Source: a virus
Taxonomy: Duplodnaviria > Heunggongvirae > Uroviricota > Caudoviricetes
Length of the DNA stretch: 32,820 nucleotides
Direction: 5' to 3' (one strand)
Virus record (IMG/VR): IMGVR_UViG_2541047822_000005
In this document: positions 1 to 32,820 of the stretch, one piece after another
Position numbering within the stretch: position 1 is the first letter of the stretch
How the letters are laid out: the number at the start of each line of letters is the position of its first letter
Made by a program: the position numbers and the translations under genes
The notes under the pieces: model-generated
Told to the model about the DNA's origin: nothing
Database searches by the model: none
What the model saw: the letters and a program-made list of their open reading frames with translations, nothing else

Positions 1-483
1 ATGACGAAGAAAAAAGCACATAAACCTGGTTCAGCGACCATCGCGCTTAACAAGCGCGCCCGGCACGAATACTTTATCGAAGAAGAGTTCGAGGCGGGAC
101 TTGCCCTGCAAGGCTGGGAGGTTAAATCCCTGCGTGCAGGAAAAGCCAATATCAGCGACAGCTACGTCCTTCTGCGTGACGGAGAGGCATTTCTGTTTGG
201 CGCTAACATCACGCCAATGGCTGTGGCCTCCACGCATGTGGTGTGCGATCCTACCCGTACCCGCAAGTTACTTCTCAACCAGCGCGAACTGGACTCATTG
301 TACGGTCGCGTCAATCGAGAAGGCTATACCGTAGTGGCGCTCTCCCTGTACTGGAAAAATGCCTGGTGCAAAGTGAAAATCGGCGTCGCCAAAGGTAAGA
401 AACAGCATGATAAACGTTCAGATATCAAAGAACGCGAATGGCAGGTGGATAAAGCGCGTATCATGAAAAACGCCCACCGTTAA
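1..483 (+). CDS. smpB: SsrA-binding protein SmpB
   Basis: 160-aa ORF whose translation I recognise as enterobacterial SmpB; lies immediately upstream of ssrA as in the conserved smpB-ssrA locus. Confidence 0.95.
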
Positions 484-653
484 ACCTGCACTGCAATTAT
501 TGATCCGCTCCTCACCGCGCCTCCCTCTCCGGCGGCGCGAATGCACATCTTATTGGCTATCACATCCGACCCAAATGTTGCCATCCCATTGCTTAATCGA
601 ATAAAAATCAGGCTACATGGGTGCTAAATCTTTAACGATAACGCCATTGAGGC

Positions 654-683
654 TGGTCATGGCACTCATGAATCTGGTATACT
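654..683 (+). promoter_or_regulatory. putative ssrA promoter (-10 TATACT near 678-683, weak -35 TGGTCA)
   Basis: Sigma70-like hexamers about 15-20 nt upstream of the mature tmRNA 5' end; read by eye only. Confidence 0.4.
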
Positions 684-697
684 TACCGTTACACATT

Positions 698-1060
698 GGG
701 GCTGATTCTGGATTCGACGGGATTTGCGAAACCCAAGGTGCATGCCGAGGGGCGGTTGGCCTCGTAAAAAGCCGCAAAAAATAGTCGCAAACGACGAAAA
801 CTACGCTTTAGCAGCTTAATAACCTGCTTAGAGCCCTCTCTCCCTAGCCTCCGCTCTTAGGACGGGGATCAAGAGAGGTCAAACCCAAAAGAGATCGCGT
901 GGAAGCCCTGCCTGGGGTTGAAGCGTTAAAACTTAATCAGGCTAGTTTGTTAGTGGCGTGTCCGTCCGCAGCTGGCAAGCGAATGTAAAGACTGACTAAG
1001 CATGTAGTACCGAGGATGTAGGAATTTCGGACGCGGGTTCAACTCCCGCCAGCTCCACCA
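698..1060 (+). ncRNA. ssrA: tmRNA (transfer-messenger RNA)
   Basis: Begins GGGGCTGATTCTGGATTCGACGGG and ends GGTTCAACTCCCGCCAGCTCCACCA; 363 nt with the tag-peptide reading frame region, matching enterobacterial ssrA as I recall it. Confidence 0.9.
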
Positions 1061-1070
1061 AATAAATCAA

Positions 1071-1103
1071 GGGGTTACGTGAAAGCGTAGCCCCTTTTTC
1101 TTT
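1071..1103 (+). terminator. rho-independent terminator after ssrA
   Basis: GGGGTTACG / CGTAGCCCC stem with a 6-nt loop, followed by TTTTTCTTT. Confidence 0.5.
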
Positions 1104-1183
1104 AGTAGTGGCGGCAAAATGGCGACAGACTTTTGCGTCCATCTTGCCTGTCGCCATCTTGAAATCATGCAAAGAGGTTTCAC

Positions 1184-1666
1184 ATGGAAGAACTTCACTT
1201 TGTTTACATCAATGCAAATGGTCGTATCGGTGTTCACTCTATACAGAGCATCAGTTATAGCGAAAATCATATACAGGGCATTTGTAAGAACACCGATCGA
1301 ATAAAAACCTTCCGAAAAGACCGCATTCTTAAACAGTACGATTCACCAGAACAAGCCATTCAGGAGTGCGCGTCATTCCTCCCCGAAAACTACTCACATC
1401 TCACCAAGCAGTTTGGTCCGAAAAAAAATACATTCGATGTGTGTTTCACCGGATTTAAGAAAGCAGATAAAGAAAGATTGGTTGATAAGGCGAATGAACA
1501 AGGATTAACGGTAAGAACCTCTGTAACCCAAAGCCTTCAGATGCTCTGTTGCGGTTACAATGCAGGCCCATCAAAAGTATCGGCAGCCAGGATGAAAGGC
1601 ACAATCATCATAGATGAACCTGGCTTTATACATTTTCTTGAAACGGGTGAGATCCCAGATGAATAA
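1184..1666 (+). CDS. hypothetical cargo protein with WYL-like N-terminal region and BRCT-like C-terminal domain
   Basis: 160-aa ORF with an AGAGG ribosome-binding site 7 nt upstream. N-terminal KTFRKDRI resembles the WYL-domain R-x-F-R-x-D-R-I motif; the C-terminal half aligns by eye with the LigA-type BRCT fold. AT-rich relative to flanks. Located between attR and ogr. Confidence 0.6.
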   Translation: MEELHFVYINANGRIGVHSIQSISYSENHIQGICKNTDRIKTFRKDRILKQYDSPEQAIQECASFLPENYSHLTKQFGPKKNTFDVCFTGFKKADKERLVDKANEQGLTVRTSVTQSLQMLCCGYNAGPSKVSAARMKGTIIIDEPGFIHFLETGEIPDE

Positions 1667-1667
1667 A

Positions 1668-1695
1668 AACCTGCCGTAGCAGGTTCTCTTTCTCA
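1668..1695. terminator. bidirectional hairpin terminator between the cargo gene and ogr
   Basis: AACCTGC-CGTA-GCAGGTT hairpin with a T-run on the minus strand and CTCTTTCTC on the plus strand, between two convergent genes. Confidence 0.5.
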
Positions 1696-1911
1696 AAAAT
1701 TCATATGCCCCTGACCACCTGGCAATGGATGTGGAGGAGCAGTAGCAATCAGTGCGGGTGTCACAATAAACCGGACCACTGTTTCATGGGTAACAAAAGT
1801 ACTCCCGCAGTTAATATTTTGGCACTGGCAGTAACGCTCTTTGGTGCTTTCAGTTACTTGAAAACTGCTCCTTGTGTGTGCCGCATGACCACACTTTGGA
1901 CAATTCATCAT
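1693..1911 (-). CDS. ogr: Ogr/Delta-family zinc-finger late transcription activator
   Basis: Translation from the internal ATG (MMNCPKCGHAAH...RYCQCQNINCGSTF...PHPLPGGQ) gives a 72-aa C4 zinc-finger protein resembling P2 Ogr; the track ORF is longer at 1693..1956. Confidence 0.85.
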   Translation of the reverse strand: MMNCPKCGHAAHTRSSFQVTESTKERYCQCQNINCGSTFVTHETVVRFIVTPALIATAPPHPLPGGQGHMNF

Positions 1912-1979
1912 ATCCAGATCCCTACCTTTGCTATCAGAATCATTGTAATGATACACAAAATATCAATATTGAGAACACT

Positions 1980-3080
1980 TTATTCCATTTCAAGATCATC
2001 AATCTTCACTTCGAGTTCAATACTGGTTGTAAAACCGTTATCCGGGCTGACGGTATGTGTCAGAGTCGTAATGGTCCATTCCGCATCATCTATCGGCTGT
2101 TTAAAACCACTGACCTTCACAGGCATTTCCGTGTAGAGATCTGCCCGCCCTTCTGCCAGTTGTAGAGAAAATGACGCAACGCCGCGTTGCAGGCGTTCCC
2201 ACTGCATTTTCGCCGCTCGTTCGGCGTTGCTCCGGTTGGCATAAGTGCGATTAAGTACCAGCACGTTTTCATCCGTACCCACCAGGTAATCGCCCTGCTT
2301 CGCTTCTGGCTCTTTCTTCTGCTTCTTAGTTCTGCGCTTACGCTTCACCGTGGTGCTTTCTTTCTTCGCAGGTTCGCGGGTATGCAACCAGCTGGCAATT
2401 ACGCCCGTGTAGGCTCCGCGATCTGCCAGGGTAAATCGGTGACTGTCGCCGTCCTTGCGTGTGATAGTGATCACTGGCAGAGGTTTACCAGTGGCGCTTT
2501 TGCCCTGCCCCTGCCGGATGAATAACAGATTGCCATTTTTCACCGACGCGATGGCACCGTACTGTCGCGCCAGCCGCATCAGAAAACTGCCGTCACTCTC
2601 ATTAGTCTGGTCTATATGCTCCACGGGCTTATCCGACAGGTCTTTACCCAGTGCCATCTTCAGCTTGTGCCGCGCGGCTATTTCCTTCACCACTTCCCCG
2701 ACGGTGGTCTTATGCCACGATTTTTCACGGCGGGTATTCAGCGTTTCCCTAAAATCAGCACTTCGCGCCCGGATAGTCAGGCGATCCGGTGCGCCAGTGT
2801 GTTCAATCTCGTCCACCGTGAATGCCCCTTTCGGGAAAAGCGGCTGCCCCTTCCAGCCCAGCGCCAGCGTAATGACCGCACCACGGCGCGGCAGCACGAT
2901 TTTTCCGTCGGCGTCGTCCAGCTCCAGATCAAGCTGGTCCGCTTCAAAGCCCCGGTTATCCGTCAGCGTAAGCCCCATCAGGCGTTTGTCCAGCACAGTG
3001 GTGATATCCTTCCCCTCAATACTGATGCTGAATGCGGGAGTTTTGTTGCCTTTGTTAAGCAGTTCAGAGCTGAAATTCAC
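1980..3080 (-). CDS. D: tail protein D (late control gene D family)
   Basis: 366-aa ORF in the P2 gpD position, overlapping the U stop by 4 nt (ATGA); translation resembles the gpD family. Confidence 0.85.
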   Translation of the reverse strand: MNFSSELLNKGNKTPAFSISIEGKDITTVLDKRLMGLTLTDNRGFEADQLDLELDDADGKIVLPRRGAVITLALGWKGQPLFPKGAFTVDEIEHTGAPDRLTIRARSADFRETLNTRREKSWHKTTVGEVVKEIAARHKLKMALGKDLSDKPVEHIDQTNESDGSFLMRLARQYGAIASVKNGNLLFIRQGQGKSATGKPLPVITITRKDGDSHRFTLADRGAYTGVIASWLHTREPAKKESTTVKRKRRTKKQKKEPEAKQGDYLVGTDENVLVLNRTYANRSNAERAAKMQWERLQRGVASFSLQLAEGRADLYTEMPVKVSGFKQPIDDAEWTITTLTHTVSPDNGFTTSIELEVKIDDLEME

Positions 3081-3562
3081 GACAGCAGCCCTCCCACCGT
3101 TTTACTGATATCGCTTAAGGCAGACGTTGCCGTATCCTGCAAATTATTCAGCTGCGCACTGAGATCACCGAACATATCGGACAGGGATTCATCCACCCGT
3201 TTGAGCGACAGGGTAAACTCAATCCGGCGCGGCATACCATCGCGGAAAAACTCCGTTTTAGTCTGATTCAGTCCCTCAATCACATACATGCCGTAAATCG
3301 TGCCGCTGCCTTCAATCAGGGGCCATGCTTTTCCCTGTTCTGCCATCTGCTCCAGAGCCAGCAACGACAGCCTGCCGCCCGTTATCTCCGGCATAAGAAC
3401 ACCAGAAAGCGTCAGCATGTCGTTGTCCGGTCCCAGAAATTGCGTGGACGGACGACGGTTTACCCGGCTGTTTGCCGCATGTCGCCAGCTGCGTTGATAC
3501 TGCAGTTCCTGATACGGAACGGTGCGCAGCATAAACACGTACAATCCCAGCACCATCATCAT
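3077..3562 (-). CDS. U: tail protein U
   Basis: 161-aa ORF with gpU-like translation and position; start overlaps the T stop. Confidence 0.85.
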   Translation of the reverse strand: MMMVLGLYVFMLRTVPYQELQYQRSWRHAANSRVNRRPSTQFLGPDNDMLTLSGVLMPEITGGRLSLLALEQMAEQGKAWPLIEGSGTIYGMYVIEGLNQTKTEFFRDGMPRRIEFTLSLKRVDESLSDMFGDLSAQLNNLQDTATSALSDISKTVGGLLS

Positions 3563-6500
3563 GCGTCGTATCCCCCCTGATCGCTGTAGTTACTCCTGGC
3601 TTTTGCCTTCAGCCTGCGTTCACGTTCATCAAGCTGGCGTGCCACCTCCCGCGCAATATCCTGCGCACTTTGTCCTGGCTGCGTCTGAATGATGATCTGC
3701 GTCGGTGCCTCAATCCGGTGAACGGGCGGTACAGTGGCTGCACGACTCACCATCGCTTCGCCGCCTTTCGCGGGAAGTGCCAAAGGATGCAACGGTGGAA
3801 GCTCTGCAGGCGCGGCAGCAACGCCCATCGTTCCGGCAACAACGGCAGCCAGTGCAGCTGTATTTCTCCGGCTGGTCACATTTGCCGGGCCGTTAACAAT
3901 TTCCGGCCCGTTTTCACCGACGATGCCAAACTGCCCGCGCGGGATATAGCCGCCGCTGTCATACATCCCCGCAAAGCCATATCCCCATGACGGAAAACCA
4001 CCCGGTGGCATCATCACTTTACCGTCTGCATTCACCGTCGCAGGTTGCTGACGCGTCACTCTTTCCGGCAGTTTCGCCTTTGCAGCCTCTTTACTGACAA
4101 TGCCGAGTTTCTCCAGCAACCAGGAAACGCCGGATTTCAGGGAGTCCAGCGGATGCATGACCATATTCAGCCCTTCCGCCAGTGCCTCCCCGAATCGTCG
4201 CCCCATTGCCGCTGCACTCTGCAGTTCGGCAGAGGTCGACTTAACGGGCGTAAGCAGATCAGTAAACCAGCCCCACAGCGCCTGTACTTTGTCGCCAATC
4301 CACTGAAACACAGGCTTAAGTGGTTCGAATGCAGCACTGATGGGACCTGCCGCCGCTTTGAATCCTTCCACCACGCCACCGAGAAATGCGGTGATGGGTT
4401 GCCAGTATTTCCAGACAACCAGCGCCACGCCCGCCAGTGCAGTAACCACAAGACCTATCGGACTGAGCAGAGCACCTAACAGACCAGATATGGCATACAG
4501 GGCAACGCGCAGCATCGCCAGCGGACCAGATGCAAGCACACGAAGCACCGCGCCTGCGGCAGCCAGTCCACCGCGCAGTACCGCCAGAGGATTCATAAAC
4601 ATCACAGCAACAGCACGTAAACCGGATAATCCAGACCGCAAAAGTGCAACCGGCGCACCTGCTACAGTTTTAAGGACATTTCCCGTCAGTGATGCCGTGC
4701 GGCGCAAAGACGACAACGGCGCAGTAAGTAAACCTGCGGCGTTGCCCGATGAAGCAAGCCCGCGTCGCAGCAGTGCCAGTGGTGCGCCAGCCAGCCAGGA
4801 CAACGCGCTGCTGGTTCGAGTTACTGCTGCCGTAACGGAAGATAACGTTTTGATACCCAGCACAGAGAATCCCAGACGGATCACTGCCAGCGGCCCCAGC
4901 ACTGCAGCCAGCGCCACCGCTAAGGTGCCGAGGCCGACGGTAACCGCAGCCACAACAGCCGATGCTTTCATCAGTGTGCCTGTCAGTTCCGGGTTAGCTT
5001 CCACCCAGCGACGCAACGCCCCCGTGACGCTTTTCACCGTGTACAGAATATCCATCAGCGGCTGGCGCAGCGTTTCGCCCAGGCTGCTGAAGGTGTTCTG
5101 CGCTCCGGTTTTGACCAGCAACCACTGCGCAGAAAGTGAATCCTTGTTAATGTCGGATTCTTTCTGCATGGAGCCGAGCGCATCATTGCCCGCTGTCAGT
5201 TTTAACTGACGCTGCAGTTCCGGCAGGTTGTTTGCCAGTTTCGCCGCGTCATCGCCAAACTCTTTACCAAACAACATAGTCATGGCAGACAGGCGCTTGT
5301 CCTGCGGCAGCGCGTTTACCTTCTCCAGCACGCGCTGGATGGTTCCCATCGCATCCTTCGTCATCTGCTTTTCAATCACTTCAGGATTGAGTTTCAGCAG
5401 ATTCATCCCTTCAAAGAAACTTTTGCTTTGCATGGTGGCAATGGACAATTCACGCACCATCGCGTTTGCTGCACTGGCTGCAACCTCTGGCGCAGCGCCC
5501 AGTGTCAGGAAGGTGGAACCCAGCGCCGCCGCTTTACGATAATCCAGACGGTCAGCCACACCGCCCAGACGTTGCATCACATCAATGATGTCTGCCCCTT
5601 TCGACATGGCGTTATCATCCAGATAGTTCAGCGCATCACCGAGCTGTTCAATATTGCGGGTGGGGATTTTGTAGAGCTGGGCGATTTTCCCCAGACTTTC
5701 TGACAGTTCATCCGCTGGCAGCTCAAAGGCTGTTGCCGCCTTTGCTGCCGTACTGGCGAAGGCCAGCAGGTCACGTTTCTGATCTTCCCAACTGTCGTCA
5801 GGGTTTGCGACGTTCATGCGCGCACCACCTTCAACCAGTGCAGCGAAATCCACAGCACCGTTTTCCATCGGCAACTGTTCGCTGGCAGCCTTGATGGCAT
5901 CCTGCATTTCATAAAAACGTGCAGTGCGGTTGCCATTATCGTCACGCAGACCATTGACCTGCTTTGCCACACCTTTCATGGCATCTTCCATGCTGGTATA
6001 GCTTTTTACTGCCGCCATCACTGGTGCGCCCATTGCCAGCCCTGCAGCCGTGGTGGTGGCTCCGGCACCTGCAATACGATCACGCACCTCCAGCGAACGG
6101 GCATAACTGGCACGCGCTGCATTCATCCTGCGCTGAGCTTCCCCCAGTCGCTTCAGCCGCGCCTCCTGTTTCGACAGTTCCTGGTTATAACGTGATGTTT
6201 CACGGGCTAAACGGGCAGTTGCTCCCGCATCGTCTTTCGCAGAAATTCCCGCCCGGTACAGTTCAGCACGCACAAGCGCCGTCTGCTGCTGCAGCTTTTT
6301 CTGGCGTTCTTCCAGGCGCTGAACAGCCAGCCGTTGACGGCCCAGAGCAACAACCTGACGTTGCGAAGGCGGCCCCATCGCTCCCAGTTCCTGACTGAGC
6401 AAATTTGCACGCTGGCGGGCATAGTTCAGCCTGTCGCCTAATTTCTGATTTTCTGCCTGCAGCTTTCGGAAGCTGTCCAGACTGCTCCCGGCCTGATCAA

Positions 6501-6636
6501 GCTGCTTTATTGCATCGCGGGATTTTTTGACAGCAGCAGCCAGTTCTCTTGAACTGGCCTGCGCAGATCGAAATGGGCGGGTGAGCTTGTCAACCGCATT
6601 AAGAATGACCTGCAGGCGCAGGTTATTATCACTCAT
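3559..6636 (-). CDS. T: tail tape-measure protein T
   Basis: 1025-aa protein with a coiled-coil N-terminal part and Ala/Gly-rich hydrophobic repeats; located between E/E' and U. Confidence 0.9.
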   Translation of the reverse strand: MSDNNLRLQVILNAVDKLTRPFRSAQASSRELAAAVKKSRDAIKQLDQAGSSLDSFRKLQAENQKLGDRLNYARQRANLLSQELGAMGPPSQRQVVALGRQRLAVQRLEERQKKLQQQTALVRAELYRAGISAKDDAGATARLARETSRYNQELSKQEARLKRLGEAQRRMNAARASYARSLEVRDRIAGAGATTTAAGLAMGAPVMAAVKSYTSMEDAMKGVAKQVNGLRDDNGNRTARFYEMQDAIKAASEQLPMENGAVDFAALVEGGARMNVANPDDSWEDQKRDLLAFASTAAKAATAFELPADELSESLGKIAQLYKIPTRNIEQLGDALNYLDDNAMSKGADIIDVMQRLGGVADRLDYRKAAALGSTFLTLGAAPEVAASAANAMVRELSIATMQSKSFFEGMNLLKLNPEVIEKQMTKDAMGTIQRVLEKVNALPQDKRLSAMTMLFGKEFGDDAAKLANNLPELQRQLKLTAGNDALGSMQKESDINKDSLSAQWLLVKTGAQNTFSSLGETLRQPLMDILYTVKSVTGALRRWVEANPELTGTLMKASAVVAAVTVGLGTLAVALAAVLGPLAVIRLGFSVLGIKTLSSVTAAVTRTSSALSWLAGAPLALLRRGLASSGNAAGLLTAPLSSLRRTASLTGNVLKTVAGAPVALLRSGLSGLRAVAVMFMNPLAVLRGGLAAAGAVLRVLASGPLAMLRVALYAISGLLGALLSPIGLVVTALAGVALVVWKYWQPITAFLGGVVEGFKAAAGPISAAFEPLKPVFQWIGDKVQALWGWFTDLLTPVKSTSAELQSAAAMGRRFGEALAEGLNMVMHPLDSLKSGVSWLLEKLGIVSKEAAKAKLPERVTRQQPATVNADGKVMMPPGGFPSWGYGFAGMYDSGGYIPRGQFGIVGENGPEIVNGPANVTSRRNTAALAAVVAGTMGVAAAPAELPPLHPLALPAKGGEAMVSRAATVPPVHRIEAPTQIIIQTQPGQSAQDIAREVARQLDERERRLKAKARSNYSDQGGYDA

Positions 6637-7065
6637 CGTTGGCCCCGCTTCTCTGAATCGCTTTATACCGCCATTCCAGCACTTCGGTCAGCGGCATAAC
6701 GTCAGTAACGGATGGCGGCCAGTGAAAGATGGTGGCGATATCAGCCACCAGATCGTCAACCGTCAGGCTGTCGGTAAACCGGCAAGCACCGACTTCTTCA
6801 ACAAAAAAGTGACAACCTCAACCGACATGGCAGTGAGATCTGCCGGGTCCATCTCTGCAATTTCCTGTGCAGTCAGTGCCGGACTGGAGATGCGGGGGAT
6901 CACGGTCATCATCGCGTTCACATCCATATCCATAATGGCCTGCAGGCGTGTACCGCGCAGCGCACCGGACTGCGGTTTACGCAGCACAATTTCGGTGATT
7001 TCTGTTTTACCGCGCTTGATGGGGGTATCCAGTTGAATAGTCTTTTCAGTCTGCTTATCGCTCAT
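6629..7065 (-). CDS. E': E+E' tail assembly chaperone made by -1 programmed ribosomal frameshift
   Basis: Slippery T_TTT_TTG at about 6802-6808 on the minus strand. Hand translation of the -1 frame continues about 57 codons to a stop at 6629-6631, just overlapping the T start, giving a product of about 145 aa. Confidence 0.6.
6763..7065 (-). CDS. E: tail assembly chaperone E
   Basis: 100-aa ORF upstream of T ending ...VVTFLLKKSVLAGLPTA, with a TTTTTTG slippery heptamer near its 3' end. Confidence 0.85.
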   Translation of the reverse strand: MSDKQTEKTIQLDTPIKRGKTEITEIVLRKPQSGALRGTRLQAIMDMDVNAMMTVIPRISSPALTAQEIAEMDPADLTAMSVEVVTFLLKKSVLAGLPTA

Positions 7066-7119
7066 TTTGCTGTCCTGTAAATTGGGTTCTGGCGCGGTAT
7101 CCCGCGCCGTTCAGATACA

Positions 7120-7635
7120 TCAGAGGCCGAGGGCGTTGCGGTGCGCTTCCATCAGGTCCACACCGTCCACAATTTCCACCATGTTGATAAGGTCCACTTC
7201 ATAGAGCACCTCACCATTTATAGTCAGCTTCGCGTAGCTGTTGGTACTGGTCACTTTGGTGGTGTTGCTTTCGCCCGTCTTCCACTCGCCGGAATCCACT
7301 TCTTTGTGACGTCCACGCACCACAAGCTCCACGGCCTGCACTTCCCCGGTATCGTCACGCTGGATAGAGCCGGTAAAGCGCAACTGGATACCATCCACCG
7401 TGGCTTTGCCCATCTGCTTAAACAGCAGCAGTTCAGTACCACCAATGGAAAATTCCGTATCCAGTGCGCCGTCATCCAGCCCCAGATCCACATCCACTGC
7501 ACCCGGCATTCCGCCGCCGCGATACTTCTCATATTTGCGGGTAAATTTCGGCAGCGTCAGCGACTCAACGATCCCCTGCCAGTTGTTCCCGTCATTAAAC
7601 AGGTTCAGGTGTTTTAATTTGCGTGGTAAAGCCAT
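7120..7635 (-). CDS. FII: major tail tube protein FII
   Basis: 171-aa ORF with gpFII-like translation directly downstream of the sheath gene. Confidence 0.9.
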   Translation of the reverse strand: MALPRKLKHLNLFNDGNNWQGIVESLTLPKFTRKYEKYRGGGMPGAVDVDLGLDDGALDTEFSIGGTELLLFKQMGKATVDGIQLRFTGSIQRDDTGEVQAVELVVRGRHKEVDSGEWKTGESNTTKVTSTNSYAKLTINGEVLYEVDLINMVEIVDGVDLMEAHRNALGL

Positions 7636-7644
7636 GTTGTCCCC

Positions 7645-8817
7645 TTACGCGCTGACCTGGCTGGAGAAATTCACCAGGTACTGATCGGTGATGCGCTGAC
7701 GCAGCATCAGGTTTTCAAGTGGCGGCACTGGCGTGTAGTCGTAGTCGATGGTGAGTTTTCCGGCTTTCAGCGTGTCTTTGTCGTTCACCGACTCATCCAG
7801 CCAGCAATCACCACCAATGAGATAGCCCTGACTGACCAGGCTGCGCATTTTGGCGCGGATACCCTCGATAATGTCGCGGGCCAGCGACGGATTCAGCGGT
7901 TTATCCACCGCCCACATGTGCGCTTCTGCCATCGTGTCCGTCAGCACCTGCGCCGTGCGGGTGTAGTTTTCGAAGGCAAAGAGCGGGTCATCACTCAGGC
8001 AGCGGGAACCCCAGAAGCGAAAACCGTCTTTGCGGATAAGGGTGGTGACGTCGTTCTGGTTCAGCAGTCCCGCATCGGTTGCCGGGTCCTGCAGATCCCA
8101 GAACACATCAGCAGAAATTCCGGTGACACCGTTAACGCCCACGTTGGACAGGCTTTTGTGCCATCCGGTCTGCTCGTCAATTTTGGCGCGCAGACCAAGC
8201 GCACGGGCGGTGGCATAAGCCGTTGCTTCGGCATTCAGCACCGTGTCCCAGCCAGTAAAGTCGGGCCAGATCAGCATTCCTTCACGCTGACTGAAGTTTT
8301 CACGGTAAGTGATTGCTTCCTGCACTGTCTTGCAACCATACGCTGACAGGTAAGCAAATCCACGCAGGCTTTGCGCCACGCTCAGCAACTCAGTAGCTAC
8401 CGCCTTCGTGTCGTGACCTGGCACGCCGAGAATGCGCGGTTTAACGCCGAGCTGTGACTGGGCAGATAACAGGGCTTTCATGCCTGTTTTTTTACCTTCA
8501 GCGGTCACTGCGCCGATGATATTGGTCGTGGTTTCGTCTTCCGTTTCACCCTGCGGCACACGCACAACAACGGTCACGGGTTTTGCCTGGTCAGCGATGG
8601 CATCCAGCGAACGAGCCAGCGTGCCTGACTCACCCGCTTTACCGCTGGCAGTCAGCACATCAGTGATCAGCACGGGTTTATTAAGAGGAAACATTTTTGC
8701 ATCGGCATCATCGCCCGTGCAGACCATACCCACGATGGCGGTGCTCACCGTGGTAATGGATCGGGTGCCTTCGTTGACTTCAACAACGCGCACCCCGTGG
8801 TGGTAATCCTGAGCCAT
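7645..8817 (-). CDS. FI: contractile tail sheath protein FI
   Basis: 390-aa ORF with gpFI-like translation; first gene of the tail operon. Confidence 0.9.
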
Positions 8818-8893
8818 AGTGGCGAACCTCCTGATTGGATTAGGCTTCGCCCTATGTTGAAGTGATTGTGCCTGACAAACAGCTAAGCGCAGT

Positions 8894-8911
8894 TGTACCG
8901 TTATTCACACA
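8894..8911. promoter_or_regulatory. putative Ogr-dependent late promoter element (TGT-N12-ACA) for the FI operon
   Basis: TGTACCGTTATTCACACA dyad about 80 bp upstream of the FI start, consistent with the TGT-N12-ACA element of P2 late promoters. Confidence 0.5.
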
Positions 8912-8959
8912 AAATGACGGTATTTGTCTACTTTCAGGGATAATCAAAATAAAGCTGAT

Positions 8960-9532
8960 TCAGGGAGATTTATTGTTCTTATTTGCCGGAAATTTTCGAT
9001 AAATGGTAGAAACGCCTACATCAAAAATCAGTGCAATACGCTGTCTTGATTCTCCGGCCTCGAGTAAACGCCCAATCTGTGCCCACTGTTCGCTGGTCAA
9101 CTTAGGACGGCGTCCACCTACTCTGCCTTTAGCACGAGCTGCAGCCAGCCCCGCCCTGGTACGTTCAACTATCAGTTCGCGTTCCATTTCAGCCAGGGCA
9201 CCCATGACATGAAAAAAGAAACGGCCCATTGGGGTGCTGGTATCAATACTGTCAGTCAGGCTTCGGAAATTCACGCCACGCTGGCGCAGCTCTTCTATCA
9301 GCGTAACAAGATGCCGCATACTGCGCCCCAGTCTGTCCAGCTTCCAGACAACCAGCGTGTCTCCTGCCGATAGTGTCCTGAGCAGCTTTTTCAGCCCCGG
9401 TCTGTCGGACTTGGTGCCACTGATTTTATCCTCAAAAATCCGCTCACATCCCGCACAGTTCAGTGCATTGCGTTGCAAATCGGTGTTCTGGTCATTTGTT
9501 GACACGCGTACATAGCCAATAAGCATGATCAT
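8960..9532 (-). CDS. Hin/Gin/Pin-family serine DNA invertase
   Basis: 190-aa ORF with the serine recombinase N-terminus IGYVRVSTNDQ and a C-terminal HTH; sits beside inverted crossover sites flanking the tail-fibre 3' region. True start may be 2 codons downstream. Confidence 0.9.
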   Translation of the reverse strand: MIMLIGYVRVSTNDQNTDLQRNALNCAGCERIFEDKISGTKSDRPGLKKLLRTLSAGDTLVVWKLDRLGRSMRHLVTLIEELRQRGVNFRSLTDSIDTSTPMGRFFFHVMGALAEMERELIVERTRAGLAAARAKGRVGGRRPKLTSEQWAQIGRLLEAGESRQRIALIFDVGVSTIYRKFPANKNNKSP

Positions 9533-9581
9533 CCCCCTGAATAAAAACCGGAGATGATGCCAGTTAGCCGTTATCTCTGCA

Positions 9582-9607
9582 TTTTCATAAACGTTGGTTT
9601 GGGAGAA
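9582..9607. repeat. hix/gix-like inversion crossover site (left)
   Basis: TTTTCATAAACGTTGGTTTGGGAGAA is an inverted copy of the site at 11383-11408, sharing the 14-nt core TTCTCCCAAACCAA. Confidence 0.7.
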
Positions 9608-9913
9608 GCGGCAAAACGGAATGTGGGAACAGGGGAAAATCAGATACCTAGTATGTCAGAATGGACATCTGGGACAGGATGGAATAGAGACCCGTCGGGG
9701 AGAATAATACAGCGGGGATTTGCTATGGCATCAAATCAAACTAACATTTTATTCCCGATACCATTTCCGTATGACGATTTCGAAGTTATCGTTTGTGCAG
9801 CAGATACAGGAACAAATAAAGGGGCCGTAAATGTGTTGCAAAAATCGAGGCAGGGGTTTTCTGTTTCACAGGTTGGAAGTATGCCAGTCGCATACAGATG
9901 GATAGCGGGGTGA
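9608..9913 (+). CDS. silent alternative tail-fibre C-terminal segment
   Basis: Reading frame continuous through the crossover site; both copies encode GLGE in frame, so inversion would fuse this 102-codon segment to the constant part of H. Confidence 0.55.
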   Translation, partial: AAKRNVGTGENQIPSMSEWTSGTGWNRDPSGRIIQRGFAMASNQTNILFPIPFPYDDFEVIVCAADTGTNKGAVNVLQKSRQGFSVSQVGSMPVAYRWIAG

Positions 9914-10356
9914 TTGAAATGTATAAATTTGATCCAAAGAATGCATTATTCTATCCTGCTGCGTCAATTTCCGATTATAAATTGAGCGAAGATGAAATCG
10001 CCACATTCACTGATATTAGCGAGGAGGATGCAACCGAGTTTTTAGGATTCCCGCCGACTGGAAAAATCAGAGGGTCGGACGGTTATGGCAATCCTGCATG
10101 GGTTGAAATACCTCCACCATCACATGAGGAACTTATTGAACAGGCCGAATCAGAGAGGCAATTATTGATTAACCATGCCAACGAATACATGAACAGTAAA
10201 CAATGGCCTGGTAAAGCGGCTATTGGTCGTCTGAATGGTGAGGAACTGGCGCAATATAATTTGTGGCTGGATTATCTGAACGCACTGGAACTGGTTGATA
10301 CCTCCAGTCCGCCAGATATTGAATGGCCTACGCCTCCGGCAGTTCAGGCCAGATGA
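9898..10356 (+). CDS. alternative tail fibre assembly chaperone
   Basis: 152-aa ORF with Tfa-like translation, convergent with G inside the invertible segment. Confidence 0.75.
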   Translation: MDSGVIEMYKFDPKNALFYPAASISDYKLSEDEIATFTDISEEDATEFLGFPPTGKIRGSDGYGNPAWVEIPPPSHEELIEQAESERQLLINHANEYMNSKQWPGKAAIGRLNGEELAQYNLWLDYLNALELVDTSSPPDIEWPTPPAVQAR

Positions 10357-10936
10357 CATCCGGCGCGGTGCTGGTATCTGTTGCCGTCACCGCGTCAATG
10401 TAATCCAGCACAGCGTTAAGTCGGGTGGTTTCTGCCTGCGTCAGTTTACGTCCAGCCTGCAATTTCAGTTGAATCAGACTGATGGAAGCCATTGCAGTAT
10501 CAATCAGTGACTGACGCTGTGCTTCTGCCGTGTCTACTGCGGCGCTATGCTGTGCCTCGGTATCTGTCACCCATTTCTCACCATTCCATTCATCGTATGG
10601 AGTTAACGGGGCGATAGTGGTTGTATTTTCAGGATAATCACCCAGAGCTGTGATTTCTTTCGATTCTCCTGTTTCGGTGCTATAGACGATTTCACCGCGA
10701 TGGTCTGGCACATATTCCCATGAGTTAAAATCTGCAGAACGGCAAATTGCATAACCAGCTTCATATGAGCCAGGAGCATCTAAACAGGAATATGCGGGAA
10801 TGCCGACACCAATGGCAAGATATTCTGTTGATGTGGAAATATATTCCCGCGTTTCTCCGTTGTAGTTATAAACGGTAATGAAGCCAGGTTCCGTGGCGAA
10901 CCCGTTTTCATCTAAGGAAATTTCTTTTGCGGTCAT
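10328..10936 (-). CDS. G: tail fibre assembly protein G
   Basis: 202-aa ORF with Tfa-like translation directly downstream of H. Confidence 0.85.
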   Translation of the reverse strand: MTAKEISLDENGFATEPGFITVYNYNGETREYISTSTEYLAIGVGIPAYSCLDAPGSYEAGYAICRSADFNSWEYVPDHRGEIVYSTETGESKEITALGDYPENTTTIAPLTPYDEWNGEKWVTDTEAQHSAAVDTAEAQRQSLIDTAMASISLIQLKLQAGRKLTQAETTRLNAVLDYIDAVTATDTSTAPDVIWPELPEA

Positions 10937-12444
10937 TATACTGCCCTTACAATGTAGTTGAATGCGATGTTGCGCGGTCGGTTCTCTGACGCCGTGGGAA
11001 CAACATGGGATGCGTCAAAGTTAACATCTCTTGCAGTGCCGCCACTGTTAGAGTCAGAGGACGCGCTCCCCCTGATGCTCGTTGTGAATGCCCCTGAACC
11101 AGAAGGTTTAGTGTTAAATCTGACGTCAGCCAGCTGGCCGGTAATATTTCTTATTGCATCACCCTGCGCAGACAAAATAGTACGCCCAGAATCAACCCCG
11201 CGCCCGTCATCCCACCCACGAATAAACTCACCACGTAAATCTGGCAATTCATTTGTCGGATAAACTTTTGCCAGTTCCGGATACTCTTCGGCAGAAAAAG
11301 GCGCACCATTGCATTTCAGCCAGCCTGTTGGCGGAGTGGCTGAAGGCCACGGAACAGGCACACCAACGGGTAATGCCGAACCTTCTCCCAAACCAAGGTA
11401 TGTGAGAAGACCAGCTACATCCTTTCCACTCAAATTGGTAAGCGTATTGTCCAGCGGTTGTTTACCTGCCAGCGCATTAAGCATTGTCGTGGCAAAGTTC
11501 GGATCATTCCCCAGTGCCGCCGCCAGTTCGTTCAGTGTATCCAGTGCAGCAGGTGCAGAACCCACCATTCCTGCAATCGCCGATTTCACAAAAGCCGTAG
11601 TGGCAATCTGTGTATTGTTGACCGACTGCGCCGCCGTGGGGGCTGTTGGCGTTCCGGTGAGTGCCGGACTCGACAACGGTGCTTTTAGTGCCAGCGCATT
11701 GTTAATGGTGGTACTGAAATTCGGATCATTGTTAATGGCTGCGGCTATTTCTTTCAGCGTGTCCAGCGTGGCTGGCGCACCATTAATAAGGGCCGTCAGT
11801 GCCGCCTGTACAAACGCAGTGGTCGCAACCTGCGTGGTATTATTCCCCGCCGCTGGCGTTGGCGCTTTGGGGGTTCCGGTAAATGTCGGGCTGGCTTTTG
11901 GCGCGTACTGTGAATGCGGGTCCGGTGCGGCAAGATGTTTTGCCATCTGATCATCCGCGTACACCTTCAGCTCCAGTACCTTATCATCCACATACTTGCG
12001 GGTTGCCAGCACTACGGCAGGGTCGATTTTCAGGGTGATATTGTCCGTGCTGCTGGTAATCAACACCATACGCACGGTCTGGGTACGCCCGCTGCCTTCA
12101 GCCAGTTGCGGCTTATAGCTTTCCGGGCAGTTGCCCACGGCAATCAATGCCCCGGACTCATCAAACAGGCCCACTTCACGTATCCACCAACCGCCCTCGT
12201 TTTCAGGGATCACCTGTTCAGCAATAATCTGGCTGCTGTTCTGCGGGTCGATATAGAGCATATTCAGCGCAGCCCGGCGTTTCTCATTTACCAGTGCTGT
12301 CTGCTTTGCGTCCGGCGTTGGTAATGTTCCGCCGCCATCGCCGACCGCCATATGGGTAATTTTTAAAGGCACACCGAGCGCGGCGGCGCTGGCAAGTTTC
12401 GCCGCGCCAATATCCGTCAGCAGGGTATAAAATTTTGTGCTCAT
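10936..12444 (-). CDS. H: tail fibre protein H
   Basis: 502-aa ORF with a conserved gpH-like N-terminus, Ala/Thr/Asn-rich internal repeats, and a C-terminal part lying inside the invertible segment. Confidence 0.85.
   Translation of the reverse strand: MSTKFYTLLTDIGAAKLASAAALGVPLKITHMAVGDGGGTLPTPDAKQTALVNEKRRAALNMLYIDPQNSSQIIAEQVIPENEGGWWIREVGLFDESGALIAVGNCPESYKPQLAEGSGRTQTVRMVLITSSTDNITLKIDPAVVLATRKYVDDKVLELKVYADDQMAKHLAAPDPHSQYAPKASPTFTGTPKAPTPAAGNNTTQVATTAFVQAALTALINGAPATLDTLKEIAAAINNDPNFSTTINNALALKAPLSSPALTGTPTAPTAAQSVNNTQIATTAFVKSAIAGMVGSAPAALDTLNELAAALGNDPNFATTMLNALAGKQPLDNTLTNLSGKDVAGLLTYLGLGEGSALPVGVPVPWPSATPPTGWLKCNGAPFSAEEYPELAKVYPTNELPDLRGEFIRGWDDGRGVDSGRTILSAQGDAIRNITGQLADVRFNTKPSGSGAFTTSIRGSASSDSNSGGTARDVNFDASHVVPTASENRPRNIAFNYIVRAV
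11383..11408. repeat. hix/gix-like inversion crossover site (right, inside H)
   Basis: TTCTCCCAAACCAAGGTATGTGAGAA, inverted relative to the site at 9582-9607; both cross an in-frame G-L-G-E coding junction. Confidence 0.7.
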
Positions 12445-13046
12445 GGATTCACTCTCATTGTGTCAATAACATGGACCGCCCCGCCTTCATGCGCGGTGCC
12501 GCCGGAAATAATTGTTTCGTTGATATACGGATAGATCGTGATTTCTTCGCCAAGATAGCTGGCGGCTCCCACCCAATGCGGGCCGCTGGTCTGCAGATTG
12601 ATGGACATGCCGATCATGTGACGGCTACATGGTTTGGCATCGCTTATCAGTCGCTCAAGTTCCAGATAGGTATCTTCAGTGATGCCCTGGTCCTGCACGC
12701 CGATATCCAGGCGAAACGTGCCCGGTGCCTCTCCGGTCTGCCACCACTCAATAATGCGGATCAGAAAGCCGAACGGCTCCACCGCCCGCCGCACGGCACT
12801 GGTGGTCCCTTTATGCTGATGAATATAAAAAGCATCCTTCACCACCTGGCGCTTGACGCTTTCTGTCCAGCCCTCGTCCCAGCGATCCACAGAGAACGCC
12901 CAGGCGAGATAAGGCAGGAAACTGACCGGACAGGTTGCCGGATTCCACAAGTCACGCAGCGGCACCTGCAGATCAGAAATCCCGCTGCAGGTTTGCGCCA
13001 GTTGGCGCTCCAGTGGTGTTGAACCCGGTGGCAGCAGACTATTCAT
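12441..13046 (-). CDS. I: baseplate assembly protein I
   Basis: 201-aa ORF in the gpI position, overlapping J and H. Confidence 0.8.
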   Translation of the reverse strand: MNSLLPPGSTPLERQLAQTCSGISDLQVPLRDLWNPATCPVSFLPYLAWAFSVDRWDEGWTESVKRQVVKDAFYIHQHKGTTSAVRRAVEPFGFLIRIIEWWQTGEAPGTFRLDIGVQDQGITEDTYLELERLISDAKPCSRHMIGMSINLQTSGPHWVGAASYLGEEITIYPYINETIISGGTAHEGGAVHVIDTMRVNP

Positions 13047-13986
13047 CCGTTCCTCCGTTGGTTACGCTCCACTGCGTACATGATGCCGCCTGTGTTTTGT
13101 TCAGGACCACATCCGCCAGCGGCGAAGCCAGCTCCACACGCTGCACTCCCTCAACATGCAGGGCGGCAAAGATGGCGCTACGGCGAATATCCCGACCAAG
13201 ACGCGTCTGACTGGCGATGTACTTCTGCAGGCTGGCTTTTGCCGCTGCCATTACCGGCTCTGCTTCCGGTCCCGGATAGAGAAAAATGGTGGCTTCCACG
13301 CGATACGGGATGATTTCTGCGCTGCGAACCGTAAGACGGTCAGCCACCGGGCGGACGTTCTCACTGTTCAGAGCTTTTTCCACCACGTCCAGCAGGTCTT
13401 TTTCTGCAGTTCCATCGCCTTCGCGGCTAAGGACAGTCAGCACCACCTCTGCAGGTGCCGGGCTGGTTGCACTGGCATCCGCCACCCGACCGTCGGCGCT
13501 TCGGGCATGAAATTCATAAGCTGCAGTTGGCCCCGCAACTGAAAGCCCTTCAAAGGCTGCAGGCACACGCAGGCGTAACGCTTCATCGCTTTCCATCACA
13601 GCAGCAACGGGCGGCACAGCGTCATTATCAGCAGGCGTTACCGTCAGGCGTTTCACGTTGTAGTTGGCAGCGAGCTGGTCAAGATCGCTGCCCATCGCGT
13701 AAGCCACCATCACCGCCTGCGCGGCTTCGTTAATGCGCTGGCGCAGAAGCAACTCACGGTAAGCGTTCTCCTGCAGCAATTTGGTGACGGGTTCAGATTC
13801 CAGTTCCAGCGTGCGGATCACTGCTTCCTGCTCATCTTTCGGATGAAGCGCAACAAATTCGGCCTTGCGTTCGGCAAGCAGCGTCTCAAAGTCCGGCACA
13901 TCCACAATCTGCGGCGCAGGCAACTGCGAAAGGTCAATCACTGCCATTCTCTGCTCCTGTTGATACGGAAAGGGAAACAGGCACAC
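13039..13986 (-). CDS. J: baseplate protein J
   Basis: 315-aa ORF with gpJ-like translation. Confidence 0.85.
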   Translation of the reverse strand: MCLFPFPYQQEQRMAVIDLSQLPAPQIVDVPDFETLLAERKAEFVALHPKDEQEAVIRTLELESEPVTKLLQENAYRELLLRQRINEAAQAVMVAYAMGSDLDQLAANYNVKRLTVTPADNDAVPPVAAVMESDEALRLRVPAAFEGLSVAGPTAAYEFHARSADGRVADASATSPAPAEVVLTVLSREGDGTAEKDLLDVVEKALNSENVRPVADRLTVRSAEIIPYRVEATIFLYPGPEAEPVMAAAKASLQKYIASQTRLGRDIRRSAIFAALHVEGVQRVELASPLADVVLNKTQAASCTQWSVTNGGTDE

Positions 13987-14293
13987 CGTTATTACGCCGC
14001 CCGTTCAGCGCCACCACCATTGAACCGTCAAAATTGCTGTTGATGGTGATGGAATCCAGCGTCATCCGTGGCTCCCAGCGACTCAGCGCCACATACACTG
14101 CCGACATGACCTGCAGGCGTAATGCCGGATTTTGTGGCTGGTCTATCAGTGCCGACAGCAGGGAACCATATTCACGACGAGCAATGCGGCTACCCTGCGG
14201 CGTCAGCAGAATGTCCCGCACCGACTGGCGCAGATGGTCAATATCAGTAATGACTTTGCCGCTGGTATTGTTCATCCCACTATAAAGCGTCAT
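13934..14293 (-). CDS. W: baseplate wedge protein W
   Basis: 119-aa ORF with gpW-like translation (GP25-like fold by position). Confidence 0.8.
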   Translation of the reverse strand: MTLYSGMNNTSGKVITDIDHLRQSVRDILLTPQGSRIARREYGSLLSALIDQPQNPALRLQVMSAVYVALSRWEPRMTLDSITINSNFDGSMVVALNGRRNNGVPVSLSVSTGAENGSD

Positions 14294-14868
14294 ACCGGGC
14301 CTCCGGTTGTATCGCCGCCTTTCAGGACGCCAGTATGCTGATGCGCATCAACCACGATCCCGTTAGAACTCATCGCTCCGCCGCCCTGGGTAACGCCACC
14401 ATTGATCACCACTTCGCTGTTAATGCGCGTGCGGTCAGCCTCCAGTACAAACTCACTGGTTTTCATGGTGATGTTGTCAGCGGCCTCAATGACCATTGAT
14501 TTGATGCCCCTGACATACCAGCGCCCGGTGGCGGGTTCGTATTCAAACCAGCCACCGTCAGGATGTTCTGTCACGCAGGCGTCTGCCGACGTCGACGGTG
14601 GTGCGAACTGATTCGAATAGACAGCGGGCAGCGCAAAGGCAGTTTCCAGATTGCCGCCCAGACTCAGTAGCACCACCTGCTCACCTTCCGATGGTTTCCA
14701 CCATGTGCGGGCATTACCCGCGCGCAGCGTCAGCCAGTTAATCCAGTTGGTTTCAAGGTCGCCCGTTTTCACCCGACAAAGCCAGTGTTCCCGGTCCACT
14801 TCGGTGACTACACCAGTGCGGATCAGATTGGTGATAAGGCGCATGATTTCGGTTAATTGTGCGTTCAT
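14290..14868 (-). CDS. V: baseplate spike protein V
   Basis: 192-aa ORF in the gpV position; start overlaps the W stop. Confidence 0.8.
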   Translation of the reverse strand: MNAQLTEIMRLITNLIRTGVVTEVDREHWLCRVKTGDLETNWINWLTLRAGNARTWWKPSEGEQVVLLSLGGNLETAFALPAVYSNQFAPPSTSADACVTEHPDGGWFEYEPATGRWYVRGIKSMVIEAADNITMKTSEFVLEADRTRINSEVVINGGVTQGGGAMSSNGIVVDAHQHTGVLKGGDTTGGPV

Positions 14869-14914
14869 AGGGAAAGGTTGCCATCAGGGGAAGAAAGGCG
14901 GCAGTGCTGCAACT

Positions 14915-14932
14915 TGTATCAGTGCTGATACA
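14915..14932. promoter_or_regulatory. putative Ogr-dependent late promoter element (TGT-N12-ACA) for the V operon
   Basis: Perfect palindrome TGTATCAGTGCTGATACA about 50 bp upstream of the V start, at the S/V junction where P2 has its PV promoter. Confidence 0.5.
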
Positions 14933-14936
14933 AAGA

Positions 14937-15383
14937 TCACCCCGCCAGCCATTGCAGAATCATGTCGCGGGTCATTGCCTCAACATCATCATTTACACCC
15001 AGCAGGCGGCGCTCTGCGTAACGGACCTCCGGTCCTTTGCGACTGACGCGATCACGCAGGCCGTAATGGTGAACACGGGCAATACGCTGCACCTTGCCTT
15101 CAAACTGTACACTGGCAGAGTCGGCGCTGGCGGCAGTTTTCAGGTATTTTGTGGTGCGCAGCTTTGCAAACATCTGACGTTTGATGCGCCCCTTCTTGCT
15201 GCGTGCTGTTACCCTGCGGGGTTCATAACTGCTGCCATCTGGATTGCGCTGCATCCTGATATTCTGCTGCTGTGTCCGGCGCAGTTCCTGCGCCAGCTGG
15301 CGCATCATGCGGCTTCTCGTGGCTGGTTCCAGATTCGCCAGCAAGGCACTCAGCCAGTCGTCCACCTTCTGCAGTTCAGCCAC
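14937..15383 (-). CDS. S: tail completion protein S
   Basis: 148-aa ORF in the gpS position. Confidence 0.8.
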   Translation of the reverse strand: MAELQKVDDWLSALLANLEPATRSRMMRQLAQELRRTQQQNIRMQRNPDGSSYEPRRVTARSKKGRIKRQMFAKLRTTKYLKTAASADSASVQFEGKVQRIARVHHYGLRDRVSRKGPEVRYAERRLLGVNDDVEAMTRDMILQWLAG

Positions 15384-15828
15384 GTTTCACCGTCCACATT
15401 TCTTCAGGTTCATCGGGTTCTGCTACAGCTTCAACGCTCGACACACTGCCGTCAGTGCTGACCAGCACACGCTCCGTCAGTTGCAGGTTGAGGCTGATAT
15501 CACAGACATCGTTGCGCAGAATATCCACCTCAAAGGTGAATAGCTTTTCCCGTAACGCCGGGTTATTGATGGCATCGGGCTGGTTATCACGCAGCCACAG
15601 CAAAACCGGGGCCATCAGCAGATTCTGGTCGCCGCTGAAATCCTCAATCACCACGTTCAGGGTGTAGCGGTACTCCCATGACATGGAGCTGGCCCCCGTG
15701 GCAACCAGCGAACCGTTATCCACAAACAGATGCAGTTTGTCCGGGTTATTGCGGACATAAGGCACCGCTTTATTGAGGGCGTGGCGCAGGGATTGTGGTT
15801 TGTTCACTGTTTCGCTCCTGACACGCAA
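15376..15828 (-). CDS. R: tail completion protein R
   Basis: 150-aa ORF in the gpR position. Confidence 0.8.
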   Translation of the reverse strand: MRVRSETVNKPQSLRHALNKAVPYVRNNPDKLHLFVDNGSLVATGASSMSWEYRYTLNVVIEDFSGDQNLLMAPVLLWLRDNQPDAINNPALREKLFTFEVDILRNDVCDISLNLQLTERVLVSTDGSVSSVEAVAEPDEPEEMWTVKRG

Positions 15829-16060
15829 TAATCATGTCCACTTTGTCTGCACAGACCGCCCAGGCGGCCTCAGTTTCATCCAGCAACGCATTCAGATCAC
15901 CGTTAGTGCGCGGTGCTGCCTGCTCCAGCCGACACGGCGTCACTCGCGGACAACCACTGACGGTAAGCTGCACCTCCGGTGAGTGCCGGACGTTCCCGCA
16001 GCCGGATAATGTCAACAGGCAAAGGAGTATCAGCCCAGTGGCGTAAATCCTCGTTCTCAC
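15770..16060 (-). CDS. lysC: LysC, Rz1-like outer-membrane lipoprotein (o-spanin)
   Basis: ORF in an alternative frame beginning inside lysB and running into R; N-terminal hydrophobic leader with lipobox LTLSGC; Pro-rich C-terminus. Start uncertain. Confidence 0.6.
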   Translation of the reverse strand: MRTRIYATGLILLCLLTLSGCGNVRHSPEVQLTVSGCPRVTPCRLEQAAPRTNGDLNALLDETEAAWAVCADKVDMIIACQERNSEQTTIPAPRPQ

Positions 16061-16331
16061 GTTTCAGTTCCTCAATCCGGCGTTGTCGTTGTCTCAGCAG
16101 TGCGCTGGTCTGTTCTGCTTCGGCATAGAGCCGCGCCTGCTCCCGGTTATTGGTTTCAGTCAGAATGGACAGGCTGATAAGCTGGCTGTTGCTCTTTGCC
16201 AGTGCCTGGCTTTTGCTCTGCAGCTCGTCCGCCTGCGTGCTGATGGTCCGGCTGGCATCAGCCAGCCGCCACGTCTGCCAGCCCAGCGCCACCAGTAATA
16301 ACGCCAGCACAACCAGCAGCAACCGGTTCAT
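15903..16331 (-). CDS. lysB: LysB, Rz-like inner-membrane spanin
   Basis: 142-aa ORF with an N-terminal transmembrane segment and a coiled-coil, charged periplasmic domain. Confidence 0.8.
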   Translation of the reverse strand: MNRLLLVVLALLLVALGWQTWRLADASRTISTQADELQSKSQALAKSNSQLISLSILTETNNREQARLYAEAEQTSALLRQRQRRIEELKRENEDLRHWADTPLPVDIIRLRERPALTGGAAYRQWLSASDAVSAGAGSTAH

Positions 16332-16747
16332 GCTGCTACCTGTTGCGCCATCTGGTTACGGGTGATCCAGAAGACAATAACGGTCAGCAGATAAAGGACC
16401 AGGGTAATGGTCCACCCCGTCCAGGCGAGACTGACAACAATCAGCAATCGCATCACCCAGCTGATAAATACGTTTTCTTTTCGGGTAATGGTCTTCAGCA
16501 AAGATGCCCTCAACTCCTGCCAGAGCGGGCCGTTCTTAATTAACGCAGCCAGTGCTACCGGAATTGCCACCCATGTCAGCAGACAGGCTACCCAGACACC
16601 GGACGCTGCCAGTACCGGAAAAATCCCCTGCGGATACACCATTGCTGCGATCAACAGCGCCATCCATAACATCAGAAACAGCCCGCTGATTAATTTCTTT
16701 TTCATTTCAGTTTGCTCCCTGTAAGCACCAGGCCATCTCCCGCGCAC
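16328..16747 (-). CDS. lysA: LysA-like membrane protein (lysis timing)
   Basis: Multi-pass hydrophobic ORF between the endolysin and lysB; true start probably the internal MKKKLISGL. Confidence 0.7.
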   Translation of the reverse strand: MRGRWPGAYREQTEMKKKLISGLFLMLWMALLIAAMVYPQGIFPVLAASGVWVACLLTWVAIPVALAALIKNGPLWQELRASLLKTITRKENVFISWVMRLLIVVSLAWTGWTITLVLYLLTVIVFWITRNQMAQQVAA

Positions 16748-17219
16748 GGCGGTTATCCAGCCCCTGATTAAAAATACCTTTCACATAAACCCAGCGCGGC
16801 AACTGTCGGCACGCATCCGCCCAGCGCCGCTGGTTGAGTAATTTCACCAGCGTGGAACTGCAGGCATTGCCCGTTCCCACGTTGAAGGCAAACGACACCG
16901 CAGCGTCATACACCTTCTGCGGCGGCTGTTGCTTCACACACCTTTCCAGCGCCCGCTCCACACGCAGCACGTTAGAGATCAGCCCTTCCGCTGCCTGTCG
17001 TTCCGTAATGGTTTTGCCGGGAATGACGCCAGACGTATTACCAATGCCGTCGGTCCAGACACCCGCGCTGCACTGATACGGCTGCAGACGACAGCCTTCG
17101 TAATCGGCAATCAGTTTCAGCCCCTCCACGGAGGTGTGAAGCTGCTGAAAACCCGGCAGCGTGGCAGCAATAGCCAGCACGGCCCCGACAAGGCAGCGTT
17201 TAACGATTGATGGATTCAT
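16707..17219 (-). CDS. K: endolysin, T4-lysozyme-like, probably with signal-anchor-release N-terminus
   Basis: 170-aa ORF with a hydrophobic N-terminal stretch (CLVGAVLAIAATLPGF) followed by a lysozyme-like E...D...T catalytic region. Confidence 0.8.
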   Translation of the reverse strand: MNPSIVKRCLVGAVLAIAATLPGFQQLHTSVEGLKLIADYEGCRLQPYQCSAGVWTDGIGNTSGVIPGKTITERQAAEGLISNVLRVERALERCVKQQPPQKVYDAAVSFAFNVGTGNACSSTLVKLLNQRRWADACRQLPRWVYVKGIFNQGLDNRRAREMAWCLQGAN

Positions 17220-17415
17220 AGTCCTCCCGCGAGATCTGCCCGTCGCGCAGAAGCTGGTAGGCTTTGTGTTTGTAGTACCAGTTGATAGCCAGCATCAGCA
17301 CACCAATCATCAGGCCGCCCAGCGTTGAGGCATCCTTGATGGACAAATCGCCCAGCCAGGCCAGCACGACGGCGATGCAATACGTGATAAAGGCGCTGAT
17401 TCGCTCAAGCGTCAT
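17200..17415 (-). CDS. Y: holin (small two-TMD, pinholin-like)
   Basis: 71-aa ORF with two hydrophobic helices and a charged C-terminus, immediately upstream of the endolysin. Confidence 0.75.
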   Translation of the reverse strand: MTLERISAFITYCIAVVLAWLGDLSIKDASTLGGLMIGVLMLAINWYYKHKAYQLLRDGQISREDYESINR

Positions 17416-17418
17416 AAT

Positions 17419-17622
17419 TCAGTCCCATAGCTGGACGGTCTGCACGGTGGTGGTTGTCGGAATGTCCGGCAGCTCCACCTGCAGCCCGTGAGGTAAAAAG
17501 GGGCCGTATTCGGCAAGCCCCGGATTTGCCTTCAGTACCTGCTCCGTGACACCCTGCGTGCGCCCGTAATGACGCCAGCAAAGTGCGTCCACCGTGTCAT
17601 ACTGATGCGCACGCACTTTCAT
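17419..17622 (-). CDS. X: tail protein X
   Basis: 67-aa ORF in the gpX position between L and the holin. Confidence 0.75.
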   Translation of the reverse strand: MKVRAHQYDTVDALCWRHYGRTQGVTEQVLKANPGLAEYGPFLPHGLQVELPDIPTTTTVQTVQLWD

Positions 17623-18149
17623 CAGATAAGCTCCACTGTGCAGTGCGGCGCATCCTGCACCCGGCTGATGGCCCAGCGGGCGTCACGCCATAAATCACCG
17701 CTTGCTTCCGCCAGTTCCTCGCCTCGCTTCGCACCGGATGCCGTGGCGTCATAGTCCTGGTAACGTTCGTTGAGCATGGCGCGTGCCCAGCAGTAAACCG
17801 CGTTGAAATAGTGCTGAATGCGCTCGCTTTTGCCGTCCAGCTGCTCCGCCGGGACTTCTGCCAGCGAGGCATACCCCAGCATCTGCTGGCGTCTGCGAAA
17901 CTCATACAGCTCTGCGTTGACCTCCGAAATTGCCGACAGGGCAACCTGTTTTAAACGCGGCTGCGTCACCGTGCCGTCAGTGCGCATCACACTGCGAAAC
18001 TCCGACAGGTCCACATCAGGCCAGAACGGCGTATTCCTGATGATTTCCGCCTGTTCCGGTGCCTGTTCTGGCGCAACAAACTTCATGCTGCTTTCTCCTG
18101 AAATAGAGGGCGGTGGACGGGGTTTTGATGTGGCAGTGCCTTTCGCCAC
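17622..18149 (-). CDS. L: head completion/stabilisation protein L
   Basis: 175-aa ORF in the gpL position. Confidence 0.8.
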   Translation of the reverse strand: MAKGTATSKPRPPPSISGESSMKFVAPEQAPEQAEIIRNTPFWPDVDLSEFRSVMRTDGTVTQPRLKQVALSAISEVNAELYEFRRRQQMLGYASLAEVPAEQLDGKSERIQHYFNAVYCWARAMLNERYQDYDATASGAKRGEELAEASGDLWRDARWAISRVQDAPHCTVELI

Positions 18150-18181
18150 CCCGTGCCGCCCGTGCGCGGGGGCACGTTCTG

Positions 18182-18832
18182 TCAGCGGCTGTCATTGCGC
18201 AGTCTGCGCTCCAGCTGCTGTTTGTCTTTTTTCACGCCACAGCGGGGATCGAGCTGTAACGCATGGTTGAGATGATTAAGGGCAGACGCCGGATTTCTTT
18301 CACTCAGGACAGCGCCAATCGCTTTATGCAGACGCGCCCGTGACTGGTCCGGCATATCCATACCGTCTGTCAGCTCCAGGGTCTGCAGCAACAGATCGGC
18401 ATCAAAGCCGGTGGCGGCAAGCATTGCGCTCTGGGCTGCATCTGCCATTTCCTCTGCCAGCACGGTCTGCACGTTGCGGTTACCTAACGGCATCACCCAG
18501 CCATGACGCAGGGCGTGACGCCCGATCTCCAGCGCCCCGGCATAATCTCCGGCATCAATGCGCCACAGCATCACGTACATCAGCACGTCATCCTGTTGCG
18601 CGCCTCCGGCAGCCAGGACACCCTCCGCCCAGGCGGCGTACTTCGGCAGCAGCTCCACCTTGATTTCCGCTTTTTTGACCGTGGACTGAACGCCCTTGAG
18701 ACGGCGGCGGTCTTCCGCCAGTTGCAGCAGCATCAGGTCATAGCCCGACGCGTGGCGAACGCTGCCGCCCTCGCGGGCGGCCTGTTCAGCCTGAACGCGC
18801 AGGCGATGCTGCCGTGCGGGACTCAGGCTCAT
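18182..18832 (-). CDS. M: terminase small (endonuclease) subunit M
   Basis: 216-aa ORF in the gpM position downstream of N. Confidence 0.8.
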   Translation of the reverse strand: MSLSPARQHRLRVQAEQAAREGGSVRHASGYDLMLLQLAEDRRRLKGVQSTVKKAEIKVELLPKYAAWAEGVLAAGGAQQDDVLMYVMLWRIDAGDYAGALEIGRHALRHGWVMPLGNRNVQTVLAEEMADAAQSAMLAATGFDADLLLQTLELTDGMDMPDQSRARLHKAIGAVLSERNPASALNHLNHALQLDPRCGVKKDKQQLERRLRNDSR

Positions 18833-18835
18833 GAA

Positions 18836-19894
18836 TTACGCTCCGGTTTCTGCTGCTGCGGCGCTGAAGTCGCCAATCTGGATGTTTTCCACCAGTGCGG
18901 CGCAGCGGTAGTCCTCAACCACATAGGCTTCGTTAACGGATTCAAAGTTTTCAATCCGGTCACGTTTCGGGTTGTCGATAACTGAGCGGCGGCGGGTGTC
19001 TTCCTGCCAGTAGATGGACAGGTTATCCAGACGGGTGATCAGCAGTGCATTCGGCGGGAAGAACGGCGCACGCACGGCCTGCAGGCCACCCATGCGTTTC
19101 TGACTGATGATCATATCGGCAGCCAGTTTTTCACTGTTTTCCTGCTCTTTGTTGACCAGCGGGAAATACTTGTCAGACAGCAGTTCACGACCGCAAATCA
19201 CCACCAGATCGTCATCGTCCTGGTAGACCACATCGATAAGCTCATTGACGGCATCCATCACCACGGCGTCCAGGTTGGCATATTCGCCACCTTTCCCGAC
19301 TTTCACCGCACCCGGTGTGGTTTCACCGCCCGTGGTGGTGCTGCCCATGACGTGATCCGGTGCATCTTCACGGATTTTCTGCAGCCAGCCTTTGTTCACA
19401 TCCTGCAGCAGCGGGTTTTCGCTACGGTTGGAGGTTTTCGCACGCTTCACGCCGTTAAAGCCGATCATGATGCGGTCCAGAGCCTGACGTTTCACGATGG
19501 CGTCACGGATGCGCACCTGGAAATCCTGAAACTTCGCCCACAGGTCCAGCTTCGCGTAGGTCAGCACCGTGTCAAAGTTGGTCTGCTCGCATTTGTATTC
19601 CACATCGACCATCAGCGTCGGATCGACAGGTTCACGCTCTTTCGCGGTGGTGTCAGTGGTTCCGGCAATGGTGCTGCCAACTCCCAGCCCCAGCAGCTGA
19701 CCGGACTGCTCAGTCACTGGCGTGACGTTAATCAGCGTCAGGAAAGCGGCGGACTGCTGGATCTGGTCTTCCAGCGTCTGCTGCACAGACGGCTCCACGG
19801 TGAACTTGCTGGACAGTTCTTCAACTGCCACACCGTTCAGACGCGCCAGCTGCTGCAGGTAAGCGTTAAAAGCAAAGCGGGTATTCTTCTTCAT
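18836..19894 (-). CDS. N: major capsid protein N
   Basis: 352-aa ORF with gpN-like translation. Confidence 0.9.
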   Translation of the reverse strand: MKKNTRFAFNAYLQQLARLNGVAVEELSSKFTVEPSVQQTLEDQIQQSAAFLTLINVTPVTEQSGQLLGLGVGSTIAGTTDTTAKEREPVDPTLMVDVEYKCEQTNFDTVLTYAKLDLWAKFQDFQVRIRDAIVKRQALDRIMIGFNGVKRAKTSNRSENPLLQDVNKGWLQKIREDAPDHVMGSTTTGGETTPGAVKVGKGGEYANLDAVVMDAVNELIDVVYQDDDDLVVICGRELLSDKYFPLVNKEQENSEKLAADMIISQKRMGGLQAVRAPFFPPNALLITRLDNLSIYWQEDTRRRSVIDNPKRDRIENFESVNEAYVVEDYRCAALVENIQIGDFSAAAAETGA

Positions 19895-19910
19895 CGGGTT
19901 TTGTGCTCCA

Positions 19911-20744
19911 TCAGCAATTGGTCAGAGTGTCAGCGGGGGCGTTACCGCCTGTTGCACGCTGGCGGTAGTCCTGGCGACTGTCTTCATGACTCAGCTTGTC
20001 CACCAGTTCGTTAAAGGCGGTTTGCTGTGCCTGCAGGGCAGTCTCCAGCTCAGACAGGCGTTCTTCCTGCTCAGACAGGGATTTTTCGGTGCGTGCGCTC
20101 AGGTTCTGCTGCTCAGTGGCGACCAGCTCCACGGCCTTATGCACATCAGAGAACCGGGCGTCATCGGACTGCTCTTTTTTGGTAAACAGCGCCGTGACGC
20201 GGGCAAACAGGGACGGTTTGTCGTCCTGGATTTCTTCCAGTTCGATCACCGTTTCCTCTGCAGCGGTAAAGAGATTGGCAGGATTCTGCTTGCGGTTTGC
20301 CAACGGGTTATGGGCTGCACTGGCGCTGAATGTCAGCATTTCCGTACCCAGACTGGCAGGGTCATCAGTTGCAGCCAGGCCGACCAGATAGGCTTTGCCC
20401 GTATCAGCGAACTTCGGGCTGACTTCCATAGAGGTGAATAATTTCTGGCCTTTTTTCACCAGTTCCACCAGGGACTCCGTTGGCTCAACGTCGGCATACA
20501 GCGCCATCTTGCCTGCCAGCGGACCTTCCGTGATTTCTTCAGCAAACAGCGCCGTCACCTTGCCGTAGCGGTTAAAGGTGCTGTCCGGCAGATAAGACTT
20601 GATGTGCTCAAGGTTAATCAGCGCGGTATACACCGCCGGGTTGTAGCTGGCTGCCATCTGTTCCAGCCATTCACGCTGGATTTCGCGTCCGTCGGTGGTG
20701 GCACCCTCCACCCCGATGCGAAAACGCTTTGCTTTCACTGTCAT
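19911..20744 (-). CDS. O: capsid scaffolding protein O
   Basis: 277-aa ORF with a coiled-coil C-terminal half; first gene of the head operon, divergent from P. Confidence 0.85.
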   Translation of the reverse strand: MTVKAKRFRIGVEGATTDGREIQREWLEQMAASYNPAVYTALINLEHIKSYLPDSTFNRYGKVTALFAEEITEGPLAGKMALYADVEPTESLVELVKKGQKLFTSMEVSPKFADTGKAYLVGLAATDDPASLGTEMLTFSASAAHNPLANRKQNPANLFTAAEETVIELEEIQDDKPSLFARVTALFTKKEQSDDARFSDVHKAVELVATEQQNLSARTEKSLSEQEERLSELETALQAQQTAFNELVDKLSHEDSRQDYRQRATGGNAPADTLTNC

Positions 20745-20822
20745 GAGCCGTGCTCCGTTAGAAAAAACTTACTGGAGCCTTATGGTTGCGGTGATGGGGG
20801 CAGTGAAACAATGAGCGGTATT

Positions 20823-20840
20823 TGTACCGACAGCCACACA
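20823..20840. promoter_or_regulatory. putative Ogr-dependent late promoter element (TGT-N12-ACA) in the divergent O/P region
   Basis: TGTACCGACAGCCACACA dyad in the 142-bp intergenic region between divergent O and P. Confidence 0.45.
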
Positions 20841-20886
20841 AACCGCAGGCGGGGAAAGCCTTCATTCAAGGCTGTAGGTTTGTGCC

Positions 20887-22653
20887 ATGAACACCACACT
20901 GACACCCGCAGATCTCGATCCCCGTCGGCAGGCCATGCTGCTGTACTTTCAGGGATACCGCGTAGCCCGCATTGCTGAAATGCTGGGCGAGAAAGTTGCA
21001 ACCGTTCACAGCTGGAAAAAACGCGACAAGTGGGGTGACTATGGGCCGCTTGATCAGATGCAGCTCACCACCGCCGCACGCTACTGCCAGCTCATTATGA
21101 AGGAGCACAAAGAAGGGAAAGATTTCAAAGAGATTGACCTGCTGGCGCGCCAGTCGGAGCGCCATGCGCGGATCGGCAAGTTTAACAATGGCGGCAACGA
21201 AGCCGACTTAAACCCTAACGTCGCCAACCGCAACAAAGGCCCGCGTCGTCAGCCGGAAAAGAACGTTTTCACCGATGAACAGATTGAGAAGCTGGAAGAA
21301 ATCTTCCATTCCTCCATGTTCAACTATCAGCGCCACTGGTGGGAAGCCGGAAAAACCAACCGCATCCGCAACCTGCTGAAGTCACGCCAGATCGGTGCGA
21401 CCTTTTACTTTGCCCGTGAAGCCCTGATTGACGCCCTGCTTACCGGACGTAACCAGATTTTCCTTTCTGCCAGTAAGGCACAGGCTCACGTCTTTAAGCA
21501 GTACATCATCGACTTCGCCAAAGAAGTGGAGGTGGAGCTGAAAGGCGATCCGATGGTGCTTCCCAACGGGGCCACACTGTATTTCCTCGGCACCAATGCC
21601 CGCACGGCCCAGAGTTACCACGGCAACCTGTATCTGGATGAATATTTCTGGATACCGAAATTCCAGGAGCTGCGCAAAGTGGCTTCCGGTATGGCTATTC
21701 ACAAGAAATGGCGACAGACCTATTTTTCCACGCCATCCAGCCTGACACACAGTGCTTATCCGTTCTGGTCCGGTGCGCTGTTCAACCGTGGGCGCAACAA
21801 AGCCGACAAGGTGGACATCGACCTGTCCCACAGCAATCTGGCCCCCGGCCTGCTGTGCGCAGACGGGCAATACCGCCAGATAGTCACCGTGGAAGATGCG
21901 GTGCGCGGCGGCTGTAACCTGTTCGACCTCGACCAGTTGCGCATGGAGTACAGCCCGGACGAATACCAGAACCTGCTGATGTGCGAGTTCGTTGACGATC
22001 TCGCATCTGTGTTCCCGCTCAGCGAGCTGCAGGCGTGCATGGTGGACAGTTGGGAAGTCTGGACCGACTTTCATGCACTGGCCCTGCGCCCGTTTGGCTG
22101 GCGCGAAGTGTGGATCGGTTATGACCCGGCAAAAGGTACGCAGAACGGCGACAGCGCCGGATGCGTGGTGGTGGCTCCGCCAGCCGTGCCGGGCGGTAAG
22201 TTTCGCATTCTTGAGCGTCACCAGTGGCGCGGGATGGACTTCCGCGCCCAGGCGGACGCCATCAAAAAACTGACTGAACAGTACAACGTGACCTATATCG
22301 GTATCGACTCAACCGGCGTCGGTCACGGGGTTTACGAGAACGTGAAAGCGTTCTTTCCTGCCGTCCGGGAGTTTGTCTACAACCCCAACGTTAAAAACGC
22401 CCTGGTACTCAAGGCCTACGACATTATCAGCCACCGCCGTCTGGAGTTTGACGCCGGACATACCGACATTGCGCAGTCATTCATGGCAATCCGTCGCGCC
22501 ACCACCGCCAGTGGCAACCGCCCGACCTACGAAGCCAGCCGCAGCGAAGAAGCCAGCCATGCCGATCTGGCATGGGCAACCATGCACGCACTGTTTAACG
22601 AACCGCTGCAGGGCGAGTCCGCCAATACCAGCAATATTGTGGAGATTTTTTGA
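20887..22653 (+). CDS. P: terminase large (ATPase) subunit P
   Basis: 588-aa ORF with gpP-like translation. Confidence 0.9.
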   Translation: MNTTLTPADLDPRRQAMLLYFQGYRVARIAEMLGEKVATVHSWKKRDKWGDYGPLDQMQLTTAARYCQLIMKEHKEGKDFKEIDLLARQSERHARIGKFNNGGNEADLNPNVANRNKGPRRQPEKNVFTDEQIEKLEEIFHSSMFNYQRHWWEAGKTNRIRNLLKSRQIGATFYFAREALIDALLTGRNQIFLSASKAQAHVFKQYIIDFAKEVEVELKGDPMVLPNGATLYFLGTNARTAQSYHGNLYLDEYFWIPKFQELRKVASGMAIHKKWRQTYFSTPSSLTHSAYPFWSGALFNRGRNKADKVDIDLSHSNLAPGLLCADGQYRQIVTVEDAVRGGCNLFDLDQLRMEYSPDEYQNLLMCEFVDDLASVFPLSELQACMVDSWEVWTDFHALALRPFGWREVWIGYDPAKGTQNGDSAGCVVVAPPAVPGGKFRILERHQWRGMDFRAQADAIKKLTEQYNVTYIGIDSTGVGHGVYENVKAFFPAVREFVYNPNVKNALVLKAYDIISHRRLEFDAGHTDIAQSFMAIRRATTASGNRPTYEASRSEEASHADLAWATMHALFNEPLQGESANTSNIVEIF

Positions 22654-23693
22654 TGAAAGAACATATCGCGCCAGGCGAAACCGTAACTGCAGAAGAAACT
22701 AAAAAACCCGTTGCTGAGGCTTTCAGCTTTGGTGATCCCATTCCTGTACTGGACCGCCGCGAACTGCTGGACTATGTGGAATGCGTACAGATGGATCGCT
22801 GGTATGAGCCGCCCGTCAGTTTTGACGGACTGGCACGAACCTTCCGCGCCGCCGTGCACCACAGCTCCCCGATCAGTGTTAAACGTGACATCATCAGCAG
22901 TACCTATATTCCACATCGCCTTCTCAGCCAGCAGGCATTTACCCGTTTTGTGCAGGACTATCTGGTTTTTGGTAACGCCTATCTGGAGAAGCGCACGAAT
23001 CGCTTTGGTGAAGTTATTTCGCTGGAGCCTGCACTGGCAAAATACACCCGGCGCGGGCTTGACCTTGAAACATACTGGTTTGTGCAATACAGCCTGACGA
23101 CACAGCCGTATCAGTTCACAAAAGGTAACGTCTTCCACCTGATGGAGCCGGATATCAACCAGGAGATTTATGGTCTGCCGGGTTACCTTTCTGCCATTCC
23201 GTCAGCTCTGCTCAACGAATCCGCCACGCTGTTCCGCCGCAAGTATTACATTAACGGCAGCCACGCAGGCTTCATCATGTACATGACCGACGCCGCGCAG
23301 AACCAGGAGGATGTGAACAACATCCGCAAGGCAATGAAAAGTGCTAAAGGGCCGGGCAACTTCCGCAACCTGTTTATGTACTCGCCTAACGGCAAAAAAG
23401 ATGGCATTCAGATTATCCCGTTGTCGGAAGTCGCGGCGAAGGATGAATTTCTGAACATCAAGAACGTCAGCCGCGATGACATGATGGCGGCTCACCGCGT
23501 ACCGCCGCAAATGATGGGCATCATTCCCAACAACACTGGCGGCTTTGGTGATGTGGAAAAAGCGAGCCGTGTCTTCGTCCGCAATGAACTGATGCCACTG
23601 CAAAAGCGACTGCAGGAGCTGAATGACTGGCTGAATGAAGAGGTGATCCGTTTTGAAGCTTATGACTTAGGGCTTAAGGGCAAACGAGGCTGA
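22650..23693 (+). CDS. Q: portal protein Q
   Basis: 347-aa ORF with gpQ-like translation, overlapping the P stop. Confidence 0.9.
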   Translation: MMKEHIAPGETVTAEETKKPVAEAFSFGDPIPVLDRRELLDYVECVQMDRWYEPPVSFDGLARTFRAAVHHSSPISVKRDIISSTYIPHRLLSQQAFTRFVQDYLVFGNAYLEKRTNRFGEVISLEPALAKYTRRGLDLETYWFVQYSLTTQPYQFTKGNVFHLMEPDINQEIYGLPGYLSAIPSALLNESATLFRRKYYINGSHAGFIMYMTDAAQNQEDVNNIRKAMKSAKGPGNFRNLFMYSPNGKKDGIQIIPLSEVAAKDEFLNIKNVSRDDMMAAHRVPPQMMGIIPNNTGGFGDVEKASRVFVRNELMPLQKRLQELNDWLNEEVIRFEAYDLGLKGKRG

Positions 23694-23729
23694 CATACTC
23701 ATAACATCAAAACCCGACCAACTCTCACA

Positions 23730-23766
23730 ACGCCTCAGCAGCATTCTGCGGGGCGTTTCTTTTTGC
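23730..23766 (+). terminator. putative terminator after the P-Q operon
   Basis: Imperfect GC-rich hairpin (ACGCC...GGCGT) followed by TTCTTTTT. Confidence 0.4.
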
Positions 23767-23849
23767 CCTGAATCTCCCCCCCCCTCCACTAAATGAGGCC
23801 GCCAGCGGGCCAGAGGCTGTGCCGGATTTTGGCCATTTTACCCCGTTGC

Positions 23850-23873
23850 GCGCGCTCGTATCCCCGCCACGCC
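23850..23873. other. cos site (cohesive-end region)
   Basis: The reverse complement of this stretch reads GGCGTGGCGGGG..., matching the start of the 19-nt cohesive end of phage 186 as I recall it; located between Q and the early region as in P2/186. Confidence 0.55.
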
Positions 23874-23916
23874 TGCCCGCTTTGTGTAGTGGTTTTCATG
23901 CACCTGCATGACATAA

Positions 23917-23942
23917 GCAAAAGCCCGCCAGTTCTGGCGGGC
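23917..23942 (-). terminator. putative terminator of the tum-like/dinI-like transcript
   Basis: Perfect 8-bp GC stem (GCCCGCCA / TGGCGGGC) followed on the minus strand by TTTTGC. Confidence 0.45.
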
Positions 23943-24076
23943 CTGAGCAAAAACGATCCTCAAACGATCATGCGATTTCATGCGGCATAGACATGCACAA
24001 CAGCACTAACGCCTCGCGTGGCTCGTTGTTCAACCTTGCGGACGGTAAAAACCAGTTTTATCGTCCGCAACGTTCG

Positions 24077-24310
24077 CTAATGTAACCAGCTGTCGTCCTC
24101 CCAGACCTGCTGCATTATTTCCATCACTCGCTTTTTATCTTCATCCAGTTTTAACCCGCTCAGCTCAACGCCGTTGGCACTGCCCTTACGGATACGAATT
24201 GCTGTTTTGGGATACAGAGGGCGCAAATTACGGTAAAGCTCGGATTCAAGGGCGTCCAGTGTAGCCTGGCTAATCTTCTGCTCTTTATCGATCATTATTT
24301 CAATGCGCAT
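24077..24310 (-). CDS. DinI-like protein
   Basis: 77-aa ORF whose translation resembles the DinI family; downstream of a LexA-boxed small gene. Confidence 0.75.
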   Translation of the reverse strand: MRIEIMIDKEQKISQATLDALESELYRNLRPLYPKTAIRIRKGSANGVELSGLKLDEDKKRVMEIMQQVWEDDSWLH

Positions 24311-24321
24311 ACAGATTTCCC

Positions 24322-24510
24322 TTAACTGGTTACGTCCATTGACCGGCAGTATTCATGGCTGCGGATTTTCGCCATCAGCTCGTCGGTCAATTCAGACACC
24401 CACTGGATAGCCAGCCGCTTTTCTTCGTCGCTGCACTCACTAGCCGCTACAAGCTTAATAAAAAAATCAATGCGCTGGAGCTTCAACGACTCCAAAAGAT
24501 AGTCCTGCAT
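24322..24510 (-). CDS. small LexA-regulated protein, possibly Tum-like antirepressor
   Basis: 62-aa ORF from the internal ATG, which has a strong AGGAGGG ribosome-binding site (track ORF is 24322..24537). Function assigned only by position and the LexA box. Confidence 0.5.
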   Translation of the reverse strand: MQDYLLESLKLQRIDFFIKLVAASECSDEEKRLAIQWVSELTDELMAKIRSHEYCRSMDVTS

Positions 24511-24558
24511 CTTCCCTCCTATCACGACCCCGGACATGCGTTAACTGTATGCATATCC

Positions 24559-24578
24559 ACTGTTTATATATACAGTAT
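24559..24578. promoter_or_regulatory. LexA box (SOS operator)
   Basis: ACTGTTTATATATACAGTAT matches the CTGT-N8-ACAG consensus, about 50 nt upstream of the small-gene start; an additional CTGT half-site lies at about 24545. Confidence 0.7.
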
Positions 24579-24671
24579 ACCCCTGATATCCAAAAGTAAA
24601 ATATTTTTTATCCGTCAATGAGAACGTTCTTACGAGGGTCGTTAAGAGCATGAATTGTTAAAGCCTTGCCG

Positions 24672-27065
24672 TCAGTACCACTGGCGCCATTTGTCATCTT
24701 CCTGCAGTCGATGGTTGCGGTAAAAAATCCGTAGCCCGGCACCTGACGGAATGCTGCCACCACGCAGAAGCAAATCAATCTCAGATGCACTACCTTCAAA
24801 CCCTCTGGCAGTCAGTTCTGCCTCAAGCTGCAGGCGCTGCTGCTCCGAAATACTCTGTTTGAATGCTTTTTTCCGCTTCGGTTTTACCAGTCTTAACCTG
24901 GCTGTCAGCTCCCGGCGTTCCTTCTGGCCCATATTGTGGAGGTAATCGTGCAGTTCCTGCTCATTCATGGTTTTAATATCTGGCAAATCACCCCCTGATT
25001 TGTTCAGATTTTCAACAGGGGGACAGTTATTGCCACGAGTCCAAGGGGCGCAAGCGCCCTGGTCGGCTGCCGCCTCCTGAACGTCAACGGCCTTACGAAC
25101 CATTTTCCACTTCACGGCATGAGTGCAGATCTTGCCCTCTGCAATAGGTGACCAGATGCCATAAATACGAATGCCGTGATCGCCATAGGCGGTCGGCTCT
25201 TCGTTGATTTCATAAGCAGTTCTGATGAGGTGATATTTACGGGGAACCAGTACGCCGCCCTGCTTCATGATGTAGGTGGCAAAACAACCAGCATCAGCAG
25301 CAGCCAGAATGGCATCAAGACGCGGGTTATCCAGTACCGGCGCACCTGCTTTTTTGTCACCCTGTTGCCTTGCCGCCTGACCAGCCAGCAAGCGAAGTTC
25401 ACGGTAAGCCTGACGCCCCGGAATACCAAAGAAGCGGAATTGCTGAACACGATGCAGAGACGCCCAGGCATTCACGTATTCAGCGTTATCACGCAGAGAT
25501 TTACCCGTTTCCTTGCTGATCTCGCCAGCCAGACCACGACCGTCAATGTTCTTACTGATATATTTCGCGATGTAGCTTGTCGGCGTTCCTTTGCGCGGGT
25601 TAATCAACTCAGACTTAAAGCGCGGCCCAGTGTTATTGCCCAGCTCCTCGCGGTCTTCACGGATGGCAAACTTACGCAGTAATGCAGTGATGGCACGGCG
25701 GTCTTTTTTGCGCATGAAACACAACAGGTGCCAGTGAACTGTGCCATCATGATGCGGCTCAGCCACCCGCACGCCATACCAGCGCAACCCGGCTTTGTGC
25801 ATCGCCTTACGAAATGCAGCAAACATGCCGACCAGATAATCGCTGCTTTGTCTTACCGTCGCGTTTGTCCAGGTCGGGTTTGGTCTGCCGTTATTTAGCG
25901 TGGAATGGAAACGCGACGGACAGGTGATAGTGTAGAAAACGGCGCAGTCACCGCGCATTTCCGCGATAAGCTCCAGACCTTTAACACAGGCCATCATCTC
26001 ATTGCGGCGATGCGCAGGGTTGCTGCTGCTGGCGTTTACCACATCCTCCATGTCCAGCGTGTCGCCGTCTTCGTTCACCAGTTCATGAGAACGGAAAAAC
26101 TCCAGCGACTTACGGCGCTGCTCACGTTTATGCATCACGGCTTCATAGCTGACATAAGGAGATGCTTTTTTGCTGACTAGGCAAACAGCGCGCAACTGCT
26201 CTTCCCGCCATTCGCAACGCATCTTCCATAATTTCCGATACCACCAGTCGGCGCACAACATACGCGCCAGCGAACCCGGAATGAGTTCATAGGGCACGGG
26301 TTTACGGCGGTTTCTTTTCCGACGAAGTTTCTCAAACGCAGGCGGGATAACATCCAGACGCAGGGTTTCCGCAGCCACCTTTTCCCATGTCTTGCGGATT
26401 TCTTCTGGCTTAACGTCATCGGTGGCGTACAAATCACCACAAGCGGCCTCAAGACACATGCTCATATGCGCTGCTACCAGGGTGGACAGGCGTTTCACCT
26501 GATCCTGGCTCATTTCAGGCAGGATCAGCAGCCCCTCCAGCCCTTGATGGCTTGCCATAAAACGGAAAGAAACAGATAGCTGACTGTCACGTACACAATC
26601 CAGTCGCTCCAGACATGGCTTAATCGTCTCACGCAAATAGCGGGAATAAGCCTTTGGCCTGCCCAGGCTGCTGAAGTATTCGATACGTTGCATCAGCGGC
26701 TTGCTGATATGAGAAGGCTGGGCGCTGACATCTGCCAGAATGACCATGTCCGGGTTAAAACGCTGCTGCTCATGCGCCAGCTTTGCCCGGCTAATGAGCT
26801 TATCCTGCTCCATTTCGCGCTGGACAGGATCACGGGATTCATTAAAGAAATAACGCTCCCAGACCTGCTCACTCAGTGCCTCGCGGCGCAGTTGTTCCTG
26901 CTCGTTATCGGCAGCGTACAGAGTGATCAGGTTTGAAAGTGCAGACTCCGGCGCAACTTCCGCCGGATCCAGATAAGGGTTAATGGCCTTTTTCGGGCCG
27001 TTCCATGAAAATGCTGCGGCAGCCTCGTTAAAGCCGCTAGAGTTGCTCATATCGTCATGACTCAT
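24672..27065 (-). CDS. A: replication initiation protein A (rolling-circle nickase)
   Basis: 797-aa ORF with gpA-family translation in the expected early-operon position. Confidence 0.85.
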
Positions 27066-27919
27066 ACACGCACCTCGTACACAGCAGAACTATCCACGCC
27101 ACGCGAAGGATCAAATCCCATCCAGCAGCGCGACCCGGAAACAGCAATGATTTCTGTTGCAGATTTACTCTCGCCAGCTGACACGCCGATGCTGCGTTTT
27201 GCCTTGATGTAGTGGTGAGTGAAATTGCGATACAGCGAACGGATCAGGGATGTGTCACTGTTAGAAACAATGACCGGATGACCTTCTGATGATCGATATT
27301 CAAGAACGGATGCCAGGTGATACTGGTCATCTTCAGTGAAGCCGTTAGTGTGATAACCGGAAAACGTGCCGTCATACGGCGGATCGCAATACACCACATC
27401 CCCCGCCTTCAACATCGCCAGCGTTTCATCAAAGCTGGCGCAGATAAACGTTGCTCGCTGGGCCTTTTCTGCAAATGCGCGAATTTCTTTTTCAGGGAAA
27501 TACGGATTTTTATAATTACCGTAGGGAATGTTGAAATGCCCGCTCTTGTTATAGCGACATAAACCACGGTAACCGTGACGATTGAGATACAGGAAATATA
27601 CCGCTTTCATGAAATCAGTAATTTCAGTTGAGTAATTAAACTCCTGCCTTATGTTGTAATAAGCCACCTCCCTGTTTGCGATCTCAAATAAAACTCTGGC
27701 GCGAGATATAAACGATTCACAATCAGAGGCAACCTTTTTATAGAGGTTGATTAAATCAGGATTAATATCCGCAACCAGATAGCTGGGGTAATCCGTCTCC
27801 ATCATCACAGCACAGGAACCCGCGAAAGGTTCAACCAGTCGCGGGCCAGCAGGAAGGTGTTTTTTCAGTTCGGACATAATGGCGGTTTTATTTCCCACCC
27901 ATTTCAGGATGGTGCTCAT
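27062..27919 (-). CDS. Dam-like DNA N6-adenine methyltransferase
   Basis: Conserved ILKWVGNK N-terminus, FAGSCAV S-adenosylmethionine-binding motif and DPPY catalytic motif. Start taken at the internal ATG, which overlaps the upstream stop in an ATGA arrangement (track ORF is 27062..27979). Confidence 0.85.
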
Positions 27920-28143
27920 ACAGCACCTCCGTTGTAATGTTTGCCTTTCAGCTCTGCGATTTCCTGACAGGTAATGCAAAGCTGCACACCCGGAATGGCA
28001 CGGCGGCGTGCTGGCGGAATTGGCGCTTCACACTCAACGCAAAGCACGCGGGACACGCCCGGCGTTTTGGCACGGGCAGCACGGATATGACGTTGGCGTT
28101 CTTCTTCAACTCGCTGCTGTACGAGATCCATTGCATCAGCCAT
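27916..28143 (-). CDS. TraR/DksA-family C4 zinc-finger protein
   Basis: 75-aa ORF with CxxC-N17-CxxC (CVECEAP...CITCQ). Confidence 0.7.
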   Translation of the reverse strand: MADAMDLVQQRVEEERQRHIRAARAKTPGVSRVLCVECEAPIPPARRRAIPGVQLCITCQEIAELKGKHYNGGAV

Positions 28144-28382
28144 CAGTGGATCTCCTGCGCTTCGTTCTGGATTGCTTCAGCAGTCACACGCAGCAGTTCT
28201 GCCGCTTCGACGTGGTTTAGTTGGCGGGATGTGATATGACACGCCAGGCTATCAAGGCGAGCTGCCATTGCTTCAGCCCTTGCCCGGCGTTCTTCCAGAC
28301 GAGCCTCTGTCAGTAAAATATTAAGCCCTGCATCATCCGGTCCGGTTTTAGTCGTGATGGTTTCAATATTACGCATAATCAA
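28143..28382 (-). CDS. hypothetical early protein
   Basis: 79-aa ORF tightly packed in the early operon; no motif recognised. Confidence 0.5.
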   Translation of the reverse strand: MIMRNIETITTKTGPDDAGLNILLTEARLEERRARAEAMAARLDSLACHITSRQLNHVEAAELLRVTAEAIQNEAQEIH

Positions 28383-28443
28383 TTCTCCTGAATTTAGATA
28401 AAGGGATGCCCGGCGGGTTTACGCCATTAATTTCATTAGTTGG

Positions 28444-28785
28444 TTAATTCGGCATGGTTAGCCGTCTGGGAAATAAGCTCACCACTGCACGAAAATGATT
28501 CATTGCTTTAATCAGCTCCCGCTTTTCGTCAGTGGTCAGCTCATTAATGCTGATGCTATGACGTTCAGCTGGAATTTTTGCCATAAAGAATATGGCAGCC
28601 AGTGCCCGTTTATTTTGTTCATTATTGATATCCCGTGGATCACGCATATCTTTAATAAACCGCTCAAGCTCTGACTCAATATTCAGGCCAAAAACTTTCG
28701 CCCTTAACTCCGCAATGTGATTAAGTCCATTCAGGCGTTCACCGGGGCTTAATGGAACAGTTGCTGCAGCGCCATTAATTGCCAT
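28444..28785 (-). CDS. hypothetical early protein
   Basis: 113-aa ORF with an upstream GGGGGA ribosome-binding site; no motif recognised. Confidence 0.55.
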   Translation of the reverse strand: MAINGAAATVPLSPGERLNGLNHIAELRAKVFGLNIESELERFIKDMRDPRDINNEQNKRALAAIFFMAKIPAERHSISINELTTDEKRELIKAMNHFRAVVSLFPRRLTMPN

Positions 28786-28807
28786 ACTTCATATCCCCCA
28801 AACGCAG

Positions 28808-29032
28808 CTATCGTTCTTTGTTCTTACGGTAACGCTCAAGAGGAGATACATTTTTTCGTATCGTCTCTTTAACCTGCTCTCCCCGTAAAAACGTCCCATC
28901 CTTTAACGTGAAAAAGTAACTGCCATCGCCCGACAATGACGGATAGCAACAGAGCAAATCATCTTCAGGTACTGAATAACTCTCCCCTCTGTAACGAAAC
29001 TGATAAACCACTTCACTTTCTGCCCCATACAT
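28808..29032 (-). CDS. hypothetical early protein (overlaps an alternative ORF)
   Basis: 74-aa ORF with balanced amino-acid composition and a GGAG ribosome-binding site; overlaps the 3' part of the 28903..29232 ORF. Confidence 0.4.
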   Translation of the reverse strand: MYGAESEVVYQFRYRGESYSVPEDDLLCCYPSLSGDGSYFFTLKDGTFLRGEQVKETIRKNVSPLERYRKNKER

Positions 29033-29199
29033 TTGGACTTTCTCCGTTTCCTCGTGGTCAATTCAGACAGCAATTCATCTTGTGAATGACATGGATGCCA
29101 GCGTTTTCCATCCTCACCCGTGATCCAGCCGTGACCGTAGTGCATTGCCGGGCTTTGTTTTACCAGCAGCGATGCAAATGATGGTTCTTTCGTCAGCAT
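28903..29199 (-). CDS. hypothetical early protein directly after cII (overlaps an alternative ORF)
   Basis: ORF starting MLTKEPS with a GAGG ribosome-binding site just after the cII stop. Its 3' third overlaps the 74-aa ORF in another frame, so it is unclear which is expressed. Confidence 0.35.
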   Translation of the reverse strand: MLTKEPSFASLLVKQSPAMHYGHGWITGEDGKRWHPCHSQDELLSELTTRKRRKSKCMGQKVKWFISFVTEGRVIQYLKMICSVAIRHCRAMAVTFSR

Positions 29200-29206
29200 A
29201 AACACC

Positions 29207-29716
29207 TCACAGCAAACCGAATGAAGCACCAAGGCCAGTCATGGTATCAACTGCACTCGCCATCGCCGGGTTAGCCTGTAAACGGGCCTGCAATGAAACA
29301 GCAGCCAGCGCCATCAGTCGTGTTACAGAGTTAATGCTGCTGATAGCATCACGACGACCTGCACTGGTTTTTACATTGCCAGATACCGCACCTGCAGCAA
29401 TACGCCCGATCTCTGCGGTTGCACTCATGACGTAATGCGGCAGTTTCTCTTTTGCTACCTCATTAATCGGTACACATGGCAGGCAGTGAATCTGTGCCAG
29501 AAAACCATCTATCAGCGTTGAATCTTCAGTCAGATCGGTAAGCAGCCAGATTTCTGGCGCATTGAGCTGATGCGGTTGATCTGGGTTGAGTTTGTTTCGC
29601 AGAGTCTGGACATTCATTCCTGCACGTTCTGCCAGCTTCGCCATATTGTGACGAAGTGCAAAAGCTCTACAGGCTTCATCAAAATGCGGGTGTTTGGAAA
29701 TCTTATAATCAAACAT
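29207..29716 (-). CDS. cII: CII-like lysogeny establishment regulator (186 type)
   Basis: 169-aa ORF with a helix-turn-helix near the N-terminus, immediately after apl, matching 186 cII in size and position. Confidence 0.7.
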   Translation of the reverse strand: MFDYKISKHPHFDEACRAFALRHNMAKLAERAGMNVQTLRNKLNPDQPHQLNAPEIWLLTDLTEDSTLIDGFLAQIHCLPCVPINEVAKEKLPHYVMSATAEIGRIAAGAVSGNVKTSAGRRDAISSINSVTRLMALAAVSLQARLQANPAMASAVDTMTGLGASFGLL

Positions 29717-29748
29717 GCTACCCCCTTAGAAAGTTCTCATAATTGAAC

Positions 29749-29991
29749 TTACTTACCAACAATGACGCGGAAGTTGGAATGACCGAGGGATTCACGGACC
29801 TGATCGGTTTTGTACATTAAATAACGCAGGCTTACGCGGCCTTTGTTTTTTTCTTTCTTGACCATGTATTTAGCAAGCTGACCATGGTGAATTTTTTGAT
29901 ACACGGAGCCGCGGGAGATACCTTCCCATTCCGCGAACTCAGCAGGCGTTGCCATCTCTTTTGGTACACGAATTGAAATATCAGTACTCAT
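29749..29991 (-). CDS. apl: Apl/Cox-like excisionase and transcription regulator
   Basis: 80-aa basic helix-turn-helix protein, first gene of the lytic operon, divergent from cI. Confidence 0.7.
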   Translation of the reverse strand: MSTDISIRVPKEMATPAEFAEWEGISRGSVYQKIHHGQLAKYMVKKEKNKGRVSLRYLMYKTDQVRESLGHSNFRVIVGK

Positions 29992-30101
29992 AGTGCAGTA
30001 TCTCTTAGTTTGGTTTCGTTTTATCTTGTTTTATGTGGTTTGGTTTTGCTTTTCAAACCATGAATGGATATTAAGATCACTTTTTATATGCGTCAAGAGG
30101 T
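29992..30101. promoter_or_regulatory. lysis-lysogeny switch region (divergent promoters and operators)
   Basis: 110-bp AT-rich intergenic region between divergent apl and cI, with repeated GGTTTG / CAAACC-containing elements. Confidence 0.5.
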
Positions 30102-30740
30102 TTGATTATGAGTTTAATCAAGGCGGGGAATGATAGTGGTGGGCGCGATGCGATTAATAGGCTTATTAAGGCTTACAACTTCAGCTCACGACAGCAGCTC
30201 TGCGAACATCTGGAAGTATCAAAAAGCACTATGGCTAACAGATACTTAAGGGATAGCTTTCCTGCCGAATGGGTAATCCAATGTGCCCTTGAAACAGGAG
30301 CTTCCCTTCTATGGCTGGCTACTGGTCAAGGAGATATGTATGCGTGTGAGAACGAAGAAACAAATCTCAAAAATGAACCTCCCGTCACTGTAAGACCACT
30401 TTCTAAGATCGTTGCTCCTAGCATCAAACGTGTTGAACTGAAGAACGGCGAACTGCAGCCAAGTGATGAAATTCTTCTTGATAGCAGCCTGCTCGATGGT
30501 GACTCATCCAACGCTTTATTTGTTAAAACAGCTAATGATAGCTTTGTAGTGGATACGTCTGTTAAACAAGTCAGTAATGGCTTCTGGTTAGTCGATATGG
30601 ACGGAGTTAAAAGCATCGTCAAAATTGCGCGCATACCCGGAAACAAAATAGTAGTTAACCAAGATGACACTTCATTTGAATGTTCTGTAGATGATGTGGA
30701 AGTCGTAGGACGTGCAGTCAAAGTAATCAAGAACCTCTAA
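30102..30740 (+). CDS. cI: CI-like immunity repressor (186 type)
   Basis: 212-aa ORF with an N-terminal helix-turn-helix and a distinct C-terminal domain; upstream of and co-oriented with int. Confidence 0.75.
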   Translation: MIMSLIKAGNDSGGRDAINRLIKAYNFSSRQQLCEHLEVSKSTMANRYLRDSFPAEWVIQCALETGASLLWLATGQGDMYACENEETNLKNEPPVTVRPLSKIVAPSIKRVELKNGELQPSDEILLDSSLLDGDSSNALFVKTANDSFVVDTSVKQVSNGFWLVDMDGVKSIVKIARIPGNKIVVNQDDTSFECSVDDVEVVGRAVKVIKNL

Positions 30741-30743
30741 CTT

Positions 30744-31784
30744 ATGACCATCAGAAAACAGCCGAACGGAAAATGGTTGTGTGAGTGCTATCCCAATGGA
30801 CGCAATGGTAAGCGCGTGCGTAAGCAATTTGCTACCAAAGGCGAAGCCATTGCGTTTGAAAGCTTCACAATGGAAGAAGTGAACAAAAAACCATGGCTAG
30901 GGGAAAAGGAAGATCGGCGACATCTATCAGAATTAATTGAGCTGTGGTATTCCCTGTATGGTCAAACACTCGCAGACCCCAAGCGCCTCATGGCGAAACT
31001 TAGAATTATCTGTAATGGTCTAGGCGATCCCATCGCCTCAGAACTGACAGCTGGTGAGTTTACGAAATACCGCGAAGCACGGTTAAAAGGTGAAGTACGA
31101 AATGAAGATGGCACGCTTATGTCGCCCGTTAAGCCCCGCACGGTAAATCTTGAACAGCGCAACCTATCATCTGTTTTTGGTACACTGAAAAAGCTGGGCC
31201 ACTGGTCAGCCCCCAACCCGCTTGCTGGGCTGCCAACATTTAAAATTGCTGAGGGTGAATTGGCGTTCCTGACCCCGGAAGAAATTAAACGTCTGCTGGA
31301 TGCCTGTGCTGATTCTCAAAGCCCCAGTCTGCTGATGATTGCAAAAATATGCTTGGCCACCGGCGCACGCTGGAGCGAAGCCGAAAACCTACAGAGTCAT
31401 CAGGTATCAAAATACCGTATCACTTATACCAAGACTAAAGGAAAGAAAAACCGAACAGTGCCTATTTCAAAGGATTTATATGAAGAACTGCCTAAGAATA
31501 GGGGAAAATTATTTACACCTTGTAGGAAAGCTTTTGAACGTGCGGTAAAACGAGCTGGTATCGAGCTACCAGAAGGGCAATGCACACACGTATTACGACA
31601 TACATTTGCAAGTCACTTTATGATGAATGGCGGAAACATACTGGTGCTGCGCGATATTCTGGGCCATGTCGATATAAAAATGACAATGATTTACGCCCAC
31701 TTCGCTCCCGACCATCTGGAAGATGCTGTAACCAAAAATCCTCTTGCTAACCTTGGATGGAGAAAATTAGAAAGTGCTTGTTAA
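30744..31784 (+). CDS. int: tyrosine integrase
   Basis: 346-aa ORF with the tyrosine-recombinase C-terminal motifs (R...HVLRHTFASHFMMNGG...LGH...MTMIYAH). Confidence 0.9.
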   Translation: MTIRKQPNGKWLCECYPNGRNGKRVRKQFATKGEAIAFESFTMEEVNKKPWLGEKEDRRHLSELIELWYSLYGQTLADPKRLMAKLRIICNGLGDPIASELTAGEFTKYREARLKGEVRNEDGTLMSPVKPRTVNLEQRNLSSVFGTLKKLGHWSAPNPLAGLPTFKIAEGELAFLTPEEIKRLLDACADSQSPSLLMIAKICLATGARWSEAENLQSHQVSKYRITYTKTKGKKNRTVPISKDLYEELPKNRGKLFTPCRKAFERAVKRAGIELPEGQCTHVLRHTFASHFMMNGGNILVLRDILGHVDIKMTMIYAHFAPDHLEDAVTKNPLANLGWRKLESAC

Positions 31785-31890
31785 TAACTATATCCAACAA
31801 TACCCATGGATATCGTACTTACTTATCATAATATATTTTTTATATATATGCCTTGAATTATATCTATGCGTATCAAAAAAAGGCTTTAAC

Positions 31891-32820
31891 ATGGATGAAA
31901 GGCCATTAACAAGTCAATACTTATTTAAACAATCACTTAGGATTCCTGTATTTTCAGCGATATACTTTGGTATATTTTCCTGGCTTGGACATTCCCCTCA
32001 ATTTGATAGTGAGGGCTTTAATAATTTCATTGCAATTAGCAAGCTTCCTATCGCCTTACTTTCTTTGTCCATACCATTTGTTGCTGTCGTAGCAAACATA
32101 CACCGCACAGTTCAAACAAACCGACAAATTGAGGAAACCAAGCAAAAGAATCTATCTGATAGCTACTATAGCCATCTAAAGTTCGTTACTGATTATTTCA
32201 CCAATTTACCTAACAAAACCATTAAACGCGAACGTCATTATGGTACTAAAGAGATAAGTTATAAAATAAACTACCCAATACATCTATATAGATATATTTT
32301 CATAAATAGCTCACCAGAGAAGGGACGGCCTAAAAATACAGATAAAGAATACATACGTGAAGTAAATAATCACTGGGTTGATATACTAAAAAACCTAGAG
32401 AAGATACATTCATCTAATCGTGGCTCTCAGTTTGCCGAAGTTTTAATCCGTCAAATGCAATCTCTTCATTCAATAGAAAAACACTTATCCGAACTTAATC
32501 GAATGCTTTGCCTAACTCCCATGGAGTTAAATGAACATGCAACTTTATACTTTGATGGATATGAAATGATTACTAACTTCATGTCCAGCATTGAACTTGG
32601 CGATACAATTGAAACCTACTTCAAATTTACCATTGATATTCTTGATATTACCGATAATTTCCTTTCATTCAAGGATGATGGCTCGTCTGGGCAAATCATT
32701 ATACTAGCAAGATTACTGAAAGATAATAATCCAGCTATCTTTGATGAAATTGTAACAAACAAAGGGAAGGCTCAACCTTCGTTGACCTACAATGGCGACA
32801 GATTGGCGACAGAACATTAA
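31891..32820 (+). CDS. hypothetical AT-rich protein with two predicted N-terminal transmembrane helices
   Basis: 309-aa ORF from the internal ATG (track ORF 31774..32820 overlaps the int 3' end). Two hydrophobic segments, IPVFSAIYFGIFSWLG and ISKLPIALLSLSIPFVAVVANI, are followed by a soluble domain; codon usage is markedly AT-rich. Confidence 0.6.
   Translation: MDERPLTSQYLFKQSLRIPVFSAIYFGIFSWLGHSPQFDSEGFNNFIAISKLPIALLSLSIPFVAVVANIHRTVQTNRQIEETKQKNLSDSYYSHLKFVTDYFTNLPNKTIKRERHYGTKEISYKINYPIHLYRYIFINSSPEKGRPKNTDKEYIREVNNHWVDILKNLEKIHSSNRGSQFAEVLIRQMQSLHSIEKHLSELNRMLCLTPMELNEHATLYFDGYEMITNFMSSIELGDTIETYFKFTIDILDITDNFLSFKDDGSSGQIIILARLLKDNNPAIFDEIVTNKGKAQPSLTYNGDRLATEH

Follow-up and report, generated by a model that had tools for sequence, protein, structure and literature searches.

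The stretch of DNA that we analyzed, 32,820 nucleotides in length and called the window in what follows, very probably contains the left attachment site (attL) of a P2-like prophage (Peduoviridae) of the Fels-2/SopEΦ type that is inserted in the ssrA gene of Escherichia coli. The left boundary of the prophage is fixed at position 1016, inside ssrA, and the right boundary is predicted at about 32952, just past the end of the window. This mode of integration is already well known, and the window is a new instance of a well-described system, that is, of textbook integration into a tRNA-like gene. The features of the host flank and of the left junction are as follows.

1 to 483, plus strand: smpB, the host gene upstream of ssrA (open reading frame; Pfam SmpB, 1.5e-57)
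654 to 683, plus strand: sigma-70-like promoter candidate for ssrA, TGGTCA-18-TATACT with an extended -10 TG (consensus scan only)
698 to 1060, plus strand: ssrA (tmRNA gene), intact (ARAGORN and Rfam RF00023)
1016 to 1062, plus strand: 47-bp att core of attL, ATGTAGGAATTTCGGACGCGGGTTCAACTCCCGCCAGCTCCACCAAA, identical to the attP of Fels-2
1069 to 1103, plus strand: phage-supplied intrinsic terminator for ssrA, with a 12-pair stem, a GAAA loop, and a TTTTTCTTT tail (terminator scan, folding, and comparison with phages)
1109 to 1127, plus strand: P' arm, two tandem arm-type repeats 11 bp apart, TGGCGGCA (1109-1116) and TGGCGACA (1120-1127)
1149 to 1156, minus strand: third P' arm repeat, inverted (TGTCGCCA on the plus strand)

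The host is E. coli, and the ssrA region was matched in all 5426 complete genomes of this species. ARAGORN placed a tmRNA gene, encoding the tag ANDENYALAA, at 698-1060, and the Rfam model RF00023 matched the same interval with 295.8 bits over model positions 1-374 of 374, without truncation. Window positions 700-1060 were 100% identical to the ssrA of genomes in which the site is empty. The sequence-only reading that preceded this analysis had described the phage genes ogr and D as abutting an intact ssrA; the gene is indeed intact, whereas the direct abutment did not hold up, as orf160 and the P' arm intervene.

It was found that the 47-bp core, which reads ATGTAGG...CCACCAAA, consists of the last 45 nt of ssrA followed by AA. 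The attP in the Fels-2 record is annotated as two halves, which when joined give a 47-mer identical to window 1016-1062, and the SopEΦ record is bounded at both ends by this same 47-mer. Matches to phage records begin exactly at 1016, identity with the downstream ssrA copy present in relatives begins at the same position, and exactly the same left junction between ssrA and prophage is shared by 165 of the 5426 complete E. coli genomes. The proposal of the sequence-only reading that the end of ssrA serves as the att core is supported by the identity of 1016-1062 with the annotated attP of Fels-2. The direct repeat of the ssrA end that it called for is present in relatives, but with a length of 47 bp rather than the 20-40 nt that it had suggested.

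To reconstruct the empty site, we attached the ypjA flank, which comes after the downstream copy, to window positions 700-1060, giving 761 nt. This sequence was matched at 100% identity over the 761 nt in all 25 genomes listed, and it was covered over at least 80% of its length in about 1386 of the 5426 E. coli genomes. Because the identity extends over the full length of the empty site, the insertion was precise. The many genomes with this empty site, together with the tandem arrays of elements seen at ssrA in relatives, lend indirect support to integration of the phage into this gene and excision from it. The comparison with an uninterrupted ssrA locus that had been proposed earlier could be made: the native sequence after the CCA of ssrA is ATCATGATTGG... 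(toward ypjA), without the hairpin of the window and also without orf160.

The prophage genes on which the integration model draws, and the outer part of the right-hand att site, are listed below.

1184 to 1666, plus strand: orf160, cargo between attP and ogr, 160 aa (weak BRCT match; PHROG 2561, labelled 'DNA ligase')
1693 to 1956, minus strand: ogr, late-gene activator (Pfam Ogr_Delta, 1.5e-20; RefSeq names under the match)
1980 to 3080, minus strand: gene D, baseplate hub/late control D (Pfam Phage_GPD, 2.5e-27; annotation under the match)
29749 to 29991, minus strand: apl/cox-type excisionase-repressor (PHROG 6912 and PHROG 575, excisionase, 4e-39)
30102 to 30740, plus strand: 186-type CI repressor (Pfam Phage_CI_repr and Phage_CI_C)
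30744 to 31784, plus strand: tyrosine integrase, 186/Fels-2 type (Pfam Int_N and Phage_integrase)
31891 to 32820, plus strand: orf310, low-GC cargo in the int-attP interval, 309 aa (GC 36%; PHROG 17460, function unknown, 4e-148)
32793 to 32811, plus strand: P arm of the right-hand att site, two tandem TGGCGACA repeats (32793-32800 and 32804-32811)

The attP of the phage consists of a 47-bp copy of the ssrA 3' end with arm repeats about 100 bp to each side and the phage's own hairpin terminator directly 3' of the core. In the model that we propose, the tyrosine integrase would have recombined this attP with the identical sequence in ssrA. After insertion, the 47-bp core would form the end of ssrA, and beyond it would come the phage terminator, orf160-ogr-D, and the remaining prophage. 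The original 3' end of ssrA would have been displaced to the far end of the element, after int-orf310 and some 85 nt beyond the window. Excision may be directed by Apl.

As to the position of the crossover, there is within the core no sequence difference that separates the parental sites. We favor strand exchange near the 5' end of the 47-bp block, at the equivalent of an anticodon-loop sublocation, because the block of identity reaches 22 bp upstream of the T loop and has an in-gene length of 45 nt. This is the length that anticodon-loop type sites in tRNA genes give by our own arithmetic. The division of tRNA-gene integration sites into classes A and J is taken from PMC4383910. With such a crossover, the last 45 nt of ssrA, which lie inside the att core, would be derived from the phage. 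A crossover of the same element in the T-loop heptamer TTCAACT (1038-1044), or else at the extreme 3' end, seems to us rather unlikely. The arrangement GCGGG-TTCAACT-CCCGC, in which the heptamer lies within an inverted repeat (GCGGG/CCCGC), does look like two classical core-type sites flanking an overlap of 7 bp, the Fels-2 record splits attP inside this heptamer, and the T loop is where the match to the displaced fragment begins at the right end of the CP4-57 element in E. coli K-12. However, the 22 bp of identity upstream of the T loop, which occur in every phage read, would be needless for exchange at the T loop, and the in-gene length is the one expected from a site of the anticodon-loop type. 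A crossover 3' of T357 of ssrA is also made unlikely by the finding that no phage attP has a deletion of this base (ΔT357) and that T and ΔT are each found together with the identical P arm.

The second att copy was sought in the window itself and then in related genomes. Neither the 25 nt that end ssrA nor the 25 nt that begin the att core recur anywhere in the window when up to 3 mismatches are allowed, and no word of at least 16 nt is common to 600-1750 and the remainder of the window. These mismatch-tolerant and shared-word searches bear out the earlier statement that there is no second copy of the ssrA 3' end downstream of int. The accompanying claim, that the second att copy lies beyond 32820, is supported by related assemblies, in that the second core copy starts 85 nt after the stop codon of orf310 in 15 of 15 distinct assemblies with the same int-orf310 module. 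These are CFSAN051542, six further complete genomes, and the ten loci obtained by an exact look-up of the orf310 protein, with distinct assemblies counted; some of the loci differ from the window by 0-11 mismatches over its last 3430 bp, and the others are at least 99.6% identical over its last 1821 bp. From the sequences of these relatives we infer the second att copy of the present prophage, and the 47-bp core is expected at 32906-32952 in window numbering.

The closest complete genome for the end of the module is that of strain CFSAN051542, which matches the final 1821 bp of the window at 100% identity. In this strain, ATGTAGGAATTTCGGACGCGGGTTCAACTCCCGCCAGC-CCACCAAT stands 85 nt after the orf310 stop and is followed by the ypjA flank. 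This copy corresponds to the ssrA 3' end from window position 1016 onward, minus one T, and a 25-mer search that tolerates only mismatches fails here because of the 1-nt deletion. The sequence after the second copy varies by assembly: it may be the native flank, a second P2-like prophage, or an island, either one with a P4-type integrase or a different one. Over the whole prophage, the best complete E. coli genome gave 96% coverage at 95.5% identity, and one draft contig has 0 mismatches to the module and is too short upstream of orf310 to span the whole window. The Islander definition (PMC4383910) asks for an intact tDNA, a similarly oriented displaced 3' fragment, and an integrase gene between the two; the intact ssrA and the integrase are found in the window, and the displaced fragment was seen only in relatives.

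We consider it very improbable that the prophage in this genome lost its right-hand att copy by a deletion or rearrangement after int-orf310 and became locked in, such that no repeat would be found just past the window. Related prophages do decay; in CFSAN051542 itself, the prophage is interrupted by IS1 and has lost a large internal part. Against such a loss, the core stands exactly 85 nt after the orf310 stop in every one of the module-bearing assemblies, whatever follows further downstream, and the window itself has intact P arm repeats at 32793-32811.

The arm-type repeats are arranged as expected of two halves of one attP. In the reconstructed attP, tandem TGGCGRCA pairs are located at -113/-102 and +93/+104 from the start of the core, with the inverted copy at +133. 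For the motif WTGGCGRCA, the window contains 8 occurrences where 2.1 would be expected, and 4 of the 8 are at the two att flanks. Phages of E. coli, Salmonella, and Yersinia do not differ in the tandem P' repeats, apart from a single base in the Yersinia phage vB_YpM_MLG42 (MLG42), whereas the third, inverted P' repeat is conserved in E. coli phages and is replaced at this place by a direct copy in SopEΦ and Fels-2. All related attP and attR sites that were read keep the tandem pair of the P arm at a similar distance upstream of the core, and the sequence beyond the pair is unrelated. In the window, this pair overlaps the last 30 bp of orf310, so that the outer part of the right att site lies within the window and its core outside. 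PMC3448106 gives the 186-type arm consensus as tgccGCCActt, the reverse complement of which is matched by the arm repeats, making them putative Int sites by sequence match. A 12-mer, AATGGCGACAGA, which is common to 1118 and 32791, was considered as a short att repeat and rejected, being a part of the arm-type repeats and of a length expected by chance. A scan with the IHF consensus gave one perfect site and one site with 1 mismatch, a result too unspecific for a claim.

The hairpin next to the core starts 8 nt after the CCA end of ssrA. Its stem spans 1069-1096, the U tract that follows (UUUUUCUUU) runs up to 1103, and its folding energy of -19.8 kcal/mol corresponds to z = -5.4, with 0 of 200 shuffled sequences folding as well. 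The segment 1069-1103 thus has the properties of an intrinsic terminator, namely a GC-rich hairpin with a U tract directly after it, located downstream of an RNA 3' end, and it would be expected from these properties to terminate ssrA transcription. The hairpin adjoins the 3' side of the core in SEN8, MLG42, SopEΦ, Fels-2, and Cartapus, and substitutions in the stem keep or improve the pairing, as in SopEΦ (a T·G pair changed to T-A) and in MLG42. The circular phage records of SEN8 and MLG42 show an unbroken series of int, P arm, core, hairpin, and P' arm. We read these two records as representing virion-derived genomes; the host of SEN8 is Salmonella salamae, and the MLG42 record gives Y. pestis EV76-CN as the host and a dog anal swab as the source. 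The Cartapus record had also been taken for a physical attP, but this was dropped, as it is a re-permuted prophage of strain LF82 (PMC9928086), and SEN8 and MLG42 were used in its place. In the native locus, the first plus-strand hairpin with a U run is found about 130 nt downstream, beside the convergent ypjA; it was detected by folding and had been missed by the terminator scan, in which the stem extension consumed the T run. Another island at the same site carries its own, different hairpin. Because the hairpin is absent from the empty site and is contiguous with the core in the attP of SEN8 and MLG42, the terminator is phage-supplied, which the sequence-only reading had raised as a possibility.

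That the element integrated elsewhere (for example, in an older island) and adjoins ssrA by chance, with the hairpin being the native terminator, has a next to negligible probability: the location of int at the ssrA-distal end, unlike in P4-type islands such as CP4-57, and the non-P2 open reading frame orf160 between ssrA and ogr would fit such an origin, but the phage matches start exactly at 1016, the empty site has neither the hairpin nor orf160, int, P arm, core, and hairpin are joined directly in the attP of SEN8 and MLG42, Fels-2 in strain LT2 is in the same orientation with ogr next to ssrA, and the first terminator-like hairpin of the native locus is about 130 nt away.

Insertion of a Fels-2/SopEΦ-type prophage in ssrA also agrees with what is known of related elements. 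SopEΦ and Fels-2 are reported in PMC3448106 to integrate into ssrA. They share with the window prophage the identical 47-bp core, a CI/Apl switch of the 186 type, the hairpin and P' arm (97% over window 1016-1128), and the orientation, with ogr beside the intact ssrA and int beside the displaced fragment. They differ in that the host here is E. coli and in that orf160 lies here between attP and ogr, where neither Salmonella phage has anything; furthermore, the int-attP interval holds orf310 here, a 403-aa YopC-like open reading frame in SopEΦ, and nothing in Fels-2. Cartapus (LF82 prophage 4, Elveevirus) and MLG42 have the same core, hairpin, arm repeats, and orf160, but between int and attP there is a RES-domain cargo gene in Cartapus and none in MLG42. 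Strain LF82 spontaneously yields Cartapus virion DNA at a low level (PMC9928086).

The cryptic prophage CP4-57 of E. coli K-12 has the same target, the same native right flank (the ypjA side), and likewise restores the 3' end of ssrA. It differs from the window prophage in having a P4-type integrase and a shorter core, with the K-12 displaced-fragment match beginning at the T loop. In tandem arrays, the P4-type int is located directly after the att copy that was used, whereas the int of the window prophage is distal to ssrA. Coliphage 186, which integrates in tRNA-Ile genes and is compared here from its description in PMC3448106, has the same type of integrase, the same arm consensus, and a long core that restores the target gene; the target gene and the core sequence set it apart from the window prophage.

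The integrase of the window has 92% identity to the Int of SopEΦ and 94% to that of Cartapus. The gene order in the window is ssrA-ogr-D ... apl-CI-int, and the circular SEN8 and MLG42 records show int-attP-(ogr)-D, in agreement with a P2-like order in which attP of the phage form lies between ogr and int. The real start of ogr is probably at 1911, because the homologous ogr of Cartapus is 219 nt long. The int-attP interval (31785-32820) is a variable cargo slot, the content of which is replaced or absent in related phages: it holds a RES-domain protein in Cartapus, the YopC-like open reading frame in SopEΦ, and an HNH protein in EC26, and it is empty in Fels-2, SEN8, and MLG42. Here it contains orf310, which ends on the last base of the window; the exact orf310 protein was found in 672 blocks of a public assembly index. 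There was no Pfam match to orf310, and PADLOC gave a weak '2TM effector' match (8e-05, residues 16-124). The attP-ogr interval is a second variable slot, occupied here by orf160, a gene that Cartapus and MLG42 also have and that SopEΦ, Fels-2, and SEN8 lack; in LF82, orf160 is expressed 15-fold above the prophage background (PMC9928086). The PADLOC matches being weak, we do not interpret orf160 and orf310 as defense genes, and PADLOC and Pfam gave no defense-system match for the small open reading frames at 23793-24537.

Elsewhere in the prophage, the segment 8960-10936 contains a serine invertase (Resolvase and HTH_7, 2e-53) beside an oppositely oriented alternative tail-fiber C-terminus (Gp53-like_C), together with tail-fiber assembly genes (Caudo_TAP). 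It looks like an invertible host-range segment of the Mu G/P1 C type within the tail-fiber region of a P2-like phage. A DinI-like protein is encoded between the portal and replication genes, and a D12-class Dam methyltransferase in the early region (24077-24310 and 27062-27979).

The second copy in CFSAN051542 lacks T357, which pairs with G3 in the acceptor stem (equivalent to G3:U70). The same deletion, ΔT357, is present in the displaced fragment of CP4-57, and PMC10107115 reports it as the lesion of the CP4-57 attR, excision of CP4-57 having been shown to inactivate tmRNA. Among the 15 assemblies with the int-orf310 module of the window, ΔT357 was found in one (CFSAN051542). In a sample chosen by alignment length, and hence biased, T357 was changed in 6 of 12 terminal copies, meaning those next to the native flank (four with ΔT, one with ΔT plus ΔA, and one with T changed to C), compared with 0 of 9 internal copies in tandem arrays. 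The deletion was present in 15 of the 60 best junction matches of Fels-2-type lysogens in E. coli, a list that was ranked by identity and therefore cannot show that other positions never change.

It was considered whether ΔT357 might be a phage allele, with a crossover in CCACCA. This was rejected, as ΔT was not found in any phage attP examined, the internal copies all have T, and an identical P arm occurs with both T and ΔT. Because of the absence of ΔT from phage attP sites and the occurrence of the same P arm with both alleles, the lesion is on the bacterial side of the junction. One hypothetical route would be integration of the phage upstream of an existing island of the P4 type, followed by later excision of the island, which would leave the ΔT fragment behind; the intermediate tandem arrays of such a route are observed. 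Tandem arrays at ssrA are frequent in general: what stands downstream of the same phage is either a second P2-like prophage or an island, some islands having a P4-type integrase (in one case with a SIR2 gene) and others being of a different kind. At the right end of the prophage in E. coli strain 1409 and four other genomes, RefSeq calls a 177-nt 'ssrA tmRNA' over the P arm and displaced fragment, and this is an annotation artefact due to the 47-bp repeat.

If the genome from which the window comes carries the T357 lesion and the crossover is 5' of T357, as the length of the identity block suggests, excision of the prophage would switch ribosome rescue from trans-translation to ArfA. We regard this combination as distinctly doubtful. 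Were it true, lysogenization would have repaired an ssrA gene that had been broken by an earlier island. We know of no description of either such an excision switch or such a repair of ssrA for P2-type phages in E. coli.

The exact left boundary and the predicted right boundary of the prophage can serve its annotation as well as experiments on its excision or curing. In this strain, the mature 3' end of the tmRNA gene lies inside an att core that matches phage sequences, and its transcription terminator is phage DNA. Loss or decay of the prophage at ssrA could therefore affect ribosome rescue.

Follow-up and report, generated by a model that had tools for sequence, protein, structure and literature searches.

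What kind of protein does a temperate phage encode in the short interval between its attachment site and ogr, and what might that protein do for the phage? The question is raised by the window, by which is meant the whole 32,820-nucleotide stretch of viral DNA that was analysed (IMG/VR record IMGVR_UViG_2541047822_000005). The window opens in smpB (positions 1-483), continues through ssrA, and then enters a P2/186-like prophage of E. coli whose genes include ogr, gpD, gpU, gpT, other tail and head genes, replication gene A, a Dam-type methyltransferase, Fil, CII (CP76), CI, and an integrase. A DinI/Tum-like antirepressor region is also apparently present at 24077-24537, as judged by eye. An earlier note on this DNA had drawn attention to an AT-rich open reading frame of 160 codons between att and ogr and described its product as WYL-like in its N-terminal half and BRCT-like in its C-terminal half. 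The gene is indeed flanked by the tmRNA gene and by ogr (Table 1), and its GC content is 42-43% versus 55-59% in the adjoining tail genes. Its product can be identified with high confidence as a small soluble WYL barrel joined through a two-helix linker to a BRCT domain of the RFC1/LigA class, with no catalytic or HTH domain, belonging to a large family that is nearly restricted to P2/186-like temperate phages and other mobile elements and encoded by a lysogeny-module gene. It is referred to below as WYL-BRCT.

Table 1. Positions in the window of the WYL-BRCT gene, its domains, and the surrounding features.
Feature	Position	Strand	Basis or remark
tmRNA gene ssrA, integration target	698-1060	+	ARAGORN; Rfam RF00023, 295.8 bits
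ssrA terminator hairpin, 12-bp stem and T run, in the att region directly 5′ of the WYL-BRCT gene	1069-1096	+	
Direct repeats GTGGCGGCAAAATGGCGACAG in the WYL-BRCT 5′ leader	1108-1128	+	kept in relatives
Shine-Dalgarno GAGG, 6 nt 5′ of the WYL-BRCT ATG	1174-1177	+	read from sequence
WYL-BRCT protein gene, 160 aa	1184-1666	+	ORF; PHROG 2561, E 2e-76; homologues; purifying selection; exact-sequence look-up
WYL domain, residues 3-52, five-stranded Sm/SH3-like barrel with KTFRKDRI	1190-1339	+	
Two-helix linker, residues 55-73, least conserved part	1346-1402	+	AlphaFold2 secondary structure; alignment
BRCT domain, residues 84-154, RFC1/LigA class, invariant T89, G90, K131	1433-1645	+	
Terminator hairpin common to the convergent WYL-BRCT gene and ogr	1668-1685	.	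plus-strand score
ogr	1693-1911/1956	-	Ogr_Delta, E 1.5e-20
186-type CI repressor (30102-30740) and integrase (30744-31784)	30102-31784	+	Phage_CI_repr, Phage_CI_C, E 1e-33, 1e-40

The open reading frame begins with ATG, ends with TAA, and has a ribosome-binding site of its own, and relatives carry AAGGTG or GAGG at the position matching the Shine-Dalgarno of the window. An exact-sequence look-up returned an identical protein, WP_021539273.1, named 'hypothetical protein'. A scan of IMG/VR yielded mainly near-identical E. coli prophage ends, which offered no new contexts and were used for estimates of dN/dS; against the window allele, 22 E. coli alleles gave values of 0.04-0.34, and one of 39 alleles has a premature stop. 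The WYL-BRCT gene is under purifying selection, and this low dN/dS, together with the 122 homologues found at E<=1e-3 in a 90%-clustered collection and reaching down to 30% identity, establishes the gene as real. The hairpin that follows it scores on the plus strand, and the homologous hairpin of Yersinia phage MLG42 (locus L133) scores on both strands, in agreement with the bidirectional terminator that had been proposed here.

An AlphaFold2 model built on the family alignment (pLDDT 91.5) has a five-stranded barrel (residues 3-52), two helices, a linker of lower confidence, and a beta-alpha domain (residues 85-154); model confidence is low at residues 74 to 83 or thereabouts, with pLDDT dipping to 68 in 71-80. 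The barrel has the Sm/SH3-like five-stranded fold of WYL domains and the C-terminal domain has the alpha/beta fold of BRCT domains. Fold comparison, in which the WYL domains of CapW, DriD, and PafBC were the best structural matches to the barrel, was the only means by which the N-terminal domain was revealed as WYL, as a sequence-profile search of this domain against the PDB found no match. Pfam WYL (PF13280) did not match the window protein at E<=10 and the PADLOC WYL model matched it with an E value of 0.042, while a Pfam WYL match at E<=0.1 was obtained for five of 42 relatives (best 1.5e-5) and relative P0195 reached 27.6 bits, for a cut-off of 21.8. The KTFRKDRI motif, on which the earlier note had based its WYL assignment, occupies residues 41-48 and is the best-conserved stretch of the barrel, with T42 invariant and F43, R44, and D46 kept in at least 90% of the family; it reproduces the WYL signature R-x-F-R-x-D-R-I, including the ligand-facing arginine.

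The C-terminal half is more readily recognised by profile. Pfam BRCT (PF00533) gave 19.5 bits for the window protein, for a cut-off of 21.3, and matched 37 of the 42 relatives at E<=0.1, several of them above the cut-off (e.g. 29-54 bits). Along the family alignment K96 is nearly invariant, and the three fully invariant residues align with FTG...GPKK of yeast Rfc1 and GQSK of human RFC1, reproducing the phosphate-pocket pattern, in which T/S-G follows strand 1 and helix 2 opens with Lys. The aligned residues of the RFC1 BRCT form its 5′-phosphate pocket. The protein carries a net charge of about 0, its WYL half being slightly basic and its BRCT half slightly acidic, and no HTH family, WCX extension, or catalytic domain was detected in it. 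Both halves of the domain assignment were borne out by the structure model and the fold comparisons.

Current annotations tell a different story. PHROG 2561, to which the protein belongs, is labelled 'DNA ligase', as are members of the family in RefSeq phage records, the Cartapus record names an exonuclease, and RefSeq also uses 'BRCT domain-containing protein'. That WYL-BRCT is in fact a DNA ligase or an exonuclease, as the PHROG, RefSeq phage, and Cartapus annotations would have it, can be dismissed with near certainty, as the sequence similarity is confined to a non-catalytic BRCT tail. For NAD-dependent ligase LigA, TIGR00575 scored 19 bits versus 444 and other models 10-13 versus 369-1051, all to the C-terminal BRCT region; for the DEDDh exonuclease, NF004719 scored 25.3 bits versus 389 and covered only profile positions 232-307 of 331, again the BRCT tail. 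At 160 amino acids the protein has no nucleotidyltransferase, OB, or DEDD domain, and of the features that define LigA it lacks KxDG adenylation, OB, zinc-finger, and HhH elements as well as a full-length match. A role as a split-ligase subunit of the PR1/T5 subunit B type was also rejected, as no scanned phage ORF resembles a ligase catalytic subunit. Judged by where the profiles align, the ligase and exonuclease labels are annotation transfers from the BRCT tails of LigA and DEDDh exonuclease. The family is abundant yet mislabelled, and correction of the 'DNA ligase' label is of practical value for phage annotation.

The abundance of the family is evident from a 50%-cluster library, in which 197 representative clusters were matched at E<=1e-30 and 886 at E<=1e-10. 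Clusters are spread across Proteobacteria in hundreds, and the gene occurs in isolated phages of Mannheimia, Burkholderia, Vibrio, Yersinia, and Escherichia. Phage-database matches come from Peduoviridae-classified or P2-like phages and one Pseudomonas phage, with none from a known virulent phage family, and repressor or lysogeny genes were present wherever phage neighbourhoods were inspected; the family is very nearly confined to temperate elements. Among the best 142 cluster representatives, which were surveyed for architecture, stand-alone proteins of about 160 amino acids are the majority. About 47 of the 142 are predicted to have between one and five transmembrane segments, in most cases at the N-terminus and in some at the C-terminus, and membrane-anchored prophage copies lie directly after a repressor in three loci (L036, L038, L043). 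About 13 are fused to a conserved 'domain X' with the motifs W-x-F-x-V...ALDI...WTQG..F..GD.F...LQV...TQ..F..LL.TG, for which no match was found in Pfam, PDB sequences, or PADLOC.

The position of the gene was surveyed by scanning one genome per species, which gave 48 loci, at least 21 of them within P2-like prophages according to tblastn searches with the proteins of the window phage. Two arrangements stand out. In that of the window, the att site is followed by the gene and then by convergent ogr/gpD; this order recurs in Escherichia, Klebsiella, Citrobacter, Erwinia, Tatumella, and Plesiomonas, which answers the earlier question of whether homologues recur at the ogr-att junction of other P2-like prophages. 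In the second, found in at least 18 relatives, the gene lies 3-50 bp downstream of the immunity repressor and co-directional with it. Three unrelated kinds of repressor precede it: repressors of the 186-CI type (L007, L009, L021-23, Xenorhabdus L135, and Yersinia ruckeri L141), lambda-like HTH-S24 repressors (L027, L029, L030, L034-36, and Mannheimia phage PHL101), and short HTH repressors (L026, L038, L043). The hosts of these repressor-linked copies include Enterobacterales, Vibrionaceae, Aeromonas, Pasteurellaceae, Marinobacter, Pseudomonas, and a Betaproteobacteria MAG, and Vibrio phage PV94 has the same repressor-gene layout. The Xenorhabdus locus is especially compact, with CI, 35 bp, WYL-BRCT, 3 bp, and int; as no plus-strand terminator was found between these three genes, they form an operon. 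Several loci carry variable genes between WYL-BRCT and int, such as KAP-type NTPases (identified by eye) and unrelated ORFs.

Free phages clarify the arrangement of the window. Cartapus has the order repressor, int, a 401-amino-acid 'RES-like' gene, attP, WYL-BRCT, and convergent ogr, and Yersinia phage MLG42 has cI, int, attP, WYL-BRCT, and convergent ogr/D, without the RES-like gene. Once the phage genome is circular, the cI-int lysogenic operon thus runs in the direction of attP and WYL-BRCT, and these gene orders place the gene, in every arrangement, parallel to the lysogenic operon and facing the end of the tail operon. WYL-BRCT is not encoded directly after the repressor in the window, where the two are separated by int, a cargo ORF, and attP; in this lineage attP now lies between int and WYL-BRCT, giving the circular order cI-int-cargo-attP-gene. 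The variable element here is the gene after int (31774-32820, running past the window end), not WYL-BRCT. Other E. coli P2-like prophages have a gpD that is 91-97% identical and diverge exactly at the end of D, from which it follows that the ogr allele, WYL-BRCT, attP, and int move together as a single block. Of 5426 complete E. coli genomes, 170 (3%) carry it, always beside ssrA. The window locus is not a hotspot with alternative contents, and the WYL-BRCT gene belongs to the lysogeny module. The earlier reading of a single-gene cargo locus stands for its two-domain content, and gives way, as regards a one-off cargo, to a large family (PHROG 2561) and an att-adjacent block.

An Rfam scan of positions 500-2200 found the tmRNA and nothing else. 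The 3′ end of ssrA and its terminator come from the phage, and MLG42 has the same ssrA-type hairpin as a free phage, within attP and between int and the WYL-BRCT gene. The GTGGCGGCAAAATGGCGACAG repeats in the leader probably represent arm-type sites for Int in the P′ arm, as they are kept even in prophages at other integration sites, and a tandem TGGCGACAGA repeat similar to them occurs at 32793-32813. A second att copy, sought in the window as a repeat of the ssrA 3′ end, was not found, the best local alignment being no better than those of shuffled sequences except for the short arm-type repeat; comparison with Cartapus and MLG42 places attL beyond the window end.

These features bear on how the gene is expressed in the prophage of the window. 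The earlier note had assumed a native promoter, which was not confirmed: no sigma-70 consensus site was found in positions 1097-1183, between the ssrA terminator and the start codon, nor did any -35/-10 elements prove to be conserved when 14 relatives were aligned. Disconnection of the gene from the cI-int transcript by integration is insufficient as a sole account, as the terminator persists in the circular form; it separates int from the gene there too, so that excision alone would not restore a link to the cI-int transcript. Any expression in this prophage would have to arise either by read-through from ssrA, whose transcription is very strong, or at a promoter of non-consensus sequence within the 90-nt leader.

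In the solved ligand complexes of WYL domains the ligand is ssDNA, and the BRCT region of RFC1 binds 5′-phosphorylated recessed duplex ends. By analogy with these relatives, it is tentatively proposed, at rather less than even confidence, that WYL-BRCT is a lysogen-expressed, non-enzymatic binder of ssDNA/5′-phosphate junctions that serves in superinfection exclusion or defence. The protein would be made in the lysogen together with the repressor. Its WYL barrel may bind ssDNA in the manner seen in complexes of CapW and DriD, and the 5′-phosphate at an adjoining duplex end may be bound, as in RFC1, by the BRCT pocket T89-G90...K131, such that the two domains would jointly recognise gaps, nicks, and resected or cohesive ends. 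Action would be non-catalytic, with the protein occupying or tethering these structures on foreign DNA as it enters or replicates, and membrane-anchored relatives would act likewise at the inner membrane, the entry point of foreign DNA. As no effector domain is present, it is an assumption that occupancy alone would suffice for exclusion. In P2-type rolling-circle replication the nicked 5′ end is covalently held by protein A, and the resident phage could speculatively be spared if its 5′ end stays bound in this way.

Exclusion or defence is preferred for several further reasons. The rexAB and bstA genes, the two well-studied sets in this position, are both defence genes kept just downstream of a prophage repressor and sharing its promoter (PMC8585504); the cI-int interval of K139/PhiO18P-like P2 relatives is a recognised defence hotspot (Rousset et al. 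2022, PMC9122126); and a membrane anchor would come naturally to a protein that encounters DNA on its way into the cell. Several observations speak against it: the near-neutral charge and mildly acidic BRCT half are untypical of an avid DNA binder, and in the window the gene is set apart from the repressor operon by int, a cargo gene, and attP and follows a strong terminator with no consensus promoter. No model among the validated PADLOC systems matches WYL-BRCT, the sole PADLOC similarity being to the BRCT end of candidate PDC-S48.

The main rival, an unlikely one that nevertheless explains some observations better, is that WYL-BRCT is a DNA-damage or gap sensor in the phage lysis-lysogeny decision, binding ssDNA gaps at their 5′ junction, the structure at which RecFOR loads RecA, and either tuning RecA*/SOS or acting on the repressor or switch, thereby stabilising lysogeny or aiding induction. 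The firm pairing of the gene with a repressor while adjoining cargo varies is better explained in this way than by exclusion, and a constant gene with varying neighbours and unrelated repressors looks more like a life-cycle function than an interchangeable defence cargo. The top structural matches of the barrel, CapW, DriD, and PafBC, are moreover the WYL domains of DNA-damage or ssDNA sensors, and a 2026 preprint that described cI-plus-BRCT modules in Roseobacter prophages, in place of quorum-sensing modules, guessed at a DNA-damage response for them (10.64898/2026.07.02.736140). The partner repressors, however, fall into three unrelated families, which makes a direct and specific repressor interaction unlikely and includes the self-cleaving S24 type that needs no helper. 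The protein also lacks an HTH and a protease domain, one third of the family is membrane-anchored and ill-suited to regulating a cytoplasmic switch, and the window phage apparently already has the DinI/Tum-like region seen by eye.

An improbable reading, which predicts the identical class of ligand, is that the protein helps its own phage, capping cohesive ends, nicks, and gaps against RecBCD or end- and gap-sensing defences or aiding circularisation when lysogeny is established. An att-adjacent gene co-directional with cI-int in the circular genome would suit the establishment of lysogeny, and the BRCT domain resembles both that of LigA and that of subunit B, which binds nicks, in the phage PR1 ligase; the gene, however, lies in the lysogenic rather than an early lytic operon, it is cut off from int by a terminator also when the genome is circular, the membrane anchors of many relatives are ill-suited to guarding replicating DNA, and virulent phage families are absent from the phage-database matches. 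It is distinctly improbable that WYL-BRCT is instead a protein adaptor or decoy, with a BRCT domain that imitates its counterpart in host LigA, or else takes up a phospho- or ADP-ribosyl-ligand, recruiting or inhibiting a host replication or repair factor, and a WYL domain that serves as an allosteric sensor. Such a role would agree with the frequent use of BRCT domains as protein- or phosphopeptide-binding modules, with a weak match of the TIGR00575 LigA model over residues 42-146, and with the domain X fusions, which could supply a partner-binding or effector module. The near-neutral charge and acidic BRCT half, as read from the sequence, are likewise untypical of an avid DNA binder and would be compatible with a protein or small-ligand partner. 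Against it, the nearest BRCT relatives by sequence are of the DNA-binding RFC1/LigA class, their pocket residues are invariant in the family, and no conserved partner adjoins the gene in the window.

Genes co-transcribed with a repressor are often important, as rexAB, bstA, and other exclusion systems attest. A broader formulation is possible though somewhat doubtful: members of the family may be a hitherto unrecognised class of structure-specific, non-enzymatic DNA sensors within the repressor operon of temperate phages that read ssDNA/5′-phosphate junctions and either block invading DNA, with tethered forms acting at the point of entry, or inform the lysis-lysogeny switch independently of LexA/RecA cleavage. 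Two domains with ssDNA- and 5′-phosphate-sensing relatives and no effector would make a simple example of a phage that reads the DNA state of its cell.

Comparison with known systems sets WYL-BRCT apart from each of its relatives. The HTH-WYL-WCX proteins CapW, BrxR, DriD, and PafBC carry an N-terminal winged HTH and a WCX extension, whereas the barrel of WYL-BRCT begins at residue 3 and neither of these parts is present; the protein is therefore not a transcription factor of the CapW/BrxR type, and it is phage-encoded rather than placed beside a host defence operon. The best profile matches of its C-terminal half, RFC1 (3e-5) and T. filiformis LigA (1e-4), have in common with it the fold and the aligned T-G...K, and the BRCT fold is also shared with the split-ligase subunit B of the phage PR1/T5 type (9hu3_B); unlike RFC1 and LigA, neither WYL-BRCT nor any other part of the phage has a ligase or clamp-loader catalytic part, and its BRCT is mildly acidic. 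PADLOC candidate PDC-S48 has a similar C-terminal BRCT (E 2.4e-7), but is 411 amino acids long and matches only in its last 70 residues.

In genomic terms the nearest parallels are rexAB and BstA, in that the WYL-BRCT genes of relatives likewise lie directly after the repressor, presumably under the same promoter, across diverse prophages; they differ in having no sequence or fold likeness to WYL-BRCT, and the window gene is not cI-adjacent. WYL-BRCT is also found in the cI-int hotspot of K139/PhiO18P-like phages, in loci from Parasalinivibrio (L021) and Aeromonas (L027) and in Vibrio phage PV94, where it is the constant first gene after cI and variable systems come next. The main text and supplement text of Rousset et al. 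(2022), as far as they were available, make no mention of the gene. A computational survey names the combination of WYL with BRCT a single time, when it lists WYL architectures (Makarova et al. 2014, PMC4012209, citing Anantharaman et al. 2012), and neither that list nor PHROG 2561 nor PDC-S48 gives a function or a repressor link. A search of the accessible literature found no functional study of WYL-BRCT and none noting the repressor link, in line with the earlier impression that this is not a characterised phage protein.

By fold, WYL-BRCT belongs to the WYL and BRCT superfamilies, and it stands outside the HTH-WYL regulators, ligases, and exonucleases, as the defining features of these groups were tested for and are absent. 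It joins a WYL sensor domain to a BRCT domain, with neither an HTH nor an enzyme in that place, and is encoded within the lysogeny module of P2-like phages. An accessory gene kept behind a repressor is familiar as a general idea; what is new here is the conserved linkage of this gene to the repressor.

The open reading frame (ORF) directly 3′ of int in the E. coli prophage has a counterpart in phage Cartapus that carries the record label "RES protein, NAD+ binding domain", and a Pfam search of the window ORF gave no match at E≤1e-3. The related Yersinia phage MLG42 has no counterpart, so this ORF appears to be variable cargo of the int-attP interval, and because it follows int and runs past the window end, attL lies beyond the window. 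Short TGGCG(A/G)CAG repeats occur near both window ends, and the direct pair upstream of the WYL-BRCT gene is kept in relatives with other integration sites. These repeats are probably Int arm-type binding sites within the leader of the WYL-BRCT gene.

Elsewhere in the prophage, two small ORFs lie where P2 has its tin/old hotspot, and since the 77-aa member resembles DinI/Tum by eye, a 186-style SOS antirepressor module is suggested at 24077-24537. The invertase gene adjoins tail-fibre C-terminal and assembly ORFs of opposite orientation, and 8960-10356 is probably an invertible host-range switch of the Gin/Cin type. The early operon also encodes an adenine methyltransferase.

Features of the prophage and of related loci (L, relatives' loci; P, cluster representatives of the WYL-BRCT family)
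Feature	Location	Strand	Remark
ORF directly 3′ of int	31774-32820	+	extends past window end
Cartapus counterpart	L052 1508-2713		
TGGCG(A/G)CAG repeats	1108-1128		two direct copies, upstream of WYL-BRCT gene
TGGCG(A/G)CAG repeat	1149-1158		one inverted copy
TGGCG(A/G)CAG repeats	32793-32813		tandem pair, near opposite window end
Two small ORFs	24077-24310; 24322-24537	-	between replication gene A and portal gene
Invertase	8960-9532	-	Resolvase+HTH_7
Tail-fibre C-terminal; assembly ORF	9554-9913; 9898-10356	+	
N6-adenine methyltransferase	27062-27979	-	D12-class (Dam-type); Pfam E 6e-76
Membrane-anchored WYL-BRCT	L036 5536-6492; L038 5719-6519; L043 5278-6219		
Membrane-anchored WYL-BRCT	P0108, P0113-P0115		and ~40 further representatives
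WYL-BRCT allele	L100 4001-4480		IMG/VR E. coli prophage
Separate fused-domain counterpart	L046 4587-5036		
Genes between WYL-BRCT gene and int	L022 7644-9164; L023 6468-7922; L027 6527-8314; L021 6536-7039		

Membrane-anchored relatives of the WYL-BRCT protein have one to five predicted transmembrane helices, followed by an acidic or low-complexity linker and then WYL-BRCT. Several are encoded directly 3′ of the repressor in P2-like prophages of Betaproteobacteria and Pasteurellaceae; marine metagenomes are the source of others. In a set of representatives (P0122, P0133, P0157, P0174, P0175, P0190, P0191, P0195, P0238, P0257, and P0262), a conserved domain of ~150-230 aa is fused to one end or the other of the WYL-BRCT module; at one locus its counterpart is a separate ORF neighbouring the WYL-BRCT gene. 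This domain carries the motifs W-x-F-x-V, ALDI, WTQG, GD-x-F, LQV, and TQ..F..LL.TG, and had no match in Pfam, PDB sequences, or PADLOC.

Codon 123 is a premature stop in one natural allele, that of L100, and loss of the WYL-BRCT gene is thus occasionally tolerated. The interval between the WYL-BRCT gene and int holds different genes in each of L021, L022, L023, and L027, among them KAP-type P-loop NTPases recognized by eye, and this variable content fits the cI-int defence hotspot known from K139-like phages (PMC9122126).

Follow-up and report, generated by a model that had tools for sequence, protein, structure and literature searches.

A Din-type invertible segment at the tail-fibre locus of a P2/186-like Escherichia coli prophage

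Switching of phage fibres by site-specific DNA inversion is a textbook mechanism that dates back to Mu Gin, P1 Cin and e14 Pin. In the Mu G/Gin and P1 C/Cin systems, the constant fibre N-terminus lies outside the invertible segment and alternative C-termini with their chaperones (S/U, S'/U') lie inside it; 26-bp sites are used, and a Fis-dependent enhancer is located inside the invertase gene. Hin of Salmonella belongs to the same recombinase subfamily and acts on 26-bp hix sites with an AA core, but it inverts a promoter, and its target is flagellin expression rather than the coding cassettes of a phage fibre. Alternative adhesin C-termini are also produced by DNA inversion in the R64 shufflon, where the tyrosine recombinase Rci acts on several sfx sites to give many arrangements. 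Among P2-like prophages, inversion has been shown experimentally in EPEC by sequencing and PCR (PMC4272514) and reported for Fels-2 from genome comparison (PMC7953296), and invertases and fibre swaps at the Z/fun hotspot of P2-like phages have already been described (bioRxiv 10.1101/2024.10.15.618418). On every count, the closest known system to the locus described here is the P segment, with its invertase PinE, of the cryptic E. coli K-12 prophage e14.

The window, by which we mean the whole 32.8-kb stretch of DNA analysed, holds a P2/186-like (186/Fels-2-like, P2-family) E. coli prophage integrated beside ssrA, where Fels-2 is also integrated. By gene content the prophage is apparently complete, with a full tail and baseplate operon, terminase, capsid, gpA, CI/CII and integrase, and homologues of I, J and W follow H in the P2 order. 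In this it differs from e14, a defective lambdoid remnant in which stfE is a pseudogene; here, a full-length gpH-type fibre is carried by an apparently complete P2/186-type myovirus prophage. P2 itself has the order G, terminator, fun(Z) and then FI, and the corresponding G-FI interval, bounded here by a chaperone gene (10328-10936) on one side and the sheath gene (7645-8817) on the other, is occupied by a silent fibre cassette and an invertase gene, so the first-pass annotation was right to assign the locus to the Z/fun position. Fels-2 (Fin, Salmonella LT2/LT7) and two prophages of EPEC E2348/69 belong to the same phage family and have their invertible fibre regions in the same place between fibre chaperone and sheath gene, with the same logic; one of the EPEC prophages has three repeats and four variants, as opposed to two sites and two variants here. 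The switch is real, looks intact and is already known: the invertase and both fibre forms are already RefSeq proteins, and its placement at Z/fun in P2-like prophages has been published.

The invertase gene lies at 8960-9526 on the minus strand and encodes 188 amino acids beginning MLIGYVRVS; the ORF finder starts two codons earlier, at an in-frame ATG at 9532, which puts the length at 188-190 amino acids. The product matches Pfam Resolvase (2.3e-53) and HTH_7 (5.8e-16, residues 140-183), the Gin structures PDB 3UJ3/4M6F (E=1e-92 over residues 1-183) and PHROG 125 'DNA invertase' (1e-100). It is 85% identical to e14 PinE, 79% to P1 Cin and 74% to Mu Gin, and it equals WP_000905027.1 of E. coli 22AR0750 at 189/189 positions (188 residues and the stop symbol). 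The catalytic Ser9 is present within aligned MLIGYVRVSTNDQ, which is the same in Gin, Pin and Cin (the nucleophile is Ser9 in Gin and Ser10 in Hin). Judged by these comparisons, the protein is an intact member of the Hin/Gin/Cin/Pin (Din) subfamily of small serine DNA invertases, as had been proposed at the outset. It also carries K46, K47 and R50 together with Q150, R153 and L154, positions that we take to correspond, with an offset of one, to those of Hin. In Hin, K47, R48, K51 and Q151, R154, L155 are residues specific to Fis/enhancer-dependent invertases and contact Fis or the enhancer (PMC3798978). As in Mu, the invertase gene follows the fibre operon and shares its strand; in P1, on the other hand, the 3' end of cin adjoins cixL, whereas here it is the 5' end of the invertase gene that adjoins a site.

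The longest inverted repeat in 8000-13000 has arms at 9582-9608 and 11382-11408 (27 nt, 85% complementary, 1773 nt between them). Within these arms, repeat and consensus scans recovered, nearly to the base, the two 26-bp inverted crossover sites that the first-pass annotation had placed at 9582-9607 and 11383-11408. With at most 3 mismatches, the 26-nt site consensus had exactly two matches in the window, one on each strand, and 0 matches in 100 shuffles; the 14-mer TTCTCCCAAACCAA is common to both sites and is present nowhere else in the window. A third crossover site was absent from the whole window at ≤3 mismatches, at ≤8 substitutions with an AAACC core, and in a half-site search. Each site consists of two imperfect 12-bp half-sites around a 2-bp core, and the two point in opposite directions and share the same AA/TT core. 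The invertase-proximal site (9582-9607, minus strand) reads TTCTCCCAAACC AA CGTTTATGAAAA, and the site inside H (11383-11408, plus strand) reads TTCTCCCAAACC AA GGTATGTGAGAA.

Both sites conform to the published Din consensus (PMC3241671 Table 3). The invertase-proximal site matches, at 26 of 26 positions, sequence beside pinE of E. coli K-12 e14, a site that has been named pixR (PMC3241671 Table 3). The pixL-like site inside H has the same left half and core as pixL and pixR; its right half has 5 differences from pixL but keeps the GGTAT of cixR and bixL and ends in the GAA of the dix consensus (PMC3241671). The 16-nt repeat core quoted for the e14 P segment, CCTTCTCCCAAACCAA (PMC12529663), was found at 16/16 positions at 11381-11396. 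The AA core is shared with hix, whereas that of Mu gix is GA (PMC3241671). The inner half-site GGTTTGGGAGAA, identical in both copies, encodes GLGE, and reading in frame across the sites gives L-G-L-G-E in H and V-G-L-G-E in the silent copy.

'Shufflon', the term first applied to this locus, is the wrong word. We rejected membership of that class: the recombinase is a serine invertase rather than the tyrosine recombinase Rci, and there are exactly two sites, which make a two-site invertible segment.

Measured from core dinucleotide to core dinucleotide, the segment spans 9595-11395 (1801 bp, not assigned to a strand), close to the 1797 bp of the e14 P segment (PMC12529663); the Mu and P1 segments measure 3-4.2 kb and their variable parts are much larger. 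Its gene content is as first described, namely two opposed cassettes, each comprising a fibre tip and its own chaperone, with the N-terminal part of H left outside. H as a whole occupies 10936-12444 on the minus strand and joins a Phage_tail_fib N-terminus to a Collar domain. Codons 1-350 (11395-12444, minus strand; Pfam Phage_tail_fib 3.1e-65) form the constant part, which is 97-98% identical to that of relatives of either orientation. The currently expressed C-terminus (10936-11394, minus strand) is a collar-type tip of 152 amino acids that begins with GLGE (Pfam Collar 9.7e-14 at H residues 361-408) and is 58% identical to the C-terminal part of e14 stfE. It is followed by the currently expressed tail-fibre assembly chaperone, a TfaE-like G equivalent (10328-10936, minus strand; 202 amino acids; Pfam Caudo_TAP 3.1e-32) with 87% identity to e14 TfaE.

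On the plus strand, the silent alternative C-terminus (9596-9913; 105 amino acids) likewise begins with GLGE and is gp53-like (Pfam Gp53-like_C 1e-08); it has no start of its own, and its PHROG matches are tail-fibre and virion structural families. The ORF covering it runs from 9554 to 9913 and should be annotated as the silent half of a switch rather than as a gene fragment or pseudogene. Beyond it lies the silent alternative chaperone (9919-10356, plus strand; 145 amino acids, with a longer ORF from 9898; Pfam Caudo_TAP 4e-30), which is one residue off WP_032252818.1, a protein annotated in relatives, and whose C-terminal half is 65% identical to e14 TfaP. The two opposed chaperone genes overlap by 29 bp at the 3' end of the expressed one, as tfaP and tfaE do in e14. 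The order of invertase, site, silent tip, chaperone, opposed chaperone and tip is also that of e14. Comparison of the silent gp53-like tip with e14 StfP gave no significant match, and neither did the fibre cassettes match Mu S/U. The two tips belong to unrelated Pfam families, Collar and Gp53-like_C, which makes different receptors likely, and host-range prediction for this prophage should count two receptor-binding tips.

When the segment was inverted in silico, the silent tip joined H codons 1-350 in frame through the G-L-G-E junction noted earlier, giving a fibre of 455 amino acids; over its whole length this is 98.0% identical to the fibre annotated in E. coli 22AR0750. Such in-frame fusion of opposed tip and chaperone cassettes is hard to reconcile with a chance inverted repeat that undergoes no programmed inversion and happens to lie beside a resolvase-type gene unconnected with it. 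All that speaks for a chance repeat is the general frequency of short inverted repeats, of which 13 pairs are listed in 8000-13000. Set against this are the failure of shuffled sequence to match the 26-nt site, the identity of one site to pixR, and relatives inverted exactly at these sites, and we consider this explanation effectively refuted.

We conclude that the locus very probably exchanges the receptor-binding end of the tail fibre by site-specific DNA inversion of the Din-family (Gin/Cin/Pin) type. Dimers of the invertase would bind the two 26-bp sites, which would then synapse, an enhancer bound by Fis in the 5' end of the invertase's own gene most likely taking part. Staggered cuts at the central AA/TT, a 180-degree rotation of one subunit pair and religation would leave the 1801-bp segment inverted, with the late operon promoter and H codons 1-350 fixed outside it. 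The sequenced orientation would yield H with the collar-type tip followed by the TfaE-like chaperone, and the inverted one H with the 105-amino-acid gp53-like tip followed by the other chaperone. A population of lysogens would thus be expected to release two kinds of virion differing in receptor specificity. We infer that inversion is active in this lysogen and that it would change host range.

A candidate for the enhancer was located by alignment with P1 cin, in whose record the 'enhancer of Cin-mediated C-segment inversion' is placed at cin nt 19-90. The equivalent stretch here would be 9437-9508 on the minus strand (invertase gene nt 19-90). Nucleotide identity to cin is 76% over nt 19-90 and 68% over nt 91-540, a difference confounded by a conserved protein motif; at synonymous positions, 5/19 codons of the enhancer-equivalent stretch are fully conserved versus 10/93 elsewhere, which is only a slight excess. 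Two candidate Fis 15-mers of the form G-N13-C, GTGTCAACAAATGAC at 9491-9505 and GTGCGGGATGTGAGC at 9442-9456, are separated by 48-49 bp and resemble the Fis core only weakly, and a strict Fis-site scan returned no pair with 47-49 bp spacing. The midpoint of the neighbouring crossover site is 96-97 bp away from the first 15-mer, in agreement with the roughly 100 bp between hixL and its proximal Fis site (PMC3798978). Inversion would presumably depend on Fis and an enhancer, as in the Mu, P1 and Hin systems.

The window itself holds a single orientation, and the public genomes, in which this version of the Gin/Cin/Pin-type switch is already present, hold both. In E. coli 22AR0750, a near-identical prophage region is found at the same ssrA site, with a sheath-to-invertase stretch that is 99.85% identical and a 100% identical invertase; the segment there is opposite, with the gp53-like cassette in the expressed position. 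The predicted flipped junction was present at full length in 7 complete E. coli genomes, 22AR0750 among them, at 94-98.5% identity. Two contigs of E. coli 13P477T differ by an exactly inverted 1848-bp stretch, with flanks that are 100% identical and no other difference; assemblies of strains with such switches can break or be mis-joined at the segment. The segment therefore occurs in both orientations in near-identical prophages. The collar-type junction was counted in 375 genomes and the gp53-type in 7, but these counts come from skewed databases, mix different cassette combinations and say little about switching rate.

The single orientation in the window and the five-position divergence of the outer half of the H site, GGTATGTGAGAA, from pixL are among the points that weigh against an active switch. 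They would also fit a frozen relic, that is, an architecture inherited from a functional ancestor, with inversion in this lysogen now too rare to matter and the silent cassette merely carried, possibly because the invertase is poorly expressed, the site in H is weak or the enhancer has decayed. The weak Fis-site matches point the same way, as does decay of the invertase within the lineage: in 13P477T and E371, which are very close relatives, the gene is broken by an 8-bp deletion and a nonsense codon. In the window, however, the invertase is full length and the same as an annotated RefSeq protein, the two silent ORFs are unbroken and share 98-99% identity with copies that relatives express, the site cores are identical, and near-identical prophages carry both orientations. 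We therefore regard a frozen relic as quite improbable and favour a working switch.

An inactive invertase had initially been named as grounds for refuting a switch. This is not decisive, because Din invertases work in trans (PMC12529663) and 13P477T, with a broken invertase, carries both orientations. The same two observations bear on whether the segment might instead serve the host. It would then be inverted largely in trans by PinE or PinQ/PinR, or its own invertase would drive their segments, and the phenotype that counts would be the lysogen's and not one of virion host range; e14 StfE2, a chimeric fibre protein reported to keep other phages from adsorbing, would be an example. PinQ, PinR and PinE each invert the e14 P segment, and the resulting StfE2 blocks T2 (PMC12529663); the pixR identity of the invertase-proximal site, the e14 repeat core in H, and the resemblance of the expressed chaperone and tip to TfaE and StfE are in keeping with such sharing. 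Nevertheless, the fibre belongs to an apparently complete P2/186-type prophage, and H needs late phage transcription, so that a virion function is the simpler reading; the analysis also gave no sign of e14 or Qin in this strain. A host-serving role for the segment, including one of the StfE2 kind, thus appears extremely improbable, and a switch of virion host range is preferred.

Alongside such a virion switch, because one site equals e14 pixR and the invertase is 85% identical to PinE, the prophage invertase could conceivably flip the e14 P segment, and PinE, PinQ or PinR could flip this fibre, although we regard such a Din invertase network as unlikely. If it were true, host-range bet-hedging by the prophage would be tied to the recently reported StfE2-type block of T2 adsorption in its host. 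The switch itself carries little weight as a discovery, and possible cross-talk with the e14 and Qin invertases is the only angle of some research value here. The presence of both orientations in 13P477T despite its broken adjacent invertase would be a footprint of such action in trans.

The locus at 8960-11408 works like the tail-fibre switches of the Din invertases (the Hin/Gin/Cin/Pin subfamily of serine DNA invertases) and, by the features tested here, belongs among them. Its gene layout was established from open reading frames (ORFs) and Pfam domains. In plus-strand order, the tail tube (7120-7635, minus strand) and sheath (7645-8817, minus) genes are followed by the gene for an invertase of 188-190 amino acids (8960-9526/9532, minus; Resolvase and HTH_7), a silent gp53-like tip (9596-9913, plus; Gp53-like_C), which is the in-segment part of an ORF without a plausible start of its own, a silent chaperone gene (9919-10356, plus, with a longer ORF from 9898; Caudo_TAP), a second chaperone gene (10328-10936, minus; Caudo_TAP), and the gene for the 502-amino-acid tail fibre H (10936-12444, minus), whose N-terminal domain is a P2-type Phage_tail_fib and whose residues 361-408 match Collar. 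Beyond H, the row closes with the baseplate genes I, J, and W. NCBIfam gave no matches for the fibre proteins. This layout agrees with the first-pass annotation, which had the 3′ end of H plus a chaperone in one orientation and a silent tip plus chaperone in the other.

The two 26-bp inverted sites that had been proposed to flank a segment of roughly 1.8 kb were recovered at 9582-9607, next to the invertase gene, and at 11383-11408, within H (codons 343-354), with a core-to-core length of 1801 bp. Arms at 9582-9608 and 11382-11408 form the longest inverted repeat between 8000 and 13000 in the window (27 nt, 85% complementary, 1773 nt apart). When three mismatches were allowed, a 26-nt site consensus matched exactly twice across the 32.8-kb window, once on each strand, and gave 0 matches in 100 dinucleotide-preserving shuffles; the 14-mer TTCTCCCAAACCAA is common to both sites and absent elsewhere in the window. 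Written in the convention of the Din-family recombinases, the invertase-proximal site (minus strand) reads TTCTCCCAAACC AA CGTTTATGAAAA and the site in H (plus strand) reads TTCTCCCAAACC AA GGTATGTGAGAA; the central dinucleotide AA is the same in both, and the sites are mutually inverted. The G-L-G-E junction was in frame at both sites, as claimed: reading across them gives LLTYLGLGE for H and, for the silent copy, IFINVGLGE, the inner half-site GGTTTGGGAGAA, identical in both copies, encodes GLGE, and the crossover falls at the codon immediately preceding it. A third crossover site, as in the multi-inversion systems of p15B Min or one EPEC prophage, was sought in the window, and none was found. 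The term shufflon, used in the first-pass annotation, is ruled out, as the recombinase is a serine and not a tyrosine enzyme and only two sites are present.

Sites of the Din family are listed in Table 3 of PMC3241671. Checked directly against the sequence of e14, the cryptic prophage of Escherichia coli K-12, the invertase-proximal site is identical to pixR (26/26). The H site shares its left half and AA core with pixL and pixR, has five differences from pixL in its right half, and retains the GGTAT of cixR/bixL and the consensus terminal GAA. PMC12529663 gives the repeat core of e14 as CCTTCTCCCAAACCAA, and this stands in full (16/16) at 11381-11396.

The adjacent gene indeed encodes a Hin/Gin-family invertase. 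Residues 1-183 align with Mu Gin, for which crystal structures exist (3UJ3, 4M6F; E = 1e-92), and the protein is 85% identical to PinE of e14, 79% to P1 Cin, and 74% to Gin. The N-terminal MLIGYVRVSTNDQ, which includes the nucleophilic serine, is shared unchanged by the window invertase, PinE, and Gin, and Cin differs only at N11E. NCBIfam gave only sub-threshold matches for the invertase, to other serine recombinase families. Residues K47, R48, and K51 (helix B) and Q151, R154, and L155 (helix 1 of the DNA-binding domain) of Hin are conserved specifically in invertases that depend on Fis and the enhancer (PMC3798978). At the corresponding positions, the window invertase has K46, K47, R50, Q150, R153, and L154. 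Hin numbering runs one residue ahead.

A candidate Fis enhancer was placed by homology with the P1 record, where the enhancer of Cin-mediated inversion is annotated at cin nucleotides 19 to 90. The window counterpart, 9437-9508, is 76% identical to cin, versus 68% for the remaining gene, and contains a candidate Fis 15-mer, GTGTCAACAAATGAC, at 9491-9505, whose centre lies 96-97 bp from the adjacent site; a second G-N13-C 15-mer is found at 9442-9456, 48-49 bp beyond the first. A strict scan of the window, pinE, and gin for the Fis motif (G-N13-C with at least five A/T in the central seven) detected no two motifs spaced by 47-49 bp. In a synonymous-site test of four genes, fully conserved codons numbered 5/19 in the enhancer equivalent versus 10/93 elsewhere, a slight excess that we do not count as evidence. 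Because this DNA also encodes the protein's best-conserved region and the excess is small, we grade an enhancer at 9437-9508 as no more than likely, on homology to P1 cin.

When the segment was inverted in silico, H became a 455-residue fibre with the gp53-like tip at its end, and the next gene in line encoded the 145-residue chaperone. A 601-nt query over the predicted flipped junction, joining the constant part of H to this tip, gave single-piece, full-length matches in seven complete E. coli genomes (93.7-98.5% identity). In one of them, 22AR0750, the ssrA flank agrees with that of the window at every base (100%), the stretch from sheath to invertase is 99.85% identical, and the invertase is the same at every residue; its gp53-tip cassette is inverted relative to the window, and its annotated fibre matches the flipped H at 98.0% over all 455 residues. 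Two records of E. coli 13P477T, CP019274 and CP019275, have flanks that are 100% identical; the sole difference is a 1848-bp stretch with the sites at its ends, which is exactly inverted. As CP019275 also has smpB and ssrA, it represents the chromosomal locus in another assembly. As read from these genomes, the pattern in 13P477T and 22AR0750 is what site-specific inversion would leave, with endpoints exactly where predicted. It speaks for these relatives and not for the window culture, which shows one orientation.

In 13P477T and E371, described as the closest relatives, the invertase gene has lost 8 bp, carries a nonsense codon (AGA to TGA), and is annotated as a pseudogene. These changes correspond to window 9124 and 9266-9273 and belong to the stretches 1331-1889, 1561-2119, and 1331-1889 of the locus records L001, L002, and L003. 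That 13P477T has both orientations, as alternative contigs, despite a broken adjacent invertase suggests that another Din invertase acted in trans or that the gene decayed once the segment had last flipped. PinQ, PinR, and PinE each invert the e14 P segment, and Din invertases act in trans (PMC12529663); reports cited there have Fin acting on the Salmonella H segment and PinE inverting the Mu G segment. Given this trans action and the two states of 13P477T, an inactive adjacent invertase alone would not disprove switching, which weakens one of the refutation criteria of the first-pass annotation.

The switch may have a host-level role or take part in Din cross-talk: the expressed chaperone shares 87% identity with TfaE and the expressed tip 58% with the StfE C terminus, and e14 inversion yields StfE2, which blocks T2 adsorption (PMC12529663). 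The window fibre is, however, part of an apparently complete prophage, and a role in virion host range is the simpler reading. With two exceptions, the label shufflon and the predicted change of host range, the earlier observation is confirmed and its interpretation supported.

The e14 P segment with PinE is the closest system in sequence, whereas the switches of Fels-2 (PMC7953296) and of EPEC P2-like prophages (PMC4272514) are closest in genomic setting; in the latter, inversion was shown experimentally (PMC4272514). Fin is treated in PMC7953296 and PMC12529663. Mu G and P1 C differ in segment size and have unrelated fibre cassettes, and the Mu core is GA rather than AA. Parts of the region (invertase, chaperones, and fibre) matched 3482 of 5426 complete E. 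coli genomes, and both proteins and both orientations are present in RefSeq; the locus is an ordinary, already known feature.

The window begins with smpB and ssrA (tmRNA at 698-1060, tag ANDENYALAA), and this flank matched in 5426/5426 E. coli genomes, nearly all at 95% identity or more, which identifies the host as E. coli. The element encodes 186-type CI, CII, and Fil, a Dam-type methylase, gpA, an integrase, and a full tail and baseplate operon in P2 order. Integrated beside ssrA, it falls within the P2 family and resembles 186 and Fels-2. As the first-pass annotation held, the switch occupies the Z/fun position: the G-FI interval, which in P2 contains a terminator and fun(Z), here holds the silent cassette and invertase. 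A survey of P2-like phages describes tail-fibre swaps and DNA invertases, with adjacent genes inverted, at this hotspot (bioRxiv 10.1101/2024.10.15.618418). No far-end att repeat was found within the window.

G+C is about 41-49% in the invertible segment (window 9450-10950) versus 55-60% in neighbouring structural genes, which fits receptor-binding cassettes exchanged horizontally. The expressed cassette is mosaic: 13P477T is 96-98% identical on both sides of 10880-11205, a stretch that runs from the last part of the collar-type tip into the first part of the TfaE-like chaperone and for which megablast gave no match. 22AR0750 has a wholly different cassette in place of the expressed one (10610-11380) and shares the gp53-like cassette at 98.4%. 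The cassettes appear to have been exchanged independently of each other.

The opposed chaperone genes share 29 bp at their 3′ ends (10328-10356), exactly like tfaP/tfaE of e14. With this overlap, a terminator would have no space, so late transcripts of H and its chaperone are expected to run on, antisense, through the silent cassette towards the same-strand invertase gene. Between 8800 and 12600, promoter counts were not above shuffles, and seven weak terminator-like matches were found versus 3.9 ± 1.7 in shuffles. The non-coding spacer between site and invertase start (9527-9581) has motifs ATGGCATCAT ... CTTTTA conserved with e14 and Mu, as well as a weak terminator-like hairpin (9546-9565, minus strand), and could be an invertase promoter region or a read-through insulator.

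A D12-class N6-adenine DNA methyltransferase gene (27062-27979), typical of the 186-like and not the P2-like members of the family, adjoins replication gene A. Just upstream of the prophage end lies ssrA, and two plus-strand ORFs separate it from the tail gene D homologue (region 1184-2136). That at 1184-1666 matches PHROG 2561, labelled DNA ligase (2e-76), with no Pfam match, and that at 1705-2136 has no match at all; both are possible cargo genes. Directly after the integrase gene, a 348-residue ORF (31774-32820) matches only PHROG 17460 (unknown function, 1e-155) and, very weakly, the PADLOC 2TM effector (2e-4), and may represent accessory cargo carried at this end of the prophage.

Follow-up and report, generated by a model that had tools for sequence, protein, structure and literature searches.

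A probable tumA/tumB form of the 186 p95-tum SOS operon in a P2-like prophage at ssrA

The small module at positions 24077-24578 of the window (the whole stretch of viral DNA analysed here, IMG/VR record IMGVR_UViG_2541047822_000005, 32,820 nucleotides) is very probably the two-gene (tumA/tumB) form of the 186 p95-tum SOS operon, carried by a Fels-2/SopEPhi-type P2-like prophage at ssrA. All parts of the module lie on the minus strand, directly downstream of replication gene A. On this strand the order is a promoter with LexA boxes, a 62-aa ORF (tumA), a 77-aa DinI-family ORF (tumB), two hairpins and cos. The original prediction of a 186-type SOS pathway is supported by the p95-like promoter/operator, by homologues of the N-terminal part and the DinI part of Tum and by a 186-type CI region. 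The tumA/tumB module is genuine and very common, it has already been characterised in closely related phages, and the split into tumA and tumB has been published for PSP3 and Fels-2. Since this kind of module is already known and well characterised, we regard it as ordinary. What the analysis adds concerns a gap in annotation, an overlapping second LexA box and a missing co-variation of TumA with the CI repressor; the module itself stays a known one. The second box and the missing co-variation would refine our understanding of the induction threshold and of prophage cross-talk.

Position of the module between gene A and cos

The window starts with smpB (1-483), followed by the tmRNA gene (698-1060), and an integrase gene is located at 30744-31784. 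These genes identify the element as a P2-like prophage at ssrA. The prophage is collinear with Fels-2. Direct repeats of at least 20 nt of the att type were sought within the window and none was convincing. Replication gene A (797 aa) was taken from the ORF list at 24672-27065 on the minus strand; its counterpart is annotated as replication endonuclease in homologous loci. The SOS operon begins about 70 nt past the gene A stop codon. Beyond cos, the portal and terminase genes (22650-23693 and 20887-22653) are encoded on the strand opposite to the module. A locus in the complete genome of E. coli TUM13936 is 100% identical to the module over 571 nt.

The far edge of the interval is cos, which was located by homology at 23855-23873 (reverse complement GGCGTGGCGGGGATACGAG). 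In an alignment with the two ends of the 186 genome, the left end matched at 13 of 13 positions over its first 13 nt, and the flank resembles the right end. From the stop of gene A (24672) to cos the distance is about 800 bp, and this interval contains only tumA and the dinI-like gene. PADLOC gave no matches, and no defence genes were found between gene A and cos. The stretch from gene A to Q/cos is the published hotspot that holds old and tin in P2 (PMC9122126), and relatives carry varied cargo in the A-to-cos interval. Thus the module does occupy the old/tin slot of P2, and it stands there alone, without old/tin-like genes, as had been proposed.

Directly after the stop codon of the dinI-like gene, RNA folding revealed a long imperfect hairpin without a U tract (24032-24074, minus strand). 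Going by position after tum in the 186 annotation alone, this hairpin is possibly a partial terminator like t95a of 186. An intrinsic terminator was found by terminator scan and RNA fold at 23911-23944 on the same strand, where a stem-loop (23944-23921) is followed by TTTTGCTT. It is a canonical terminator with a 10-bp stem, 7 GC pairs and a 4-nt loop, and it ends the operon. For the hairpin/terminator stretch a fold z of -4.0 is given. The module had been predicted to end in a strong hairpin terminator, and the canonical terminator at 23944-23921 bears this out. However, both hairpins lie outside 24077-24578, where the module had been placed. The terminator and cos are spanned by a 47-aa ORF at 23838-23981 on the minus strand, for which Yersinia phage MLG42 has the annotation 'hypothetical protein'. 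This ORF was not counted as a gene, because conserved cos DNA most simply explains its 'conservation' elsewhere.

The tumA promoter and its overlapping LexA boxes

Upstream of tumA, a putative sigma-70 promoter that would be the equivalent of 186 p95 was located at 24572-24600 on the minus strand. It is composed of a -35 hexamer TTTACT (24600-24595), a 17-nt spacer and a -10 hexamer TACTGT (24577-24572). The build TTTACT-17-TACTGT compares with TTCACA-18-TACTGT in the annotated p95 of 186, and both have a LexA box over the -10. The pattern TT(T/C)ACA-17-TACTGT with the box over the -10 was present in 41 of the 43 loci examined. A generic promoter scan of the sequence did not call the putative SOS promoter, because its -10 is weak and matches the consensus at three of six positions.

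LexA sites were scored with a symmetric position weight matrix that had been trained on 24 LexA sites of E. coli; the training sites themselves score 13.3-27.8 bits. Box 1, TACTGTATATATAAACAGTG, at 24558-24577 on the minus strand, scored 27.3 bits, the highest value anywhere in the 32.8-kb window. With its core at 24575-24560 it matches CTGT-N8-ACAG exactly, and it overlaps the -10 hexamer. On the plus strand the box reads ACTGTTTATATATACAGTAT (24559-24578). In 200 simulated windows the best LexA score had a mean of 10.9 (SD 2.4) and the highest was 18.0; the third-best match in the window itself reached 12.6 bits. Of 41 related loci, 40 have a LexA box of at least 15 bits upstream of tumA. 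The end of box 1 is 49 nt before the tumA ATG, so that both the canonical LexA box and its distance of about 50 nt from the 62-aa ORF were predicted correctly. Another exact CTGT-N8-ACAG at 24202-24217, inside the dinI-like ORF, scored 7.5 bits with a GC-rich centre and was taken as a chance match.

Rank 2 in the window is held by a LexA-like box 2, CAGTGGATATGCATACAGTT, at 24562-24543 on the minus strand (core GTGG-N8-ACAG at 24560-24545). With 15.6 bits it falls inside the range of the training sites. Its core has one base in common with the core of box 1, the start-to-start offset is 15 nt, and the box is positioned about 12 to 27 nt downstream of the -10. In 26 of 41 related TumA-type loci the first box is followed by another one that reaches at least 13.3 bits and is offset by +15 (once +16), despite diverged flanking sequence. 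Fels-2, DuoHS and Yersinia phage MLG42 have the same double box. A single box was found in 13 loci, about half of them from Pantoea, Erwinia or Tatumella, and 186 and PSP3 likewise have one box. As for the remaining related loci, one is truncated by a contig end and one is decayed. The distance from the -10 to the ATG is 48-63 nt in double-box loci, whereas 186 and most single-box loci have 32-35 nt. When the upstream regions were aligned with MAFFT, the single box of 186 and PSP3 was paired with box 2. This pairing was rejected on promoter register, according to which the box common to every locus is the one over the -10 and box 2 is the extra, downstream one. From these matches, host LexA would be expected to bind both predicted boxes at the tumA promoter. 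The original prediction had mentioned neither box 2 nor the minus strand, nor the published tumA/tumB of PSP3 and Fels-2.

The double box has a counterpart in colicin operators. Like the tumA operator, these contain two LexA boxes that overlap by about one base, and the likeness is one of layout only. The comparison was made with the ColE1 operator sequence. Colicin operators and a prophage trigger are alike in that untimely firing of the promoter kills the cell. Two overlapping boxes are characteristic of colicin operators. There they bind two LexA dimers, which results in very tight repression and in few cells expressing the gene, and lethal expression at the wrong time is prevented (PMC2994835). 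By analogy, such tight-repression logic would suit a prophage trigger with the predicted double box.

TumA, the DinI-like protein and the CI repressor

The antirepressor homologue tumA (62 aa) spans 24322-24510 on the minus strand, including the stop codon. Its ATG at 24510 has a ribosome binding site, AGGAGGG (24520-24514), 4-10 nt upstream. This AGGAGG+ATG start is kept in nearly all relatives, and RefSeq annotates the 189-nt ORF at the 100%-identical TUM13936 locus. A 71-aa version from an ATG at 24537 was rejected, as the extension is not conserved (62-157 aa among relatives) and RefSeq has 62 aa. The 62-aa protein is 100% identical to SopEPhi orf10, 90% to ECHS_RS04495 of E. coli HS and 87% to STM2728 of Fels-2, and it matches phrog_698 ('unknown function') with 4.6e-36.

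Pairwise BLASTP gave no alignment of the 62-aa ORF with 186 Tum or with PSP3 TumA, nor of PSP3 TumA with 186 Tum. Therefore, the homology of TumA and Tum rests on profile methods. In hhalign, a family of 28 TumA sequences aligned with 186 Tum with a probability of 94% and an E value of 8.5e-8, residues 2-46 on residues 2-46. Residues 1-70 of 186 Tum match phrog_698 with 5.9e-6, again in register. The 62-aa ORF also matches phrog_8554 (6.6e-8) and phrog_1993 (2e-3), the families to which 186 Tum and PSP3 TumA belong. These profile comparisons identify the 62-aa protein as homologous to the antirepressor part at the N-terminus of 186 Tum. In the AlphaFold2 model the protein forms a two-helix hairpin (helices 2-23 and 28-61), with a mean pLDDT of 87.9. 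A Foldseek search of this model against the PDB returned generic helical hairpins only, all with E values of at least 0.79. Searches of the protein against Pfam, NCBIfam, PADLOC and PDB sequences gave no match, and TumA is annotated as 'hypothetical' in every source examined.

The 77-aa ORF, tumB or the dinI-like gene, follows 11 nt after the tumA stop and spans 24077-24310 on the minus strand, including its own stop. It matches Pfam DinI with 8.8e-24 (positions 2-63 of 63) and phrog_189 with 5.3e-30, and it is 41% identical to residues 71-145 of 186 Tum. Against E. coli DinI (1ghh) an E value of 6.5e-9 was obtained over residues 1-75, with EILQETWE aligned to EIMQQVWED. The match to the DinI family is full-length and includes the acidic C-terminal helix ending in W. 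A 62-aa ORF (24510-24322) followed by a DinI-like ORF (24310-24077) is what had been predicted from the sequence. The score against the NCBIfam equivalog for host DinI was 51.7 bits with a cut-off of 111, which points to a phage paralogue and not to host dinI. A dinI-like gene follows tumA in 21 of 41 loci; elsewhere varied cargo takes this place. As about half of the related loci keep tumA without a dinI-like gene, the conserved core consists of tumA and its LexA-controlled promoter.

The presumed target of TumA is a 186-family CI immunity repressor encoded at 30108-30740 on the plus strand. Pfam detected Phage_CI_repr (8e-33) and Phage_CI_C (1.3e-40) and no other domain in this protein, hence no S24 domain for self-cleavage as in LexA. 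The immunity region is of the 186 type, and apl and cII are annotated in collinear relatives. CI is 93% identical to Fels-2 CI and 32-33% to 186 CI; with DuoHS CI the identity is 37-41%, by BLASTP and by alignment.

For the switch we propose the following mechanism. In the lysogen, host LexA would occupy the strong box over the -10, probably also the weaker box 2, and would keep the operon silent. Upon DNA damage RecA would become active, LexA would cleave itself and the operon would be transcribed. In the window phage, we infer, the two-helix hairpin of TumA would bind the 186-family CI non-covalently and stop it from holding its operators. The early lytic promoter (pR) would then fire, leading to Apl/excision and to expression of replication gene A and the late genes. 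The co-transcribed 77-aa DinI-like protein would most likely act on RecA filaments, thereby tuning the SOS signal, and would be dispensable for the switch. Non-polar deletions of the dinI homologues in Gifsy prophages had no significant effect on prophage induction (PMC3121763), and the role of the DinI-like protein is therefore weakly founded. In the Phollow study, tum of DuoHS is ECHS_RS04495. Its in-frame deletion, or lexA(Ind-), abolishes mitomycin-C-induced lysis and virion assembly, and the two strains showed neither lysis nor viral foci after mitomycin C (PMC12055606). If the proposed mechanism applies, the window prophage should be induced by DNA damage (UV, mitomycin C, quinolones, gut inflammation), unlike the non-inducible P2 proper. 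Such induction bears on host lysis, on phage transfer and on any phage-borne cargo.

The pairing of TumA with CI was compared across related loci. TumA is 69-100% identical to the window TumA in these loci, and the neighbouring CI is 31-93% identical to the window CI. Two loci with a 100% identical TumA have a CI that is merely 37-38% identical, and at a Pantoea stewartii locus a 90% identical TumA lies beside a CI with 60% identity to 186 CI. Near-identical TumA proteins thus adjoin CIs that are about 31-40% identical to each other. Among 32 loci, the TumA proteins had a median pairwise identity of 80%; for CI the median was 41%, with 55% in the N-terminal and 32% in the C-terminal domain. 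A Mantel test of TumA against CI similarity in the 32 loci gave r = -0.08 (p = 0.80) with CI taken at full length; with its N-terminal domain r was 0.04, and with its C-terminal domain -0.13. At the level of these sequences there is no co-variation of TumA and CI, which is unexpected for a specific antirepressor-repressor pair.

Because TumA and CI assort independently among relatives, mismatched pairs are conceivable. The module could then be intact in a prophage that is not SOS-inducible, either by a TumA-CI mismatch after recombination or by defective excision, replication or late activation, and would be an idle relic. That a module of this kind can decay is seen in the related locus L041, which has a decayed box and no tumA ORF. 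We consider an idle relic unlikely for the window prophage, however. All module parts are intact and near consensus, and with 87% identity in TumA and 93% in CI the pair is essentially that of Fels-2. Moreover, the 100% identical locus is found in a complete E. coli genome, and those of the other prophage ORFs that were examined are full-length. A functional tumA/tumB SOS operon is the reading we prefer.

For such an operon, the missing co-variation allows a further suggestion. Fels-2 is said, in the title of a paper by Bunny et al. from 2002, to make lexA null mutations lethal. Together with the DuoHS deletion, induction would be supported in two very different CI backgrounds, and TumA may recognise a conserved feature of CI. 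Tentatively, the Fels-2-type TumA could be a generalist antirepressor that recognises a surface common to 186-family CIs and is not immunity-specific, although we regard this as rather doubtful. One example of a common surface may be the conserved N-terminal CI segment ...STMANR..R..FP..W...C.LETG.SL.WL.TG.G. If TumA were a generalist, a P2-like prophage that has been induced could cross-induce heteroimmune prophages of the P2-like type within the cell they share. In this case box 2, which is conserved, would set a high damage threshold for the shared trigger, as in colicin operators.

Distribution and comparison with known systems

Among 5426 complete E. coli genomes, 1201 gave a match to the module, a BL21 derivative being one of them; it was also matched in 58 phage records and in 37 species-representative genomes across Enterobacterales. 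About one complete E. coli genome in five encodes the 62-aa antirepressor, and it occurs across Enterobacterales. The TumA family itself is narrow; among 1.84 billion representatives it accounts for 58 clusters at the 50% identity level. TumA is not covered by a model in Pfam or NCBIfam and carries the label 'hypothetical protein', so that annotation systematically overlooks the inducibility of P2-like prophages. This gap would be mended by a family model for TumA.

It is very improbable that the module is an SOS-regulated accessory ('moron') cassette that modulates host RecA/SOS through its DinI-like protein, with a 62-aa ORF unrelated to the lysis-lysogeny switch: the DinI-like ORF does provide the sole curated family match, and for the 62-aa protein Pfam, NCBIfam and the PDB contain no relative, all databases label it 'hypothetical' and its predicted fold is a generic helical hairpin, but deletion of its 90%-identical orthologue abolishes DuoHS induction, its profile homology to the N-terminal region of Tum is in register, and tumA is kept where the dinI-like gene is missing in about half of the related loci.

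The tumA/tumB operon has well-described relatives. Lemire et al. (2011) reported that tum is divided in two by a stop codon in Fels-2 and PSP3, and the upstream gene of PSP3 is among the orthologues with evidence for an antirepressor role in induction (PMC3121763). In the PSP3 record, tumA is described as 'similar to 5' end 186 tum; UV induction of prophage' and tumB as 'similar to dinI and 3' end of 186 tum'. A review ascribes the induction of SopEPhi in the inflamed gut to the SOS-driven antirepressor Tum (PMC9827884); this Tum may be the product of orf10. In phage 186, Tum sequesters CI once the LexA-controlled p95 is derepressed (PMC7708051). The 186 record contains an internal GTG start in tum that leads to a separate 77-aa DinI-like product, and the fused and split tum layouts are therefore functionally close.

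Like the window prophage, 186 has the operon after gene A and before cos, the same promoter build and a target of the 186-type CI family. The 62-aa ORF corresponds to the N-terminal part of 186 Tum, and the 77-aa ORF to its DinI-like C-terminal part. In contrast to the two genes of the window, both parts are fused in one 146-aa frame in 186, and the antirepressor part is too diverged from the window TumA for BLASTP. Phage 186 has one LexA box, whereas the window has two overlapping boxes and a leader that is about 25 nt longer. The SOS operon of 186 has the order p95 - tum - orf97, and the window has no orf97 homologue. The pairs tumA/tumB of PSP3, STM2728/STM2726.1 of Fels-2 and orf10/orf11 of SopEPhi, and likewise the tum module of DuoHS, resemble the window module in being split into two genes, in position and in control by LexA. 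However, PSP3 TumA is from another sequence family (phrog_1993), is about 12% identical to the window TumA and has a single box. Fels-2, DuoHS and SopEPhi carry extra cargo genes between dinI and cos, whereas the window prophage carries none.

A more distant parallel is the dinI-gfoA/gftA arrangement of the Gifsy prophages. As in the window, a LexA box lies upstream of a small operon with a DinI homologue and a small antirepressor, and the repressor that this antirepressor inactivates does not undergo cleavage (PMC3121763). The Gifsy prophages differ in the reversed gene order with dinI first, in being lambdoid phages and in the family of the repressor.

Conservation and annotation of TumA

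We compared TumA, the product of the antirepressor homologue tumA (24322-24510, minus strand), with the neighbouring CI immunity repressor (30108-30740, plus strand) in the window and its related loci (L-numbers). TumA was almost invariant across loci L004 and L006-L043, with a median pairwise identity of 80%, against a median identity of 41% for the highly variable CI in the same set. Similarity of TumA was not correlated with similarity of CI over 32 loci (Mantel r = -0.08). For an antirepressor that is specific to its repressor, such a lack of correlation is odd. Neither Pfam nor NCBIfam has an entry for the tumA family, PHROG gives it no functional label, and its product is called a "hypothetical protein" in every source. 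Deletion of an orthologue with 90% identity (DuoHS ECHS_RS04495) has shown that the orthologue is needed for induction (PMC12055606).

The predicted SOS promoter and replacement of the dinI-like gene

In about half of the related prophages, tumA and the LexA-controlled promoter were retained without the dinI-like gene that follows tumA in the window. These loci are L011, L012, L020, L023-L025, L027, L030 and L032-L043, and in them the dinI-like gene is replaced by varied cargo. Some of the cargo ORFs were named by eye, as methyltransferase-like, NTPase-like and HipA-like candidates.

A second LexA-like box was detected at 24543-24562 (minus strand, 15.6 bits), overlapping by one base with box 1, which lies over the promoter -10. 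Its +15 offset (once +16) was kept in 26 of the 41 related loci. The predicted overlapping pair resembles the double SOS operators of colicin genes in layout. In two Tatumella loci (L022 and L025), the sole LexA box and promoter were located about 97 nt 5' of tumA, as against 40-67 nt, and the tumA leader was a long, unrelated sequence.

The cos region and the integration site

A 47-aa ORF at 23838-23981 (minus strand) extends over both cos and the terminator of the operon. It is labelled "hypothetical protein" in Yersinia phage MLG42, and comparable "ORFs" were seen in other loci; their recurrence is probably merely conserved cos DNA.

The window starts with smpB (1-483, plus strand), followed by the tmRNA gene with the tag ANDENYALAA (698-1060, plus strand). 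Therefore, the prophage sits at the ssrA site, the integration site used by Fels-2 and SopEPhi. No att direct repeats of at least 20 nt were found within the window. Two plus-strand ORFs without a Pfam match, of 160 aa (1184-1666) and 143 aa (1705-2136), separate the tmRNA gene from the end of the prophage that carries the late genes; the second of them overlaps the gene D ORF on the opposite strand. Both may be cargo or spurious.

Tail-fibre segment and methyltransferase gene

Within 8960-10936, a serine invertase (Pfam Resolvase and HTH_7) adjoins tail-fibre C-terminal and tail-fibre-assembly cassettes of opposite orientation, at 9554-9913 and 9898-10356 on the plus strand and at 10328-10936 on the minus strand. 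The stretch 8960-10936 looks like an invertible host-range segment, such as is annotated in Fels-2. Directly 5' of the replication gene A, and overlapping it, lies a gene for a DNA adenine methyltransferase of the D12 class (Dam-type; 27062-27979, minus strand). The same arrangement of methyltransferase gene and gene A is present in Fels-2, SopEPhi and DuoHS.

Follow-up and report, generated by a model that had tools for sequence, protein, structure and literature searches.

An intact orphan GATC methylase gene of the Fels-2/retron-Ec67 type overlaps the start of gene A in a P2-family prophage

The retron-Ec67 Dam methylase, the M.Eco67Dam of Hsu, Inouye and Inouye (1990), is a protein of 285 aa. 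Its ORF is carried by the Ec67 element (Hsu et al. 1990, as cited in PMC7826664) and, according to papers citing Dodd and Egan (1996), both Ec67 and Fels-2 lie within 186-related prophages. The Fels-2 counterpart, STM2730, is found in a DUF2732-traR-dam-A arrangement, and its record note also names the retron EC67 Dam. Other phages of Dam+ hosts likewise carry orphan GATC methylases (P1 Dmt, T4 Dam, phi80 DamL and the Dams of Stx phages). These are D12-class relatives of the protein described here, with 21-41% identity, and represent separate lineages in unrelated contexts, whereas the present Dam is fixed at the start of gene A. M.EcoMIV, a prophage Dam homolog of the ST131 strain EC958 (PMC4659465), was considered as a source of expression data for the present gene and set aside as another gene, coding for a 254-aa Dam in a Mu-like prophage.

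We have analyzed a stretch of viral DNA of 32,820 nucleotides (the window), which is a 186/Fels-2-like prophage of the P2 family integrated at ssrA. Its dam gene (27062..27919, minus strand) encodes an orphan Dam-family DNA methyltransferase of the D12 class, alpha-type and N6-adenine-specific. The ORF is intact and starts at the minus-strand ATG 27919-27917, giving a product of 285 aa; the program-made ORF list has a longer frame that opens with a TTG at 27979, yet the ATG is favored by the PGAP annotation of relatives and by a Shine-Dalgarno sequence. The first-pass annotation had called a Dam-class N6-adenine methyltransferase with a DPPY motif, and this assignment was confirmed by the profile searches. 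The protein matched Pfam PF02086 (MethyltransfD12) over the whole profile (1-253/253) with E=4.9e-76 and 256.2 bits (cut-off 22), and TIGR00571 ("dam") with E=3.5e-96 and 322 bits (cut-off 114.85). Its score against the housekeeping-Dam equivalog NF008152 (NCBIfam) was 286.9 bits, below the cut-off of 441; it belongs to a paralogous phage lineage distinct from the host dam.

The window Dam is identical in sequence to WP_021539287.1, which NCBI names "retron EC67 DNA adenine methylase", and is 73% identical to STM2730, with the same gene arrangement. Its likeness to the retron-Ec67 Dam itself rests on depositor names and on the equal length of the two proteins. As in the Ec67/Fels-2 type, a 285-aa Dam lies between a TraR-like gene and A in a 186-related prophage; unlike in the Ec67 element, the cos-proximal cargo site of the window prophage contains no retron, and beyond this absence and a rare A8V substitution we have found no substantive difference. 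The search for the 186/P2 cos 19-mer did not find it in the window, and the cos-like stretch around 23851-23875 has a different 3' end. The same gene order occurs in Fels-2, in Klebsiella pneumoniae kp52145 and in Klebsiella, Yersinia and E. coli phages, with Escherichia, Klebsiella, Salmonella and Yersinia as the hosts of the dam clade. Among 5426 complete E. coli genomes, 1241 held close DNA copies of dam, and numerous Klebsiella and Salmonella phages carry such copies too. The gene is thus already known, an intact copy of the orphan GATC methylase of Fels-2/retron-Ec67-type P2-family prophages, an identity that the first-pass annotation had missed. It has been recognized since 1990, and roughly one in four complete E. 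coli genomes carries an automatic annotation of it, so that finding it once more adds little.

The window enzyme is nearer to the bacterial Dam than to that of T4. E. coli Dam (2G1P/4GOL) matched the window protein with E=1.7e-73 and 47% identity over 255 aligned residues, whereas T4 Dam was more distant (E=2.6e-18). Catalytic motif IV, D-P-P-Y, was read from the sequence at residues 179-182 (27374..27385, minus strand) and is kept in 100-101 of the 102 aligned family members; its codons (GAT CCG CCG TAT) themselves include a GATC. AdoMet-binding motif I was located by alignment with E. coli Dam and 101 homologues, and takes the variant form F-A-G-S-C (residues 32-36; 27812..27826, minus strand) in place of the F-V-G-A-G of E. 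coli Dam. Compared with the pattern FxGxG plus an acidic residue (D54), F32, G34 and D51 are retained and the second glycine is replaced by Cys. All 102 family members show the F, the G and the S-C-A replacement without exception, so the variant motif is probably functional. Six of the seven residues to which GATC recognition by E. coli Dam is attributed (PMC4417163) are identical in the window protein, and the seventh, N120, is Arg throughout the family. Among the 102 members, the GATC-contact residues K9, Y119, L122, R124, P134 and Y138 show no or almost no variation. The prophage and E. coli enzymes share the fold family, the DPPY motif and the GATC-reading residues. They differ by N120R (a base-contacting position), R137N, the FAGSC motif, the loss of five residues after DPPY and a C-terminal tail of 25 residues, in which the ribosome-binding site of gene A is encoded. 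N120R, R137N, the FAGSC motif and the deletion, all family-invariant, could change kinetics or flank preference. The prophage enzyme is moreover carried by a phage and belongs to the early lytic genes, presumably under repression in the lysogen.

Three further minus-strand genes form a chain with dam, in the order DUF2732-traR-dam-A. The DUF2732 gene (28143..28382, 79 aa; PF10809, E=5e-29) shares one base with traR through a TGATG at 28145-28141. The traR gene (27916..28143, 75 aa) codes for a TraR/DksA-type C4 zinc-finger protein (PF01258, E=4.4e-11; TIGR02419, E=1.5e-18; phrog_54), and its homologue in phage 186 is annotated as non-essential. Gene A (24672..27065, 797 aa; PF05840, E=8e-128) encodes the rolling-circle replication initiator/nickase. 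The first-pass annotation had placed the methyltransferase in the early operon between A and a TraR-like gene with ATGA-type overlaps at both ends, and both points hold. At the traR-dam junction the stop codon TGA (27918-27916) and the start codon ATG (27919-27917) overlap, and at the dam-A junction the same holds for TGA (27064-27062) and ATG (27065-27063), the two ATGA being read at 27919-27916 and 27065-27062. The interval 27062-28143 that it had assigned to the methyltransferase does contain dam, but spans dam and traR together. Both overlapped starts are preceded by a Shine-Dalgarno sequence 5 nt before the ATG, GGAGGT (27930-27925) for dam, inside the upstream gene, and GAGGTG (27076-27071) for A, within the last dam codons. 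The 4-nt dam-A overlap was kept in 78/78 related IMG/VR loci and persists across genera despite saturated synonymous divergence.

From this layout we infer true translational coupling along traR-dam-A. Phage 186 offers a parallel, as its accessory gene orf84 likewise overlaps the start of A by 4 nt and the 186 record states that [quoted passage not shown]. In the window, dam replaces orf84, which encodes an unrelated, PAPS-reductase-like protein. A terminator of the 186 tM1 type was not detected at the start of the window gene A. Folding of the RNA from 27870-27989 gave -42.9 kcal/mol (z=-3.8; 1/200 shuffles equally stable) and a local hairpin (27907..27930, minus strand) that holds the dam Shine-Dalgarno sequence and AUG, the former paired with dam codons 2-5 and the AUG and traR UGA placed in or beside the loop. 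Explicit pair counting in nine relatives found 89% of the cells paired, with weak covariation, whereas RNAalifold over nine relatives did not recover the hairpin; we regard this predicted structure as plausible. For the dam-A junction, folding gave no stability beyond that of shuffled sequence (z=-0.67).

We have searched the window for a cognate nuclease. No restriction endonuclease family was found among its non-structural ORFs with Pfam, PADLOC and PHROGs, and the rest of the window follows the gene order of annotated P2-type structural genes. In particular, the window holds no DpnII/MboI-type or other restriction endonuclease domain; the neighbors of dam are the TraR-like gene and A, the latter a rolling-circle nickase. 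The earlier statement that no restriction partner lies nearby is accordingly correct. The adjacent or co-transcribed endonuclease of a type II restriction-modification system is missing, the best PADLOC model for the protein is the orphan class "oMTase" (E=6.6e-111), and the context was equally nuclease-free in relatives from four genera. The gene is hence an orphan methyltransferase.

We have then compared the GATC content of P2-family phages with and without dam. The observed/expected ratio was 0.68-0.92 in five dam+ genomes, one of which belongs to another genus and has a Dam of 50% identity, and 0.13-0.23 in five dam- genomes (P2, 186, Wphi, PSP3 and SEN1), where GATC was the most avoided 4-nt palindrome. 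PSP3 had been a candidate carrier of dam; its record ruled this out, and it was used as a dam-less control. Among IMG/VR loci, 70 dam+ gave ratios of 0.68-0.92 and 153 dam- gave 0.10-0.71. Genome-wide, the content differed four- to six-fold by dam presence, with phylogeny as a confounder, all contigs with the window type of A being dam+ and all those of the 186/P2 type dam-. Because dam presence tracks the A-protein type throughout, the independent gains of dam would be few, about two. Orthologous structural genes showed the same contrast (for example, 8-10 GATC sites in the terminase gene of dam+ phages vs 1 in dam- phages), and control palindromes showed no dam+/dam- difference. This comparison supports that the phage Dam would act on GATC in vivo. 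Undermethylation and MutH have been held responsible for GATC counterselection (Deschavanne & Radman 1991 and McClelland 1984, both as cited in PMC5014478, which treats phage undermethylation and MutH counterselection), and host Dam has been described as limiting for multicopy DNA (10.1101/2020.06.22.160242).

Taken with the conserved active site, these data make it likely, in our judgment, that the gene encodes an active, GATC-specific orphan Dam of the retron-Ec67/Fels-2 type, early-lytic, that supplements a limiting host Dam during lytic replication. In the lysogen, CI would keep the early promoter off and, dam being located behind this CI-repressed promoter, no phage Dam should be made. 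Upon induction or infection, transcription from pR would cover apl, cII, small genes and finally DUF2732, traR, dam and A, four cistrons that overlap one another. Ribosomes ending traR would thereby restart on dam, and those ending dam on A, so that the methylase would be produced along with the replication initiator. With host Dam limiting for fast-replicating DNA, the phage enzyme would keep the new phage copies GATC-methylated. This would lift the penalty on unmethylated GATC in Dam+/MutH+ enterobacteria, with protection from any GATC-overlapping restriction as a by-product. Both the timing of expression and the MutH/undermethylation rationale are deduced, and action in lytic replication rather than in the lysogen is the likely mode. 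Comparing the methylomes of the lysogen and of a cured strain, as had been proposed, would be uninformative, since dam should be silent in the lysogen and GATC is fully methylated there by host Dam; no new motif would be expected even with a fully active enzyme.

The putative early lytic promoter pR (TTGACG-17-TAATAT; 30068..30096, minus strand) was located by a promoter scan between apl and cI. It would drive the genes from apl and cII to traR, dam and A, and in these phages it is known as a consensus match only. A GATC lies in its spacer at 30075-30078, one nt upstream of the -10 hexamer. Of 67 related dam+ loci, 58 had a GATC at the same spacer position; they belong to 9 otherwise unrelated spacer/immunity classes, and each of the other 15 palindromic 4-mers was found there in 0-2 loci. 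One immunity class has GAAC instead and yet carries dam, and a promoter-spacer GATC is missing from ESSI2_ev015, the second dam+ lineage. Among dam-less phages, the P2 early promoter keeps a GATC that overlaps operator O1 and the PSP3/SEN1 early promoter also keeps one, though GATC was purged elsewhere in these three genomes.

The orphan status that the first-pass annotation had proposed is thus borne out, whereas the purpose it had suggested, anti-restriction or epigenetic control, is not established. The comparative evidence points first to relief of a GATC-linked cost paid by dam-less enterobacterial phages, and an epigenetic role is possible given the conserved promoter GATC. Such a role would make the pR-spacer GATC the main target, its fast re-methylation on newly replicated copies setting pR activity or CI binding in a feedback loop of the operon on its own promoter. 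[quoted passage not shown] We nevertheless hold this reading to be unlikely: pR is a consensus match, the site is already methylated by host Dam in lysogens, the GAAC class and ESSI2_ev015 have dam without the site, and a single regulatory site cannot explain a genome-wide easing of GATC avoidance. Its stronger version is a self-reinforcing circuit in which pR activity or CI occupancy depends on spacer-GATC methylation and Dam, produced in step with the initiator A, keeps the newly replicated phage copies "lytic" when host Dam lags. This we regard as distinctly unlikely; if true, it would also explain the Dam-dependent excision of Fels-2-like prophages. Phage orphan Dams are usually interpreted as anti-restriction functions (10.1101/2020.06.22.160242; PMC3091744), which would have the enzyme shield phage DNA from nucleases cutting unmethylated GATC or overlapping sites. 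In a variant of this proposal, N120R, R137N and the loop deletion relax or alter the specificity and widen the set of sites. The family-specific substitutions do fall at or near DNA-contact positions, and the first GATC base pair is the one least strictly read by Dam enzymes (PMC4417163). The hosts of the clade are, however, Dam+, and methylation-sensitive GATC-cutting systems would therefore not be expected in them. As for relaxed specificity, the principal specificity residues are unchanged and avoidance is eased for GATC alone, with other palindromes unaffected, which argues that GATC is the site that matters. Anti-restriction as the main role thus appears quite improbable to us.

A different possibility is that the methylase is dispensable and that only a translated ORF ending on the A start matters, the traR-A slot serving as a swap site for non-essential genes. 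The slot content indeed varies. In 186 it holds an RNase_T-type exonuclease, DUF5405 and the PAPS-reductase-like orf84, all annotated as non-essential; P2 has DUF5405, SEN1 a different gene, and others add DUF3850. The SEN1 gene upstream of A is labeled "queuine tRNA-ribosyltransferase" in its record, without Pfam support at E<=1e-3. The upstream gene overlaps the A start by 4 nt in 186 and SEN1 and by 11 nt in P2, whereas PSP3 has a gap, and the 186 annotation ties orf84 translation to that of A. A mere passenger would hardly show what dam shows, being intact in 74/74 uncut copies on IMG/VR contigs, with pairwise dN/dS of 0.05-0.33, far below 1. Together with the invariant or nearly invariant catalytic and DNA-contact residues and the GATC contrast, this argues for selection on the enzymatic activity itself and leaves dispensability very doubtful. 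The prophage ends, finally, carry an uncharacterized low-GC gene for a 348-aa protein next to int (31774-32820) and a small BRCT-like gene (1184-1666). Dam could in principle be the modification half of a restriction-modification or defense system with its nuclease elsewhere in the prophage, the 348-aa gene being one candidate. This gene was rejected as partner, as its product matched no nuclease in Pfam, PADLOC, PHROGs or PDB sequences and looks membrane-protein-like, with N-terminal hydrophobic helices and a weak "2TM effector" match. It is also read from the other strand, some 4 kb from dam, under a different promoter, and dam-bearing relatives have different genes, or none, at its position. 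Considering also the orphan class of the best PADLOC model, a hidden partner nuclease is extremely improbable.

If the phage Dam supplements host Dam as we favor, prophage induction would bring a burst of extra Dam activity, and the strand discrimination of mismatch repair can shift as a result. Dam overexpression also triggers some retron abortive-infection systems (10.1101/2020.06.22.160242). The dam+/dam- contrast in GATC content inside one phage family amounts to a natural experiment backing the old idea of GATC counterselection. Were the promoter GATC methylation-sensitive, it would offer a mechanism for Dam-dependent behavior of Fels-2-type prophages of Salmonella and Klebsiella.

Two minor features of the window gene were also considered. 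An antisense promoter-like site in dam (27489-27516, plus strand) was dismissed, the consensus matches of the region being fewer than those of its shuffles. The A8V substitution falls in a column occupied by Ala in 100/101 relatives; T4 Dam has Thr in this column, which suggests that substitution at A8 is tolerated.

The gene at 27062-27919 (minus strand) encodes, as the first-pass annotation had proposed, a Dam-class methyltransferase. The intact 285-aa ORF starting at the ATG at 27919 matched the whole PF02086 profile (E = 4.9e-76) and TIGR00571 "dam" (E = 3.5e-96), with the DPPY motif at residues 179-182 (27374-27385). Reading of the sequence confirmed the ATGA overlaps at both ends of dam, formed by the traR stop and dam start (27919-27916) and by the dam stop and the start of the replication gene A (27065-27062). 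No nuclease partner had been noticed nearby, and restriction endonuclease families were indeed absent from the entire window; the top PADLOC model was of the "orphan methyltransferase" class (E = 6.6e-111). Both the observation and its interpretation as an "orphan Dam" are correct; all that needs amending is the interval 27062-28143, which spans dam together with the TraR/DksA-type zinc-finger gene traR (27916-28143, minus strand).

The window dam is a very common gene that has been described and named before. Its amino acid sequence is an exact match to WP_021539287.1/EQT61147.1, [quoted passage not shown] (NCBI). The 1082-bp region was found at ≥80% coverage in 1232 of 5426 complete E. coli genomes, mostly with 95-99% identity and annotated as "DNA adenine methylase", "TraR/DksA family transcriptional regulator" and "replication endonuclease", and also in 56 phage records, mainly for phages of Klebsiella, followed by Salmonella, Escherichia and Yersinia. 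Fels-2 carries a 73%-identical homologue at the same position (STM2730), whose own record points to its resemblance to the retron Ec67 methylase. The Ec67 ORF reportedly has 285 residues and shares 44% identity with E. coli Dam, in keeping with the 47% that we measured for the window Dam. According to the mentions of the original works in PMC7826664 and PMC6868368, the Ec67 element is a 34-kb insert with a Dam methylase ORF (Hsu et al. 1990), later placed as a 186-related prophage (Dodd & Egan 1996). Yersinia phage vB_YpM_MLG42 (PP599993) has an intact dam, 74% identical to that of the window, at 25989-26837, where the deposited record has no annotation. Proteins of 456-496 aa that join a window-type Dam to a Phage_GPD (tail gene D) domain occur in some E. 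coli records (P0008, P0009, P0102); they presumably stem from prophage remnants that have undergone deletion. The representative of the 90%-identity cluster holding the window Dam is an 804-aa replication endonuclease, probably because of read-through or because gene calls were fused over the dam-A overlap.

The solved structures nearest to the window Dam were E. coli Dam (E = 1.7e-73), then DpnM and T4 Dam. We have aligned it with E. coli Dam and 101 full-length homologues (70-96% identity). R124, Y119, L122, P134, K9 and Y138 (E. coli Dam numbering) were invariant or nearly so, as were DPPY, F35/G37 and D54. In E. coli Dam, R124 fixes the fourth GATC base pair, Y119 intercalates, L122 and P134 touch the inner base pairs, and K9 and Y138 read the first one (PMC4417163). 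The prophage family differs consistently from E. coli Dam by N120R, R137N and motif I (FAGSC in place of FVGAG); it also lacks five residues after DPPY and has a C-terminal tail of 25 residues. The window allele deviates at only three 95%-conserved family columns (A8V, I63V and I205V), leaving the catalytic motifs untouched. Residue 8 (27896-27898) is Val in the window and Ala in 100 of the 101 homologues and in E. coli Dam (A11, within the LKWAGxK N-terminal motif beside the DNA-contacting K9); A8V, the sole unusual residue of this allele, is probably tolerated. Pairwise dN/dS of dam ranged from 0.05 to 0.33, and the gene was intact in all 74 copies uncut by a contig end among the IMG/VR relatives. 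The window Dam scored under the NCBIfam housekeeping-Dam equivalog cut-off (286.9 vs. 441 bits), which indicates a distinct phage lineage and not a recently captured host gene.

Enterobacterial phages lacking their own Dam avoid GATC, an avoidance ascribed to the action of MutH on undermethylated phage DNA (McClelland 1984; Deschavanne & Radman 1991, as discussed in PMC5014478). We have compared observed and expected GATC counts (second-order Markov expectation, whole genomes) in P2-family phages with and without dam. The two groups were very clearly separated. The ratio was 0.68 for the window prophage, 0.76 for Fels-2, 0.75 for Klebsiella 4LV2017, 0.81 for Yersinia MLG42 and 0.92 for ESSI2_ev015, which is of a different genus and has a 50%-identical Dam that likewise overlaps A by 4 nt. 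The dam-less phages 186, P2, Wphi, PSP3 and SEN1 gave 0.13, 0.20, 0.23, 0.22 and 0.19, respectively, and in each of these five genomes GATC ranked first in avoidance among the 16 four-base palindromes. Orthologous genes of phages with and without dam differed in GATC sites in the same direction: 8-10 vs. 1 in the terminase, 6-7 vs. 0-1 in the capsid, 5-6 vs. 0-1 in the sheath and 5-7 vs. 0 in gene D. The other palindromes showed no difference between the two groups. IMG/VR contigs retrieved with three A proteins provided 223 loci, with ratios of 0.68-0.92 (median 0.80) in the 70 with dam and 0.10-0.71 (medians 0.35 and 0.25) in the 153 without, a contrast confounded with clade since dam presence coincides completely with A-protein clade and only about two independent acquisitions are sampled. 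Despite this confounding, an active GATC methylase used in lytic growth would leave just such a GATC-specific pattern.

The sole good coding-strand promoter-like site upstream of dam, TTGACG-17-TAATAT at 30096-30068, lies between apl and the divergent cI and corresponds to 186 pR. No convincing terminator or promoter was found between apl and A, so Dam should be an early lytic product. By the 186 paradigm, it should be repressed by CI and off in the lysogen, where host Dam already methylates GATC. The cistrons DUF2732, traR, dam and A each overlap the next, the first two by one base. Strong (GGAGGT) and GAGGTG Shine-Dalgarno sequences stand 5 nt upstream of the dam and A ATGs, respectively, the latter within the final dam codons. 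The dam Shine-Dalgarno and AUG are predicted to lie buried in a hairpin (27907-27930) in which GGAGGUGCU pairs with codons 2-5, and the 120 nt around the start fold far better than shuffles (z = -3.8), the classical layout for translation that depends on reinitiation. The pairing was kept in 89% of cells across nine relatives, which vary too little to lend covariation support. The 4-nt dam-A overlap was present in 78 of 78 IMG/VR loci and in the Mixta and ESSI2 phages (10 nt in Edwardsiella), persisting despite saturated synonymous sites between the window, Mixta, ESSI2 and Edwardsiella copies. On the best-supported reading, methylase and replication initiator would be made together after derepression; the phage enzyme would supplement host Dam, which is limiting for multicopy DNA (10.1101/2020.06.22.160242), and replicating and packaged phage DNA would become methylated at its ~100 GATC sites. 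We infer this expression timing, the coupling and the MutH rationale.

Other roles for dam were weighed against this one. The gene content of the window rules out a restriction-modification pair with dam as one half, and the view that dam is a mere passenger or serves only to deliver ribosomes is at odds with the conserved catalytic residues and with the GATC contrast between phages with and without dam. Classical anti-restriction is possible but poorly motivated, the hosts being uniformly Dam+. Epigenetic action of Dam at the phage's own promoter would draw on a GATC (30075-30078) that the putative pR (30068-30096) carries in its 17-nt spacer, one nt upstream of the -10 hexamer. We have surveyed this spacer in the window, L001, L002, L007, L013, Yersinia MLG42, P2, PSP3, SEN1 and IMG/VR loci L019-L098. 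The pattern TTGAC(A/G)-N12-GATC-N-TAnnnT occurred once per locus, 2.75-3.6 kb from A as expected, in 58 of 67 related dam-carrying contigs, whose spacers fell into nine classes with little else in common; one spacer class had GAAC in place of GATC. Each of the remaining 15 palindromic tetramers occupied this position in 0-2 loci. In dam-less P2, the Pe spacer also contains a GATC, which overlaps operator O1 (19 of 72 P2-type loci), and PSP3/SEN1-type phages have one abutting the -10; both were kept though GATC was purged elsewhere in these genomes. Excision of the Fels-2-like prophage SopEPhi is favoured by Dam methylation, with target unknown (review PMC7380047). These findings suggest a possible methylation-sensitive early promoter or operator; a Dam-pR epigenetic loop, the residual novel possibility, we consider unlikely.

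Accessory genes are swapped in and out of the slot between the TraR-like gene and A, and in most phages the last of them overlaps the A start. In 186 (L006 4891-6748) it holds three non-essential genes (RNase_T-type exonuclease, DUF5405 and PAPS-reductase-like orf84), and the 186 record states that translation to the orf84 end appears necessary for A translation. P2 (27769-28044) has DUF5405 and SEN1 (25054-26166) a gene annotated as queuine tRNA-ribosyltransferase, without Pfam support; some dam-carrying phages add DUF3850/ASCH. The site is also represented at 5690-6016 in the Mixta phage and at 26150-26671 in PSP3.

The window opens with smpB (1-483, PF01668) and a complete tmRNA gene (698-1060); the remainder is a P2-family prophage integrated at ssrA, matching PGAP-annotated E. 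coli prophages and Fels-2 gene for gene. It runs through ogr (1693-1956), gene D, the tail, baseplate, lysis and head genes, portal Q (22650-23693), a cos-like site (~23851-23875), a DinI/Tum-type module (24077-24537), A (24672-27065, minus strand), dam, traR, DUF2732 (28143-28382), DUF5347 (28444-28785), a phrog_4312 gene, cII (29207-29716) and apl (29749-29991) to the 186-type cI (30102-30740) and int (30744-31784), both divergent from the apl-to-A genes. Directly after int, at the prophage end, a likewise divergent low-GC gene (31774-32820, plus strand, 348 aa, GC ~33-36%) encodes N-terminal hydrophobic helices and matched phrog_17460 and, weakly, a PADLOC "2TM effector" (E = 2e-4), with no match in Pfam or PDB; it is probably lysogenic-conversion or exclusion cargo. 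Between the ssrA attachment site and ogr, a 160-aa ORF (1184-1666, plus strand) has a weakly BRCT-like C-terminus (Pfam E = 1.2e-3, under cut-off), a weak PADLOC PDC-S48 match and a strong match to phrog_2561, labelled "DNA ligase", yet it is far too short for a ligase. In the region 23851-23975, the cos-like sequence (reverse complement GGCGTGGCGGGGATACG) is related to 186 cos; a strong terminator (23921-23944) comes after it, as does a pair of GATC sites (23955 and 23966) spaced by 11 bp. The DinI-like (24077-24310) and phrog_698 (24322-24537) genes resemble the PSP3 tumB/tumA SOS-induction module. A Hin/Gin-type serine recombinase gene (8960-9532) adjoins opposed tail-fibre C-terminus and assembly genes within the region 8960-10936, an arrangement that points to an invertible host-range segment like those of Fels-2, Mu and P1.

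Follow-up and report, generated by a model that had tools for sequence, protein, structure and literature searches.

A membrane-protein gene in the polymorphic int-att slot of a 186-like prophage is a candidate for a new phage-defence family

An AT-rich gene stands directly downstream of the integrase gene at one end of a P2/186-type prophage (Peduoviridae, 186-like) of E. coli. It raises two questions: does it belong to the prophage, and what might its product do there? The DNA analysed here, referred to as the window, is 32,820 nt long (IMG/VR record IMGVR_UViG_2541047822_000005). It contains smpB and ssrA at its left end, followed by the prophage; the AT-rich ORF 3' of int, gene X, is the last gene of this prophage. 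An initial annotation, made from the window alone, placed X inside the prophage as horizontally acquired cargo, gave its product 309 aa with two transmembrane (TM) helices and an unrecognised soluble domain, and suspected a role in defence.

Limits of the prophage and reading frame of gene X

The features of the window that bear on X are listed in Table 1. Other prophage genes encode tail, head and terminase functions, a Dam-type methylase and homologues of CII and Fil; RefSeq annotation of identical loci agrees with that of the window. The gene X region is 100% identical in E. coli CFSAN051542. It is at least 98.5% identical in 12 of 5,426 complete E. coli genomes and about 89% identical in two more, and part of 'Klebsiella phage Kp4865-2' matches it at 99.3% identity.

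Table 1. Coordinates of gene X, its encoded segments and the surrounding features in the window
Feature	Coordinates	Strand	Basis
smpB	1-483		
ssrA (tmRNA), integration target; 3' end = attL	698..1060	+	ARAGORN; Rfam RF00023, 295.8 bits
att core region, 47 nt, repeated as attR just past the window end	1016..1062	+	blastn 100% against L190 DNA 3' of the gene X stop; read directly in L001 and L002
Two inverted TGGCGACAG copies, putative Int arm-type sites, attL side	1120..1156 (1120-1128 +; 1148-1156 -)		copy count
Replication gene A	24672-27065	-	
Apl/Cox-like excisionase-repressor, first in divergent lytic operon	29749..29991	-	PHROG 6912/575
CI repressor, first in lysogenic operon	30102..30740	+	RefSeq 'phage repressor protein CI' in identical locus; PHROG 4
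Tyrosine integrase (int)	30744..31784	+	RefSeq 'site-specific integrase'; Pfam Int_N + Phage_integrase in homologous loci
Gene X, probable full-length form, 348 aa, GTG start, 11-nt overlap with int stop	31774..32820	+	ORF list, homologues
Gene X, 309-aa form (ATG), as in the initial annotation	31891..32820	+	ORF list; RefSeq WP_000344474.1
TM1 of X (residues 14-34)	31813..31875	+	top Kyte-Doolittle peak 2.35; AF2 helix 12-34
TM2 of X (residues 57-72), short periplasmic loop (predicted), TM3 (91-109)	31942..32100	+	AF2 helices 49-69, 90-143; hydropathy, positive-inside statistics
Conserved juxtamembrane helix NIHRTVQTNRQIEETKQKNLSDSYYSHLK	32101..32208	+	two family alignments
Hypervariable alpha/beta C-terminal domain, predicted cytoplasmic	32209..32817	+	
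Tandem TGGCGACAG-N2-TGGCGACAG in the last nine codons of X, putative Int arm-type sites, attR side	32793..32812	+	copy count

The window has a single copy of the 27-nt core of the ssrA 3' end (1034-1060), and allowing three mismatches adds no other; the initial statement that no copy follows int is correct within these limits. The second copy is found when the sequence is extended in related genomes, and it lies 3' of X and not between int and X. In identical loci the 47-nt ssrA repeat that forms attR begins 89 nt 3' of the X stop (measured in L190), and the ssrA core begins 107 nt 3' of this stop in five near-identical loci (L002, L024, L028 and L190, with L001 read directly). The DNA past attR varies by genome: it may be ypjA, a CP4-57-type intA island or other sequence. 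The position of attR just past X, together with the variable DNA beyond it, places X inside the prophage, as had been proposed. In identical loci no gene other than X lies between int and attR. The further suggestion that X might be the first gene of a larger island does not hold, since the prophage ends approximately 90 nt after the X stop. One locus checked for a reconstituted attP (L030) shares just 84 nt with the attL flank, and a circular 'plasmid' record considered as a possible attP source proved to be a chromosomal misassembly.

Several other features of the prophage were observed. A hairpin and T-run (AAGGGGTTACG...CGTAGCCCCTTTTT, 1064-1100) lies directly 3' of ssrA on the prophage side; it is presumably a phage-supplied replacement terminator of ssrA. 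Two plus-strand ORFs between attL and gpD, at the opposite prophage end from X, may be further cargo. The first (1184-1666) matches PHROG 2561 ('DNA ligase', E 2e-76) and no Pfam family; the second (1705-2136) has no match of any kind. A DNA invertase gene (8960-9532, minus strand; PHROG 125) adjoins oppositely oriented ORFs for a tail-fibre tip and tail-fibre assembly (9554-10356, plus strand), and the whole segment (8960-10356) resembles an invertible host-range segment of the Mu G or P1 C type. The main P2 defence hotspot, from the portal gene gpQ to the replication gene gpA, amounts to only about 1 kb here (23694-24671), where the only plausible ORFs are two small ones of 77 and 71 aa. As this hotspot is nearly bare, X may be the main accessory gene of the prophage.

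Direct measurement confirms the low GC content of the region after int: 0.339 at 31785-32820, compared with 0.459 in int and 0.525 in the whole window. Values range from 0.33 to 0.37 along the X ORF and from 0.42 to 0.49 along int. The stop codon of X ends at the last base of the window. At the other end, the frame is open for 39 codons further upstream than the annotated ATG, from a GTG at 31774. Most homologues have an ATG start at the equivalent position, and in almost all of approximately 90 loci the first start codon of the X frame lies between -16 and +7 nt from the int stop. When homologues down to 25-30% identity are aligned, a hydrophobic helix is seen to be kept upstream of the annotated Met; this helix is present in 94 of 100 diverse family members. 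Only two of the 28 differences between alleles in the 39 upstream codons are at codon position 2, which is the pattern expected of a translated hydrophobic segment. X also has a full-length match to PHROG 17460, a phage protein family with no assigned function (E 3.7e-148), in which residues 1-293 of the 309-aa form align with positions 29-343 of the 343-position profile. This profile reaches 28 positions upstream of the ATG form, in agreement with a longer N-terminus.

On the basis of homologue starts, spacing from the int stop, sparing of codon position 2, the retained helix and the PHROG profile, translation of X probably starts at GTG 31774 and gives a product of 348 aa that has three TM helices. 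The ORF and the hydrophobic helices described initially are real; the length of 309 aa and the count of two helices are probably both too low. The longer form would correct the RefSeq start of a gene that is found in many genomes. Met40, the annotated start, has a conservation of 90% or more within the enterobacterial subfamily, and it may serve as an extra internal start. A holin-like dual-start arrangement was considered and dropped, as Met40 is not conserved across the wider family.

Occupancy of the slot between int and att

To describe the int-att interval independently of X, loci were sampled by integrase: 80 IMG/VR loci have an Int at least 89% identical to that of the window, of which 73 were assessable. 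Among these, 18 have an empty slot, another 18 have a member of the X family in it and the remaining 37 have other cargo. Empty slots measure 139-156 nt from the int stop to the ssrA core. X therefore shows both the location and the polymorphic occupancy of int-att cargo: it is a phage-borne accessory gene (moron) in a polymorphic int-attP cargo slot, and it is dispensable. The initial view of X as horizontally acquired cargo is upheld by these empty and differently filled intervals next to near-identical integrases.

This integrase is present in 214 E. coli genomes. In the E. coli genomes sampled, the slot is filled by genes unrelated to X. Its cargo includes a 585-aa protein that matches the PADLOC dCTPase model (E 2e-146) and is named 'anti-phage dCTP deaminase' in RefSeq, a SMEK-domain protein, an uncharacterised 513-aa protein and a 222-aa TM protein. 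The int-att position is a minor defence hotspot of P2 phages, with 3% of P2 defence systems (PMC13586616). A recognised defence gene in the slot of relatives, together with this hotspot status, strengthens the initial suspicion that X is defensive.

Two further kinds of cargo were observed. In L108 (3541-5096) and L122 (3641-5196), a dCTP-deaminase/dUTPase-like protein with a C-terminal TM helix is followed by a ThyX thymidylate synthase; this pairing is unusual. The commonest cargo other than X is an unannotated family of about 400 aa (L104 3525-4748, L109 3527-4732, L120, L123, L152, L155 and L182), which shares the core ...PLFRVRKS...FHIPF...QR[FY]SV[AS]GLPCLYLG.S...CW.EM... and has no significant match in Pfam or PADLOC. 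This family is another defence candidate.

The slot is bounded by short repeats. The window has five copies of TGGCGACAG where 0.42 would be expected, and four of them are at the prophage ends: an inverted pair lies 60-96 nt inside attL, and a tandem pair lies at the 3' end of X. Repeats of this type may be Int arm-type sites. The att-proximal 200 nt were examined for tandem repeats in L124, L135, L111 and L149. In prophages with an empty slot, a tandem TGGCG[GA]CA-N3-TGGCG[GA]CAG starts 4-5 nt after the int stop; consequently, cargo is inserted exactly between int and the repeats. Several X alleles, as well as the ORF of the unrelated 222-aa TM protein, run through the repeats to the same TAA. 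The C-terminal tail that they share, G-(D/T)-x-L-A-(A/T)-E-(H/S) (GxLAAE[HS]), is explained by this read-through to a common stop. Cargo ORFs are thus able to end inside the putative arm repeats of attP. The slot is flanked on one side by the 3' end of int and on the other by the tandem repeats; both flanks are conserved, which would allow cargo to be exchanged via homologous recombination.

Protein X and its family

AlphaFold2 (AF2) modelling of X from a 31-sequence alignment gives a mean pLDDT of 83.9. The model has helices at residues 12-34 (TM1) and 49-69 (TM2), a short loop, and a helix at 90-143 that combines TM3 with a long extension. An alpha/beta domain follows at 148-340; modelled alone, it has a pLDDT of 83 and a pTM of 0.83. 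Invariant or near-invariant residues are almost all found in the membrane module and the helix after TM3. They comprise L45, Q48, P58, W70 and P92 and, as polar residues of the helix NIHRTVQTNRQIEETKQKNLSDSYYSHLK, H110, R111, T112, Q114, T115, Q118, K125, N126, D129, H134 and K136.

Family-wide, K+R counts are 3.2 in loop 1 and 6.0 in the segment after TM3, and loop 2 is neutral. Under the positive-inside rule, these counts predict an N-out, C-in topology. The hydrophobicity of TM2 is no more than moderate; were this segment not to cross the membrane, the C-terminal domain (C-domain) would be periplasmic.

No known sensor or effector fold was found for X in sequence, profile or structure searches. 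Pfam has no match for X (zero families at E up to 10) or for 100 of its relatives, and NCBIfam gives only a 12-bit chance match (E 0.12). Scans of X and of the family against Pfam, NCBIfam and PADLOC yield no lead other than a weak 2TM effector match. The soluble domain is therefore unrecognised, as first described, and the Pfam and NCBIfam scans do not identify X as a known housekeeping membrane protein. Sequence searches of the PDB with X alone and with two family profiles find only designed helical bundles (E above 0.004), and Foldseek finds nothing for X in BFVD at E of 0.001 or less. A profile search with the N-terminal module (N-module) alone, aimed at fusions to known domains, returns 11 short or partial proteins, none with such domains. 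No description of the protein or of accession WP_000344474.1 was found in the literature, and none of the systems named in PMC13586616 resembles X. Both the family and its fold are thus uncharacterised; the type of locus, an AT-rich, probably defensive cargo gene in a prophage hotspot, is already known.

The family is large. With an E cutoff of 0.001, an exhaustive profile search yields 1,100 clusters (50% identity), 519 of which also pass a cutoff of 1e-10; most members are 320-380 aa long and match over nearly their full length. Genomes with relatives of X include Enterobacterales, Shewanella, Pseudomonas, Psychrobacter, Achromobacter and Vibrio. Members come from Gamma- and Betaproteobacteria and from two or more unrelated virus realms, and plasmids are essentially free of them.

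Among 80 IMG/VR contigs that carry X, all but a handful have the gene order CI, Int, X. The same order is found in E. coli, Providencia and Citrobacter genomes, both at ssrA and at other att sites. Outside 186-like phages, the gene is likewise found at the edges of mobile elements: it adjoins a lambda-type integrase in Xenorhabdus, smpB in Shewanella, where ssrA would be expected, and a KAP NTPase in Kosakonia. No conserved partner gene was found across the contexts examined; X therefore acts alone, if it acts at all.

Three further loci were observed. In the PM2-like Vibrio phage 10N.286.54.F4_PE001 (Vinavirales; L007 12875-14557), the gene immediately after an S24/LexA-type repressor, at the prophage end, encodes a homologue of the membrane module joined to another C-terminal part; the module is thus common to unrelated virus realms, in the same operon position. 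A Providencia alcalifaciens prophage (L008) has two diverged paralogues of the family (873-1946 and 8001-9056): one follows int, and the other is beside and convergent with the replication gene A (gpA). In L029 / L110 (IMGVR_UViG_2513237219_000007), the X allele of the window is broken after about 60 codons by an insertion of approximately 1.3 kb with a 317-aa ORF, presumably an IS element.

X diverges far more than the integrase beside it. In many loci Int is 91-96% identical to that of the window, while X is only 27-52% identical. For pairwise comparison, X was split after the conserved helix into the N-module and the C-domain. All N-module pairs can be aligned, with a median identity of 44%; only 40% of C-domain pairs are detectably similar (E below 1e-3), with a median identity of 25%. 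Since single linkage of C-domains nevertheless joins 77 of 79 alleles, these domains are homologous but highly diverged. Ratios of dN/dS were obtained from a pair of alleles that diverged together with the adjacent int, as similar dS values show. They are 0.03-0.04 for int, 0.08-0.11 for the N-module and 0.21-0.24 for the C-domain, which changes approximately six times faster than int. With dN/dS below 1 throughout, these ratios do not demonstrate positive selection on X.

These ratios bear on the reality of the gene. The low GC content of X and its annotation in databases as merely 'hypothetical' could point to non-coding AT-rich DNA in which a frame happens to be open, or to a decayed gene. 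However, dN/dS is 0.08-0.24 at a dS of 0.24-1.3, 96 of about 100 loci keep the frame intact, a large family matches it and the AF2 models are confident. The purifying selection on X indicates a real gene, and the conservation data already refute a chance or decayed frame.

Possible functions and comparison with known systems

X is on the same strand as cI and int and overlaps the int stop, and there is no terminator-like site on the plus strand between int and X. This arrangement suggests that X is the third gene of a lysogenic cI-int-X operon, translationally coupled to int and made in the lysogen. Expression would be from pL.

The product would be an inner-membrane protein with three TM helices, predicted to be N-out, C-in. 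A conserved polar juxtamembrane helix comes after TM3 and leads into an alpha/beta domain of some 200 aa that diverges fast and is predicted to be cytoplasmic. The variable domain may recognise a phage component. The conserved three-TM module, together with the polar helix, may be the effector and may act by disturbing the membrane. The outcome would be abortive infection or growth arrest, which would guard the lysogen against other phages.

We tentatively interpret X in this way, as a lysogen-expressed, membrane-anchored anti-phage protein with a cytoplasmic sensor and a membrane effector. This interpretation is based on a slot that holds a recognised defence gene, a conserved membrane module, a diversifying C-domain and the cI-int-X position. 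The second Providencia paralogue beside gpA and the PM2-like Vibrio homologue after a repressor also count in its favour, and similarity to a CBASS '2TM effector' profile of PADLOC is a weak hint in the same direction. Against it, some cargo of the slot, ThyX for example, has no obvious link to defence. No homology link between X and any validated defence protein was found, and X matches none of the full-system models of PADLOC. A broader proposal is slightly more tentative again: X may found a large, unrecognised family of single-chain anti-phage proteins (about 1,100 clusters), marked by a three-TM effector module, an H-R-T-x-Q-T...Q helix, a hypervariable cytoplasmic sensor, a fold unmatched in the PDB and BFVD, and expression from the lysogeny operon.

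Defence need not involve killing of the cell. X could be a superinfection-exclusion protein that, like P22 SieA, T4 Imm or HK97 gp15, keeps the genomes of incoming phages from passing the lysogen's inner membrane. Its predicted place in that membrane and the position of its gene in the lysogenic operon would suit this role, and a conserved host factor for phage entry could be the docking partner of the conserved membrane module. Exclusion is nonetheless unlikely, as the variable domain, predicted to be cytoplasmic, is ill-suited to sensing tail or ejection proteins in the periplasm, and X matches no Sie or Imm family of Pfam. It is similarly doubtful that X has nothing to do with defence and is a lysogenic-conversion factor, altering envelope physiology, stress tolerance or colonisation. 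Slots next to att sites are generally known to carry non-defence morons too; this very slot holds the nucleotide-metabolism genes for DCD-like and ThyX proteins, and X has no defence-domain signature. Conversion fits poorly with a family confined to the edges of prophages and mobile elements and essentially missing from plasmids, and the extreme allelic diversity of X beside near-identical integrases is typical of conflict genes.

The coupling of X to int and the overlap of its 3' end with the putative Int arm sites could also indicate a role in the cycle of the phage itself, such as control of integration or excision, anchoring of Int or timing of lysis. This is very improbable. Among prophages with an Int at least 89% identical, a quarter have an empty slot and half have unrelated cargo, so X is dispensable for integration; the unrelated 222-aa cargo ORF overlaps the repeats as well, and the lysis genes are elsewhere in the prophage.

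Overall, X is a good, well-supported candidate for a new phage-defence family, though one that would not surprise specialists. If it protects lysogens, the known defence repertoire would gain a family of single genes that is widespread and has a new fold, and the little-studied int-att slot of 186-like phages would become a productive source of such genes: in the sampled prophages with this integrase, a quarter carry an X allele and half carry other, mostly uncharacterised cargo. In P4 satellites, six of eight randomly chosen uncharacterised loci were protective when tested (PMC13586616). The natural series of alleles, with the same integrase and very different C-domains, is a resource for mapping specificity, and the conserved membrane helix offers clear targets for mutation.

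Among the known systems closest to X is the int-att cargo of P2-like prophages (PMC13586616), for example the anti-phage dCTP deaminase found in this slot. Like this cargo, X lies in the interval from int to the ssrA repeat, is AT-rich and shows polymorphic occupancy, including an empty state. Unlike the deaminase, to which it is unrelated, X contains no nucleotide-metabolism domain or other known domain.

The '2TM' effectors of CBASS, Pycsar and retron systems (PADLOC PDLC00691 and PDLC02912) are similar in that a short N-terminal TM hairpin precedes a cytoplasmic domain. PDLC00691 matches X weakly (E 8e-5) over TM2, TM3 and the helix that follows. This match extends to only two of 100 relatives at E of 0.01 or less. 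No CD-NTase (cyclase) gene is adjacent, X being alone between int and attR, and no SAVED or other ligand-binding domain for a nucleotide signal was found in X. X was for these reasons rejected as a CBASS 2TM effector. It also differs from such effectors in having a third TM helix and no cyclase, retron or other partner gene; the match probably reflects a resemblance between short TM hairpins and not membership.

X is encoded next to the repressor, as are lambda RexAB and other abortive-infection systems of lysogenic operons. RexB is a precedent for a membrane component as the presumed effector. Rex consists of two proteins, the sensor RexA and the four-TM RexB, whereas X would join both roles in one chain; no similarity of sequence or fold between X and Rex was found. 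P22 SieA and SieB, T4 Imm and HK97 gp15 are small inner-membrane proteins of phages or prophages that protect the host from other phages. X has no homology to these superinfection-exclusion proteins and differs from them in its large, variable and predicted cytoplasmic domain.

The P2 genes old, tin and fun(Z) are single-gene accessory functions in cargo slots of the P2 family (Rousset 2022, PMC9122126). They occupy other slots (gpA-gpQ and the tail region), and their products are soluble and unrelated to X in sequence. What they have in common with X is that each is single-gene accessory cargo of a P2-family phage.
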